Shown here: piece after piece, positions 1-64,000 of the stretch | How positions within the stretch are numbered: position 1 is the first letter of the stretch | Layout: every line of letters starts with the position of its first letter | Source: Yuukianura sp. NJ FZ-2021 | Lineage: Eukaryota | NCBI GenBank assembly: GCA_046563655.1 | Contig: CM102285.1 | Coordinates: 7,378,001-7,442,000, forward strand | Direction: 5' to 3' | Length of the DNA: 64,000 nt | The notes under the pieces: generated by a model | The model's input: only the letters and a program-made list of their open reading frames with translations | Database searches by the model: none | Told to the model about the DNA's origin: nothing | Program-made: the position numbers and the translations under genes

Positions 1-3000
1 TTCAAAAAACCTCAGTGCGGAACGATGCCGGGTGAAAATGACTTACTTTTCTGAACTCCTCCTGAAAAGTACTGCAGGACCCCAAGTTTAATTGGTGTGG
101 ATAGATCGCCATTAAAGCTGGATAGAGCGGACTTAAAAGTCGGGATTAATCGCTCCGCCTCGAATTTTATCTGGGGTTTTTATACCGCACCCAGGGTAAT
201 GCCGAGCACCATTTTGACGTAAAACGACTTAAATTGGTGAGAATAAACATGCAAATGTGAGAATGAACGAAAAGTAAATTACATTTTTGAAATCCTCATA
301 AAAAGTGCCACAGGTACACACTTTCACTTGTTGTGTTGTCCCTCATCTTGTTCCCTTTATTTATGAAAATTCATGTTTCAAAACAAAGAATTCAAAAGAA
401 ATGCATTCCTTAACGATGCTGGGTAAAAGTCAACTACATTTCTGAATTCCTCATAAAAAGTGCTACAGTAACCCACTTTCACTTGCTGTGTCGTCCCTCA
501 TCTTGTTACCTTTATTTATGAAAATTCATGTTTCAAAACAACAAATTCAAGAAAGTTGCACTCCGGAACGATACTGGGTAAAAGTCAACTACAGTTTTGA
601 AATCCTCATAAAAAAGGCTACATGAACCCAATTTCACTTGCTGTGTCGTCCCTCATCTCGTTACATTTATTTATGAAAATTTGTTTCAAAACAAAGCATT
701 CGAAAAACCTCAGTGCGGAACGATGCCGGGTGAAAATGACTTACTTTTCTGAACTCCTCCTGAAAAGTACTGCAGGACCCCAAGTTTAATTGGTGTGGAT
801 AGATCGCCATTAAAGCTGGATAGAGCGGACTTAAAAGTCGGGATTAATCGCTCCGCCTCGAATTTTATCTGGGGTATTTATACCGCACCCAGGGTAATGC
901 CGAGCACCATTTTGACGTAAAATGACTTAAATTGGTGAGAATGAACATGCAAATGTGAGAATGAACGAAAAGTAAATTACATTTTTGAAATCCTCATAAA
1001 AAGTGCCACAGGTACACACTGTCACTTGCTGTGTCGTCCCTCATCTTGTTCCCTTTATTTATGAAAATTCATGTTTCAAAACAAAGAATTCAAAAGAAAT
1101 GCATTCCGGAACGATGCTGGGTAAAAGTCAACTACATTTCTGAATTCCTCATAAAAAGTGCTACAGTAACCCACTTTCACTTGCTGTGTCGTCCCTCATC
1201 TTGTTACCTTTATTTATGAAAATTCATGTTTCAAAACAACAAATTCAAGAAAGTTGCACTCCGGAACGATACTGGGTAAAAGTCAACTACAGTTTTGAAA
1301 TCCTCATAAAAAAGGCTACATGAACCCAATTTCACTTGCTGTGTTGTCCCTCATCTCGTTACATTTATTTATGAAAATTTGTTTCAAAACAAAGCATTCG
1401 AAAAACCTCAGTGCGGAACGATGCCGGGTGAAAATGACTTACTTTTCTGAACTCCTCCTGAAAAGTACTGCAGGACCCCAAGTTTAATTGGTGTGGATAG
1501 ATCGCCATTAAAGCTGGATAGAGCGGACTTAAAAGTCGGGATTAATCGCTCCGCCTCGAATTTTATCTGGGGTTTTTATACTGCACCCAGGGTAATGCCG
1601 AGCACCATTTTGACGTAAAACGACTTAAATTGGTGAGAATGAACATGCAAATGTGAGAATGAACGAAAAGTAAATTACATTTTTGAAATCCTCATAAAAA
1701 GTGCCACAGGTACACACTTTCACTTGCTGTGTCGTCCCTCATCTTGTTCCCTTTATTTATGAAAATTCATGTTTCAAAACAAAGAATTCAAAAGAAATGC
1801 ATTCCGGAACGATGCTGGGTAAAAGTCAACTACATTTCTGAATTCCTCATAAAAAGTGCTACAGTAACCCACTTTCACTTGCTGTGTCGTCCCTCATCTT
1901 GTTACCTTTATTTATGAAAATTCATGTTTCAAAACAACAAATTCAAGAAAGTTGCACTCCGGAACGATACTGGGTAAAAGTCAACTACAGTTTTGAAATC
2001 CTCATAAAACAGGCTACATGAACCCAATTTCACTTGCTATGTCGTCCCTCATCTCGTTACTTTTATTTATGAAAATTTGTTTCAAAACAAAGCATTCGAA
2101 AAACCTCAGTGCGGAACGATGCCGGGCTAAAATGACTTACTTTTCTGAACTCCTCCTGAAAAGTACTGCAGGACCCCAAGTTTAATTGGTGTGGATAGAT
2201 CGCCTTTAAAGCTGGATAGAGCGGACTTGAAAGTCGGGATTAATCTATCCGCCTCGAATTTTATCTGGGGTTTTTTATACCGCACCCAGGGTAATGCCGA
2301 GCACCATTTTGACGTAAATCGACTTAAATTGGTGAGAATGAACATGCAAATGTGAGAAAGAACGAAAAGTAAATTACATTTTTGAAATCCTCATAAAAAG
2401 TGCTACAGTAACCCACTTTCACTTGCTGTGTCGTCCCTCATCTTGTTACCTTTATTTATGAAAATTCATGTTTCAAAACAACAAATTCAAGAAAGTTGCA
2501 CTCCGGAACGATACTGGGTAAAAGTCAACTACAGTTTTGAAATCCTCATAAAAAGGGCTACATGAACCCAATTTCACTTGCTGTGTCGTCCCTCATCTCG
2601 TTACATTTATTTATGAAAATTTGTTTCAAAACAAAGCATTCGAAAAACCTCAGTGCGGAACGATGCCGGGTGAAAATGACTTACTTTTCTGAACTCCTCC
2701 TGAAAAGTACTGCAGGACCCCAAGTTTAATTGGTGTGGATAGATCGCCATTAAAGCTGGATAGAGCGGACTTAAAAGTCGGGATTAATCGCTCCGCCTCG
2801 AATTTTATCTGGGGTTTTTATACCGCACCCAGGGTAATGCCGAGCACCATTTTGACGTAAAATGACTTAAATTGGTGAGAATGAACATGCAAATGTGAGA
2901 ATGAACGAAAAGTAAATTACATTTTTGAAATCCTCATAAAAAGTGCCACAGGTACACACTGTCACTTGCTGTGTCGTCCCTCATCTTGTTCCCTTTATTT

Positions 3001-6000
3001 ATGAAAATTCATGTTTCAAAACAAAGAATTCAAAAGAAATGCATTAGGGAACGATGCTGGGTAAAAGTCAACTACATTTCTGAATTCCTCATAAAAAGTG
3101 CTACAGTAACCCACTTTCACTTGCTGTGTCGTCCCTCATCTTGTTACCTTTATTTATGAAAATTCATGTTTCAAAACAACAAATTCAAGAAAGTTGCACT
3201 CCGGAACGATACTGGGTAAAAGTCAACTACAGTTTTGAAATCCTCATAAAAAAGGCTACATGAACCCAATTTCACTTGCTGTGTCGTCCCTCATCTCGTT
3301 ACTTTTATTTATGAAAATTTGTTTCAAAACAAAGCATTCGAAAAACCTCAGTGCGGAACGATGCCGGGTGAAAATGACTTACTTTTCTGAACTCCTCCTG
3401 AAAAGTACTGCAGGACCCCAAGTTTAATTGGTGTGGATAGATCGCCATTAAAGCTGGATAGAGCGGACTTGAAAGTCGGGATTAATCTATCCGCCTCGAA
3501 TTTTATTTGGGGTTTTTATACCGCACCCAGGGTAATGCCGAGCACCATTTTGACGTAAAACGACTTAAATTTGTGAGAATGAACAGGCAAATGTGAGAAT
3601 GAACGAAAAGTAAATTACATTTTTGAAATCCTCATAAAAAGTGCTACAGGTACACACTTTCACTTGCTGTGTCGTCCCTCATCTTGTTCCCTTTATTTAT
3701 GAAAATTCATGTTTCAAAACAAAGAATTCAAAAGAAATGCATTCCGGAACGATGCTGGGTAAAAGTCAACTACATTTCTGAATTCCTCATAAAAAGTGCT
3801 ACGCAACCCACTTTCACTTGCTGTGTCGTCCCTCATCTTGTTCCCTTTATTTATGAAAACTCATGTTTCAAAACAAAGAATTCAAGAAAGTTGCACTCCG
3901 GAACGATACTGGGTAAAAGTCAACTACAGTTTTGAAATCCTCATAAAAAAGGCTACATGAACCCAATTTCACTTGCTGTGTCGTTGTCGTCCCTCATCTC
4001 GTTACTTTTATTTATGAAAATTTGTTTCAAAACAAAGCATTCGAAAAACCTCAGTGCGGAACGATGCCGGGTGAAAATGACTTACTTTTCTGAACTCCTC
4101 CTGAAAAGTACTGCAGGACCCCAAGTTTAATTGGTGTGGATAGATCGCCATTAAAGCTGGATAGAGCGGACTTGAAAGTCGGGATTAATCTATCCGCCTC
4201 GAATTTTATTTGGGGTTTTTATACCGCACCCAGGGTAATGCCGAGCACCATTTTGACGTAAAACGACTTAAATTTGTGAGAATGAACAGGCAAATGTGAG
4301 AATGAACGAAAAGTAAATTACATTTTTGAAATCCTCATAAAAAGTGCTACAGGTACACACTTTCACTTGCTGTGTCGTCCCTCATCTTGTTCCCTTTATT
4401 TATGAAAATTCATGTTTCAAAACAAAGAATTCAAAAGAAATGCATTCCGGAACGATGCTGGGTAAAAGTCAACTACATTTCTGAATTCCTCATAAAAAGT
4501 GCTACAGTAACCCACTTTCACTTGCTGTGTCGTCCCTCATCTTGTTACCTTTATTTATGAAAATTCATGTTTCAAAACAACAAATTCAAGAAAGTTGCAC
4601 TCCGGAACGATACTGGGTAAAAGTCAACTACAGTTTTGAAATCCTCATAAAAAAGGCTACATGAACCCAATTTCACTTGCTGTGTCGTTGTCGTCCCTCA
4701 TCTCGTTACTTTTATTTATGAAAATTTGTTTCAAAACAAAGCATTCGAAAAACCTCAGTGCGGAACGATGCCGGGTGAAAATGACTTACTTTTCTGAACT
4801 CCTCCTGAAAAGTACTGCAGGACCCCAAGTTTAATTGGTGTGGATAGATCGCCATTAAAGCTGGATAGAGCGGACTTGAAAGTCGGGATTAATCTATCCG
4901 CCTCGAATTTTATTTGGGGTTTTTATACCGCACCCAGGGTAATGCCGAGCACCATTTTGACGTAAAACGACTTAAATTTGTGAGAATGAACAGGCAAATG
5001 TGAGAATGAACGAAAAGTAAATTACATTTTTGAAATCCTCATAAAAAGTGCTACAGGTACACACTTTCACTTGCTGTGTCGTCCCTCATCTTGTTCCCTT
5101 TATTTATGAAAATTCATGTTTCAAAACAAAGAATTCAAAAGAAATGCATTCCGGAACGATGCTGGGTAAAAGTCAACTACATTTCTGAATTCCTCATAAA
5201 AAGTGCTACAGTAACCCACTTTCACTTGCTGTGTCGTCCCTCATCTTGTTACCTTTATTTATGAAAATTCATGTTTCAAAACAACAAATTCAAGAAAGTT
5301 GCACTCCGGAACGATACTGGGTAAAAGTCAACTACAGTTTTGAAATCCTCATAAAAAAGGCTACATGAACCCAATTTCACTTGCTGTGTCGTCCCTCATC
5401 TCGTTACTTTTATTTATGAAAATTTGTTTCAAAACAAAGCATTCGAAAAACCTCAGTGCGGAACGATGCCGGGTGAAAATGACTTACTTTTCTGAACTCC
5501 TCCTGAAAAGTACTGCAGGACCCCAAGTTTAATTGGTGTGGATAGATCGCCATTAAAGCTGGATAGAGCGGACTTGAAAGTCGGGATTAATCTATCCGCC
5601 TCAAATTTTATCTGGGGTTTTTATACCGCACCCAGGGTAATGCCGAGCACCATTTTGACGTAAAACGACTTAAATTTGTGAGAATGAACAGGCAAATGTG
5701 AGAATGAACGAAAAGTAAATTACATTTTTGAAATCCTCATAAAAAGTGCCACAGGTACACACTTTCACTTGCTGTGTCGTACCTCATCTTGTTCCCTTTA
5801 TTTATGAAAATTCATGTTTCAAAACAAAGAATTCAAAAGAAATGCATTCCTTAACGATGCTGGGTAAAAGTCAACTACATTTCTGAATTCCTCATAAAAA
5901 GTGCTACAGTAACCCACTTTCACTTGCTGTGTCGTCCCTCATCTTGTTACCTTTATTTATGAAAATTCATGTTTCAAAACAACAAATTCAAGAAAGTTGC

Positions 6001-7831
6001 ACTCCGGAACGATACTGGGTAAAAGTCAACTACAGTTTTGAAATCCTCATAAAAAAGGCTACATGAACCCAATTTCACTTGCTGTGTTGTCCCTCATCTC
6101 GTTACATTTATTTATGAAAATTTGTTTCAAAACAAAGCATTCGAAAAACCTCAGTGCGGAACGATGCCGGGTGAAAATGACTTACTTTTCTGAACTCCTC
6201 CTGAAAAGTACTGCAGGACCCCAAGTTTAATTGGTGTGGATAGATCGCCATTAAAGCTGGATAGAGCGGACTTAAAAGTCGGGATTAATCGCTCCGCCTC
6301 GAATTTTATCTGGGGTTTTTATACCGCACCCAGGGTAATGCCGAGCACCATTTTGACGTAAAACGACTTAAATTGGTGAGAATGAACATGCAAATGTGAG
6401 AATGAACGAAAAGTAAATTACATTTTTGAAATCCTCATAAAAAGTGCCACAGGTACACACTTTCACTTGCTGTGTCGTCCCTCATCTTGTTCCCTTTATT
6501 TATGAAAATTCATGTTTCAAAACAAAGAATTCAAAAGAAATGCATTCCGGAACGATGCTGGGTAAAAGTCAACTACATTTCTGAATTCCTCATAAAAAGT
6601 GCTACAGTAACCCACTTTCACTTGCTGTGTCGTCCCTCATCTTGTTACCTTTATTTATGAAAATTCATGTTTCAAAACAACAAATTCAAGAAAGTTGCAC
6701 TCCGGAACGATACTGGGTAAAAGTCAACTACAGTTTTGAAATCCTCATAAAACAGGCTACATGAACCCAATTTCACTTGCTATGTCGTCCCTCATCTCGT
6801 TACTTTTATTTATGAAAATTTGTTTCAAAACAAAGCATTCGAAAAACCTCAGTGCGGAACGATGCCGGGCTAAAATGACTTACTTTTCTGAACTCCTCCT
6901 GAAAAGTACTGCAGGACCCCAAGTTTAATTGGTGTGGATAGATCGCCTTTAAAGCTGGATAGAGCGGACTTGAAAGTCGGGATTAATCTATCCGCCTCGA
7001 ATTTTATCTGGGGTTTTTTATACCGCACCCAGGGTAATGCCGAGCACCATTTTGACGTAAATCGACTTAAATTGGTGAGAATGAACATGCAAATGTGAGA
7101 AAGAACGAAAAGTAAATTACATTTTTGAAATCCTCATAAAAAGTGCCATAGGTACACACTTTCACTTGCTGTGTTGTCCCTCATCTTGTTCCCTTTATTT
7201 ATGAAAATTCATGTTTCAAAACAAAGAATTCAAAAGAAATGCATTCCTTAACGATGCTGGGTAAAAGTTAACTACTTTTCTGAATTCCTCATAAAAAGTG
7301 CTACAGTCACCCACTTTCACTTGCTGTGTCGTCCCTCATCTTGTTACCTTTATTTATGAAAATTCATGTTTCAAAACAACAAATTCAAGAAAGTTGCACT
7401 CCGGAACGATACTGGGTAAAAGTCAACTACAGTTTTGAAATCCTCATAAAAAAGGCTACATGAACCCAATTTCACTTGCTGTGTCGTCCCTCATCTTGTT
7501 CCCTTTATTTATGAAAATTCATGTTTCAAAACAAAGAATTCAAAAGAAATGCATTCCGGAACGATGCTGGGTAAAAGTCAACTACATTTCTGAATTCCTC
7601 ATAAAAAGTGCTACAGTAACCCACTTTCACTTGCTGTGTCGTCCCTCATCTTGTTACCTTTATTTATGAAAATTCATGTTTCAAAACAACAAATTCAAGA
7701 AAGTTGCACTCCGGAACGATACTGGGTAAAAGTCAACTACAGTTTTGAAATCCTCATAAAACAGGCTACATGAACCCAATTTCACTTGCTATGTCGTCCC
7801 TCATCTCGTTACTTTTGTTTATGAAAATTTG
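1..7831. repeat. Higher-order satellite array, left block (~698-bp unit = 3 x ~154-bp monomers + ~200-bp spacer)
   Basis: CAGTGCGGAACGATGCC recurs at 13, 711, 1409 (period 698). The monomer motif TTTCACTTG..CCCTCATC recurs at ~154-bp spacing. Units are near identical, with occasional monomer gain or loss. Confidence 0.97.
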
Positions 7832-8581
7832 TGTTTGTGACTCGGTCACTTGAAGGACCTAACCTGAGCTGTCAATTGTAGGAATAAAGCAAAATGGCGG
7901 AACACAAGACAGATCCAATTTTATGAGCACTTTATTTGCTCAAGTCTTTAGATTATTAATTAAAACAAGTTGTGGTCACACACACAGACAGACAGGAGGG
8001 AACAGACAGGAGATGTTGGTGGCTCAGTGGCTGAACAGACTCTCTCGGTGAAGCACAAGACTCCACATCAATGTCCAGGAGAAGCCTGGACATGTCCACG
8101 CCAATGTCAAAGCTCACTTTGACCTTGGCGTCTCACTCTTTTTTATGCACTCACAACCTGCCTCTGGTTGACTCACAAAGTCAACCAATGACAGGCTGCA
8201 AATCAACCACAGCTACAAACACTCCCACCTGATGTACGCAGTACATCACGCTAAACTAAATCCTAATTACCTAAATGGGTACTTAGGAGCACTGAAATCT
8301 TCTTGAGGGGGAAGCTAAGGGGACTCTGGAACCTACTTGAGGGGAAATATTTTTTAACTAAAATTTAGACCTAATTTTAGAAAAAAGATGAATTTTTTAG
8401 AATTGAATTTCTAACGAGAAAGGAAAACTACAACTAAAATTGAACTGAATTTTAGAAAAACAGGAAGTTTTAGAACAAAATTCTAAAGGAAAAGAAGTTT
8501 ATAACTAAAATTTAGAACTAAATCTTCGAAATAGGGGAACTCAAACACTCACACAATCAAATAATTAGTATTTGAAGTAAC

Positions 8582-11500
8582 TTATGATTTATACGCATAC
8601 GTATAAGTACCATCGTCGATCGGGAGAGGGGAAACCTTGACAATGGGACGGTTGTAAGTCTTGATGGTGACGTTTCCCTTGGCGTCAGTCACAGGAACAT
8701 TGACATCGCAAACTCGGACGAGGTTGTCCTTTCCAGGGTTGACTGCAGCAATTCGTCCCAATGTCCATTTCTGTTGTCCGAGATCCGAGTCGCTGTCGTT
8801 CAGCAAAACCAAAGTTCCTACTCCAAGGTTCTCCTGCTCTGCAAACCATTTTGGTGTCTTCTGAAGGCTCTGGAGGTACTGGGACGACCAACGACGGTTA
8901 AAATGCTGCGCCATTTGCTGGACATGTTGCCAGCGTGTCAATTGATGAACCTTGTACCCGTCCAGGTTCTCCTGTGGTGCAGCCTTCAAGGATCGTCCAA
9001 TTAGGAAATGTCCGGGGGTGAGGGCTGAGAAGTCGTTGGCATCTGATGACATTGGGGTCAAAGGTCGAGAGTTGAGGGTTGCCTCGATTCTTTTGAGGAG
9101 GGTCCAGAACTCTTCAATTGAAAGTCGCCTGTCACCAGCAACACGATGGAGATGAGTCTTCATCGATTTGACTCCAGCTTCAAAGATTCCGCCAAAATGT
9201 GGAGCATAGGGTGGATTAATGACAAATTCCACATTTTGATCCACGAAAAACTTTGACACTTGGTCAACATGAGATGTGGAAGTGACGAACTGCTGGAATT
9301 CTTCGATTTCATTTTTGGCACCAAGAAAGTTTCTCCCACCATCACACAAAATTTTTGAGGGACAGCCTCGGGTGGACACGAAACGATCAAATGCGCTTAA
9401 GAACGCGGGTGTGGACAGGTCACTTACGAACTCGAGGTGGATTGCTTTGACTGCTAAACAGACAAACACTGCCACGTATGCTTTTAGCAGTCTCGGGTTG
9501 CGTCCAGGAGTTGCATTGACGTGAAATGCACCAGCATAGTCAACTCCGACGTGGGTGAATGGTAAGGTTGGGGTCACTCGTGACATTGGTAATTGGCCCA
9601 TCTTCTGTCCCAACACTTTAGGACTGACCTTATGACATGTGATGCACTTCCGTACAACTGACGAGCAAACCTTTGGTCCATTTGGAATCCAAAACTTGTC
9701 ACGAACGAGAGAAAGGAGCAGTTGGGGTCCAGGATGGTTGTTCGATTGGTGCAGATGTCTGACGATACAAATAGTAAAATGGTGGTGGCGAGGAAGTAGG
9801 ATTGGATGCTTCTGGTCATAGGACCAGAAACTATGACGCAGTCTCCCTCCCACCCGTAAAATACCGTTTGCGTCGATAAACGGTGTGAGGGATTTTACGG
9901 TACTTGGAGAGGTCTTTTTCCTCTTACACCAATCCAATTCACTGGCAAACGTTTCTGATTGGACACAACGGACGAGAATGATGAGGGCTTGGTCCAATTC
10001 TTTTACAGTCAATGGTCCAATCACACTTTCACTATTTGGATGTAAATTGTTTATGTAGCGCATCCACACTGCTACATATCGTTTCATATTTTGAAACGAG
10101 TCACACTTTTGGATAAATGCTCCCACCGTCTCAAAAAACCAATTGGATGGAGTAACTACTTGAGATGTATTGTTGGTGGTAGCCATGGGAGCGGATTTTT
10201 GTAGCCATTCTGGACCATGTAGCCACAATGGATGTTTCAAAAACTGGAATACGGTAATTCCACGTGAAGCACAATCCGCTGGATTTTCATCACCATCAAC
10301 ATGATGCCAATTAGCAGAGGGGAGGAGCGATAAAATTTTTCGCACACGATTATGAACAAAAACGTCCAATTTTTTGTCTGAATTGATCCAGTTCAGCACA
10401 CAGGTGGAATCACACCAGCAGTTGATGGACGAAATGTGGAGTTGAACTGAAGAAATGACGGTTGTCATTAATTTGGCCAACAACACTGCTCCACATAGTT
10501 CCAAACGGGGAATTGTTTCTCCTTTCACTGGAGCGACACAAGTTTTTGCACAAAGGAGATTAACAATTGGAGGAACGGTACTTGAAAACACTTTCAAGTA
10601 AACACAGGCAGAATATGCTGAGATACTGGCATCACAAAAACCGTGGAGTTCGAATTCGGTTGAAGTAAGGTTGGAGTGTACGACACACCTTGGAACAAAA
10701 AACGAATTTAGACGGACGATGTCGATTGTATAGTTGTACCATTCGTCCAACAAATCGTCCGGAAGTGGAGAGTCCCAGTCCAGATTCGCCTTCCACAATT
10801 TTTGCATGAGGATCTTTGGACGAATGATGACGGGTGACAACCAGCCCAAAGGATCAAAAATCCTGGCAATGCTGGAAAGAACTTTTCGTTTTGTCGTGAC
10901 GACTGGAATTTGTCCAGGAAACTTGGAAGTTGAATTGGAGTGGAGATTGGAATTCAATTTCACACTGAAAGTGTCAAGAGACGGATTCCACAGTAATCCG
11001 ATTGTTTTCACTGTTCCGTCTTCTGTAATTTCGAGGGTGTGACTTTTCGCCTGATTTTCGGAAGTGACAGATGAAACGACGATTGGACTGTTCGAAGTCC
11101 ATTTTCGCAGTTGTAATTTCCCGATTTCCATGACACTGAGCAGTTCTTGTTGTAGTTTGATTGCCTCTTCAACGGAAGGGGCGCCAGACAATAAATTGTC
11201 CACGAGGAACTGAGTCTTGATGACATGGCATGCGGATGGAAATTGTTCAAAGTTATCATCTGCCAACTGGTGGAGACAACGAATGGCTAGAAAAGGAGCG
11301 GGGGCAACACCAAATGTCACTCGGGTCATTTTCATATCCATCACTGGGTCAACTGGAGACGGACGGTAGAGTAGACGTTGATAGTCATTGACATCACTAT
11401 GAACAGAAAAACAGTTGTAAAATTTAGTGATGTCAGCAGACATAGCTACAATATGTGTGCGAAAATGGAGTAACAAAGGAACCAGATCAACTTGAAGTTT

Positions 11501-11590
11501 AGGACCAGTGTGTAAAACATTGTTGAGCGAAAGTCCATTTGATGACTTGGCACTGGCATCAAAAACAATTCTGTACTTGGTGGTGCTGCT
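8582..11590 (-). CDS. BEL/Pao pol (partial RT, Pao RNase H region, integrase, DUF5641-like C-terminus); 5'-truncated by deletion
   Basis: Motifs TTKYRIVFDAS..SLN..GPKLQ, ADITKFY, RVTFG, LVDN, FDPLG, LHGFCDAS, TIPRLEL, NPAD.ASRG, LRVGGRL, H..H-C..C zinc finger, GVDYAG, CDGGRNF, APHFGGIFE, LTPGHFLIG. Pol homology extends ~115 bp upstream of the listed ORF start. Confidence 0.93.
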   Translation of the reverse strand, partial: SSTTKYRIVFDASAKSSNGLSLNNVLHTGPKLQVDLVPLLLHFRTHIVAMSADITKFYNCFSVHSDVNDYQRLLYRPSPVDPVMDMKMTRVTFGVAPAPFLAIRCLHQLADDNFEQFPSACHVIKTQFLVDNLLSGAPSVEEAIKLQQELLSVMEIGKLQLRKWTSNSPIVVSSVTSENQAKSHTLEITEDGTVKTIGLLWNPSLDTFSVKLNSNLHSNSTSKFPGQIPVVTTKRKVLSSIARIFDPLGWLSPVIIRPKILMQKLWKANLDWDSPLPDDLLDEWYNYTIDIVRLNSFFVPRCVVHSNLTSTEFELHGFCDASISAYSACVYLKVFSSTVPPIVNLLCAKTCVAPVKGETIPRLELCGAVLLAKLMTTVISSVQLHISSINCWCDSTCVLNWINSDKKLDVFVHNRVRKILSLLPSANWHHVDGDENPADCASRGITVFQFLKHPLWLHGPEWLQKSAPMATTNNTSQVVTPSNWFFETVGAFIQKCDSFQNMKRYVAVWMRYINNLHPNSESVIGPLTVKELDQALIILVRCVQSETFASELDWCKRKKTSPSTVKSLTPFIDANGILRVGGRLRHSFWSYDQKHPILLPRHHHFTICIVRHLHQSNNHPGPQLLLSLVRDKFWIPNGPKVCSSVVRKCITCHKVSPKVLGQKMGQLPMSRVTPTLPFTHVGVDYAGAFHVNATPGRNPRLLKAYVAVFVCLAVKAIHLEFVSDLSTPAFLSAFDRFVSTRGCPSKILCDGGRNFLGAKNEIEEFQQFVTSTSHVDQVSKFFVDQNVEFVINPPYAPHFGGIFEAGVKSMKTHLHRVAGDRRLSIEEFWTLLKRIEATLNSRPLTPMSSDANDFSALTPGHFLIGRSLKAAPQENLDGYKVHQLTRWQHVQQMAQHFNRRWSSQYLQSLQKTPKWFAEQENLGVGTLVLLNDSDSDLGQQKWTLGRIAAVNPGKDNLVRVCDVNVPVTDAKGNVTIKTYNRPIVKVSPLPIDDGTYTYAYKS

Positions 11591-11910
11591 TTGTTGGATT
11601 CCATTCTCTTCCGGTGGATTTCTCCCACCTTCACGAGAATGGAAAATACGGAATTTTCTAAAGTCGTCAGGGATTCGCCCAACTCAGCTTTGGTCTTGTC
11701 TTCATCGTCGGGGAGACTAAACCACCTCCTTCGAAGACCTTTGACCTCGGCTTGAAGCTCCTTCACCTCGTCCCATGTTAGTTGGATTTCCGCCGTTGTC
11801 ACAGATCTGCCGGGAGTCAGCCATCCACCATAGCGATTTTGGTACGTGAGGATTGAGTTGGATGAGAAGGCAATATCGGATCCCAACATGTCGATTTCTG
11901 ACTTGACCAT
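11590..11910 (-). pseudogene. N-terminal gag fragment of the BEL element, joined out of frame to mid-RT
   Basis: ATG ORF (MVKSEIDML...) with coiled-coil character directly after the leader. The sequence switches to the pol frame near AGCAGCACCACC (~11590). No zinc knuckles or protease motif remain. Confidence 0.7.
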
Positions 11911-12454
11911 GATGAACTTTTGACACTAGGTCACTCGTTGACACCAAAAACACGATGGGAGTGACTCAACAGTCACTAGACACAAGTCCAATTGGTAACA
12001 CAAGGCTACTTGACACAAGGTCAAGGACGTACAATTGACACTAAAGTCTCAAAATTGGAAAAATGTTTGTGACTCGGTCACTTGAAGGACCTAACCTGAG
12101 CTGTCAATTGTAGGAATAAAGCAAAATGGCGGAACACAAGACAGATCCAATTTTATGAGCACTTTATTTTGCTCAAGTCTTTAGATTATTAATTAAAACA
12201 AGTTGTGGTCACACACACAGACAGACAGGAGGGAACAGACAGGAGATGTTGGTGGCTCAGTGGCTGAACAGACTCTCTCGGTGAAGCACAAGACTCCACA
12301 TCAATGTCCAGGAGAAGCCTGGACATGTCCACGCCAATGTCAAAGCTCACTTTGACCTTGGCGTCTCACTCTTTTTTATGCACTCACAACCTGCCTCTGG
12401 TTGACTCACAAAGTCAACCAATGACAGGCTGCAAATCAACCACAGCTACAAACA

Positions 12455-15400
12455 ATTTGTTTCAAAACAAAGCATTCGAAAAACCTCAGTGCGGAACGAT
12501 GCCGGGCTAAAATGACTTACTTTTCTGAACTCCTCCTGAAAAGTACTGCAGGACCCCAAGTTTAATTGGTGTGGATAGATCGCCTTTAAAGCTGGATAGA
12601 GCGGACTTGAAAGTCGGGATTAATCTATCCGCCTCGAATTTTATCTGGGGTTTTTTATACCGCACCCAGGGTAATGCCGAGCACCATTTTGACGTAAATC
12701 GACTTAAATTGGTGAGAATGAACATGCAAATGTGAGAAAGAACGAAAAGTAAATTACATTTTTGAAATCCTCATAAAAAGTGCCACAGGTACACACTTTC
12801 ACTTGCTGTGTTGTCCCTCATCTTGTTCCCTTTATTTATGAAAATTCATGTTTCAAAACAAAGAATTCAAAAGAAATGCATTCCTTAACGATGCTGGGTA
12901 AAAGTCAACTACATTTCTGAATTCCTCATAAAAAGTGCTACAGTCACCCACTTTCACTTGCTGTGTCGTCCCTCATCTTGTTACCTTTATTTATGACAAT
13001 TCATGTTTCAAAACAACAAATTCAAGAAAGTTGCACTCCGGAACGATACTGGGTAAGAGTCAACTACAGTTTTGAAATCCTCATAAAAAAGGCTACATGA
13101 ACCCAATTTCACTTGCTGTGTCGTCCCTCATCTCGTTACATTTATTTATGAAAATTTGTTTCAAAACAAAGCATTCGAAAAACCTCAGTGCGGAACGATG
13201 CCGGGTGAAAATGACTTACTTTTCTGAACTCCTCCTGAAAAGTACTGCAGGACCCCAAGTTTAATTGGTGTGGATAGATCGCCATTAAAGCTGGATAGAG
13301 CGGACTTAAAAGTCGGGATTAATCGCTCCGCCTCGAATTTTATCTGGGGTTTTTATACCGCACCCAGGGTAATGCCGAGCACCATTTTGACGTAAAACGA
13401 CTTAAATTGGTGAGAATGAACATGCAAATGTGAGAATGAACGAAAAGTAAATTACATTTTTGAAATCCTCATAAAAAGTGCCACAGGTACACACTTTCAC
13501 TTGCTGTGTCGTCCCTCATCTTGTTCCCTTTATTTATGAAAATTCATGTTTCAAAACAAAGAATTCAAAAGAAATGCATTCCGGAACGATGCTGGGTAAA
13601 AGTCAACTACATTTCTGAATTCCTCATAAAAAGTGCTACAGTAACCCACTTTCACTTGCTGTGTCGTCCCTCATCTTGTTACCTTTATTTATGAAAATTC
13701 ATGTTTCAAAACAACAAATTCAAGAAAGTTGCACTCCGGAACGATACTGGGTAAAAGTCAACTACAGTTTTAAAATCCTCATAAAACAGGCTACATGAAC
13801 CCAATTTCACTTGCTGTGTCGTCCCTCATCTCGTTACTTTTATTTATGAAAATTTGTTTCAAAACAAAGCATTCGAAAAACCTCAGTGCGGAACGATGCC
13901 GGGTGAAAATGACTTACTTTTCTGAACTCCTCCTGAAAAGTACTGCAGGACCCCAAGTTTAATTGGTGTGGATAGATCGCCATTAAAGCTGGATAGAGCG
14001 GACTTAAAAGTCGGGATTAATCGCTCCGCCTCGAATTTTATCTGGGGTTTTTATACCGCACCCAGGGTAATGCCGAGCACCATTTTGACTTAAAACGACT
14101 TAAATTGGTGAGAATGAACATGCAAATGTGAGAATGAACGAAAAGTAAATTACATTTTTGAAATCCTCATAAAAAGTGCCACAGGTACACACTTTCACTT
14201 GCTGTGTCGTCCCTCATCTTGTTCCCTTTATTTATGAAAATTCATGTTTCAAAACAAAGAATTCAAAAGAAATGCATTCCGGAACGATGCTGGGTAAAAG
14301 TCAACTACATTTCTGAATTCCTCATAAAAAGTGCTACAGTAACCCACTTTCACTTGCTGTGTCGTCCCTCATCTTGTTACCTTTATTTATGAAAATTCAT
14401 GTTTCAAAACAACAAATTCAAGAAAGTTGCACTCCGGAACGATACTGGGTAAAAGTCAACTACAGTTTTGAAATCCTCATAAAAAAGGCTACATGAGCCC
14501 AATTTCACTTGCTGTGTCGTCCCTCATCTCGTTACTTTTATTTATGAAAATTTGTTTCAAAACAAAGCATTCGAAAAACCTCAGTGCGGAACGATGCCGG
14601 GTGAAAATGACTTACTTTTCTGAACTCCTCCTGAAAAGTACTGCAGGACCCCAAGTTTAATTGGTGTGGATAGATCGCCATTAAAGCTGGATAGAGCGGA
14701 CTTAAAAGTCGGGATTAATCGCTCCGCCTCGAATTTTATCTGGGGTTTTTATACCGCACCCAGGGTAATGCCGAGCACCATTTTGACTTAAAACGACTTA
14801 AATTGGTGAGAATGAACATGCAAATGTGAGAATGAACGAAAAGTAAATTACATTTTTGAAATCCTCATAAAAAGTGCCACAGGTACACACTTTCACTTGC
14901 TGTGTCGTCCCTCATCTTGTTCCCTTTATTTATGAAAATTCATGTTTCAAAACAAAGAATTCAAAAGAAATGCATTCCTTAACGATGCTGGGTAAAAGTC
15001 AACTACATTTCTGAATTCCTCATAAAAAGTGCTACAGTAACCCACTTTCACTTGCTGTGTCGTCCCTCATCTTGTTACCTTTATTTATGAAAATTCATGT
15101 TTCAAAACAACAAATTCAAGAAAGTTGCACTCCGGAACGATACTGGGTAAAAGTCAACTACAGTTTTGAAATCCTCATAAAAAAGGCTACATGAACTCAA
15201 TTTCACTTGTTGTGTCGTCCCTCATCTCGTTACATTTATTTATGAAAATTTGTTTCAAAACAAAGCATTCGAAAAACCTCAGTGCGGAACGATGCCGGGT
15301 GAAAATGACTTACTTTTCTGAACTCCTCCTGAAAAGTACTGCAGGACCCCAAGTTTAATTGGTGTGGATAGATCGCCATTAAAGCTGGATAGAGCGGACT

Positions 15401-18400
15401 TAAAAGTCGGGATTAATCGCTCCGCCTCGAATTTTATCTGGGGTTTTTATACCGCACCCAGGGTAATGCCGAGCACCATTTTGACTTAAAACGACTTAAA
15501 TTGGTGAGAATGAACATGCAAATGTGAGAATGAACGAAAAGTAAATTACATTTTTGAAATCCTCATAAAAAGTGCCACAGGTACACACTTTCACTTGCTG
15601 TGTCGTCCCTCATCTTGTTACCTTTATTTATGAAAATTCATGTTTCAAAACAACAAATTCAAGAAAGTTGCACTCCGGAACGATACTGGGTAAAAGTCAA
15701 CTACAGTTTTGAAATCCTCATAAAAAAGGCTACATGAACCCAATTTCACTTGCTGTGTCGTCCCTCATCTCGTTACATTTATTTATGAAAATTTGTTTCA
15801 AAACAAAGCATTCGAAAAACCTCAGTGCGGAACGATGCCGGGTGAAAATGACTTACTTTTCTGAACTCCTCCTGAAAAGTACTGCAGGACCCCAAGTTTA
15901 ATTGGTGTGGATAGATCGCCATTAAAGCTGGATAGAGCGGACTTAAAAGTCGGGATTAATCGCTCCGCCTCGAATTTTATCTGGGGTTTTTATACCGCAC
16001 CCAGGGTAATGCCGAGCACCATTTTGACGTAAAACGACTTAAATTGGTGAGAATGAACATGCAAATGTGAGAATGAACGAAAAGTAAATTACATTTTTGA
16101 AATCCTCATAAAAAGTGCCACAGGTACACACTTTCACTTGCTGTGTCGTCCCTCATCTTGTTCCCTTTATTTATGAAAATTCATGTTTCAAAACAAAGAA
16201 TTCAAAAGAAATGCATTCGGGAACGATGCTGGGTAAAAGTCAACTACATTTCTGAATTCCTCATAAAAAGTGCTACGCAACCCACTTCCACTTGCTGTGT
16301 CGTCCCTCATCTTGTTACCTTTATTTATGAAAATTCATGTTTCAAAACAAAGAATTCAAAAGAAATGCACTCCGGAACGATGCTGGGTAAAAGTCAACTA
16401 CATTTCTGAATTCCTCATAAAAAGTACTACAGTAACCCACTTTCACTTGCTGTGTCGTCCCTCATCTTGTTACCTTTATTTATGAACATTCATGTTTCAA
16501 AACAACAAATTCAAGAAAGTTGCACTCCGGAACGATACTGGGTAAAAGTCAACTACAGTTTTGAAATCCTCATAAAAAAGGCTACATGAACCCAATTTCA
16601 CTTGCTGTGTCGTCCCTCATCTTGTTACCTTTATTTATGAAAATTCATGTTTCAAAACAAAGAATTCAAAAGAAATGCATTCCGGAACGATGCTGGGTAA
16701 AAGTCAACTACATTTCTGAATTCCTCATAAAAAGTGCTACGCAACCCACTTCCACTTGCTCTGTCGTCCCTCATCTTGTTACCTTTATTTATGAAAATTC
16801 ATGTTTCAAAACAAAGAATTCAAAAGAAATGCATTCCGGAACGATACTGGGTAAAAGTCAACTACAGTTTTGAAATACTCATAAAAAAGGCTACATGAAC
16901 CCAATTTCACTTGCTGTGTTGTCCCTCATCTCGTTACATTTATTTATGAAAATTTGTTTCAAAACAAAGCATTCGAAAAACCTCAGTGCGGAACGATGCC
17001 GGGTGAAAATGACTTACTATTCTGAACTCCTCCTGAAAAGTAATGCAGGACCCCAAGTTTAATTGGTGTGGATAGATCGCCATTAAAGCTGGATAGAGCG
17101 GACTTAAAAGTCGGGATTAATCGCTCCGCCTCGAATTTTATCTGGGGTTTTTATACCGCACCCAGGGTAATGCCGAGCACCATTTTGACGTAAAACGACT
17201 TAAATTGGTGAGAATAAACATGCAAATGTGAGAATGAACGAAAAGTAAATTACATTTTTGAAATCCTCATAAAAAGTGCCACAGGTACACACTTTCACTT
17301 GTTGTGTTGTCCCTCATCTTGTTCCCTTTATTTATGAAAATTCATGTTTCAAAACAAAGAATTCAAAAGAAATGCATTCCTTAACGATGCTGGGTAAAAG
17401 TCAACTACATTTCTGAATTCCTCATAAAAAGTGCTACAGTAACCCACTTTCACTTGCTGTGTCGTCCCTCATCTTGTTACCTTTATTTATGAAAATTCAT
17501 GTTTCAAAACAACAAATTCAAGAAAGTTGCACTCCGGAACGATACTGGGTAAAAGTCAACTACAGTTTTGAAATCCTCATAAAAAAGGCTACATGAACCC
17601 AATTTCACTTGCTGTGTTGTCCCTCATCTCGTTACATTTATTTATGAAAATTTGTTTCAAAACAAAGCATTCGAAAAACCTCAGTGCGGAACGATGCCGG
17701 GTGAAAATGACTTACTTTTCTGAACTCCTCCTGAAAAGTACTGCAGGACCCCAAGTTTAATTGGTGTGGATAGATCGCCATTAAAGCTGGATAGAGCGGA
17801 CTTAAAAGTCGGGATTAATCGCTCCGCCTCGAATTTTATCTGGGGTTTTTATACCGCACCCAGGGTAATGCCGAGCACCATTTTGACGTAAAACGACTTA
17901 AATTGGTGAGAATGAACATGCAAATGTGAGAATGAACGAAAAGTAAATTACATTTTTGAAATCCTCATAAAAAGTGCCACAGGTACACACTTTCACTTGC
18001 TGTGTCGTCCCTCATCTTGTTCCCTTTATTTATGAAAATTCATGTTTCAAAACAAAGAATTCAAAAGAAATGCATTCCGGAACGATGCTGGGTAAAAGTC
18101 AACTACATTTCTGAATTCCTCATAAAAAGTGCTACAGTAACCCACTTTCACTTGCTGTGTCGTCCCTCATCTTGTTACCTTTATTTATGAAAATTCATGT
18201 TTCAAAACAACAAATTCAAGAAAGTTGCACTCCGGAACGATACTGGGTAAAAGTCAACTACAGTTTTAAAATCCTCATAAAACAGGCTACATGAACCCAA
18301 TTTCACTTGCTGTGTCGTCCCTCATCTCGTTACTTTTATTTATGAAAATTTGTTTCAAAACAAAGCATTCGAAAAACCTCAGTGCGGAACGATGCCGGGC

Positions 18401-21400
18401 TAAAATGACTTACTTTTCTGAACTCCTCCTGAAAAGTACTGCAGGACCCCAAGTTTAATTGGTGTGGATAGATCGCCTTTAAAGCTGGATAGAGCGGACT
18501 TGAAAGTCGGGATTAATCTATCCGCCTCGAATTTTATCTGGGGTTTTTTATACCGCACCCAGGGTAATGCCGAGCACCATTTTGACGTAAATCGACTTAA
18601 ATTGGTGAGAATGAACATGCAAATGTGAGAAAGAACGAAAAGTAAATTACATTTTTGAAATCCTCATAAAATGTGCCACAGGTACACACTTTCACTTGCT
18701 GTGTTGTCCCTCATCTTGTTCCCTTTATTTATGAAAATTCATGTTTCAAAACAAAGAATTCAAAAGAAATGCATTCCTTAACGATGCTGGGTAAAAGTCA
18801 ACTACATTTCTGAATTCCTCATAAAAAGTGCTACAGTAACCCACTTTCACTTGCTGTGTCGTCCCTCATCTTGTTACCTTTATTTATGAAAATTCATGTT
18901 TCAAAACAACAAATTCAAGAAAGTTGCACTCCGGAACGATACTGGGTAAAAGTCAACTACAGTTTTGAAATCCTCATAAAAAAGGCTACATGAACCCAAT
19001 TTCACTTGCTGTGTCGTCCCTCATCTTGTTACCTTTATTTATGAAAATTTGTTTCAAAACAAAGCATTCGAAAAACCTCAGTGCGGAACGATGCCGGGTG
19101 AAAATGACTTACTTTTCTGAACTCCTCCTGAAAAGTACTGCAGGACCCCAAGTTTAATTGGTGTGGATAGATCGCCATTAAAGCTGGATAGAGCGGACTT
19201 AAAAGTCGGGATTAATCGCTCCGCCTCGAATTTTATCTGGGGTTTTTATACCGCACCCAGGGTAATGCCGAGCACCATTTTGACGTAAAACGACTTAAAT
19301 TGGTGAGAATGAACATGCAAATGTGAGAATGAACGAAAAGTAAATTACATTTTTGAAATCCTCATAAAAAGTGCCACAGGTACACACTTTCACTTGCTGT
19401 GTCGTCCCTCATCTTGTTCCCTTTATTTATGAAAATTCATGTTTCAAAACAAAGAATTCAAAAGAAATGCATTCCGGAACGATGCTGGGTAAAAGTCAAC
19501 TACATTTCTGAATTCCTCATAAAAAGTGCTACAGTAACCCACTTTCACTTGCTGTGTCGTCGCTCATCTTGTTACCTTTATTTATGAAAATTCATGTTTC
19601 AAAACAACAAATTCAAGAAAGTTGCACTCCGGAACGATACTGGGTAAAAGTCAACTACAGTTTTAAAATCCTCATAAAACAGGCTACATGAACCCAATTT
19701 CACTTGCTGTGTCGTCCCTCATCTCGTTACTTTTATTTATGAAAATTTGTTTCAAAACAAAGCATTCGAAAAACCTCAGTGCGGAACGATGCCGGGTGAA
19801 AATGACTTACTTTTCTGAACTCCTCCTGAAAAGTACTGCAGGACCCCAAGTTTAATTGGTGTGGATAGATCGCCATTAAAGCTGGATAGAGCGGACTTAA
19901 AAGTCGGGATTAATCGCTCCGCCTCGAATTTTATCTGGGGTTTTTATACCGCACCCAGGGTAATGCCGAGCACCATTTTGACTTAAAACGACTTAAATTG
20001 GTGAGAATGAACATGCAAATGTGAGAATGAACGAAAAGTAAATTACATTTTTGAAATCCTCATAAAAAGTGCCACAGGTACACACTTTCACTTGCTGTGT
20101 CGTCCCTCATCTTGTTCCCTTTATTTATGAAAATTCATGTTTCAAAACAAAGAATTCAAAAGAAATGCATTCCTTAACGATGCTGGGTAAAAGTCAACTA
20201 CATTTCTGAATTCCTCATAAAAAGTGCTACAGTAACCCACTTTCACTTGCTGTGTCGTCCCTCATCTTGTTACCTTTATTTATGAAAATTCATGTTTCAA
20301 AACAACAAATTCAAGAAAGTTGCACTCCGGAACGATACTGGGTAAAAGTCAACTACAGTTTTGAAATCCTCATAAAAAAGGCTACATGAACTCAATTTCA
20401 CTTGTTGTGTCGTCCCTCATCTCGTTACATTTATTTATGAAAATTTGTTTCAAAACAAAGCATTCGAAAAACCTCAGTGCGGAACGATGCCGGGTGAAAA
20501 TGACTTACTTTTCTGAACTCCTCCTGAAAAGTACTGCAGGACCCCAAGTTTAATTGGTGTGGATAGATCGCCATTAAAGCTGGATAGAGCGGACTTAAAA
20601 GTCGGGATTAATCGCTCCGCCTCGAATTTTATCTGGGGTTTTTATACCGCACCCAGGGTAATGCCGAGCACCATTTTGACTTAAAACGACTTAAATTGGT
20701 GAGAATGAACATGCAAATGTGAGAATGAACGAAAAGTAAATTACATTTTTGAAATCCTCATAAAAAGTGCCACAGGTATACACTTTCACTTGCTGTGTCG
20801 TCCCTCATCTTGTTCCCTTTATTTATGAAAATTCATGTTTCAAAACAAAGAATTCAAAAGAAATGCATTCCGGAACGATGCTGGGTAAAAGTCAACTACA
20901 TTTCTGAATTCCTCATAAAAAGTGCTACAGTAACCCACTTTCACTTGCTGTGTCGTCCCTCATCTTGTTACCTTTATTTATGAAAATTCATGTTTCAAAA
21001 CAACAAATTCAAGAAAGTTGCACTCCGGAACGATACTGGGTAAAAGTCAACTACAGTTTTGAAATCCTCATAAAAAAGGCTACATGAACCCAATTTCACT
21101 TGCTGTGTCGTCCCTCATCTCGTTACATATATTTATGAAAATTTGTTTCAAAACAAAGCATTCGAAAAACCTCAGTGCGGAACGATGCCGGGTGAAAATG
21201 ACTTACTTTTCTGAACTCCTCCTGAAAAGTACTGCAGGACCCCAAGTTTAATTGGTGTGGATAGATCGCCATTAAAGCTGGATAGAGCGGACTTAAAAGT
21301 CGGGATTAATCGCTCCGCCTCGAATTTTATCTGGGGTTTTTATACCGCACCCAGGGTAATGCCGAGCACCATTTTGACGTAAAACGACTTAAATTGGTGA

Positions 21401-23094
21401 GAATGAACATGCAAATGTGAGAATGAACGAAAAGTAAATTACATTTTTGAAATCCTCATAAAAAGTGCCACAGGTACACACTTTCACTTGCTGTGTCGTC
21501 CCTCATCTTGTTCCCTTTATTTATGAAAATTCATGTTTCAAAACAAAGAATTCAAAAGAAATGCATTCCGGAACGATGCTGGGTAAAAGTCAACTACATT
21601 TCTGAATTCCTCATAAAAAGTGCTACGCAACCCACTTCCACTTGCTGTGTCGTCCCTCATCTTGTTACCTTTATTTATGAAAATTCATGTTTCAAAACAA
21701 AGAATTCAAAAGAAATGCACTCCGGAACGATGCTGGGTAAAAGTCAACTACATTTCTGAATTCCTCATAAAAAGTGCTACAGTAACCCACTTTCACTTGC
21801 TGTGTCGTCCCTCATCTTGTTACCTTTATTTATGAACATTCATGTTTCAAAACAACAAATTCAAGAAAGTTGCACTCCGGAACGATACTGGGTAAAAGTC
21901 AACTACAGTTTTGAAATCCTCATAAAAAAGGCTACATGAACCCAATTTCACTTGCTGTGTCGTCCCTCATCTCGTTACATATATTTATGAAAATTTGTTT
22001 CAAAACAAAGCATTCGAAAAACCTCAGTGCGGAACGATGCCGGGTGAAAATGACTTACTTTTCTGAACTCCTCCTGAAAAGTACTGCAGGACCCCAAGTT
22101 TAATTGGTGTGGATAGATCGCCATTAAAGCTGGATAGAGCGGACTTAAAAGTCGGCATTAATCGCTCCGCCTCGAATTTTATCTGGGGTTTTTATACCGC
22201 ACCCAGGGTAATGCCGAGCACCATTTTGACGTAAAACGACTTAAATTGGTGAGAATGAACATGCAAATGTGAGAATGAACGAAAAGTAAATTACATTTTT
22301 GAAATCCTCATAAAAAGTGCCACAGGTACACACTTTCACTTGCTGTGTCGTCCCTCATCTTGTTCCCTTTATTTATGAAAATTCATGTTTCAAAACAAAG
22401 AATTCAAAAGAAATGCATTCCGGAACGATGCTGGGTAAAAGTCAACTACATTTCTGAATTCCTCATAAAAAGTGCTACGCAACCCACTTCCACTTGCTGT
22501 GTCGTCCCTCATCTTGTTACCTTTATTTATGAAAATTCATGTTTCAAAACAAAGAATTCAAAAGAAATGCACTCCGGAACGATGCTGGGTAAAAGTCAAC
22601 TACATTTCTGAATTCCTCATAAAAAGTGCTACAGTAACCCACTTTCACTTGCTGTGTCGTCCCTCATCTTGTTACCTTTATTTATGAACATTCATGTTTC
22701 AAAACAACAAATTCAAGAAAGTTGCACTCCGGAACGATACTGGGTAAAAGTCAACTACAGTTTTGAAATCCTCATAAAAAAGGCTACATGAACCCAATTT
22801 CACTTGCTGTGTCGTCCCTCATCTTGTTACCTTTATTTATGAAAATTCATGTTTCAAAACAAAGAATTCAAAAGAAATGCATTCCGGAACGATGCTGGGT
22901 AAAAGTCAACTACATTTCTGAATTCCTCATAAAAAGTGCTACGCAACCCACTTCCACTTGCTCTGTCGTCCCTCATCTTGTTACCTTTATTTATGAAAAT
23001 TCATGTTTCAAAACAAAGAATTCAAAAGAAATGCATTCCGGAACGATACTGGGTAAAAGTCAACTACAGTTTTGAAATACTCATAAAAAAGGCT
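12455..23094. repeat. Higher-order satellite array, right block
   Basis: Same 698-bp unit. Monomer-only runs occur at ~16.1-16.9 kb and ~22.3-23.1 kb. The array ends abruptly at AAAAAGGCTA|GATGT. Confidence 0.97.
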
Positions 23095-25267
23095 AGATGT
23101 AAATATCCGGTTCGCCGAACTTTCGAACTGCGCTTAGCCTTGCAAAAATTCTCTCGACCCGACCCGACCCGCGCCTGCACCCCCAGCGAACCGCACCGCG
23201 CTGCGCTTGTCCTTCCAAAAAATCACATCGAACCGAACCGACCCGCGCTTGCACTTACTTCGACCCGACCCGAACTGCGCTTGCACCCTGTAAATTTTTC
23301 TTCGAACCGCACCGAACTGCGCCCTCGAACTTGCGAACTTCGGTCGAACCGCGCCCAAACTAGGAATTAAAATCGAACTGCGCTCAAATCTAGGAAATGC
23401 GTCGGCCCGCGCTTAATATTACTAGAATCATTCAAGATTATATGAACAAAGTTTGATTGTTTCTTGTTCATATTACATCTTTAATATTCAGGTGTATTAT
23501 TTAACGATTCTAATTGTAAATTGTTATTTTGATTTCACCTAATCGAATTCATTTCAACTTCATGCACAGTAGTATGCCATCGAAAACAAAAAGTATTAAG
23601 CAGTGGCAATTAAAACTGTAATATCCAGAGATGAGAAAAATATTTTCTCTCCATGCACTCAGCGTTAAGAAAAAGTAATAGCTTGGACTGTTTTAATAGT
23701 ACATATTTATTTTTTCCCGTGCTCTTAATATTAAATATGTAAATATTTCAATGTTTCTTAAAGAAAATATAGAATGTTTAAATATAGAGTCGCTTTGTAG
23801 AAAACATTTTTCTGGTGTCATCTCTATTCCATTGTATGAGCAAGAAATCATTTAATTTTTCATAATTTCGCGGGGCAAAATGTGTTTTCTTATATATTAC
23901 ATATTTTCATATTTTTAAATATATTTCGTGAAAAAAATATAAAAAGTATTTAGCAAAATATTCCCAGAATTTGGCAACAAGGAGGCATTTTCGGCAAATA
24001 TGTAACAATTTTGTGGGCATTCCGTTTAAAATGCTCGAATATGTCAACAATTATCCACAAAATCACACTGATGTAAAAGAAATTTTGATCCCGTTTATCG
24101 CAGGATTACTTTTCGATTCACTTTATTTAAATCGTTTTTTTTATTAATTTAAAGCAAAACATAAACTGCAAAAAAATTCATTTTACACTTACTTAATTTG
24201 TATTAAGTGGACGTGATTCCCCTTGATATAAAATTAACTTTTAGTATAAATTCTAAATTTATACTTAATTAATTTATATTAAGTGGATGTGTGAGGCGGT
24301 AAAATTAAAAAAAAATAACGATTTTCGGAAGAAAAAATTCTCATACTCTCTTCAACTTATTTCTATTATATTTCTAGGGTTTTGATAATGAACTTTACGA
24401 ATATGTTTTTTCAAAAGAAAGGAATCATAGAAATAAATAATTTAAAAAAAATCATAACAAAACATGAATTCGAAGTTGATAGGGCAAGAGGATGGCCACT
24501 AACCTTCCGGTGAAGGTGAAATTCTTTTAATTTTTGGAAATTTTCTACTCTGGCTATGAAGGTATTAAAAAGAATAAGACTTTGAAACTGAAGCGTCAAT
24601 AAATCACATGTATTCTAAAGTCACAATTATTAATTGCTTAAATTCCATATGTAGATGTTAAGGTAATTTCATTCTTTTAGTTTCGATCAGCACAGTAATA
24701 TATCCCAATTAATGTATTAAATATCGCGGTAACATATCGCATCGCAGTTAGTTTATTAAATGGAGAACAACATCCTAGGTTGTTGTTCACTTACCATTTG
24801 AGAAAAGATTTAGATATATTCTTTCAAGTTTTGATGGAAATTATTTCATTAATTCATTACACATATTTTTGACAGCTCTAATGATCATTCATTCTTTCAA
24901 CACGGACGCGGGAGCACAGAGAATTCAAATGCAAGATAGATATATACAGGCAGCCCTGCGGATATGTCTATATATCTAGGCTGGATATGGGTTCGCCGAA
25001 CCGGCCACAAACATATGATGGGTTCGCCGAACTTTCAAACCGCGCCCATCACCCTCTCGACCCGACCCGAACTCGTTTGGCTTGACAAAAAATTGCATCG
25101 AACCGACCCGACCCGCGCTTGCACCCTCGTCGACCCGACCGGAACTGCGCTGGCACCCTGAAAAATTCTCTTCGCATCGAACCGCGCCGACCCAAAGCGC
25201 GGGCGCAGTTCGGGCGCGGTTCGAAAATTTCGCGCCCTAAAGTTCGGCGAACCGCGAATTTACATCT
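23095..25267. mobile_element. Non-autonomous TIR DNA transposon (possibly hAT-like)
   Basis: Imperfect ~29-bp TIR AGATGTAAAT(ATC/TCG)CGGTTCGCCGAACTTT at both ends. GC-rich subterminal repeats (CGACCCGACC, CGAACTGCGC) and an AT-rich non-coding core. No TSD found. Confidence 0.75.
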
Positions 25268-26078
25268 TTGCCCTTACATGAAAGTGTAGGGTGCCAAGGG
25301 CATAGTGGGTGCGCATATATATAACATAACATTAAGTAGAATAAAAAAATCTCCAAAAAAATGTTAAGACGCGTCAAAATAGTGAGGAAGGGTCTAAAAA
25401 TTTAGGGCCTAATATGGTATGTTTCGTTGTTGTGTGGGAAGTATGGTCAATATTAAACTTACAAGCTTTTAAAAGTCTTGAAATGATTGAAAGAGTTTAG
25501 AATGTGTAAAAAGGTAGGACGCTTGGCTTGCGACGGTAACTCTTTTGAAGTAGTGCATACACAAAGTCTATTTGTTCAATTCATTCCATATCTCGCTGCT
25601 CGCCAACTGAAACGCGTGAAGATGCGACATGAAATCTGATCTGACGATTCCGAGATATCGGCAATCACAGTGGGGGCACTTCAGAGTTTTACTTCGGGCC
25701 CTTGAAAATTTGAGTCGTACGAACAGCTGATTAGTATTTCAGTTTTCAGAGTATGTAACTTTCGTTAATTTTTCATCTTTTAATTATTCCTCCAATTACC
25801 TACTCGAAAAGACGTCTGTAGTATTTGTGTTGATCTCGTACTCATTTTCAGTAGAATGAAAGCTGGAACTGGCTGATAAAGTCATCGGCGGCGGTTTATC
25901 GTTGCAAGTGTGAGTCCGGATAGCCCGGATCCGGAATCTTTTCATCTTAAACGAAAACGGTAAGTAGTAAACGTAACTGACTTTGGTTTCACAAGTTAAC
26001 CAGCCACCGCATTCTCTATCGCATTTAGCATGTCACTTGTTAACCTTCTTTTGTATACAGCGTAAATAAACTGAGAAG

Positions 26079-27726
26079 ATGCCGCTTTATGAAGGAATTG
26101 GGCTGATCAATGAGAAATTGCCAGTGGTTCTTGAAATCGGAAATGCGCTTACGAAGTAAGTTGAGTTGTTGTTAAATTAAGCTCCTTTGAATTGATTTCT
26201 TTCAGAGTAGCTCACCTTTCGCGTATCGGGTTTACCAATCGGAGCTGACCACGTATATTTTATTTTTTAGGGCTGGATTCGCTGGGGAGCACACTCCAAG
26301 GGTGATACTACCGTCTTCAGTGTCACTCGTAAACACAACAAATTCCGATTCCTCAAAGGCTGAAAACGTAATAACCCTACACAATATTAAAGACGAGAAT
26401 GAACTTTACTTGGCTCTCGTCGAATTCTTGAATAAAATATACTTTGGGTGAGTACTAAAACCAAACCGCTATATAGATTTGCAATAGCATTGATGTGCAA
26501 GACCCCAAAATTCAAATGCTTTACGTCTAGTCGATGAATTCCAGGCACCTGTTGGTCACCCCGAAGGACCGAAAAGTCGTTATTCTGGAGTCGCTATTTA
26601 CTCCTACTAAATGGCGGAATACGCTGGCCAGAGTTCTGTACATTCATTACGAGGTCTTGAATATTCTATGGGTTCCAACGCATCTGGCTGCAACAGTTGG
26701 AGTCGGAGCGGACACTGCTTTGGTAGTAGACATTGGTCAAGGAGAAGCTAATGTTATTCCTGTCGTGCATGGTGTCACACTGTTAAGTACTCTTCTTTCT
26801 TATGAACTGGGTGCGGCTGCTTTTGATGCGTAAGTCCCCTAATAAGACGTTGTAGTTTCCAAGATTAAAATGAAATCGAGAACGCTGATGATTTGGTTTT
26901 GTCTTATAGGAACTTGAAGGAATTGCTTGTAGAACACGCATTGGACAAGAAAGAAGGCTTGAGCGACCTTTTGAGATCCGCACTGATTGAAGATATCCGT
27001 GTGCGCAGTTGTTTCGTTGCTCCAATGAACAGGGCGAAGCTCTTTAAGGATAAGGAAATACATTCGTTGGAGCCAAAGCTTGGACCATTCAACAAGGAAA
27101 TTTCTGAAAATGAGTTTCAAATTTTTGATGGTGTGGTGCGGGAGATCGCCCCTGAGATTTGGTTTCAAACGAGTGATTTGGATGGAGTCTCGATTCCTCA
27201 AATGATTCTCGACGTCATAGGAAGTGTAAGAGCAGTAATCCAAAAATATGCACGGACATTAAGTGTCGCTCCTCTTAACCTTTTAGGATGAAGCTAAACT
27301 AATTATCAATCGGTGATTCTTTAGTGCCCAATCGACTGCAGAAAAACACTTGCCGGAAGGATTTTAGTATGCGGTGGCACAAGCATGTTGCCAGGATTCC
27401 AAGGACGTTTAATTCGAGAATTGAAAAAGTTAGCGCTGGAGAGGGAATGCTACTCCACAAAGTTAAATGGTTACGATTTCCGGATTTTGCAGCCACCACT
27501 TGAACCAAATTGTGCAAGTTGGTTTGGTGGGTCAGTTTATGGCTCATCGGAAGCGATGGGACTAAGGGGTATTTCCAAGGAATACTTTCTCAAGAACGGG
27601 ACATTGCCGGACTGGTCTTCGTCAAACTTTTCTCACAGTTATACGCCCTTCGGCGTTCCGAACCCTTCAGAATCGTCATCGTCAGCAGCCAACGCTCACC
27701 CAGCAGCCACCTCCAGAAGGATTTGA
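26079..27726 (+). CDS. ACTR10: Actin-related protein 10 (dynactin pointed-end Arp11); exons ~26079-26155, 26271-26447, 26545-26829, 26910-27225, 27325-27726
   Basis: Spliced translation MPLYEGIG..EK..VVLEIG.A.TKAGFAGE..PR, HLLVTPKDRKVVILES, EDIRVRSCFV, CPIDCRK.LA..ILV.GGTSMLPGF, WFGGS matches ACTR10. All introns are GT-AG and in phase. Confidence 0.93.
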
Positions 27727-27856
27727 ATCTATTATATTAAACCACAAAATTAAACCAAATGAATATAGTTTGGTTTTTTTAAACATCAAATATCTTATGT
27801 CTTAACTGTGATTCCGAAACGGCCGCTTGAATTTGGGCACAACAAACATGTGGTTA

Positions 27857-28553
27857 TTATTCCAATGTGTCACTACTTGTAAGCTCCTGGTTGTCCTCTG
27901 CCTCTCTCTCTGCGTTTGGTTTTGCTGAAGCAGCTAAGATTAGTAAGATATGAGTGATTACTAGGTCGGATTTTGGGTTTCTTGGACTTGCCACTGAATT
28001 TAAGAACGATAAGCAAACGCATACCTTCATAAGCTTCTGGATACATTTGAGCCAACTTGGTCTTGATTGTTCGAATTCTTCTAAATATATTCTCAATGTC
28101 CTTCCGCATTTCAGTAAGCATTTGAGAATGTTTCTTAAAATCCGTCATTGCGTTGTGATACCGAGTTACAGAAAGGGAGTTGCAGTTTGTTAGCATTTCG
28201 TTTGTCTTCTCAAATCTTGTTAACCTTATGAACAAAGGTTATATTAGGTTATAAAAATCATATTAAACTTGATTACAGCGTTACAGCCATGTTTGGCCTT
28301 GTTTCCATAGCATACTTCGTAACTTCATTGAAGGGAGGACTTACATGTATTTTTGGGATCGAATGATGGTGGATATATCTTGCTGGTTGACCATCCCTGC
28401 TAATCCTTCCGTAAAAACTTCCGGCGCAGTGTAATTTTGAAAGCATTCGATGTCGCTAATTCCATCTTCACTCTTTTGGGGACTGATGTGTCCTCCTGCG
28501 GCAGCAGCAGTTTCAGCACTGGAACCTTTTTCACTGGAACCTTTGGCTGACAT
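27857..28553 (-). CDS. KXD1: KxDL motif-containing protein 1 (BORC subunit); exons ~28553-28345, 28224-28025, 27933-27857
   Basis: F..GLAGMVNQQD...IIRSQKYMLTRFEKTNEMLTNCNSLS..R......FKKH..ML.EMRKDIENIFRRIR.IK.KL...YPEAY is the KXD1 signature. GT-AG introns are in phase. Confidence 0.92.
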
Positions 28554-29160
28554 TGCCAACTTTGGCCAACGACGGATGTTTTAAGTGTTCTATTCCACGA
28601 ACGTTGTTGAATAATTTTCAAAATTTAAAATTTTAGTTTTAGAATTTTACATTTTTAAGATTTAAAGGTTGCATTTACCAGAATAAAAGAGTAATAATAA
28701 GAAATATAGGTTTCGGACGGCATAAGGATTAGCGACGTTCATTGTAGTCGCAGAGCAGAAGCATAGCCACTACGGTAATCTTTGCCTGCCAGTCACAGGT
28801 GGCTGACGCTGAATCTTATACTTTTACCTTTTACATTTCCGTTCCTCTTCCATTCCCATTCGATTCCATTACGAATGCATTGTTGTCATCCATACTACAA
28901 TTGCATCCCAGTACCGGAAAACCACGAAGTAAAGATTCAGCGCAGAAGAGAGATATTTATATGATTCACATAGGGAAATAGGAGCTCAAAGTGAGACAAG
29001 ATTTTACATGTGTTTAAATGGGATTCCTTGTCTCAGTTTGGGCTCCTTTTTCCCTGTGTGTGATTGTTAATCCTTACGCCAACTAGTACTTCTGTATGAG
29101 GGGAGAATCGACTCATAAATGAAACTACCGCGCACAACAACAACATCAGAACACCACAAC

Positions 29161-29552
29161 TAGTGCTTCAAGTTCGGGCCCGAAATGAAAAGTTCGAACT
29201 TCGAACCCAAGTTCGAACTTTCGAAACTTTTTTTTACATGCAAAAATCAAGGAGCAGTGAAAAAAATGGCGAGGGTGATAAATTTCGAAATTCACTTCCG
29301 AAGTGCATTTCCCCCTGTACTTGAATTCTTTTTCAAAAACTATAACTTATAACAATAGGTTTAAAGTGAACTAAAACTAATTTCTGTGGCAATTTGCCTC
29401 GGTTTTTGTTGAAATCTATGCATTGTTGAATATTTGCCAATATTGACGTGTAAGTTCGAACTCTTTTGGCTGAGGTTCGAACTTCGAACCTAGGAAAACA
29501 GCCAGGTTCGAGTTCGAAAGTTCGAACTCTAAAGTTCGAACTTGAAGCACTA
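29161..29552. mobile_element. hAT-type MITE nested in the left arm of the IS3EU-type element
   Basis: 16-bp TIR TAGTGCTTCAAGTTCG, 8-bp TSD ACCACAAC, GTTCGAAC subterminal repeats. It is absent from the right arm. Confidence 0.92.
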
Positions 29553-29575
29553 ACCACAACCTAATGTTGTAGTTT

Positions 29576-29960
29576 TCACACAAGAACAACTCTTACACAC
29601 AAGAACAACTCCCACGCACAAGAACAACTTTTACACACAAGAACAACTTTTGCACACAAGAACTACTTTTACACACAAGAACTACTTTTGCACACAAGAA
29701 CAACTCTCACGCACAAGAACAACTTTTACACACAAGAACAACTTTTGCACACAAGAACTACTTTTACATACAAGAACTACTTTTGCACACAAGAACAACT
29801 CTCACGCACAAGAACAACTTTTGCACACAAGAACAACTTCTACACACAAGAACAACTTTTGCACACAAGAACAACTTTTGCACACAAGAACAACTTTTGC
29901 ACACAAGAACAACTTTTGCACACAAGAACAACATTTACGCACAAGAACTACTTTTACACA
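29576..29960 (+). repeat. 19-bp minisatellite (GCACACAAGAACAACTTTT) in left arm
   Basis: Period of 19 read directly (e.g. 29861, 29880). Confidence 0.95.
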
Positions 29961-31344
29961 CGTCTACTACTTTTTCACGCCTACTGCTTTCTGCTTTCGC
30001 ACACAAGAACAACTCCCTCCGCCTACTATTTTTTTGTCCAACTCATCAAGTGGTATCAGATAGGTTAGGTCAGAAAACGATAGCCCAGATTTTGAAAACC
30101 TTTTGCACATACAAGCCACCCACATCGATGCAGTTTCTCAGAAAATTATAGCTTTGTCACTGGTCCAGGTCAAAAGTTATGGTAGTTTCATGTCCAAGAA
30201 TGTTTGAAGTACCAAGGCAAAGTCGGTTTTTCCTTGAATTTAGTCAGCAAATTATAGACTTTTCTTTCTCATTTAATCGCTCAATTCCTCAGTTCGATTC
30301 GTCCAGAGAATAATAATTGCTTTTATTAGCAGCTTTTTCGTTTATAAACAAGGTAGGGCAATGCTCAAGGGTTGAGCATAGGTCTTCTAGAGGAGTTGAC
30401 CATTGATACGAGTTTTAGATCGGCCGGCCGCAAAACCGTGTAACAATAATGTGAGAAACCGTTTTCATGGAATTGGTGCACCGAAACATCGCTCAAAAGT
30501 TTCAGTGCGGAGGTGAGGTTCTATTTTGTGCATGAGTTGCGCACCAGAATTGTGTTGGCAATTCTACCGTTTAATTGCACCAACATCATGTTCCTGTTTT
30601 GAGGCTCACAATACCTGCACTGAATTGATGTTGTTAATCTCTTGAGCAAGATACACACCGTATTTTCGATTGTTGGCATGGCAATACAATATACATAACA
30701 GGGTTAATTTAACTGCATCATAATGTTGTTCAAATTGGGCTCAGATTTCACTCTGTTCAAAATTATTTTGATGCACAATTGCTCTCAAGCATGCACAAAA
30801 CTTTTAGTTGTGTGCATGATGCACAAAACTGACGTGGGGGGAGGGTGGTCGAATGTCGATTTCTAAAAATCAAAATTGGTTCATGCAAATTCACAATTCA
30901 ACGTTTATGTATCCCTGTTGGTCATAAGTGTGCAACATGCACAAAAATGAACGCTAGAGTGAGGGGTCGAATATGGCTTGTAAAAATCGAAATTATAAAA
31001 ATTTCTAGTAACTGCAGATTTGACCCCTGTCATGCACTATTCACATATTAAACATTTAAGCCGGTTTTTCTACCATCTGATCAGTCTTAATTTAACAACG
31101 CAAATAAACATACTATCAGAAAATGACAGAGTCAAAACTTCGTTGTTTAAATATATTTTGAGTGTAATCGAAACCAAAACGTTTCCGGGAAACGACTACA
31201 CCGCGTGTGCGTAAAGTGGTCGCCCATTTCTACGTTGTTAAGAAAACAGTTTGAGTGGAATGTAGACATAATGAAAACACTTGAGCGATACAGAACCCCC
31301 GGTCAATAATGGGGCTAATGTTTCAGCGCAAAAAGTCCTAAAAA

Positions 31345-31427
31345 GTGTGACGGACGGACGGACAGACAAAGTCGTATCAATAGTCTTCTTCAGCACGTCG
31401 TAGACGTGCGTCTCCAGAAGACTAAAA
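31345..31427 (+). mobile_element. Helentron/HINE (DINE-1-like) 3' end
   Basis: GACG/GACA microsatellite (31349-31368), then inverted repeat TAGTCTTCT...AGAAGACTA enclosing the hairpin GCACGTC-GTA-GACGTGC. The 5' end was not located. Confidence 0.5.
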
Positions 31428-31500
31428 CTGGGACCTGAAGAGCATTAATGCAAGAATTGAAGTACGTTCGTATTTTAGGAAAAAATATAAACAAAATATT

Positions 31501-32228
31501 CTACAATTGCCCAAATCCGCTAACACCGTAGTCTAAAACAAGCTTCATTTTCGAGTTAAGTTGCTCTGCCGTAAAGAATTTTGGAATGACAATCTCACTG
31601 AAGCAAGCATGTACCTCGATGTCAGTCGCCTCTTCGCTGATATTCAACTTCAGAACGTCATCTGGAAACCCTCCCCAACCGGTCCATACTTTTAACAAAT
31701 CTCCTAACTTGTCGTCTAAAAACAATCAAAAGCAAATTATAATTTCATAAGTGGTTTAAATGTTACCAGTTAATGGAGTTACTGTTCAGATCAAATAAGA
31801 AACCGCAAAAACACCTGCACATCGTCATGTTCTTTTTCCCAAAAAGAAGTTTAAGAGTTAATTAATGTCATCTTTCCTTTAAAGCAGAAATCGTTCTTAC
31901 CCAAAGTTAGGATTGTGTCACCTAATCCGAAAGCGGATAGCGAGGCGAGTCGGATTGAGTTCGGAGCATTTGCTTCGGCACGATCCCCTAAGCAACAAAA
32001 CGGTTTCGTCCAGACCCTATCCTGTGCTACTCTACTGCTACGATTTGTTGAACGACCAACGGTTCTTCCTCTCCCAGCTGGTGAAGTCTATTGCAAGAAA
32101 TTTCGCCTTGCCTCCTAGTAAATCCTAGCCGGCGTACTGGGCAACATGACAGGGCGAGAAACAGATAAATTCGACGGACCTGGGCTATCAGTTGTCATAT
32201 TGTCTCTCGCTAATGCTGCCTGAGACGC
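31501..32228 (-). pseudogene. Remnant of a spliced HECT-domain E3 ubiquitin ligase gene carried in the IS3EU-type element
   Basis: C-terminal exon LLKVWTG...HACFSEIVIP...KMKLVLDYGVSGFGQL* resembles the HECT C-lobe (HTCF catalytic Cys, terminal GFG). An upstream exon WTKPFCCLG...LSAFGLG has in-frame stops. Confidence 0.7.
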
Positions 32229-32562
32229 TGCAAATAACAATCAGTATTAGAACGTAGACATTATAAAACATGAAACTATAACCGGAATAAGTTACCATTA
32301 TTGTTATTTGAAGATGTAATGGCGTTCCTTAGTTCGTCTAAAAGGTTTAAGACACGTTGTCGTGTGAAATCCATGTTTATACGAAGGAACTAAGTTACTG
32401 GAAACAGGAACAATTTGCGAAGTGCAAATAATAAATATTCAACATCTGAGCACATAACAACCAACAAATTGATATTCCCTCGCCTGGACCACATGATGAG
32501 TTGGACAAAAAAATAGTAGGCGGAGGGAGTTGTTCTTGTGTGTGAAAGCAGAAAGTAGTAGA

Positions 32563-32797
32563 CGTGTGTAAAAGTTGTTCTTGTGTGTAAGAGTTGTTCT
32601 TGTGTGCAAAAGTTGTTCTTGTGCGTGAGAGTTGTTCTTGTGTGCAAAAGTTGTTCTTGTGTGCAAAAGTTGTTCTTGTGTGCAAAAGTTGTTCTTGTGT
32701 GTAAAAGTTGTTCTTGTGTGCAAAAGTTGTTCTTGTGTGTAAAAGTTGTTCTTGTGTGCAAAAGTTGTTCTTGTGTGTAAAAGTTGTTCTTGTGTGA
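32563..32797 (-). repeat. 19-bp minisatellite, inverted copy in right arm
   Basis: Reverse complement AAAAGTTGTTCTTGTGTGC tandem array. Confidence 0.95.
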
Positions 32798-33649
32798 AAA
32801 CTCAAACATTAGGTTGTGTGTTTTGATGTTGCTGTTGTGCGCGGTGGTTACATTTATGAGTCGATTCTCCCCTCATACTTCTGAGCCTTTACGGAGCTAT
32901 CCTACTTATCTGCTTATTAGACAAGTTCTTTCGTCGGCGCTTATCATTGTTCTCTTCTTTCTATGTTATATTTACCTGAGTGACGTAGGCAAAACTTTCC
33001 TCTTTGTAACCTCCCAGTGTAGGCAACCTCAGCCGCCATGTTTTAATCACCCTGTGGCTACACTAGGTGGCATCAGTGAACGTAGCCTTTGTCAAACCTA
33101 CCCTTTCATACAGTCTACCCATTTGTTGTGTTCACGGCTACAAATATGGAGGCTCGACGGTGGTTACACCAAATGGTTACAGCGGGAACAATGCAGTCCT
33201 ACCCCAACGGTTTACGTGGTTCTTTATGTTTGGTAATTTGTGTTTTGTTTTCCTCTTCAAATCTGCTGCTTGTTTTTCGATTCAAACTTCATTTCTCTTT
33301 TGACTGGACTGGACACTGGATTCCAGTGACTGGAGTTGGCACGGTTATCCCGGAACTGGAAGACTGCTGGTAACGGACAACGGTAACACATTTTTGGTTT
33401 TTACAAATCTTTACCCTCTAGGTTTTCTCATCTCAAGGCCATTGTCGTCGCCTTCCGGTTATGCCCAGCTCCTTCATATTTATTTACGAATATGCGTTTC
33501 ATGTGCTATACACATAAATAATATAAGGGTGTAAATTGTAAAAGTAAATTTCGCAGATTTTAAATTAACACCGAATTTTGTTTGATATCTCCTTCTCCGT
33601 TTTGTAGAATAAGTCACTCACTTCCGAATCCGAACCCCAACTGCTTCTA

Positions 33650-36600
33650 ATGGAAGTCGACGTGGAGGATATTCTACCGAGAATCAAAACGGAACAGCAA
33701 TCACCGACACAGGAGGGAGAGGCAAACACCGATGAACTTGCCGAGCATGGTATCCCGAAAGAAGAAGACGATGTAGCCTCGCATGAAATCGCAGAAGAGC
33801 CAACGCTATTGAATTCGGATTCAAAAGGAGTTACACAAGGTTCTGCCTCCATCGATGTCGGAAAAATTAAAGAGGAGCTTCCGGATCCGGACGAATCCGG
33901 TACACGTGAAACAGAAAAAGTGGTCATTCCTATATTTGAGAATAAGTCGTGTATTAAAACTGAGAAAAATGAAGATGAGCGCGCTCCGAATGCAAATCCC
34001 CGTGAAGACTTGGACGCCGTGGATGGCGGGTCTTTAGTAGCAGTAGCAGAGCAAGAGAAGTTCATAATCGAACCGAAGGAACTCGAATGCTTATTTTTTG
34101 GAAGTTTTTATAACGAAAAGCAATTGAAGGTAAGTACTAATTGCTCTGCCGCCGATAGTAATAACTAAACACAAACAGCATTGTATTGGTGTTTTCTGAC
34201 TGGAATGGAATATACTGATTGAGTTCGGTTCTGTTACAGGAAGCGGCGCTCGACCTCGTTACTTTCGCTACGCCTTGCAAAATAACTGAAATCAGAGTAA
34301 TTCCGCTTGGCGCAACGGTTGAGTTGCTAGATGGAGTAGCTCTACTAGGGTGAGTCGAGTGACATTATGTTCGTGATGGAACTTTTGTTTTTAATAATAC
34401 CTATAACTCAAACTTAATAATAAAAACGGGATTGTATGTAGATCAACAAATCCGACCAACTTTGAAGTAGAGCTTTACTATGAAGATCTTATGGATCCAA
34501 CGAACGCCACCTTCAAGGAAATATCCAAATTCACATACGACCACAAGCTGGCAATCAATTCTTCGTGTGGGTCTGAAGAAAGTCCGGTACGATTGCAGTG
34601 TTTAGTTTATTTCGCATTAGCCCATTCAAAGGCAAATTTTTCTCGTTTCCAGATTATTACCAGCAAGGTCGTTGTACGTGGCATCTACAACAGTATTACT
34701 CTAGCAGTGATCGGTCACCAAGTAGAAAACTTTCCAGTTAAAGGGCAGCTTCCGGATACTGAATCTGTAGATAGTTATTTTGACCAAGCATCACTCACCG
34801 ACGACAATGAAGGTCAACTCGTGGACGAGGATTGGGATGAAGATGATGAAGACTATGGCCGGACTCTTGACGAGGACGGAGACTACGAATATAGTGAATA
34901 CAGTGACGATCAGGAGGAATTCAAATCGGGCGAGGAACTAATGGAAGGAGATGGCCGATGTGAGCTTATTTTTTAATTGAATCCGTTAAGGTTATTGTTG
35001 TTTTCTATACAAACTGTTCTTGGCATTAATTACTAGATTCCGAGGACGCAGACGACGATGTTGAAATGAAAGACGCGTTTGATAGCAACCTAGATGACGA
35101 AGTTGATTTTCAGGATGAGACGCAAAGTTTATCACCATCATCAACTGACGAGTTGACACCATCGCCTTCAAGATCATGGGAAGAAACAAAGGAACGTGAA
35201 TCAGAAACTTTCGATCAAAGAACTCCATCACCCGAAGACTACATTCAATCTGACCAGTGGGGAATAGAACGAACTCAAGACGCCTTTGATGAAGAAGAAG
35301 AGGAGAAGGCGAACGAATTTTCCGCAATGGAAAGGCGTTCTCAATCCACCGAAAAATCCTCTGGGAGCATAAATTCGCCCGATAAATATCACACTGAATC
35401 AGATACTGAGGAATCCTCTCCTGTTTTGGCACAAAGATTTTCGCCAAGGCATGAAAGTGTCAACCAGCTGGAGAGTTTCAGTCCTGGAAGCGAAGAGTGT
35501 GAAAGTGATTCATTTGTCCCGATTAAAACGGAAACTGTTGACATCATGCAAGTTGCGATTCCCCAATCGGAGCTACGTCAAACACCTTCGCCACCGAAAG
35601 ATGTGAATTCTGGTCAATTCGTAGGGTTTCAATCCAAGTTGGAGACAGAGGACATCTCAGATGGTGATATATCAAGTATGGAAGAAGAAATGCAATTTCC
35701 AATTCATTCTGATGAAGAAATGGATCTTGGTAAGAAGTCAACTCTTTAGTAGCGCATTCCGGGTTTATTTAATCCACCAATCCACGTATTACGCGCAGGC
35801 ATCCGGAATCAGCTACCGACAATAGGATTTCGGCAGCTCTTTAAAAATTGTCGGTTTGTCAGCTACCGAAATCGGTAGCTGAAAAAGTAGAAAATTGAGT
35901 CTTTTTTTAGTCCAAAAACGAAAAATTTCGCGCGCCTACGGCGCGGGTGATTCTACAGCTCTTAAACCAGATTTTCTTTCACGCCTACGGCGTGAAACAT
36001 CTAAAAAGCTGCATTTCCAGGCCTCGCGACTACTACATCGATTTTTCCAAACAGTAAATCGTCTCCAGAATTCGATTTTCTCAGTGTTTTGGCTCCCTCC
36101 GGAAGACGAGTTCGACTTCCGTAACCGATTTTTCTAATGCTCTTTGAATCTGGAAAAATATTTTTCGTAAAAGTTCGTTTTCAGTACTTCACGACTCCAG
36201 AAGACTAGTTTTTTCGGTTTGTTTTTCCCAGAAACCGAATTTTCTTCGCGCCTAAAACGCGGAGGAAAACTTCAAGTTACATTTTGAAAGCTTTTCCAAC
36301 CAAAAAAGACGGTTATCCTCTTATCCTGCCGTTTACATCGCATCACCTTTGAATACGGTCATGTAATCTCGTTTTAAAAAAAATGATTTTTTTATATCAT
36401 GCGATAAAATGCACGTTTTTTTTTCGGCTCCGCCATTTTTAATCAGCTACCGAAATCGGTAGCTGAAATTTTCGCAAAATCGGTAGCTGATTCCGGGTTC
36501 ATTCCGGATGTCTGATTACGCGTATGAATCATGAATTGAATAACGTAATAATTTTACGTAAACTTTTATTTCAAATATAGTTTACGTTAATGATCATTAT

Positions 36601-39600
36601 TTATTCCATTGTCGAAGAGTGGAAGAAGAGACTCGACGACTGGACAGTTCAACAGTATGAAAGGGAGAGAGAGAGAGAGATCAAGTGAGACTTTTGGAAA
36701 GATGTCAGAAAAGTAAACCCCCTCAAGGCACCCTCGAGACCTTGAAATTCCATTTTAACTAAAAAGGAATTCTGGTGTTTTTGAGAGAAGGGAGTGCAAT
36801 TACATTGCTGAAAGTGGAAACTTTTTATGCTTCCTTTTATCCTTTTGATAAAGAACGTGAGGCTGAAGAAAGAAACCCGGAATGAGCTGTTTGCTGTACT
36901 CTTAATTTTGTATTTTGTTTAGAACAATTATTTGAACGGTTCGGCTTTTTTAGACAAGGATTGTTCGTCTCCTCTGCTTGAAATTTCGCAGTCACCGCCA
37001 GTTCCAGCAGCAGAAAATGAAGATGATTTCGAATTGCCAAATCGAAACGAAACGTCGACGTCAAACCCTAAAGCAGATGACGACGTTTCCAGTCTACATG
37101 ATTTTGAAGACGACTTTGAGGATGATTTGGAAGTGGTTAGTGATGACGAAATTGGAGATGAATATGCGTCGTCTGATGCTGAAGAGACTTCTGCATCACA
37201 GACAAATGATGAAGCGCCTGATTACTACAATCGTCCATTCGATTTAGAAACGTTTCAGTTATGTCGACTGAAGGTAATCATTTCGTGAATATTGATATCA
37301 ACGACTTTTTTCCTTTTCTCACCATTGTTGTCTTTTATTTTCGTGTTTGATAATAATGTATTGTGTGGTTATTTTCAGAATTTACGTTTGGAGATGTATC
37401 CAAACATTACTGCAGTTCATGATGCTACGCAAAATGAAAGGTTGAGAGTGGCGCTGAACACATATGTTCCTCCTATCGCTGAAACTGAAGTAGAAGAATG
37501 GGTGGGAATGTTGGAAGACGTTTTGCCTACGTTGTCGGCGTACCTACGCGGCATTCCTCAAGATCATGTGGAAGGTATGACATTGTAATATTCAAAGTAA
37601 AGCTGCGCTAATGTTCATTCATGCATAAATTGAACGTTAATATAATTATATGTGTAATAGGCACATTCGACACCTTACTGTTTTGGGTGAAACGGAGTTT
37701 TCAACTGGAATCTACTACCTCTTCAGAATCGGTTACCAGGTCTTTGCGTCAGTTGAAAGTTGCGCTAAAACTGGTATTCGTTTTATGCGAATTTAATCCA
37801 AACTTGAGTGTAAGAGTCAGTCAACTTATGTTGGACAGTCAAAACACAGTTCAAGAAAGGGTGACACATACACTACTTGACTCGAGAATTCCAGCCGTTC
37901 AGTGCCTTTGTATCAAAGTTATTGAAGCTACTTTGAATACGCAGACGGGTAAGCCGGCAGAGCGTTTAACACTATTTATGTGCTATGTGTGAACATTTTC
38001 TATAATTTCTACAACAAACGTATGAAAAACGTATTCGGTATATTGCAACTAAAGATTATATATGAATGGCCTATTACTCCTCTTTTCAGGATTCGAGTGC
38101 TTTGTAGCGAAGGAAGGATGCCAGCCAAGTATTTTTGAGCAGTTGCTCTCACGGATAATGGATTTGAAGTTGAATACTTTGGTGTATGCCAATATTGGTT
38201 CTATTTTTCATGCTGTGTCTCTCATTCCACTACTGATAGAACTGGGTGAACAAAATGATGGCGAAGTGGAAATGGAAGCAGTGCTGAACAACATGAAAGA
38301 AATTGTGGATGTGGTTCAAGAAATTGAGCGCAAGACGTTTTGTGCAAAGCGGTCTCCTTTGGCTACTAGTCTAAACACTGTTTCTCTGTATATGCCAGGT
38401 AACAATCATTGATTAATAATCAATGATTAATAAACTTATTAATTGTATTTATTTTACATTAAGTTATTTTTTAAAAAAATTAACATTTGATTTCACTCTG
38501 TAGCTCATGATCCCCGAACCAGTTTTGTCAAGTTGTTGCGCGAAACGTGTTTCCTTGATTCAAGCTATAAGTTGATGAGACGCGTTGGACCCAACCATAG
38601 TTACCAATTCGTTAGCCTACTTGTCACCATCCTTCAATCACTCCTCAAATGGGAAGTTGGAATTTTATTTCTCGCGGATGAAATCTCACTTGAATTCCTA
38701 CTTGCCATCAACGAGCCAGGACACTCACATTGCACGGACTTCGTCACATATTTTTGTCACTGCGCCACTGTAAGTCCAGAAGCGTAACACAAAATACTGG
38801 AGTTCTAGTAGTATTGGAAAAAGGAAATGTGTTTTTATCTGACTTTCTCTTCCAGGTCCTCAAGTGTATCGATTTGTGTCATGACACGGCTCAGCAGTTC
38901 TCCACGGACAACGCGGATGATTTAATTGATGGTTTGATGGAGACATTTCTTTTACTCTCTTCTAACCTTGGGAGGTTAGCAGTTACTCGAATGTACACAA
39001 CTGGTAATTTTATTGAGGGACTCCTGAATTGTATCAAGTATTCCTCTACGACGGAGGACAAAACTCAAGAACTTGAAAAAACTGCTACTGGAGGCTACGC
39101 AGTCGAAATTTTAGTACATGTTATACGTACTGCAGATAATTTGCCATTCCTCTCAGAAGTAAGTTTAAGTTTCGTTGGTTTGACATTCAAGATGCATCGT
39201 TCTCTCAGTTTCACTAACCGAACTCTCTTACTGTATATTCAAAGCACGGGAATAGAATCTCCAGACTCTATGATTCTATCGGCGAAGACTTCGAAGGCCA
39301 CACGAAGTTGACTGAAGTCATAGGATTCATCCGACCAACCTTGGATTCAACTTGTTGTACTTTTGAAGGGGTGGCTGACGTTTGTGAGAAACTTAAGGTG
39401 GCCACGGAAGAGTCGTTGTTCAAATCTACTGTCTTAAATTGGGGCATTCCTCCTGAAATAGTTACGAGGTTGCGGATTTTGGATAGTCTCGGTACGAAAC
39501 AAATATCTTTAAATGCATGTAATAATTTTGGAGTTTAAATTACAAAAGAGAATGCTGACCTGCCTTACGTTGTATTTTAGCCATACACTCAAATACTATT

Positions 39601-42600
39601 CAGAACAAACTTTCTGAAGTTACTGGAGATGTTAACGCTGGAAGAGTTCGAGAAGGGGCAGCAATGTCTTACCGACTTGCCTCGAAGTGTGCTCTAGTCC
39701 AAATAAATTCTGAGGACATCCTGACTACTCTCGCCGAAATCCTAAGGAAAGTTACAACAGAGTACAAGCATCCAGCTGTCAATGCACACACGTTCTTATT
39801 CTCCAAGGGAGAAGCTATCGCCGCTCTTCTCCTCCCAACAGTTCGACTGATTCGCACACTGTTGACTGAAATTATTTCCATCCGGAATACAAGTAAGTTT
39901 TTCGATTCTACTCATTTACGATGTTTATCTTAATTCAAAGTTCAAAAGGAATTTGATTTTTTAGTGTACTAGTTTTTATGCTGTGCAGCAATTCAATTTT
40001 GTGTTTGTATTTTTAGGTTTTCGTGATTTGACACTGGTACCCTTGTTATTGCAAACATTTTTGTTGGCGGACAGTTATCCGCAATCATCAACCGCAGTTC
40101 AAATGATTGCGAAAATTAAGGTGCACATAGTTGCTAGTCTCCAGACGTACACAATCCCGGTTATAAAAATGGGGGACGACGCTGAGGACGAATTGGTTAA
40201 CAGCGCGTGGACCAGGATGATGTCGGAACTCATTTCGTAAAACCCGAACTCGAACTATATTGCATCATCAAGCATTTACATAAGCTAGAATTTTTTTAAA
40301 TCAAAACTGCTTTCTAGATTTACTATGACGTCACCTTCAAACTTTGTCTCGGGCTTGAAAATATTCTCCGAACTTCAGCCTCTAAAGCTTCCTTTGGTGG
40401 CCGACAAGGAATTATCGGATGCAGAGAAGGTGCGGTTGACCAGCTCAAGGAAACTGTGGAGTGCATTCTTGCATGGAGTGACTGCCCCGCTCCAAGAGGT
40501 ATTCAACAAGTCGAATACTTTTATATTTTTTAAGTGACTACTGAAGGTTAAGTAGGTTTATTGCCTAAGTATATAATTCAGAGTTTAATGTCTAATATTA
40601 TTTTTTCTGTACATTTTGGGTTTCAGATGATTGGAGTGCTTTGTGAATCAACAAATCGTGAACTGCAAGTACTGTTAAAAAAAGTTTGCGAACAAATTGC
40701 CGACTTAAGCGGACCGTCCTGCCTTGTGGTGTGTCGCAGCATCATGGAACCGATTTTAAACTCAATCGAGGCAGATTTAGAAGAAAAAGTAACAGCATCA
40801 CCAGTTATTTCCTCTCAAGGTACTGCTACAGTCTCTAGAGGAAACAACAGTGCTGTGACAGCATGGGTGGAAGGTTCTGTTGATCGCAGGAGTGTTCAAT
40901 GCTCTATCCGAACAGTCAGACTTTTGCGATTCTTCAACGGCCTTCTTCGGAACTCAGGCGTTATTAAGGCGGGAGTCATCCAAGTACTAAGATGTGCCTT
41001 CAAAGTTGATGAGAAATTCTCAGACTTTCTGACCCTCCTTGCATCAGTCCTTACCACATGTCCATCGGACAAAGGACTGAAACTAAATTCATTGCAAACC
41101 AAGGTAGGGCAGTTTTATAAACAATTTCCGAAGTTATACATGTTATACATGCTAAATATAATCTGTACGCATGTTTGGATTTTGTATTTATAGGGTCAGG
41201 ATTTAGTGATGTCGATCTTCCATACAATGTGTAATCTGAAAGTGAACATATTTGGAAATGCAAAGGGGATTGTAGATGAAGATTACTTGAAATCTAACAG
41301 TTTACCGCCAAAGGAAGCCATGTCTATCATCTGCACCAGTTTGATCTCATTCCTGTGTTCACAGGAAACTGTTTTGGGAAACGTGGGTGTGATTCGTAAA
41401 ATATTTTTCTCCATCAATCTCCTCATTGATACTGAATATGGATTTTATCATCTAAGGATGTAAGTACCTAATATTCAACGAAGTTTTTATATTTCGTCTG
41501 CGAATTCACAAATAGTTATTAGCTAACTATTTTTGTTAAATTATTTTTTGATTTATTTGAACAGAGCACTTTCTAAGAATCCCACCGTAATTTCTGATTT
41601 GGTTCAGAAGTTGAGCAGAAAAGACGTGGAGAACTTGGATATTGTGGGCGTAATGGAATCGCTGGAAGTTGTTGATGGACTGCTATCTCTTTTACACAAG
41701 CTTATCATGCCACAGAAGGTAAGTTCTCTCTTATGTTGTATTCTTATGTTGAAGCTAGTACCAGTTTAACTTTGCATTTAGTTGTCCCCAACTAAACATG
41801 AATACGGATGTATCGGAGAACGTAAGACAATTCTGAGTAAGACCGAAGTCCGGAAACTGCTAGGTTGGACATCTCCAGAAGCAATGCAAAACCATCCGCT
41901 CGTTCAACTGTGCATGCGCTTCCGCGTGTGTATTACCAGGGATCACGACTATGGTACTGGAGGAAGAGGTGAGTTAATACAGTAATTTATAATTTAGTTT
42001 TGGTGGTCATAGTTCAAACTTATGAATTAAATTGAAACCCGAATCAGGGAGCGAGGAGCAGCAACATTTGAAAACTTACTTACGGGAAGCCAGGGAGAAG
42101 TTGGATAAGATTCTTTTCTACGTCAACGCTGTAGGAAACGATTCTCAAGGAATAATGAATGAGGTGACTCTATCGCCCGCAGAATCACTGCAAGAGCAGT
42201 TCGGACGACGGTCCGTCCGAACTCCCTGCCAATTTGAAGATGCAGGCAAAAAACTTCAGTATTTGGCGAGTATCGGACAGTGCGAAGAAAGTGAACATGA
42301 ATTGTCGATGGAAGACTTGGTGCGTTCATAAGTTATGGAAAACTTAGTGCTGTTGCGCATTTTTTGACTGGCTCATTATTTAATTTCAGGTATTTCGAGA
42401 TTTAATGGCAACGGTACATGATTTTTCTAACGAATCAGAAACTGAATTTCTGAATGAGCTGAATAAATTTTGTAACGCGAATAAAGAATCGTGCATCGAC
42501 GAGAAATCAGAAGAAAGGAATGATGATTCCCAAGGAGGAAAAACCACGCTTACCAGTAATAATACTGCATCGCAGCACTCAACCGTGTCGAGTTTGTCTT

Positions 42601-43616
42601 CTCCCATTGTGAAGAGTGTTTTCGCCAGAGGATCCGGTGTGACTGGAAGGTTAGTGTCACTTACAACTTATCGAAATGATTGGGTACGAATTTTTGTTCC
42701 AAAGAAGTCGAATTTTTTCACTTTGTAAATTACTTGGTTGACGATTGACCTGCTCGTTATAGACGGTTTTGAGGTTATAATTTATAAATATTTTAAGTTG
42801 AAAAAGTGACTTATAAATGTTCAAAAAACACAAGCACCAGCCTAGGGGTAGGGCAGGTTGGCAGAGATTTAAGAAAGTTTGAGTATAACTGAAGGTAAAA
42901 TATTTCATATTCATAATTTTGTTAGGCTCGGATTTGGGAGAGGATTGCTGAGCACCCGTCCCAACTTTGACCCGTTCCGATCACGCCCGCCCAATACTTC
43001 GCGTCCACCCTCTTTACATGTGGACGACTTCGTCGCAATGGAGTCTTCAAGTCAAGGCTCAAATGCGTCTAGTCGCGGACGAACTGGAAGCCAAGCTGAC
43101 GGGTTTCGTTTGCTAGGAAGGGGAGCACGGGGAGCGCCATCTCCTTTGTCAAGGTCTTTCAACGCACCAGAACGAACTGGGAGAGGGTATCGGCCCCCTG
43201 GTGGGACTTCAAACACATCATACTACCCAGCAAGGAATGAGCAACACAACCCTTCCCGTGGAAGGTAAACGTTACATCTTTTAAGGCTGAAGAATATTTG
43301 TTAGAATATTTGTTAACTTACATAAAATATTATTTGAAGACAACAACACAGAAGTCCTGGATATTCCGACGGAGGTGGAAGTGGAGATCGTTGGCAAATG
43401 CAGTCTGGAGGGAATGATGGTTCTCAGAGCTCAAACTATGGAAGAGGTGAACGTGACTCAAACTATGGCGACAGAAGGCACTATTGCAGCGGGGGGAATA
43501 GGGGGTATCGTGATCAGCGTGGTGGTGCTGGCGGCAGATCACCGGGGAATTCTTCAGGGTCGAATTCGTCTCAGCAACAACAGCGCTGGAGAAACGTTTC
43601 CAAAGGCAATCGCTAA
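33650..43616 (+). CDS. vir: Virilizer / VIRMA (m6A writer complex subunit), about 20+ exons; start codon tentative
   Basis: VIR_N-like LFFGSF..LDLVTF..PC.ITEIRVIPLG..TNPTNFEVELYY..L..P...F..I..F.YD..VVVRGIYNSITLAVIG. Helical middle exons. Diagnostic DPFRSRPPNTSRPPSLHVDDFVAME at ~42970-43040 and an RGG-rich tail ending at TAA 43616. Confidence 0.9.
35796..36514. mobile_element. hAT-type MITE in a virilizer intron
   Basis: TIR CAG(G/A)CATCCGGAAT, 8-bp TSD ATTACGCG, subterminal TCAGCTACCGA palindromic repeats. Confidence 0.9.
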
Positions 43617-44402
43617 GTGAAAACTAGGTGAACGTTTTACTGATATAGCTCAGCGGAAAAGTTCATCTCAACTATCAAACCGACTGTAATGTCTTTAAGG
43701 ATGATGAAGCCAGCCACTAATACATGGCTGGCCATCACAATTAGTAGACCAAACATTTTTTTTCTGCTATCATCTCACTGATCTCAGACTTTTTTTTAAG
43801 AGACGTCGGCATTTGCAACGTCTCGCTACTTCACATTAATTTTAAGTTGTCTTAAAGCTTAAAAATGTAACTTGTGTTAAATCGTAGGAGAACGAATTCT
43901 CTGACCAGCTCTGACCTATTCTGACTGACTATAAGACTATAATACGCAGTCGTAGCAGATGGGTTTTCAGAGCATCCGGATAATCCCCTCGTCGGTCCAA
44001 TGAGACTAGGGCAGTAGGGCTGAGTTTTTTTTTTCTGTGGTAAAAGGACTCTCCGCTTTAAGGATGAAACGCATCCCCCGTAACCACAACGTGTTACCAA
44101 TATCGCCAGACTTTTTATTTGGTTTTAATGAAACGAATTGAACTGAATGTTGTGTAAAAAATTAAGAATGCGTGGACCAATTTTATACATTCTGCTTTCC
44201 CTTGACTTCTGGAAGAAAGAAGGGCAGACCCTTATCCTAACAATCTAGTAAGCCACTAGCAGTTTATTAAGTAGCGGAAGTTACGCTATTGTTTGACGTG
44301 ATCATCTATCCGACCTTTGGCCGTATATCGCAGAAAAGACTCCACACTTCCGGGACTGTTTTCACTAGTGAACACCGGCATTCATGTAAACCTTGAGTTA
44401 TC

Positions 44403-44910
44403 CAGAGGGGTATCAGGAGACGTTTTTTTCGATTTAAGAAATCGAAAAAATTTGCTATCGCGCCGTCAGGCGCGAGAGAATTTTCGATTTATGCACTTAA
44501 AAATCGTATGGGGAAGCGCCAGTTGCATAAAATCAGCAAAAAAAAAATCACGCCGCTGTGTGCGACGAATTTTTGGAATTTGGGGCCCCGAAAATATGGA
44601 TTGGGAACCGCAGTAAAACTAGCGAACTATCACGCCGTAAGGCGCGAGAAAATTTTCGATTTCGGCTCGAAAATATCGTGTCGGAGGCCCTGGAACTTGC
44701 GAAAAATGTTGTTTGGAACGACCAGGCAATTAATTATTTTTACATTCGCAAAACTCTGACAGGGGATGCAAATTAGGGGTTCGCATTTGAAAATCAAGAA
44801 AATTAAGCCATTTACGCCGTAGGCGCAAAAAAATTTCGAGTTTCAGAGTTAAAAACTCACTTACCGGGGACCCAAAGCCTTGATTCGTCCTGGTTTTGGG
44901 GGTCCTTATA
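44403..44910. repeat. Repetitive element fragment with spaced CGCCG(T..)GGCGCG mini-hairpins
   Basis: Motif recurs at ~44460, 44550, 44632 and 44815. Related hairpins occur in the 35.8-kb MITE. Ends are not defined. Confidence 0.4.
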
Positions 44911-47199
44911 TGCATTCATGGTGGGTGACCTGGAACCGGAGAGGGTACGAAGTGGCTCGTGTCTCCCATCGTATCACCCATCACCTTGACAAGCCAGGGT
45001 GGACCTATTACGCCATACTTACAGCCTCTGCCCGGATTGTGAGATGTGGGTTCGATTCCCACTTGGGTCCATAATTTTTCTGGCTTGACCTAAACCTAAC
45101 CTAACTTTATTCTTGTTATGTACATCTTCCAAATCTGCCGACATGTTATTCTACAGTGTCAGTCAAATCTGTGATGACACGCACTGATGCTTTAAGGCAC
45201 TTTTGGAACCTTTCCCATGTCTTACAGCCAAGCATTTTTGGTTCCAAGATTGAAAACTGCCGTGTTCGAGCAAAAGCAAAAGAATAGAATAACAGTAACC
45301 ATGAAAAGCTAGAACATACTCTAAAATACAGGAATGATTTGGTTTTACTACCAAAGGGTTATTGCCCTTGACAATGGAAATATAATTTCTTAATTTTCAA
45401 GACATTGTGAAACGGTCACAAAAATTAAGCACACCAGAAAGGATTACGACTTACTACTGGCGACGTGACGTATTTATACGGTTGGAACAACCAACCAACG
45501 AAATAACCAAAACCAGGAGTATAAAAGTAGCGGTTTTACATAGAAATCTATGTGAACTAAAATAACTAGAGAAATAGACCAGTTTTGTTCGGATATAGCC
45601 TATGCTTTACAGACTGCAAAAGGCGACGAAGTCAATAGCGCACTTTTCCTCGAAATGAAAATGTAAGTTCTTGGAGTTTAGGTGTAATTTGGAGGAAACA
45701 GATGAACTTCATTACATCCCCACATCGTTTGTCGAGTGAGACTACTACTGACACGTTTTCTCCTGAAATGATGGGTTAGGAGTTTGAGAACTCCCTTTTC
45801 TTTTTGCAGCGACTAGACGCATGAAACGGCACTCATGTTGAACACTTGTCAGAATCCACTCAGGTAGAGTTTCAATAGCATTTGGAGTAGTACCAAATTT
45901 TGTAGTCAAGGACGAGCCCTTTTTATATGGATATTTTATTTAAAATTAAATTTTCATATAGTATCCCAGCCAGAAATCGGAAGTTAAAACAACGTTTTAT
46001 TTGTGTTACCAAGTAACGTTGCGCTAATGTGATTTGTGGCCGCGCTTTCCACGTGAAATTAATGTTGAGAGTGTGAGAAAACATAACGTTGCATTTTGGT
46101 AGCGAAAGTGAAAAAAAAAGAACACCCAGCTTAGAGGTTCGTACCCTCTCCTTATCTCCCTTCTCTTTCTCCTACTCCTATGCCCTGCACCACCTCTCCA
46201 AACTCACATTCTTGGATTCTCCTAATCTGTTTCTCATAGTCATGCCGCTGCAACTGGATTGTGGGAGCGACGTGAAAAAGGAGTGAAATTAACGTTGCGA
46301 CTCCGAAACGTTAAAATCACGTTATATATCTGTTATTTTCTTATTATCGCTAACAGTTGTAAACTGCTGCGTTATAAACTCGTTATAAACACGAATAGTA
46401 TCAACGTGATTTTCACTTAGTAATCCAAGGTTGAAAAAATGTTGTAAATACAAAGTTCCCTAACAATTTACAACATCACACATTTTTCACATTGCCAATG
46501 TTAAATAAACGTGAATTTAAATTTCGTTTCTGGTTGGGATGTCCCATTCGTAATTGCGGGAAACTGCATTTTTTCTTGATTGTCTGCAAATACTCTCTTC
46601 AAGAGGGATGGTAAGAAAGATGAAGTTTTGATGGGGTTAGATTGATGGGCTCGCTGTGGCCAAGGAAAAGTTGCACTGTACGTCACATTCAAGTGGTTAA
46701 ATTCTCACATCTCCGCTCTCAAGTGGGGGAGATTCCAATTTTAGCTCGAAGTTTCTAATTAAGGGCCGGCGGCGAGTTTAATCTTGGTGCGAGATATCGA
46801 TTTTGGCGAGGAATGTTGCTTGTAATAGTGATAGTTTCCTGATGGTTGTAATCGCTTAATTGTTATACCACTCATGGGACTGACGCTAGAGACTGTGTTG
46901 ACCTTTGGTACGGTCATTAGCGGTAGTGTCTACGGGCACACAATTCTGATCCAAAGCTGATGTAATTCACCGATTTCCCATGCGGGAGATTGGAAGGTAA
47001 ACGGGTTGGGTTTTGTGTCATGTACTCATTACTGAAATTATAAGTTAGTTTTTTAACAGTCTAGGGGAGTTGCACAAAATGGAATGAGTAATTGAGTTAT
47101 GAATTCTTACATCCGAACATGTAATCTAAACTGTTGGATACGGGCCCGATCTTAGACATTGCTGCAAAGAATGGTTTCTTGTTGAGATTGTTGTATTTG

Positions 47200-48700
47200 G
47201 CCGAAGAAAAAAAAATCCAGCGAAACGTGGTGCACGCAGATTATAATGCCATCCAATGGATTTGGTTGATTATGTCGCAGGATTTCCTCAACAGTTTTGT
47301 CGGACAGGCAGTCACTGTGGCCAGTGCAGTGAATCTGCCTCTTTTCTCTGTTATGTTTCTGGTGCGCCAGTTGGGCTACCTTCGCATGGTTCTCTTCCGT
47401 TATTGTAGTCCGTTATGCTGAGGACAAGATCTTTGCAATTTGCAAATAATATGCTCTCGATTTATGAAGCACTTGGATGCTGTTTGTTTTTTTAGAGTGC
47501 AGTTATTTCTATTATTTGCGTGGAATTGCCAGGAGTTGCTAACAACAGTTGCAGCATTATTGAGAATAAGCATACACCCGTCACCTAGTTGGAAATAGAA
47601 TGTAACGTTCCTGTTACAAGGGATGAATTCTTGTTCCAGCAAAATCTGCGTGAAGAGCGTTCCAACGCTTGTGATTATGTATGAATTACATTCAATAGTG
47701 CCATTCCGATTACACATCACTGGTTCCGTTTGCAAAAGGAAATAAGATAATATCCTGCTGCATGGTTTCAATTGTAACACATCTTCTGCCATGCTGGCCC
47801 CAAATTTATTGTCTCTCAATAGAATCCAGCCGATAACGTTGGGTTGTTTATTTTCAGTAAGGTAAGTTGCCATGTCGAATGTCATCTGTTGGTTAATGCA
47901 CGTTACAGGTTACCCTAACCCACCTAACCTCATGGTTGGTCAGTTTCTTGTACATAATATTCTCATTCCTAGATTAAGCCTCCAATCAATTCCAATATAC
48001 TGTTGCTTTTGGCTCTCAGGAATCTGGCTGTAACTTGCTCCTAAAACTTAGAGGACTGATGATGTTGACCTAGTTGGGCTGTTAAGGTCGCCTGTGTCTC
48101 TTGTAATTGACGCAAAGCAACTTGTAACTTCGCCAAAGTTGTCTCTTCTTCATCCAGAAGTCTTGCAACCTGTCCCCATCTGAAGCCCACAATATGAAAT
48201 CGAGGACATGGCATGTATACTCATTGAATGCTCTGGACATGAGAGACTATTGTGATTTATCAACAGGCATGCTGTTTCTGCTATTCGTTTAATTCTGTAG
48301 ACTTTGAAGAGATGGCTAGGCCAATTGACCACCCATTTCCGAATGGCGGGGTATAACGAATCCGAGTAAAGGCAACTGGTTTCTAACGTGTCTAATTTTG
48401 TCAATGCGTAAGGCATGCCGCTGCTAATGTAAGCTGTGCCTTCCACGGTCAACTTGCCACCTTAAATCGTTTCAAAGTAATTCAGGTTGAGTTCCTTGTC
48501 GGTTATTGTTAGGCTCAGATTGGAGACGCCATAACCCATGATAACCCAATCACTTGTTTATCTCGGAACTTCACAGATTAACGATTTTTGGTCATTCGCA
48601 ACCTTTGACACGAGCGGAAGCCACTGCCAGTGACTCCCATGTGGCAAAACGGAGGCCACTGTTAGCGACTCATATGTTGAATGCATGAAACGCACTTTTT
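47200..48700 (-). pseudogene. Degraded env-like glycoprotein, probable class III (gB/chuvirus-like) fusogen
   Basis: Cys-rich fragments TSCLYSDS...VVNWPSH, LSCPE..SYCG and GASMAEDVLQLKPC..CN...EFIPC with N-glycosylation sequons, stops and frameshifts. It lies directly downstream of an LTR+PBS. Confidence 0.5.
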
Positions 48701-48771
48701 AGGCACATTTTCCACAATTGTTACTCACCGTATCTTCCTTGACCTTTGGTGACCTCCAGGTCGCTGGATCT

Positions 48772-49201
48772 GCTCACAAACGGTCGCCATGTGTAACGCC
48801 CTACGACGCTAAACAACTGAAAAAACCTCCACCAGACTACTCCTCTGAGTCTGCAGACTCCAGATCCAAATGACCACTGACCAATCACCAGAACACACAA
48901 CACATCGGCGTATAAATATATATGTATATTTATTAAGTCGATCAAATAAATATACTGAAAAACAACTGCTAAATACTAAACATAACTGGAGATCTCCGAT
49001 CTCCCCAAAACCCAATCCACAACTAAACTATAATACAAAACTCAACTCTCTCTCTAACCACACCGTAACTCAAATCTCCCGCGGCTCATCTCCACCTAAC
49101 CTAACTAATCGCCGGAGTAGCAGACACCAACATCTTCCGTAGATGTAGCGTTTTAGGGGGCACTTGTCTAGTTCGCATGGATTTACAACTTGTCCGTTAC
49201 A
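48772..49201 (-). mobile_element. Gypsy-type 5' LTR (48792-49201) with canonical tRNA PBS
   Basis: 7-bp terminal IR TGTAACG/CGTTACA. On the minus strand it is followed by CA-TGGCGACCGT and a GGTGAGT splice donor at ~48724-48730. Confidence 0.75.
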
Positions 49202-49789
49202 ACCTAACCAGATAATTTCCAGCAGCACGTCCACTCGGTATGCTCGTTCCCTCCGTGGTACCGTCTTGTTTTAATAATTAGATTCAAAGCGTGATTTCGT
49301 TCCTCTTCCGGTTTTGGTTCGCCCCCACTGTCGGCTTTGGTATACAGAAGAAATTGTAAGATACAAACTCGCTGTGATTGGTTATTTCAGGAAGTGAAAG
49401 GACGCAGATACCGTAAATTTTCAAAAAGCAACGAGCCGTGCACATATTTATTGATTTGATTTGTAATTTAGACCCTTAGCCAGTTTTCTCGTTTTTTTCT
49501 AAAACAATTAACAATTGTTTCTTGTTTGACATAATACCACGATTGACAAAGCATTTCTACCCCTTCAGAAAGTTTCACATCACATTTGACGAACTTTGAC
49601 GAACGATATGTAAATTATTTAACGATATGTAACCAATGGGTTGTGACACCAACGCGTCTGGAATTACATGGCAACTCCAGGTAATCCATTAAGGGCTTCA
49701 CACAAATCAACACTAAGTTAGTGTTACATTATAGAACCCGGTGTCCGTTATATACAGTGTAATCCTTATGATGTATGTCAGTCACGTTA

Positions 49790-50120
49790 AGTGCCTGGGT
49801 TAGATTGAGAAGAACCCCGCCTACTCCATGACGTCGCTGCGATAACCCATAGCAAATTGCATAGCTATATCTCCAGTCTCATTGACCTTCCAACTAAAGG
49901 TAAAATTGGAAATTTCCTCCCATTTCCGAAAAGGAGATTCAAAAGGGTCTAAGACATCTTGCAGAACCAAGAGGGCCGTAATGTCTTCTTTAATATTCCA
50001 AGTCAAATTGGTAGTTCCCCATTTCCGATCCAGAACTTGCCTCCGACGTTGCATTGGGTACTCCATCCCCTCATGGCAGCGGATGGAGTTGCGGATGGAT
50101 CTCGGCGTTCTCATAACCTA
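49790..50120 (-). pseudogene. Matrix metalloproteinase N-terminal fragment
   Basis: MRTPR(C>S) cysteine-switch remnant, basic RRR site, KW...NLTW, F..W..IS...F, GDI...FA.G..D. Truncated at the adjacent LTR. Confidence 0.55.
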
Positions 50121-50154
50121 GCACATTAGCCAAAGTTGTTGTACAGATCATCAC

Positions 50155-51167
50155 TGTGACCCTACCCGGCGACGGATGACTCCTCTGAAATAACACTACA
50201 CTACAGATAAACTCAAATCCAGAACTACAATACACATCAGATAAACGACCAATGTGTTGAGCGATGTTTACTGAGATCTAGAAAACTCCCTACTTCAAGA
50301 CGACTTCACCGAAATCTCGAAGGTCAGAGGTCACCTTCACCTTGACCTTCCTTATATGACAAAAGCCTGCTAACCCGATCACAGGTCTAAAAGCTAAAAT
50401 AACTCTATGCTAATATGGTGATCCTTTGACCTTGACAGTCGGTCAACCTACGCTGTTCGTGACTTGGTTACAATTCGGCCTAACCTGAGCGCTCATTTGT
50501 TGGGAATAATCAAAATGGCGAAACAAAGAAATCCAATTTTGAGCACTTTATTTTTGCTCAAGGTCAAGATCTTATTACTAAATACAAATGTGTCACATAC
50601 ACACGGGAAAGAAGGAAAAAGAGGTATTGGTGGCTCAGTGGCTGGACACTAAAACACTTGACCTAACTCTCTCTCTCTCTCTCTCTCACAGACTCTCACA
50701 GTCAAGCCCAAGCGGAGGGTTAACTTTGTCCAAGGCAAAGTCAACACTCCTCCAATTGGGTCTCCGGCCAAAGTGAACACAGACTCTGACCTTGAGTTTT
50801 CTTTCTTTTATGACTTCAAACACAAATTATGGAATCAACCAGAGGCACTACCAATCAAAGCTCGACTCTAGCTCCCTCCGACTCAGTTCGACTCTCCACC
50901 CGGACATCGGCTCAGAGTCCCTCGGAGTCCAAGTGAACACACTCGACCCCTTGGGGTCCAATCACAGACTATCGATTGAGTGCGTACATGGCTCATACGT
51001 CGTAATAGAAATGCCTCCGGACTCAGTAGTCCTTGAGTTATTCCAGTATTGGCTGCTGCGCCATAAAGTGGCCTTAGGCCCTGATATATGCGAATGCTTA
51101 AAGGCGTATTGCCTCTTAGAGTGTTAGTGGCGTAACCCGCTTAAACCGCTCACATATTCCCCTCCTC
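50155..51167 (-). mobile_element. 3' LTR (50155-51154) plus PPT of an LTR retrotransposon, interrupted by a BEL-type LTR
   Basis: TGTGA...TCACA ends and upstream PPT GAGGAGGGGAATA. Colinear reverse-complement homology with 62248-62868 (e.g. TGTGAGCGGTTTAAGCGG, AGGCCACTTTATGGCGC, AGTAGGGAGTTTTCTAGATCTCA). Confidence 0.8.
50454..50860 (-). mobile_element. Truncated LTR related to the 7.8-kb BEL element
   Basis: Shares TGTT.GTGACT.GGT, CCTAACCTGAGC, CAAAATGGCG, TCCAATTTT, GAGCACTTTATTT..GCTCAAG and TTGGTGGCTCAGTGGCTG in the same order. The U3 end and TSD are not recognisable. Confidence 0.8.
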
Positions 51168-51257
51168 ACGGTGAAATTCCTGGAAGAAGTTTGAACAGTT
51201 TTCTACTTAACATTGCTCAATTTTCGACATGTTTAACTTTTGCTTTTGATTTTCTTT

Positions 51258-52548
51258 TTTTTTTTTTTATTTGTAAATTACTCTCCCTGCGGGCCCGAAG
51301 CCCATGGAGAGGGAGTTCGAGTGGAGTTTGTGTACATTAAATTACTAATTTAAATGAAATGGAATTTTAGTATAAATTTGAAATGAGCGTTGGTTCTGAT
51401 GCTTTGTAACTGTCTTCATGGTATTACTGGTTGCGATGAGTGTCGAATGCAATGTGCATTGTTTGCAGTTTCATTGGTGTTGGAGATGTTTTGTAGGTCA
51501 TAGAGCATTGCTGGATGGGCTGGATTCGGCTTTGAAAGTTTTGGAGCAAGTGTGGGAGACATTGTTTAAAGATGCTGATTCTGAGTTTTTGGATGTATTT
51601 TGGATTCGGATGTGTCAGCAGTTCCGAGGGATGAGTCTCCTTCGTAATTTGGGTTGCGAGTACGTTTGCAAGTTGTTGGAATGATGATGAATTTGTTGAA
51701 TGATGATTTTTTTTTGAGAGGTTATTGACGTATCGGTTGAATGTCACCGTTGGGGTCAAGTTTGTAGCGCGAGGATCGGCCGTTGCTTGTGGTCGTCAAG
51801 GTTCCGTTCCGGACGGTGAATCTTAGTCCTGGGGTCAGCTTGGCTAAGTCGATGGCTGTGTTTCGCAGCTTCGTTTCCACGGTCCTTTCGTGTGCCGTTT
51901 TTTCGGAGCGAATTTGTATGGCTTTGAAATCCGGGTCGGGGCTCAGCGTCTTCAGTTTTCTGAAAATATCAAACTTGTCTTTTCGCCTGATGAGCTTCAC
52001 TTGAACTGGTCGAGGTCTTTGGATTCCTTGCTTGAATCTTCCCAATCTTCGGGTGTGGCTGTAGTCTGTGCCGGTCAAATCGAATTTGGAAAGGAGAGTG
52101 TCAATTTTACCTTCTAGATCTGCTGTGGTTTCCGTGTCAGCGTCTGGAATGCCGTATACAATGATGTTCGATTCAATTGACTCCCTCTTAAGTTTTTCGA
52201 GTTCATTTTCCAGAACATCCACTCTGTTGACAACACTGACCAACGCAGAGAAATCGGTGTCATTGATCTTTGTAATCGCAGATTCAAAGTCAATAAGCTT
52301 CGAAAGTAGGTAGTTGATTTTGTCTTCCAAGTTTCCGCGTGATGCTTCTTCCCTAATCCTTTTGTCTTCTTTTCCTTGGTCGTTTGGTTTCAAAGGTGAA
52401 GACGCTATGCGTTTTGCAGCAGTACCAAAGAGACTTTTTGGCTCATTAGGTGGTGGGGAGCGATTTACTCGGAACATGTTCTCTATTGTTCTTTAATTAA
52501 GAGCAGAAGAGTGTACGTCTAATCTGGAGTGTGTCTAAACTCGAACTC
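51258..52548 (-). mobile_element. Non-LTR retrotransposon (CR1/L2-group-like) with intact ORF1 and almost no ORF2
   Basis: Poly(A) tail with AATAAA, ~15-bp TSD CTTTTGATTTTCTTT (51243-51257, 52549-52563), and a 3' stem-loop. Confidence 0.85.
51722..52477 (-). CDS. LINE ORF1 protein (coiled coil + RRM-like + CTD)
   Basis: 251-aa ORF with NIIVYGIPD, RRLGRF...RPRPVQVKL and I.IRSEKT..ER, typical of L1-type/CR1-group ORF1p. Confidence 0.85.
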   Translation of the reverse strand: MFRVNRSPPPNEPKSLFGTAAKRIASSPLKPNDQGKEDKRIREEASRGNLEDKINYLLSKLIDFESAITKINDTDFSALVSVVNRVDVLENELEKLKRESIESNIIVYGIPDADTETTADLEGKIDTLLSKFDLTGTDYSHTRRLGRFKQGIQRPRPVQVKLIRRKDKFDIFRKLKTLSPDPDFKAIQIRSEKTAHERTVETKLRNTAIDLAKLTPGLRFTVRNGTLTTTSNGRSSRYKLDPNGDIQPIRQ

Positions 52549-52776
52549 CTTTTGATTTTCTTTAAATGATAGTTTTGAATCTTTCAAATAACTTTTAACA
52601 CATTCAATATATAAAACTTTGAAATTTTAAAGGCGTTTTTCTTAGTTGTTGGTCTTAAGTTACCGAGACAAGAAAAAAATCTTGTACAGGGTAGGCGAAG
52701 ATTAATAACAACAAAATCTCGTGCTCATAAGGTGAACCGTGGTAGCGTCCCCCAAGGTCGGCAATTTATTAATTTA

Positions 52777-53412
52777 TCAATAACATAATTTTGTGAAATA
52801 ATCTGGGGGTAGTTCAGCAAATGCCTGAGAAATTGCTTGCTTGAGATCAAGCAAGTTCTCGATATTTTTGTAATAAACTTTTTCTTTAATAAAAACCCAT
52901 AATCCGTAATCGCAAGGAGTTAGGTCAGGAGATCTAGGGGGCCATGCAACACCAAAACGTTTGACTCCTCTGCCAATCCAGTTACAACCAAATGTATCGT
53001 CCAGGAATTTTCTAACGATGATTCCAAAATGAGGCGATGCGCCATCTTGCATGAAAATTTGGTCATAGAAACCACAGATTCCCCGGTGATACCTTAGAGT
53101 TGAGCGTTTCATGTTAAGTGTCACTGCTGCCCGATTAATTGAAGTTTTCGGATTTGTTGAGAAGTGGGCCTCGACGGTGTTTGTTTTGGCAAGTGAGAGA
53201 GGATGTCTAGTATTCTTTTTCCGTTCTTCTCCTTTAGGACTTTCCACTTTGCATCTGCTGTGGATTCGTTCTGCGAGTCTTCCGACACATGATCGGTTTG
53301 GTCGGTTTGATGTAAATGGCCACAATTTAATTACCTCACTTGCTTTTCCTGTTTTGGTGAATTGTTCGAAGATCCACATTTTCTCATCTTTAGTAAGTTG
53401 ACCTCTAGGCAT
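52777..53412 (-). pseudogene. Internally deleted mariner-type transposase
   Basis: HTH region fused directly to FMQDGASPH...WIGRG...WPPRSPDLTPCDYGLW. The region carrying the first catalytic Asp is missing. Confidence 0.85.
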
Positions 53413-53603
53413 CGTCAGAAACTAAAGAGTAAATAGCATTAGCATTAGTGTAGGTCAACTGAATTAATTAAAACCAATTCTGGGAAAGTGAAATGATTAA
53501 CAGCTTACCTTTTGTCTGATTATTCCGATTATTGTCTAAGGCGTAAAATTATAGGCTTTTTACTAATCAAGTCAGTCACTACAACAGTCAGGAAAGGATC
53601 CTT

Positions 53604-54401
53604 AGCCTACGTTTCCATTACTCGGGTTAGAAGTTACTCGGGTACAACCCAAGTAAAAATTACCCGCGTTCCAATGACATTTAGGAAGCGAGTAAGATAT
53701 GAATTTTGCGCACTATTTTTCACGTGATCAGCAGACTTCCGAATTGACTCTTCTCATTTTCTCCTTGAGACTGGAAAAGCACTGCTGAGATTTTAAACAC
53801 AATTACTACAGCAGGTACTTTTTGCACTTAACAACCTCAATATTGTGTATTCGTTGCTTTCAATTAGCATATTATTGCATACTGCTGATTAATGTATTAC
53901 TTTGAACGATTAATTAGACCAATACGTCTGTTTAGCACTTAATCAACCGACTTTGTGCGTGTACATTAGTATAAGCGCTGGTTAATGATTAATCACTGTT
54001 GATTGTCCTTGAAATATACTATATGGAACAAATTAATCACAAGCAGCAGACACAAAGCAAACGTCAAAACAAAAATGAATTTTAGGAAGTCAGAAAATGT
54101 TTAAATCCGATTTTCACAATGAGAACAATAAAAAAATAATACAATTTCAAATTGTCTCAAGTTTGAAACACCAGTCACGTGAGAAATTGTACGCGAAATT
54201 CACAATCTAACTCGCAACCGCGTTTACATTACCCGACTTGTTCTACCCGGATAAGATCTTACCCTCTTTTTCTTGTAAGAAAGTGAGTTACTCTCTTTCT
54301 CCTCGAGTAATGGAAACGGAATCGAGTAAGGGTTACCCTACCCATTTCCATTACTCATTTGGGAGAGTTAACTCTCTTATCCGAGTAATGGAAACTAGGC
54401 T
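53604..54401. mobile_element. PIF/Harbinger-like MITE nested in the mariner
   Basis: TIR AGCCTA(C)GTTTCCATTACTCGG at both ends, TTA-like flanks, GAGTAA subterminal repeats. Confidence 0.65.
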
Positions 54402-54621
54402 TTAGTAATCAAGACGAATACTTAATTAATTATAGATTCTAATTAACTATTCCTAGAAGCAAACTGTTGGAAACTCAACTTTACATGCTGACGGGGGTTG
54501 AGTCTTTTGTTTGGTAAATTCTGCCGACTCCCGCTCAATTTTTGTTTCCCGCCAACCCAAAATTAAAAAAATCTTAAGTTCCGATTTGGTTTTGTTGTTA
54601 TTAATCTTCGCCTACCCTGTA

Positions 54622-55350
54622 TAATGATTCTTATAATATATTCATCCTGAGGGGATGCACATCCACCATGACTCCGATAAGAGTTGCGTTATGCTTTGTT
54701 TGAAGTAATTCCATATCCGCTAGTTATTGGAATTCAGTGTTTTGCGGTACCCAATCGGTTTGTTGGCGTAATTCTGTGCTTTTTGTCATTTGTTAACAAA
54801 AGCCTCTAAAATCCGATGCGTTCTCCACAAGGGTATGGGCGGAAAGTAGTAGTGATTGCTAGTTCCAGATGTGTAATTAGGTCTGGTGCAATCATGTAAT
54901 ATTGGTTGTGATGTTCGTATCTTATGCAAAGAGGATGATTTGTACCGGTCTTCCCACAGTATTACTGTGGACATCAGTTCACAGAATTCATTTTTAACGT
55001 CACAAGGTGCGACGGTTTGTCGGTGTTTGACGCTTATGTGTTTGTTGTGATTGACTTTGAAATTATGAAGTTAGATGTAATATTTAGTTTTTCTATCATA
55101 GATAGTTATAGGCGAAGAATACCATGTATACACCCATTTGTTTGTTCCGAAAAATGTTTCGTTTAACCTTCCCAACGCAACTACTTCAGGATTTTTATAA
55201 GTACTGACTAGATCTTGACATTCTTTGACTGTCATTTGATGCCAAATATTCTCAAAATGATGATATTGTGGACTGGACCAAAGAAATAATATTTCTATAT
55301 TCGTAATCTTCCACTTTAAAAAATTCGTAAGCAACATATTTCTTAACGAA
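54622..55350 (-). pseudogene. Second degraded class III-like env glycoprotein fragment
   Basis: LFLWSS...TVKECQDLV...FGTNKWVYTWY...CDVKNEFCELMSTVILWED, truncated by the mariner. Very decayed Gypsy pol-like traces lie upstream (55.9-56.4 kb). Confidence 0.5.
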
Positions 55351-56599
55351 CGGTACTGATTTAATTAAGTAGGTTTCAATAATTGCGTGCAGTCCTCCGA
55401 CTGCACGTTCATACTTATGCCTTTATAATATGACTAAAGCTACATGGATGAGCTGGATCCTATTGTTCATGGGGTAATCAATTACCGATAGACGTTCGGA
55501 TTCTGCTTTGCTAAGACTGTCAATTCCTTTTTGATAATCTGTTCTTCCTCTATGTTGTTAAGGATCGAAACTAGCGGTTCGTCAGTGATTGAGACCACTT
55601 CCGAAGTAGTTAATTTGCTGATGGTGACAAGCAATATGATGAGTCCTGCTGTATATGCTATTGCTGTTTTGTATCAACGAAATATTCAATATTAGAGTTT
55701 TGAATTTTTTAATTAATTTTTGATGATTTTTGGCTATATTAATTATAGAATACTGTTGCGATTTAATTAATATCTTTAGAATTTTTTAGAGTTGAGGCTT
55801 TCGAACAAACCGTCAAGCCTGTAGGTGTTTGGATGAATCGTTGTAGCTAAAATGTGCTACGTAGTATTGTTGATAGCAGATATTGAAGTGGTTTCTACTT
55901 GATTACAATTGAATCGACTGGGGTCTGTTCGTGGCATCTGGTTCGGGGAAATTTCACTCAAGTTGCGTGCCTCGGGGCCTAACTATTTTGTTAATTACTT
56001 TAAACAAGGCTTTACTTGACTAATTAACCTATCCAGTAAACCTAAAACATTTAAAAGTTTTGTTTAATTTTATTACCTATAACTACTTAAAATAGTGCGG
56101 GGGACGGACGGTATCTGGTTCGGCGAAATTTCTTAATATGTACTTATGGTGAATATGCTTTATCGTGGCTTCCTCCAATCACGTAGCGAACCTTTGATAA
56201 GTAACCCTATAATTAACTGCTCCTAAATCAACTTAATACACATTTTCAACTTACTTAATAGCACTTAGCTATTTGGTACTCCGTTACATATTTACAACAG
56301 CTTTCACTTCCCTTAGGTTTTCTATCCGCTGGGGATTTAAAGCTATAACCTTGTAATACTTGTGTCGATCACTTGCGTAATATAATGTTCAATTTCTGAA
56401 ATCCATTGTGACTTGTTGGCTTTGGAGATGGTTTCATGAGGTTTTCATCTTTCATCAATTGCTTCACGCATTCCTTTAGATCCAGTTTCAATGCCTCGGA
56501 TTGTTTTGATGACATGCTTATGTGGGTATCTTGTGATAACTCAGACTTCACGTTTTGGGTCAATTCCATCAAGTAAACTATGCTTCTTGTTTTGCGCTC

Positions 56600-57755
56600 C
56601 AGGGCTTTCGTGGTTAGGTTTTCATGACCAGCAGCAATAAACTGTGATATTGGTTGCTAACGTTTCGTGTTTGTTGGCAAACTCATTCACTGTCTATTGG
56701 TAGATTCTAGATTGTGGCCACGTTTGCCAGCGACGTTAGGTTGTTGAAGTAGATGTTGTTAGTATAGTGTTGTTTGTACTCCTTGAGAGCGGCTACGGCG
56801 GTTACGAACTTTTGTTTCCAGTCACTGCACTGGAGTTCTATTACTTTAAACTTTGTGTCGTAGGTCAGAATCGTCGAAGTCTCCACCGACACAGGCGACG
56901 AATTTGTTATGGAAACTAATGGCATCGTGAAGTAGGACTCCGATTCCAATCACACAAGTCTTCATGTTAGGGATAGGCATAGGAACCTCACCAGTGTCAC
57001 TCACCACTCTTTCTGTTGTTTTCGCCACCTTTTTGGTGACCTTTTGACACTAGTGCCAGATTTCTCTGGATCCGACATGGCGAACTTCGCTTAGGTCACT
57101 GAACGTTGGAAAAAGTTTTTCAAAACTGGTAGGTCACACAATTGGAAAAATGTTCGGTTAGGTGTCAAAATAGAGCTGAGAATCTCCTTATGAGATGTAC
57201 GACTCAGAACACGGTAAAGGAAAGCAAAGCAACACAGGCAAGACAAGACGTCCAATTGTTTAAGAATTTATTCAGGACTTGTCTTGTCAACGGAAAAAAG
57301 CAAACTTATCACTAAAAGGTCATGTGTTGAAATTATTGAATAAACACACAAACTACAACAACTTGTAATTGAATTTTTTGATGGTTTTTATTTATAACAA
57401 AGAAATGTCCTACACCACGGTTTCACGAGGCAAGGTTAGGTTAACTTCTAACAATCTGGGTAACTAGTATTCATACTACTCCAGTGACCTAGACTTAGCA
57501 CTAGTGATTTCCTACTGCCCTTAACTAAAACGTTATTCTTCCTAGAGTGTGCGTCAGAACTGACCTTATAACTATTTTCCGGGTTCTAACTATTTCTACA
57601 AAAAGAATAACATCAAATTAATAAACTAATAAATTGTAGGTGACCAATTCCTGTTCCTGATTCCAACTTACGTTATAAAGGTCCTAGAACTTAATTAGTC
57701 ACAAGTAACTTATCATAAGTAATTAATCTTGTTTGGTATTTTCAACACCCTTCTC
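56600..57755 (-). mobile_element. BEL-like LTR (57151-57747) with PPT upstream and PBS-position motif, leader and decayed gag start downstream
   Basis: TGTT...AACA ends and PPT GAGAAGGG at 57748-57755. The junction ATTGGAAAAA|TGTT is identical to that of the 12-kb element, and both share the leader 13-mer CTTTTGACACTAG. ATG (MSDPEK) at ~57079. Confidence 0.7.
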
Positions 57756-57979
57756 AAACAAGAATTATAATAATTTAACAAAGCGTTACCATAAAAGATA
57801 AGAGAAAAACTGAAATCTTAATTCTTACCCTACGTAAATGCAACCCAGGATCTAAGTAATGATAATGTGATGTTTTGCCACACAAGATGATTCATAGGTA
57901 TGACGGCATACCTATGGTTTTGAGCGGGAGGATTCAAAACTTATATCTCAATGGCTGGTTAACTCGAGCGGGCAGTGAG

Positions 57980-59100
57980 GTGGCGACGGTTGGCGAAATG
58001 ACGTCGAAGATGACAATAAGCGAGTCCCATTCTCATTGCAATTCCTGATACAGGAAATAGGATGATTCCAAGAACCATTAAGCCCCACCAGTTTGAAGAG
58101 GATGAATTCTCAAATTCAACCTCCCGAAGATGATTCGTTTTCTGATCGATTACTTACTTCATTTTGGGTTTTTCAGAAAGTTACAAAGTAGTCCATTGTT
58201 TTGTTCGTGTCCTTGACGGAATATAGATGATTAGATTTTAGCCAATTTAGTTGACTTCGGAAAATTGGATCTTCGGATTCCGTGTAAATTTCCTTCAAAA
58301 TGCTTCCAGGGTAGTTCACTCCGTTCAGAGTGAAAGATGTGGAAATTGGCAAGGTGAACACCGTGTTGGAGCACTGGATCGTCTTTCCGTTGTATTCAAT
58401 GAAATTTAGTGGGCAATAAATAACCTTGGTAACTGAGGTAGCAAGTTTTGTTACAAACACTTTGTTGCAACTTGAATGCGCCAGCTTCAAACAGCAAACG
58501 ATTTTGGTACACATTTGGTACTGGGAAATCCAAGTGGATTTTGTCATCTTCATCCATGTAGCATCCGGGGAATTGTCCATGGCTCAAAAGGTCTCCACAA
58601 AGTCAAACTGACGTTTAAGTAGGCAAAAAACTCTTCGTTTAACTGACGATACTGTCCAGGTTCTCCAGTTTAAAAGAAAATCCGGTTTCCATTCATCATT
58701 CGTCCCATGAGGTAGGAACCAACGTAGGTTAATCTTATGGCCTCTCGATGACTGTTGAGGATACTATTTTTGAGTTGATCGATTTTTCCCGCCAATTTTA
58801 GAAATTCCTTCTGGAGGATGCATTTGTTGATCTCGTAATTTCAAAAGACTTTCTTCTCAAGCTCATCCAATGCAAGTTGCATCTCTTCTAGCTGGCTTTG
58901 GACTGACACTAAGTTGGTCAGAGCCATTCCCCAAGTCCAATGCCAGTAGTAGCGGGAGCGGCAGCAATTAAAGTTCCAAGGTCCAAAAATAGTTCCCGTT
59001 TTGCTCTTGTTTGCTCTTACGATTAGATATAACGTCAAGGTAATAGAAGTAGTGACAGCTCAACTTCCATTGTATACGTACGATAATACTGAAACGGTGT
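57980..59100 (-). pseudogene. Class I fusion env-like pseudogene
   Basis: Furin site RAKR, hydrophobic peptide ELFLDLGTLIAAAPATTGIGLG, heptad LVSVQSQLEEMQLALDELEKK, Cys-rich region, and TM NWWGLMVLGIILFPVSGI. Frameshifted. Confidence 0.7.
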
Positions 59101-61974
59101 GGAAACTATGATCCAGTTTGGCTATCGCTAACCTTAGGTTAATTACTCTCTGAAAATAATTAACGGATCGAGGCCGCAGCCTCTGTGGGTCTAACGCCCA
59201 CTCACCACCTTCACATCCAAGTAAAATCCTTTGACGCTATGGATGATTTACGATGTAGGAACAAAAAACCCTTACCGTGGTCAGCTACAGAAGTATTCGG
59301 TAGTTTAGGGTAGAATTTACAGCGATGAGATGAGATAGAGTTTTGACCTTTATTTCCCGAAATTTTGTTATTAACAAAAGACTGTTCAAGCTAAGAGTGA
59401 TCCCGAAGAGAAGGTTTAGAAGCTAATTCAAAATTGACTTAAAAAGGACTTTTACTTGTAAGCAGAGAGCGGATTTGAAAATGACTTAACTTCTATACAA
59501 TTTCGAATGATATTTAAATATTATTTCTTAACCTACAATGTCCTCTCGATTCCGTTACCCTTGGCAACGTGTGTCCACAAGCAGCAGTTAATGACCAGGA
59601 TTTATAATCCAGTTCAGCCATTAATGTCTGATATCAGACAAAGTTGCGAGTGTATGCAAATTGACAATCTCGTGAATTTGTATGGAAATTACCCACTGGT
59701 GGAATGATTATACATGTTCAACAAGTGTAAAACTGTCACGTTGGACAAGTAAAACTGTCGCGTTAGCCTTTTTCTGACCTGTCAGTGCAAAGATCAATTG
59801 ACATTAATCTTTGCAACTTTGTTGCGAAAGTGAGTTCTGTCAATTTGCATACTTGTACTTTTCTTACAATCTTATCGCTAATTACTCATAATTAGCAATT
59901 CGTCTTATTTTGACTTGTCCCGGGATTCATAATCCGGGAGAAGTCAAAATTCGTCGCTACAATACACCGAGAAAGAATTCACGTACTGGTACATTTCTGG
60001 GTTGAACAGTGTATGGTCATGCTTGCACGAGTAATATCAAAAAATATAACAACCAAAAGCTAGTATGAACTTAAAAACAAAATTCCCTGAATCGGAACTA
60101 ATTAAAAAGTTACTAATACTTATGCCGTTTGACGTAGCGTGAGCCGTTTTGTCTAGCTTCCCTCTTACGTCTCTCTATTTCTTTGCTTACGTGATTTATG
60201 CAAGACATACTTTCTACAAAAAAAATCAATCCTTCTACAACTTACTAAGCCCAAAAAATTATTTCTAATAAAAGGTTTAACTTTATGAAAATTTGGAAAA
60301 ATTTTGGCACTTACTTAGGGAAAGTATGTCCACAAACGATTGTCCAGATTTTTAATTCTCCCACTTCAACTGTTCTGAACAAATCGGGCAAATGGCGGGC
60401 ATTTCGTGTACTTTCACTGCTCTTTAAAACCTAACTGCTAAGTCCCTTGTTGTTCAGAAAGGGGAAAAGAGTAATTAAAAAGTGTCCATTTGTTAAGGCA
60501 CTAAATACGTTCCGCTTCATTTTCAAACATTTCAAATTCTAGATTTTAGTAGCAGCACAAATTGAAACTTTGTATTTTTTAAATTTTGTGGGATACTGTC
60601 GACGTTTATCAGAAACACAGGAGAAACACAAAACCACGTTTGATTTCTACAAAAAGTATGATTCAAACCATGGAGATCCAACGCTGTACCACTGCAGTTT
60701 TTCACAAAGCATGCTTTTGTGTAGACAGTATCAAAAGATATTTTTAAAGACAATGAGGTCACACGTGAGACGCCTGCTTGTCCATTAGTTTAGTGTAGAG
60801 ATTAGGTTGGGGTAAGATGAGACGAGGATGTGGATTGCGGGAGATTTGAAGAGAGGCGAGGTGGAGATCAAGCAATTCGTTGTGTGTTCTGTTGAGTTCT
60901 GGTCTTCCGGGAGGTTGTGGTATCTGCGACTCAGTGTTATAGAGTCTGAGGGCGAGGCTGCGGCCATCTTTGATTGGAGTAGCGGTGTGAGGGCGCTACA
61001 CACGGCAAAGTTCTCTGCCATTTAAATGAGCATAGATCACTTCCGCGAACCGATTTGTGCTATCTTTGTACAATGAGTGTTGCGGAACCCAAATTGGGCA
61101 TCACTCAGGAGATTGAAAAAAGTTTTTTGGGTCAGGACAGACCTTTAGATAATGCAATCACAGGCTGTAGACTGCCGAAGCTAAATTTTTAACAGTTTTA
61201 ACAATGAATGAAACTTTTCCAGTAATTTGTTGTACACCATCTTGTACAATTTGAGCAATATTTGCGAGCGTTAAGTTTTCTGCCGGTCTGAACACTTTTA
61301 GTGACGTGTCGCTAATATGTGACCTTTTTGCAATGACCCTTGTTCTTCGTCGTCGGTTCCTCCAGCTTCCCTAGTCCGCTTCCATTTGCCAACCTTCCTT
61401 GCAGGAGCCATAATTTACTAATTAGTATTTCACAAGTCTGTGTAAAAGCTGCTGCACGAACAAAACTATACGTGTTCTCTGCTTGGCTGCTAGACTGAGA
61501 CTGAGATGAGACTGATGTTTAAATGCTTTTTTCCCCATTTTTTTTATTCTGCAGAATGTTCTTCTTCGACTAGCTTGAAAACAGTATGACAAAATTTGGT
61601 TAGTAAGTAATAAATTGAGATTGAGTAAAAGTAATATCACTGTCTAGTATAGAGTTCTCTTAATAGTTTTAATATGTTTTCCCAAAGTGACAGTTTTATA
61701 CAAGACAGTATAGTCTTTTGCCTTGTGTTCTGCTGAAAAATCTGGTGGCGACGAATACTTGGCATAATGGAACGATAAATAACAATTGTTCGCTCGCTTT
61801 CTCCCTTCTTCTGCGCTTAGTCCCAAAGTGGGTATCACAAAACCAACCGATTCTTTTAATGACCATGCGCTGGTGTACATCGTCATGCGCAATTCGCAAT
61901 TGAGGTAGACTGGCGACTTTTCCGACACCGCGTATGAACAGATGATACAGGGCAGAAATGAGCTGGGGAACGTG

Positions 61975-62247
61975 TTTAAGCGACACCTTCCCAAAGAGGC
62001 CATTACATGCATGTACTTGTGCATCAAGGACAAAGAGTTGAGCACAATAGCAGGTTGTGCCGCGGCTTCTGAAGCGTGGAAGAAATTAGCTACAATTCAT
62101 CAAAACGTGAGTGGTGAATCAAAGGGACTCCTGTGGCAGAAATTCTACAATGTGAAAACAAGCCAAGACAAAAGTGCCCTTCAAGCTATGATCGAGATTC
62201 AAAACATTGCCGTGCAGTTGAGGTCACTTGGCTCAACTGTGGACGAG
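61975..62247 (+). pseudogene. Copia-type gag fragment (UBN2/Retrotran_gag_2-like)
   Basis: AITCMYLCIKD..L..I..C..ASEAWKKL..IH..LWQKFY..IQNIAVQLRSLGSTVDE, cut by the following LTR. Confidence 0.75.
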
Positions 62248-63060
62248 TGTGAGCGGTTTAAGCGGATTAAACGACTCACACTCTAATGCGCAATAAGCCT
62301 ATAAGTATTAGCTCATATTTGGGCCCAAGGCCACTTTATGGCGCAAGAGCCAATAAGCAGGAATCCCTCCAGGTTTACTAAGCCCGGAGGCTTTCCCATT
62401 ACAACGAATGAGTCATATACCTATTTACCTTGAGAGTATCCTTTCATATGTAGGGAGTTGATGTCTGGACTCCGAGTGAGTCGGAGGGGATAGTGTGCTT
62501 AGGCTCCGAGGGAGTCTGAGCCGGAGGAGCAAGAGTTAGGTCCTGACCGGCGTCGGATGTCCGACGGCCGAGGTCAAGAGGTCACGAGTCTATTAGCATA
62601 TAGTCATCCTAACTTATAGACCTGTTAGTGGGTTAGTTGGCAGTTGCCATATAAGGAAGGTCAAGTTGCAGATGACCTCTGACCTTTGATACGTACGATG
62701 AAGTCTTCATGGAGTAGGGAGTTTTCTAGATCTCAATAAACATAAGACGCTCAACAACCCTATTGTTCATCTGACGTTTATTATAGTTTCTGAGTTGGAG
62801 TTTATCTCAAGATACGATAGTGTTGTATCCGAGGCATATTGCACCGCCGATTACAGTCCTTATTCACATTCCGAGAGCGGAGTTGTAGTTTCAGAGAGGC
62901 CGATATCTGTTTGGCTTGCGGTCAGAGTTCGGCATCATTGGTCGTTTCGACGGCTGTTGGATTCTGACTACGGGGAAGCCAGAACCAGAGAGATCCCAGA
63001 AGCCCTTGCTGGTCAAGCCGACTTCCGGAAGTATGCCGCCTAAACGGGTGACATAAATTG
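62248..63060 (+). mobile_element. LTR (62248-~62868) plus probable leader and gag start (MPPKRV), truncated
   Basis: Homologous to 50155-51154. TATAAG and AATAAA are present. No TSD. Confidence 0.7.
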
Positions 63061-63573
63061 TTCCTTCGAACCGCGGTTTCTTCAATAACTGACCACTGGC
63101 AAAACAGCAAACATCGGCAGAAAAAAGTGCAGCTCAGTAAAAAAAACGAAGTTGTTTGACGCAAATGAAGATGAGTTTCAACTCAGTCAGAAACTTACTT
63201 CAATCCAGTCACCGTCAATTCAAAACTGAGAATTTCAACGGAGAAATTATTACAACACTACAAAAGAAAAATAAATAAAATGAAGAAGACAACCAACAGG
63301 TAAGATTGACAAAGTTGTTTTATTATACACGAGAATCCATCACCATAAAATTCAAATTTTTATAAGAATTAAATATTATTCCCACCACCATCAAATTATT
63401 TAAAAACATAGCAAGTTAGCGGAAAAGTTAGAACTATTTAGGATTTGAGTTTAAAAACTTCGGTATTATTTTGTGTGTGTGAAAAGTCTGAAAATAGAAT
63501 TTAAATTTCACAACTGGACAAAGGATTTTTTTTGGGATTTTAACGAAAATTGAATTAAAAAGGAAAATTGTTC

Positions 63574-63990
63574 TTATGGGAGATAAAAAGTTCGTCGCAG
63601 ACAGCAGTTATTCACACCCAACTCAGATTCATGGGGGGTAGTACAGAAAGAACAAACGAAGCACTGTTCAAAGTGTTTTTCGCGCGATTCAATCTCCAAG
63701 TTGATCTGAGTGTGACACCGATAACATTCGGAACAATCGTTTTTCAAATGATGATAAAGTTTTTCTTGGGATTCAAAATGCTTTTCACATAAAGGATGGA
63801 AATGACAACCGATAAATTTGTGTTGGAAGGAGGCGTACACAAGCAGTGCGCCTGACGCAATGCGAAAGTTGAATTTTGAAAGCCGCAAGGACAAGCCGCA
63901 AGGCAAATTAAGCGATGTTTTTCATCATAAGCAATACCACAAGGACGCCCACATGAGCACGCGAGAACTACGCGATCCATTCCCACGTGA
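63574..63990 (-). other. Cys/His-rich coding-like fragment, unassigned
   Basis: CEKHFESQEKLYHHL and several CxxC pairs across two overlapping frames. Confidence 0.3.
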
Positions 63991-64000
63991 ATACTATGAA

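Follow-up and report, generated by a model that had tools for sequence, protein, structure and literature searches.

A primer site that complements the predicted end of R in a derived clade of BEL/Pao retrotransposons

We found that in a derived clade of BEL/Pao LTR retrotransposons the stretch occupying the primer-site position, just 3' of the 5' LTR, is the complement of a site inside the element's own LTR, hereafter X. As far as sequence comparison can establish it, the X/primer-site pairing is real and under constraint, because the layout recurs with different letters, both sides have changed and none of the pairs is broken. Only three independent elements, possibly four, are known to have this pairing; among them are W12 and W57, which lie at 12 and 57 kb of the window (the whole 64,000-nucleotide stretch of DNA analysed), and L003, a relative in a metagenome contig whose pol is 49% identical to that of W12.

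The W12 element and the layout of its LTR

W12 is a recent, correctly formed BEL/Pao insertion, and its parts and predicted signals are as follows.

7832..12454, minus strand: W12, BEL/Pao LTR retrotransposon of 4623 bp with an LTR pair and Pfam pol regions, internally deleted and non-autonomous
12455..12459 (other copy 7827-7831), minus strand: target-site duplication CAAAT, 5 bp
12064..12454, minus strand: 5' LTR, TGTTTGT...ACAAACA, 391 nt (boundary slightly corrected)
7832..8221, minus strand: 3' LTR, 390 nt
8585..11683, minus strand: open pol frame (RT, RNase H, integrase), 1033 aa
12371..12380, minus strand: candidate TATA box CATAAAAAAG, about 210 nt upstream of AATAAA
12163..12168, minus strand: AATAAA, predicted poly(A) signal, the sole AATAAA/ATTAAA among the final 170 LTR nt
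12146..12154, minus strand: site X, AAAATTGGA, predicted cleavage/poly(A) site and end of R, exact complement of the primer-site core
12133..12145, minus strand: GT-rich downstream element TCTGTCTTGTGTT, directly 3' of X, predicted start of U5
12060..12063, minus strand: run of four T separating the LTR end from the primer-site core, which would pair with the first tail A or is an inherited spacer
12051..12059, minus strand: primer-site core TCCAATTTT, 9 nt, complement of X
12042..12050, minus strand: GAGACTTTA, which prolongs the complementarity, with bulges, back into the AATAAAG region

The two LTRs of W12 differ by a single A, in the run before AATAAA; they have TG..CA ends and are flanked by the target-site duplication, and a purine tract, AGGTGGGAG (8222-8230, minus strand), lies just upstream of the 3' LTR. 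The pol is of the Pao type, with Pfam matches to Peptidase_A17 (8.5e-53), DUF5641 (2.4e-24) and Integrase_H2C2, and is 53% identical over 994 aa to a 1720-aa homologue, of which residues 743-1717 were aligned; since the alignment begins only at residue 743, most of gag and the protease is absent and the copy is non-autonomous. The insertion site is a satellite with a 698-bp period and 155-bp subrepeats, at least 56 copies in all, which occupies positions 1-7900 and 12650 onward of the window. Because W12 was reverse-transcribed recently, the sequence 3' of its 5' LTR must have worked as a primer site.

That sequence does not resemble a conventional primer site. The 5' LTR ends in ACAAACA (12070-12064) and is followed by TTTTTCCAATTTTGAG (12063-12048), TGG is absent from the first 80 nt 3' of the LTR, and the leader contains neither the tRNA-Tyr motif of the relatives nor a tRNA 3'-end complement of the type given in the ICTV profile. 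Within the LTR, X starts 8 nt and ends 17 nt past AATAAA and is followed by a GU-rich tract. The original prediction had described both the LTR edge without a following TGG and this order of signals, and its letters and coordinates were all found as given. The motif by itself is not rare, as the 13-mer pattern matched three times in the window against 2.07 matches expected; judged from sequence, what is non-random is its position and the paired changes. The third match, at 60289-60301, was rejected as a primer site, having no LTR beside it.

Two further LTRs in the window bear on this layout.

57251..57272, minus strand: W57 LTR, AATAAA at 57272-57267 and X = ACAATTGGA at 57259-57251, then CGTCTTGTCTTG
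57138..57150, minus strand: W57 primer site TTTTTCCAATTGT, adjoining the LTR end CGAACA (57151)
50454..50860, minus strand: W50 LTR, related to the W12 LTR (74% over 209 nt), with a left boundary that is not fixed
50532..50552, minus strand: W50 AATAAA (50552-50547) and CTCAAAATTGGA (50543-50532), a 12-nt complement of the W12 primer site

Here, too, the earlier reading of the letters was borne out: relative to W12, the primer site and the LTR of W57 have changed T/G together, and the W50 LTR perfectly complements the W12 primer site over 12 nt. The description of these elements as BEL-type stands for W12, by virtue of its Pao-type pol; near W57 neither pol nor gag homology was found, nor a Pao-type coding region, nor a second LTR in the window, and W57 is linked to W12, and so to BEL/Pao, only through a similar LTR end and primer site. 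W50 has no primer site past its LTR end and is either a solo or a 3' LTR.

The position of X relative to the other signals suggests which end of R it marks. TATA-like tracts lie well upstream, not only in W12 but also in W57 (TATAAATAAAAA, about 125 nt upstream of AATAAA), and W50 has an A-rich tract, CATAAAAGAA, which is CATAAAGAA-like and stands near the place of the W12 TATA-like tract, offset by a few alignment columns; in relatives, TATATA or TATAAA occurs 170-260 nt before the LTR end, and in L085 AATAAA lies 93 nt before the LTR end. In W12, W57 and L003, X ends 16-26 nt past AATAAA and directly 5' of a GT-rich tract, tracts equivalent to that of W12 being present in W50, W57 and L003, and no further AATAAA/ATTAAA was found 3' of X in the U5 of W12, W57 and L003. 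With TATA-like tracts upstream and AATAAA just before X, X would be the end of R and not its start, and hence lie at the expected cleavage/polyadenylation site. We infer where polyadenylation occurs and where transcription starts, as well as the act of priming considered below.

DNA contigs of runs X1-X5, from two organisms, were aligned to positions 50300-57700 of the window. The LTRs of this region were multi-copy in the contigs of both organisms. Among the contig matches listed (X1-X5), X and the primer site of W57 showed no difference, and no loose contig end was seen at the W50 LTR end. Variant W57-family copies in two organisms (X1, X4) carry a duplicated primer-site unit that includes the T-run (window 57118-57162), and a loose end of X4 at 57148 reads GATCACTAAAATTGGAAAAGATGTTCGGAC on the plus strand; such a duplication is a rearrangement expected where strand transfer occurs and is not proof of it. 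Some W57-family copies in the X1 and X4 contigs are without 43 nt spanning the LTR/primer-site border. Separately, at window 50356-50984 a segment of 627-648 nt, including the W50 LTR and about 100 nt past its end, is missing from contigs of X1, X2 and X5, and copies or haplotypes may differ in whether they have it. A multi-copy stretch contains an open frame (51424-51795, minus strand) with a weak match to ATG5 UblA (E 0.0022, below the Pfam cut-off).

Paired changes among relatives and the ancestral primer site

BEL/Pao polyproteins turned up by the thousand in a protein search, and those nearest, with 47-53% identity, came from metagenome contigs; a viral contig collection yielded no relative. 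Alignment-based scans gave 77 loci in metagenome contigs and 41 in nominally bacterial MAGs. The latter 41 (L078-L118) bear bacterial or archaeal MAG titles and contain BEL/Pao polyproteins and several complete LTR elements; they are most likely misbinned eukaryotic DNA.

Primer sites of the conventional kind prevail among these relatives: 42 of the 55 with an LTR pair carry TGGTCCTTCGA 0-7 nt past the LTR, and L008 and L024 have degenerate forms of it. TGGTCCTTCGA is the complement of an 18-nt 3' fragment of tRNA-Tyr-GTA (bioRxiv 10.64898/2026.01.26.701835; suffix also 10.1101/061572). In the pol tree, W12, L003, L002 and L001 formed one clade (support 1.0), nested in a group of 16 (support 0.935); the rest of this group, where the leader could be read, is of the tRNA-Tyr type. 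Since the W12 clade is nested among tRNA-Tyr-primed groups, its tRNA-less state is derived, and by the evidence of this tree the clade is descended from tRNA-Tyr-primed ancestors. ARAGORN detected no tRNA within the window and, in 1.53 Mb of the relatives' loci, only four doubtful tRNAs, with no tRNA-Tyr among them and with a best primer-site complement of 7 nt.

A separate peculiarity was seen in nine of the 55 loci with LTR pairs (L026, L042, L045, L055, L058, L062, L063, L065, L076), all of them tRNA-Tyr-primed BEL/Pao relatives, in which a second copy of TGGTCCTTCGA lies inside the 5' LTR. This copy is direct, comprises the first 11 nt with at most one mismatch, and is located 53-155 nt before the LTR end between divergent flanks; it may represent an extra landing site for the tRNA.

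The original prediction had proposed covariation between primer site and LTR as a check, and L003 provided a further case of change on both sides. Its LTR reads AATAAA-N17-AAAATCCAA-CTCTGTGTCTTG and its leader junction ...CATAAACA|TTTTTTGGATTTTGAT, so that, compared with the elements of the window, TTGG has become TCCA in the LTR and CCAA has become TGGA in the primer site, in the same layout. In W12, W57 and L003 alike nine of nine positions pair and the complement begins exactly 4 nt past the LTR end; four of the nine pairs have changed on both sides, and no pair is broken. As X fell out of register in MAFFT alignments of the regions from the R end to the primer site, the pairs were tabulated by hand. 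The leader of L002 (ACA|ATTCCAATTTTGG) has a core identical to that of W12, preceded by just AT before TCCAATTTT, and the matching part of its LTR lies outside the contig.

Shuffled sequences containing a complement of at least 9 nt to the first 30 leader nt numbered 5 of 300 for W12, 9 of 300 for W57 and 1 of 300 for L003, and in 38 of 39 other BEL/Pao loci with LTR pairs, used as a control, the complement did not exceed 7 nt. With the position fixed and the changes paired, a chance origin of the pairing was rejected. Elements self-primed in the wide sense would be expected to have no tRNA site, to pair with their own LTR RNA through the sequence at the LTR edge, and to show paired changes between relatives, and all three were found here.

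Other BEL/Pao lineages without TGG were also observed. In L053 (1-120, 7103-7204) and L060 (2060-2200), GTAAAAACT stands immediately 3' of the LTR and its complement is contained in TTTCAGTTTTTAC, at 91 nt from the LTR end and with ATTAAA following 20 nt downstream. In L092 and L093 the post-LTR AGTTCAAC complements 8 nt, GTTGAACT, located directly before AATAAA and 44-48 nt from the LTR end, a length that 19 of 300 and 44 of 300 shuffles also reached. In contrast with the W12 clade, the layouts of these two pairs of loci look like that of Tf1. Finally, L031 (140-340, 6920-7105), grouped with L053 and L060, has the site GTAAAACATCG with an 11-nt complement at the start of its 3' repeat, the 5' copy of which differs.

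Candidate routes of priming

Having gained evidence for a constrained pairing between primer site and LTR raised the possibility that the element's own RNA serves as its primer. Priming of reverse transcription by the 3' end of R appears to be the best-supported mechanism for the W12 clade, and we give it roughly even credence. The clade (W12, W57, L003 and probably L002) would have swapped its ancestral tRNA-Tyr site for one that pairs with its own RNA at the R end. The primer would be the 3' terminus of genomic RNA or of a short R transcript, reading ...AAAAUUGGA and perhaps a few A of the tail; it would anneal at a distance of 4 nt from the LTR edge, which falls to 0 nt should the tail A pair as well, and prime minus-strand DNA across U5 and R, whereupon the new DNA would fold back onto the R of the attached RNA and be extended. 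Plus-strand strong-stop synthesis would then copy the remnant of the primer, so that every cycle would re-template the primer site from the end of R and the two sites would stay complementary. Only the 3' copy of X would be expected to give complete LTRs, since cutting the 5' copy would sever R from U5 and yield strong-stop DNA without R.

Some details of W12 touch on this re-templating. When reverse-complemented, its leader matches TAAAGTGCTCAAAATTGGA of W50 in 18 letters with one 1-nt gap, a score equalled by 1 of 500 shuffles, and the match resembles the copy of an RNA end. Past its first 9 nt, the primer site of W12 fits the W50 LTR better than its own, indicating that in its last cycle the site would not have been fully re-templated from its own R end. 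The duplex between X and the primer site is weak, at -9.1 to -11.3 kcal/mol, and reaches -12.8 to -15.0 kcal/mol with four A, a gain of about 3.7.

These four A lead to the version in which the poly(A) tail itself takes part. According to it, at least the last 9 nt of R together with about four tail A, trimmed at the duplex end, would prime the minus strand, transfer would be a fold-back within one chain, and the T-run and primer site would be rewritten from the R/poly(A) junction each cycle. If the poly(A) tail is long, its 3' part would stay unpaired as a flap, so that trimming must be assumed, comparable to the RNase H cut of Tf1. The sole argument for the tail is the T-run, and T-rich spacers occur in tRNA-primed relatives too, hence the four T may be inherited: the spacer of these relatives is T/A-rich and 0-7 nt long, at least three T stand directly before TGG in 6 of 42, TTTT or TTTTT precedes a canonical tRNA-Tyr site in L025, L072, L076, L079, L013 and L024, and L003 reads TTTTT-TGG just as they do. 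We therefore regard the tail version as distinctly doubtful. Of the 13-nt pairing including AAAA that had been put forward originally, the 9-nt exact complement holds, while the T-run is not peculiar to these elements; likewise, the proposed interpretation is sustained in the lack of TGG, the LTR complement at the predicted cleavage site and the paired change, while priming itself and the role given to the tail are less firmly based.

A different explanation is that the pairing is only a long-range RNA stem of the 5' leader, which hides the 5' poly(A) site or organises U5, and that the primer is something else. A long R containing AAUAAA requires its 5' site to be silenced, as is established for retroviruses, and the pairing, whose partner lies outside the LTR, is possible only at the 5' end. 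Moreover, for each of the three leaders (W12, W57, L003) both the minimum-energy and the centroid fold contained the stem, which closes U5, and in W12 it extends across the UAAAG of the hexamer. However, it stops short of the hexamer in W57 and L003, and folds of the whole region were no more stable than shuffles (z -1.75, -0.37 and +0.05 for the three leaders). In the relatives no pairing of hexamer to leader rose above shuffles (z -1.21 to +1.58), a noisy comparison; most of them lack AATAAA/ATTAAA in the last 170 nt. The stem by itself would also leave W12 without a recognisable primer site though it transposed recently, and would not account for a complement fixed at 4 nt from the LTR edge, the required place of a primer site. 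Thus, we consider this explanation unlikely, yet worth keeping in view.

Priming by the 3' end of R must also be weighed against a route of the Tf1 type, in which the transcript would start at or just before X, AATAAA would belong to U3, as it does in short-R retroviruses, and the 5' end of the RNA would fold onto the primer site and be cut at the duplex end. A CTCA just 5' of X in W12, W50 and L003 fits such a start, and L053/L060 and L092/L093, from other BEL/Pao clades, have X upstream of the poly(A) signal. On the other hand, AATAAA lies only 8-17 nt upstream of X, leaving no spacing for a TATA box, the TATA-like tracts are found 125-210 nt upstream, as in relatives, and with no AATAAA/ATTAAA past X, R would be about 10-20 nt long and consumed as primer. 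For the W12 clade we find this route improbable. Priming by a host RNA that the LTR site merely resembles, be it a mitochondrial tRNA, a fragment of a tRNA or some other small RNA, is very improbable, since, even though the L003 site starts with a canonical-like TGG after TTTTT and its X ends in CCA, W12 and W57 share one genome and differ in one pair while each primer site fits its own LTR, which argues against a shared host primer, three adjacent pairs differ again in L003 and are matched again by its LTR, and an LTR has no reason to copy the 3' end of a host primer at its poly(A) site.

Comparison with known priming systems

Two routes of priming are established for LTR elements, by a host tRNA, whole or in part, and by the fold-back of the RNA 5' end as in Tf1, and to our knowledge the latter is known only in chromoviruses. 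If priming by the R end is true, the W12 clade would use neither of them and represent a third solution, in which 3'-end formation and the initiation of cDNA synthesis are coupled; its elements would be freed from host tRNA and from the tRNA-fragment-based silencing of primer sites, and annotation software that seeks tRNA complements would score them differently. For BEL/Pao the expectation has been tRNA priming, as the original prediction noted, and the ICTV Belpaoviridae profile agrees, giving an 18-nt site for tRNA-Arg or tRNA-Gly, priming by host tRNA, and replication as poorly understood (PMC8742986). Full-text literature searches, subscription papers and supplements aside, brought up no account of BEL/Pao self-priming and none of a primer site that matches the poly(A) site, in keeping with the novelty supposed at the outset; the terms PBS, primer binding, tRNA and priming are all absent from the BEL/Pao survey PMC3118150. 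W12 shares with canonical BEL/Pao elements the pol domains, the TGT..ACA LTR ends and the T/A-rich post-LTR spacer, whereas the relatives use a tRNA-Tyr or other TGG-type site and the W12 clade has none.

Complementarity between leader and 3' region has precedents in which a tRNA still primes. In Ty1 (CYC5/CYC3) and in the bipartite primer site of Ty3, the leader adjacent to the primer site complements the 3' region of the same RNA and tRNA-iMet remains the primer, whereas in the W12 clade the complementary stretch sits at the primer-site position itself. The poly(A) hairpin of HIV-1 is local, lies within R and covers the AAUAAA/cleavage region in the 5' copy of R, with tRNA-Lys3 as primer, whereas the partner strand in the W12 clade occupies the primer-site position, outside the LTR.

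Closer to the present case are elements for which self-priming has been proposed or described. Skipper of Dictyostelium has a pyrimidine-rich stretch and no TGG after its left LTR, and unconventional self-priming was proposed for it; no complementary LTR region was found and a simple poly(A) primer was judged unlikely (PMC5006619). Unlike this amoebal chromovirus, the W12 clade has a specific LTR complement. In Tf1, the primer site is paired by the 11 leading bases of the transcript, with RNase H cutting between bases 11 and 12 (PMC7175516). The W12 clade resembles Tf1/sushi elements in having no tRNA site and a post-LTR stretch that pairs with its own LTR RNA, over 11 nt in Tf1 and 9-13 nt in the W12 clade, and a cut at the end of the RNA duplex, as outlined there (PMC7175516), could make the primer end here as well. 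However, Tf1/sushi elements are Ty3/gypsy chromoviruses and W12 pol groups with BEL/Pao instead, and, while Tf1 uses the start of its transcript, at the start of R, the W12 clade is predicted to use the end of R, after AATAAA.
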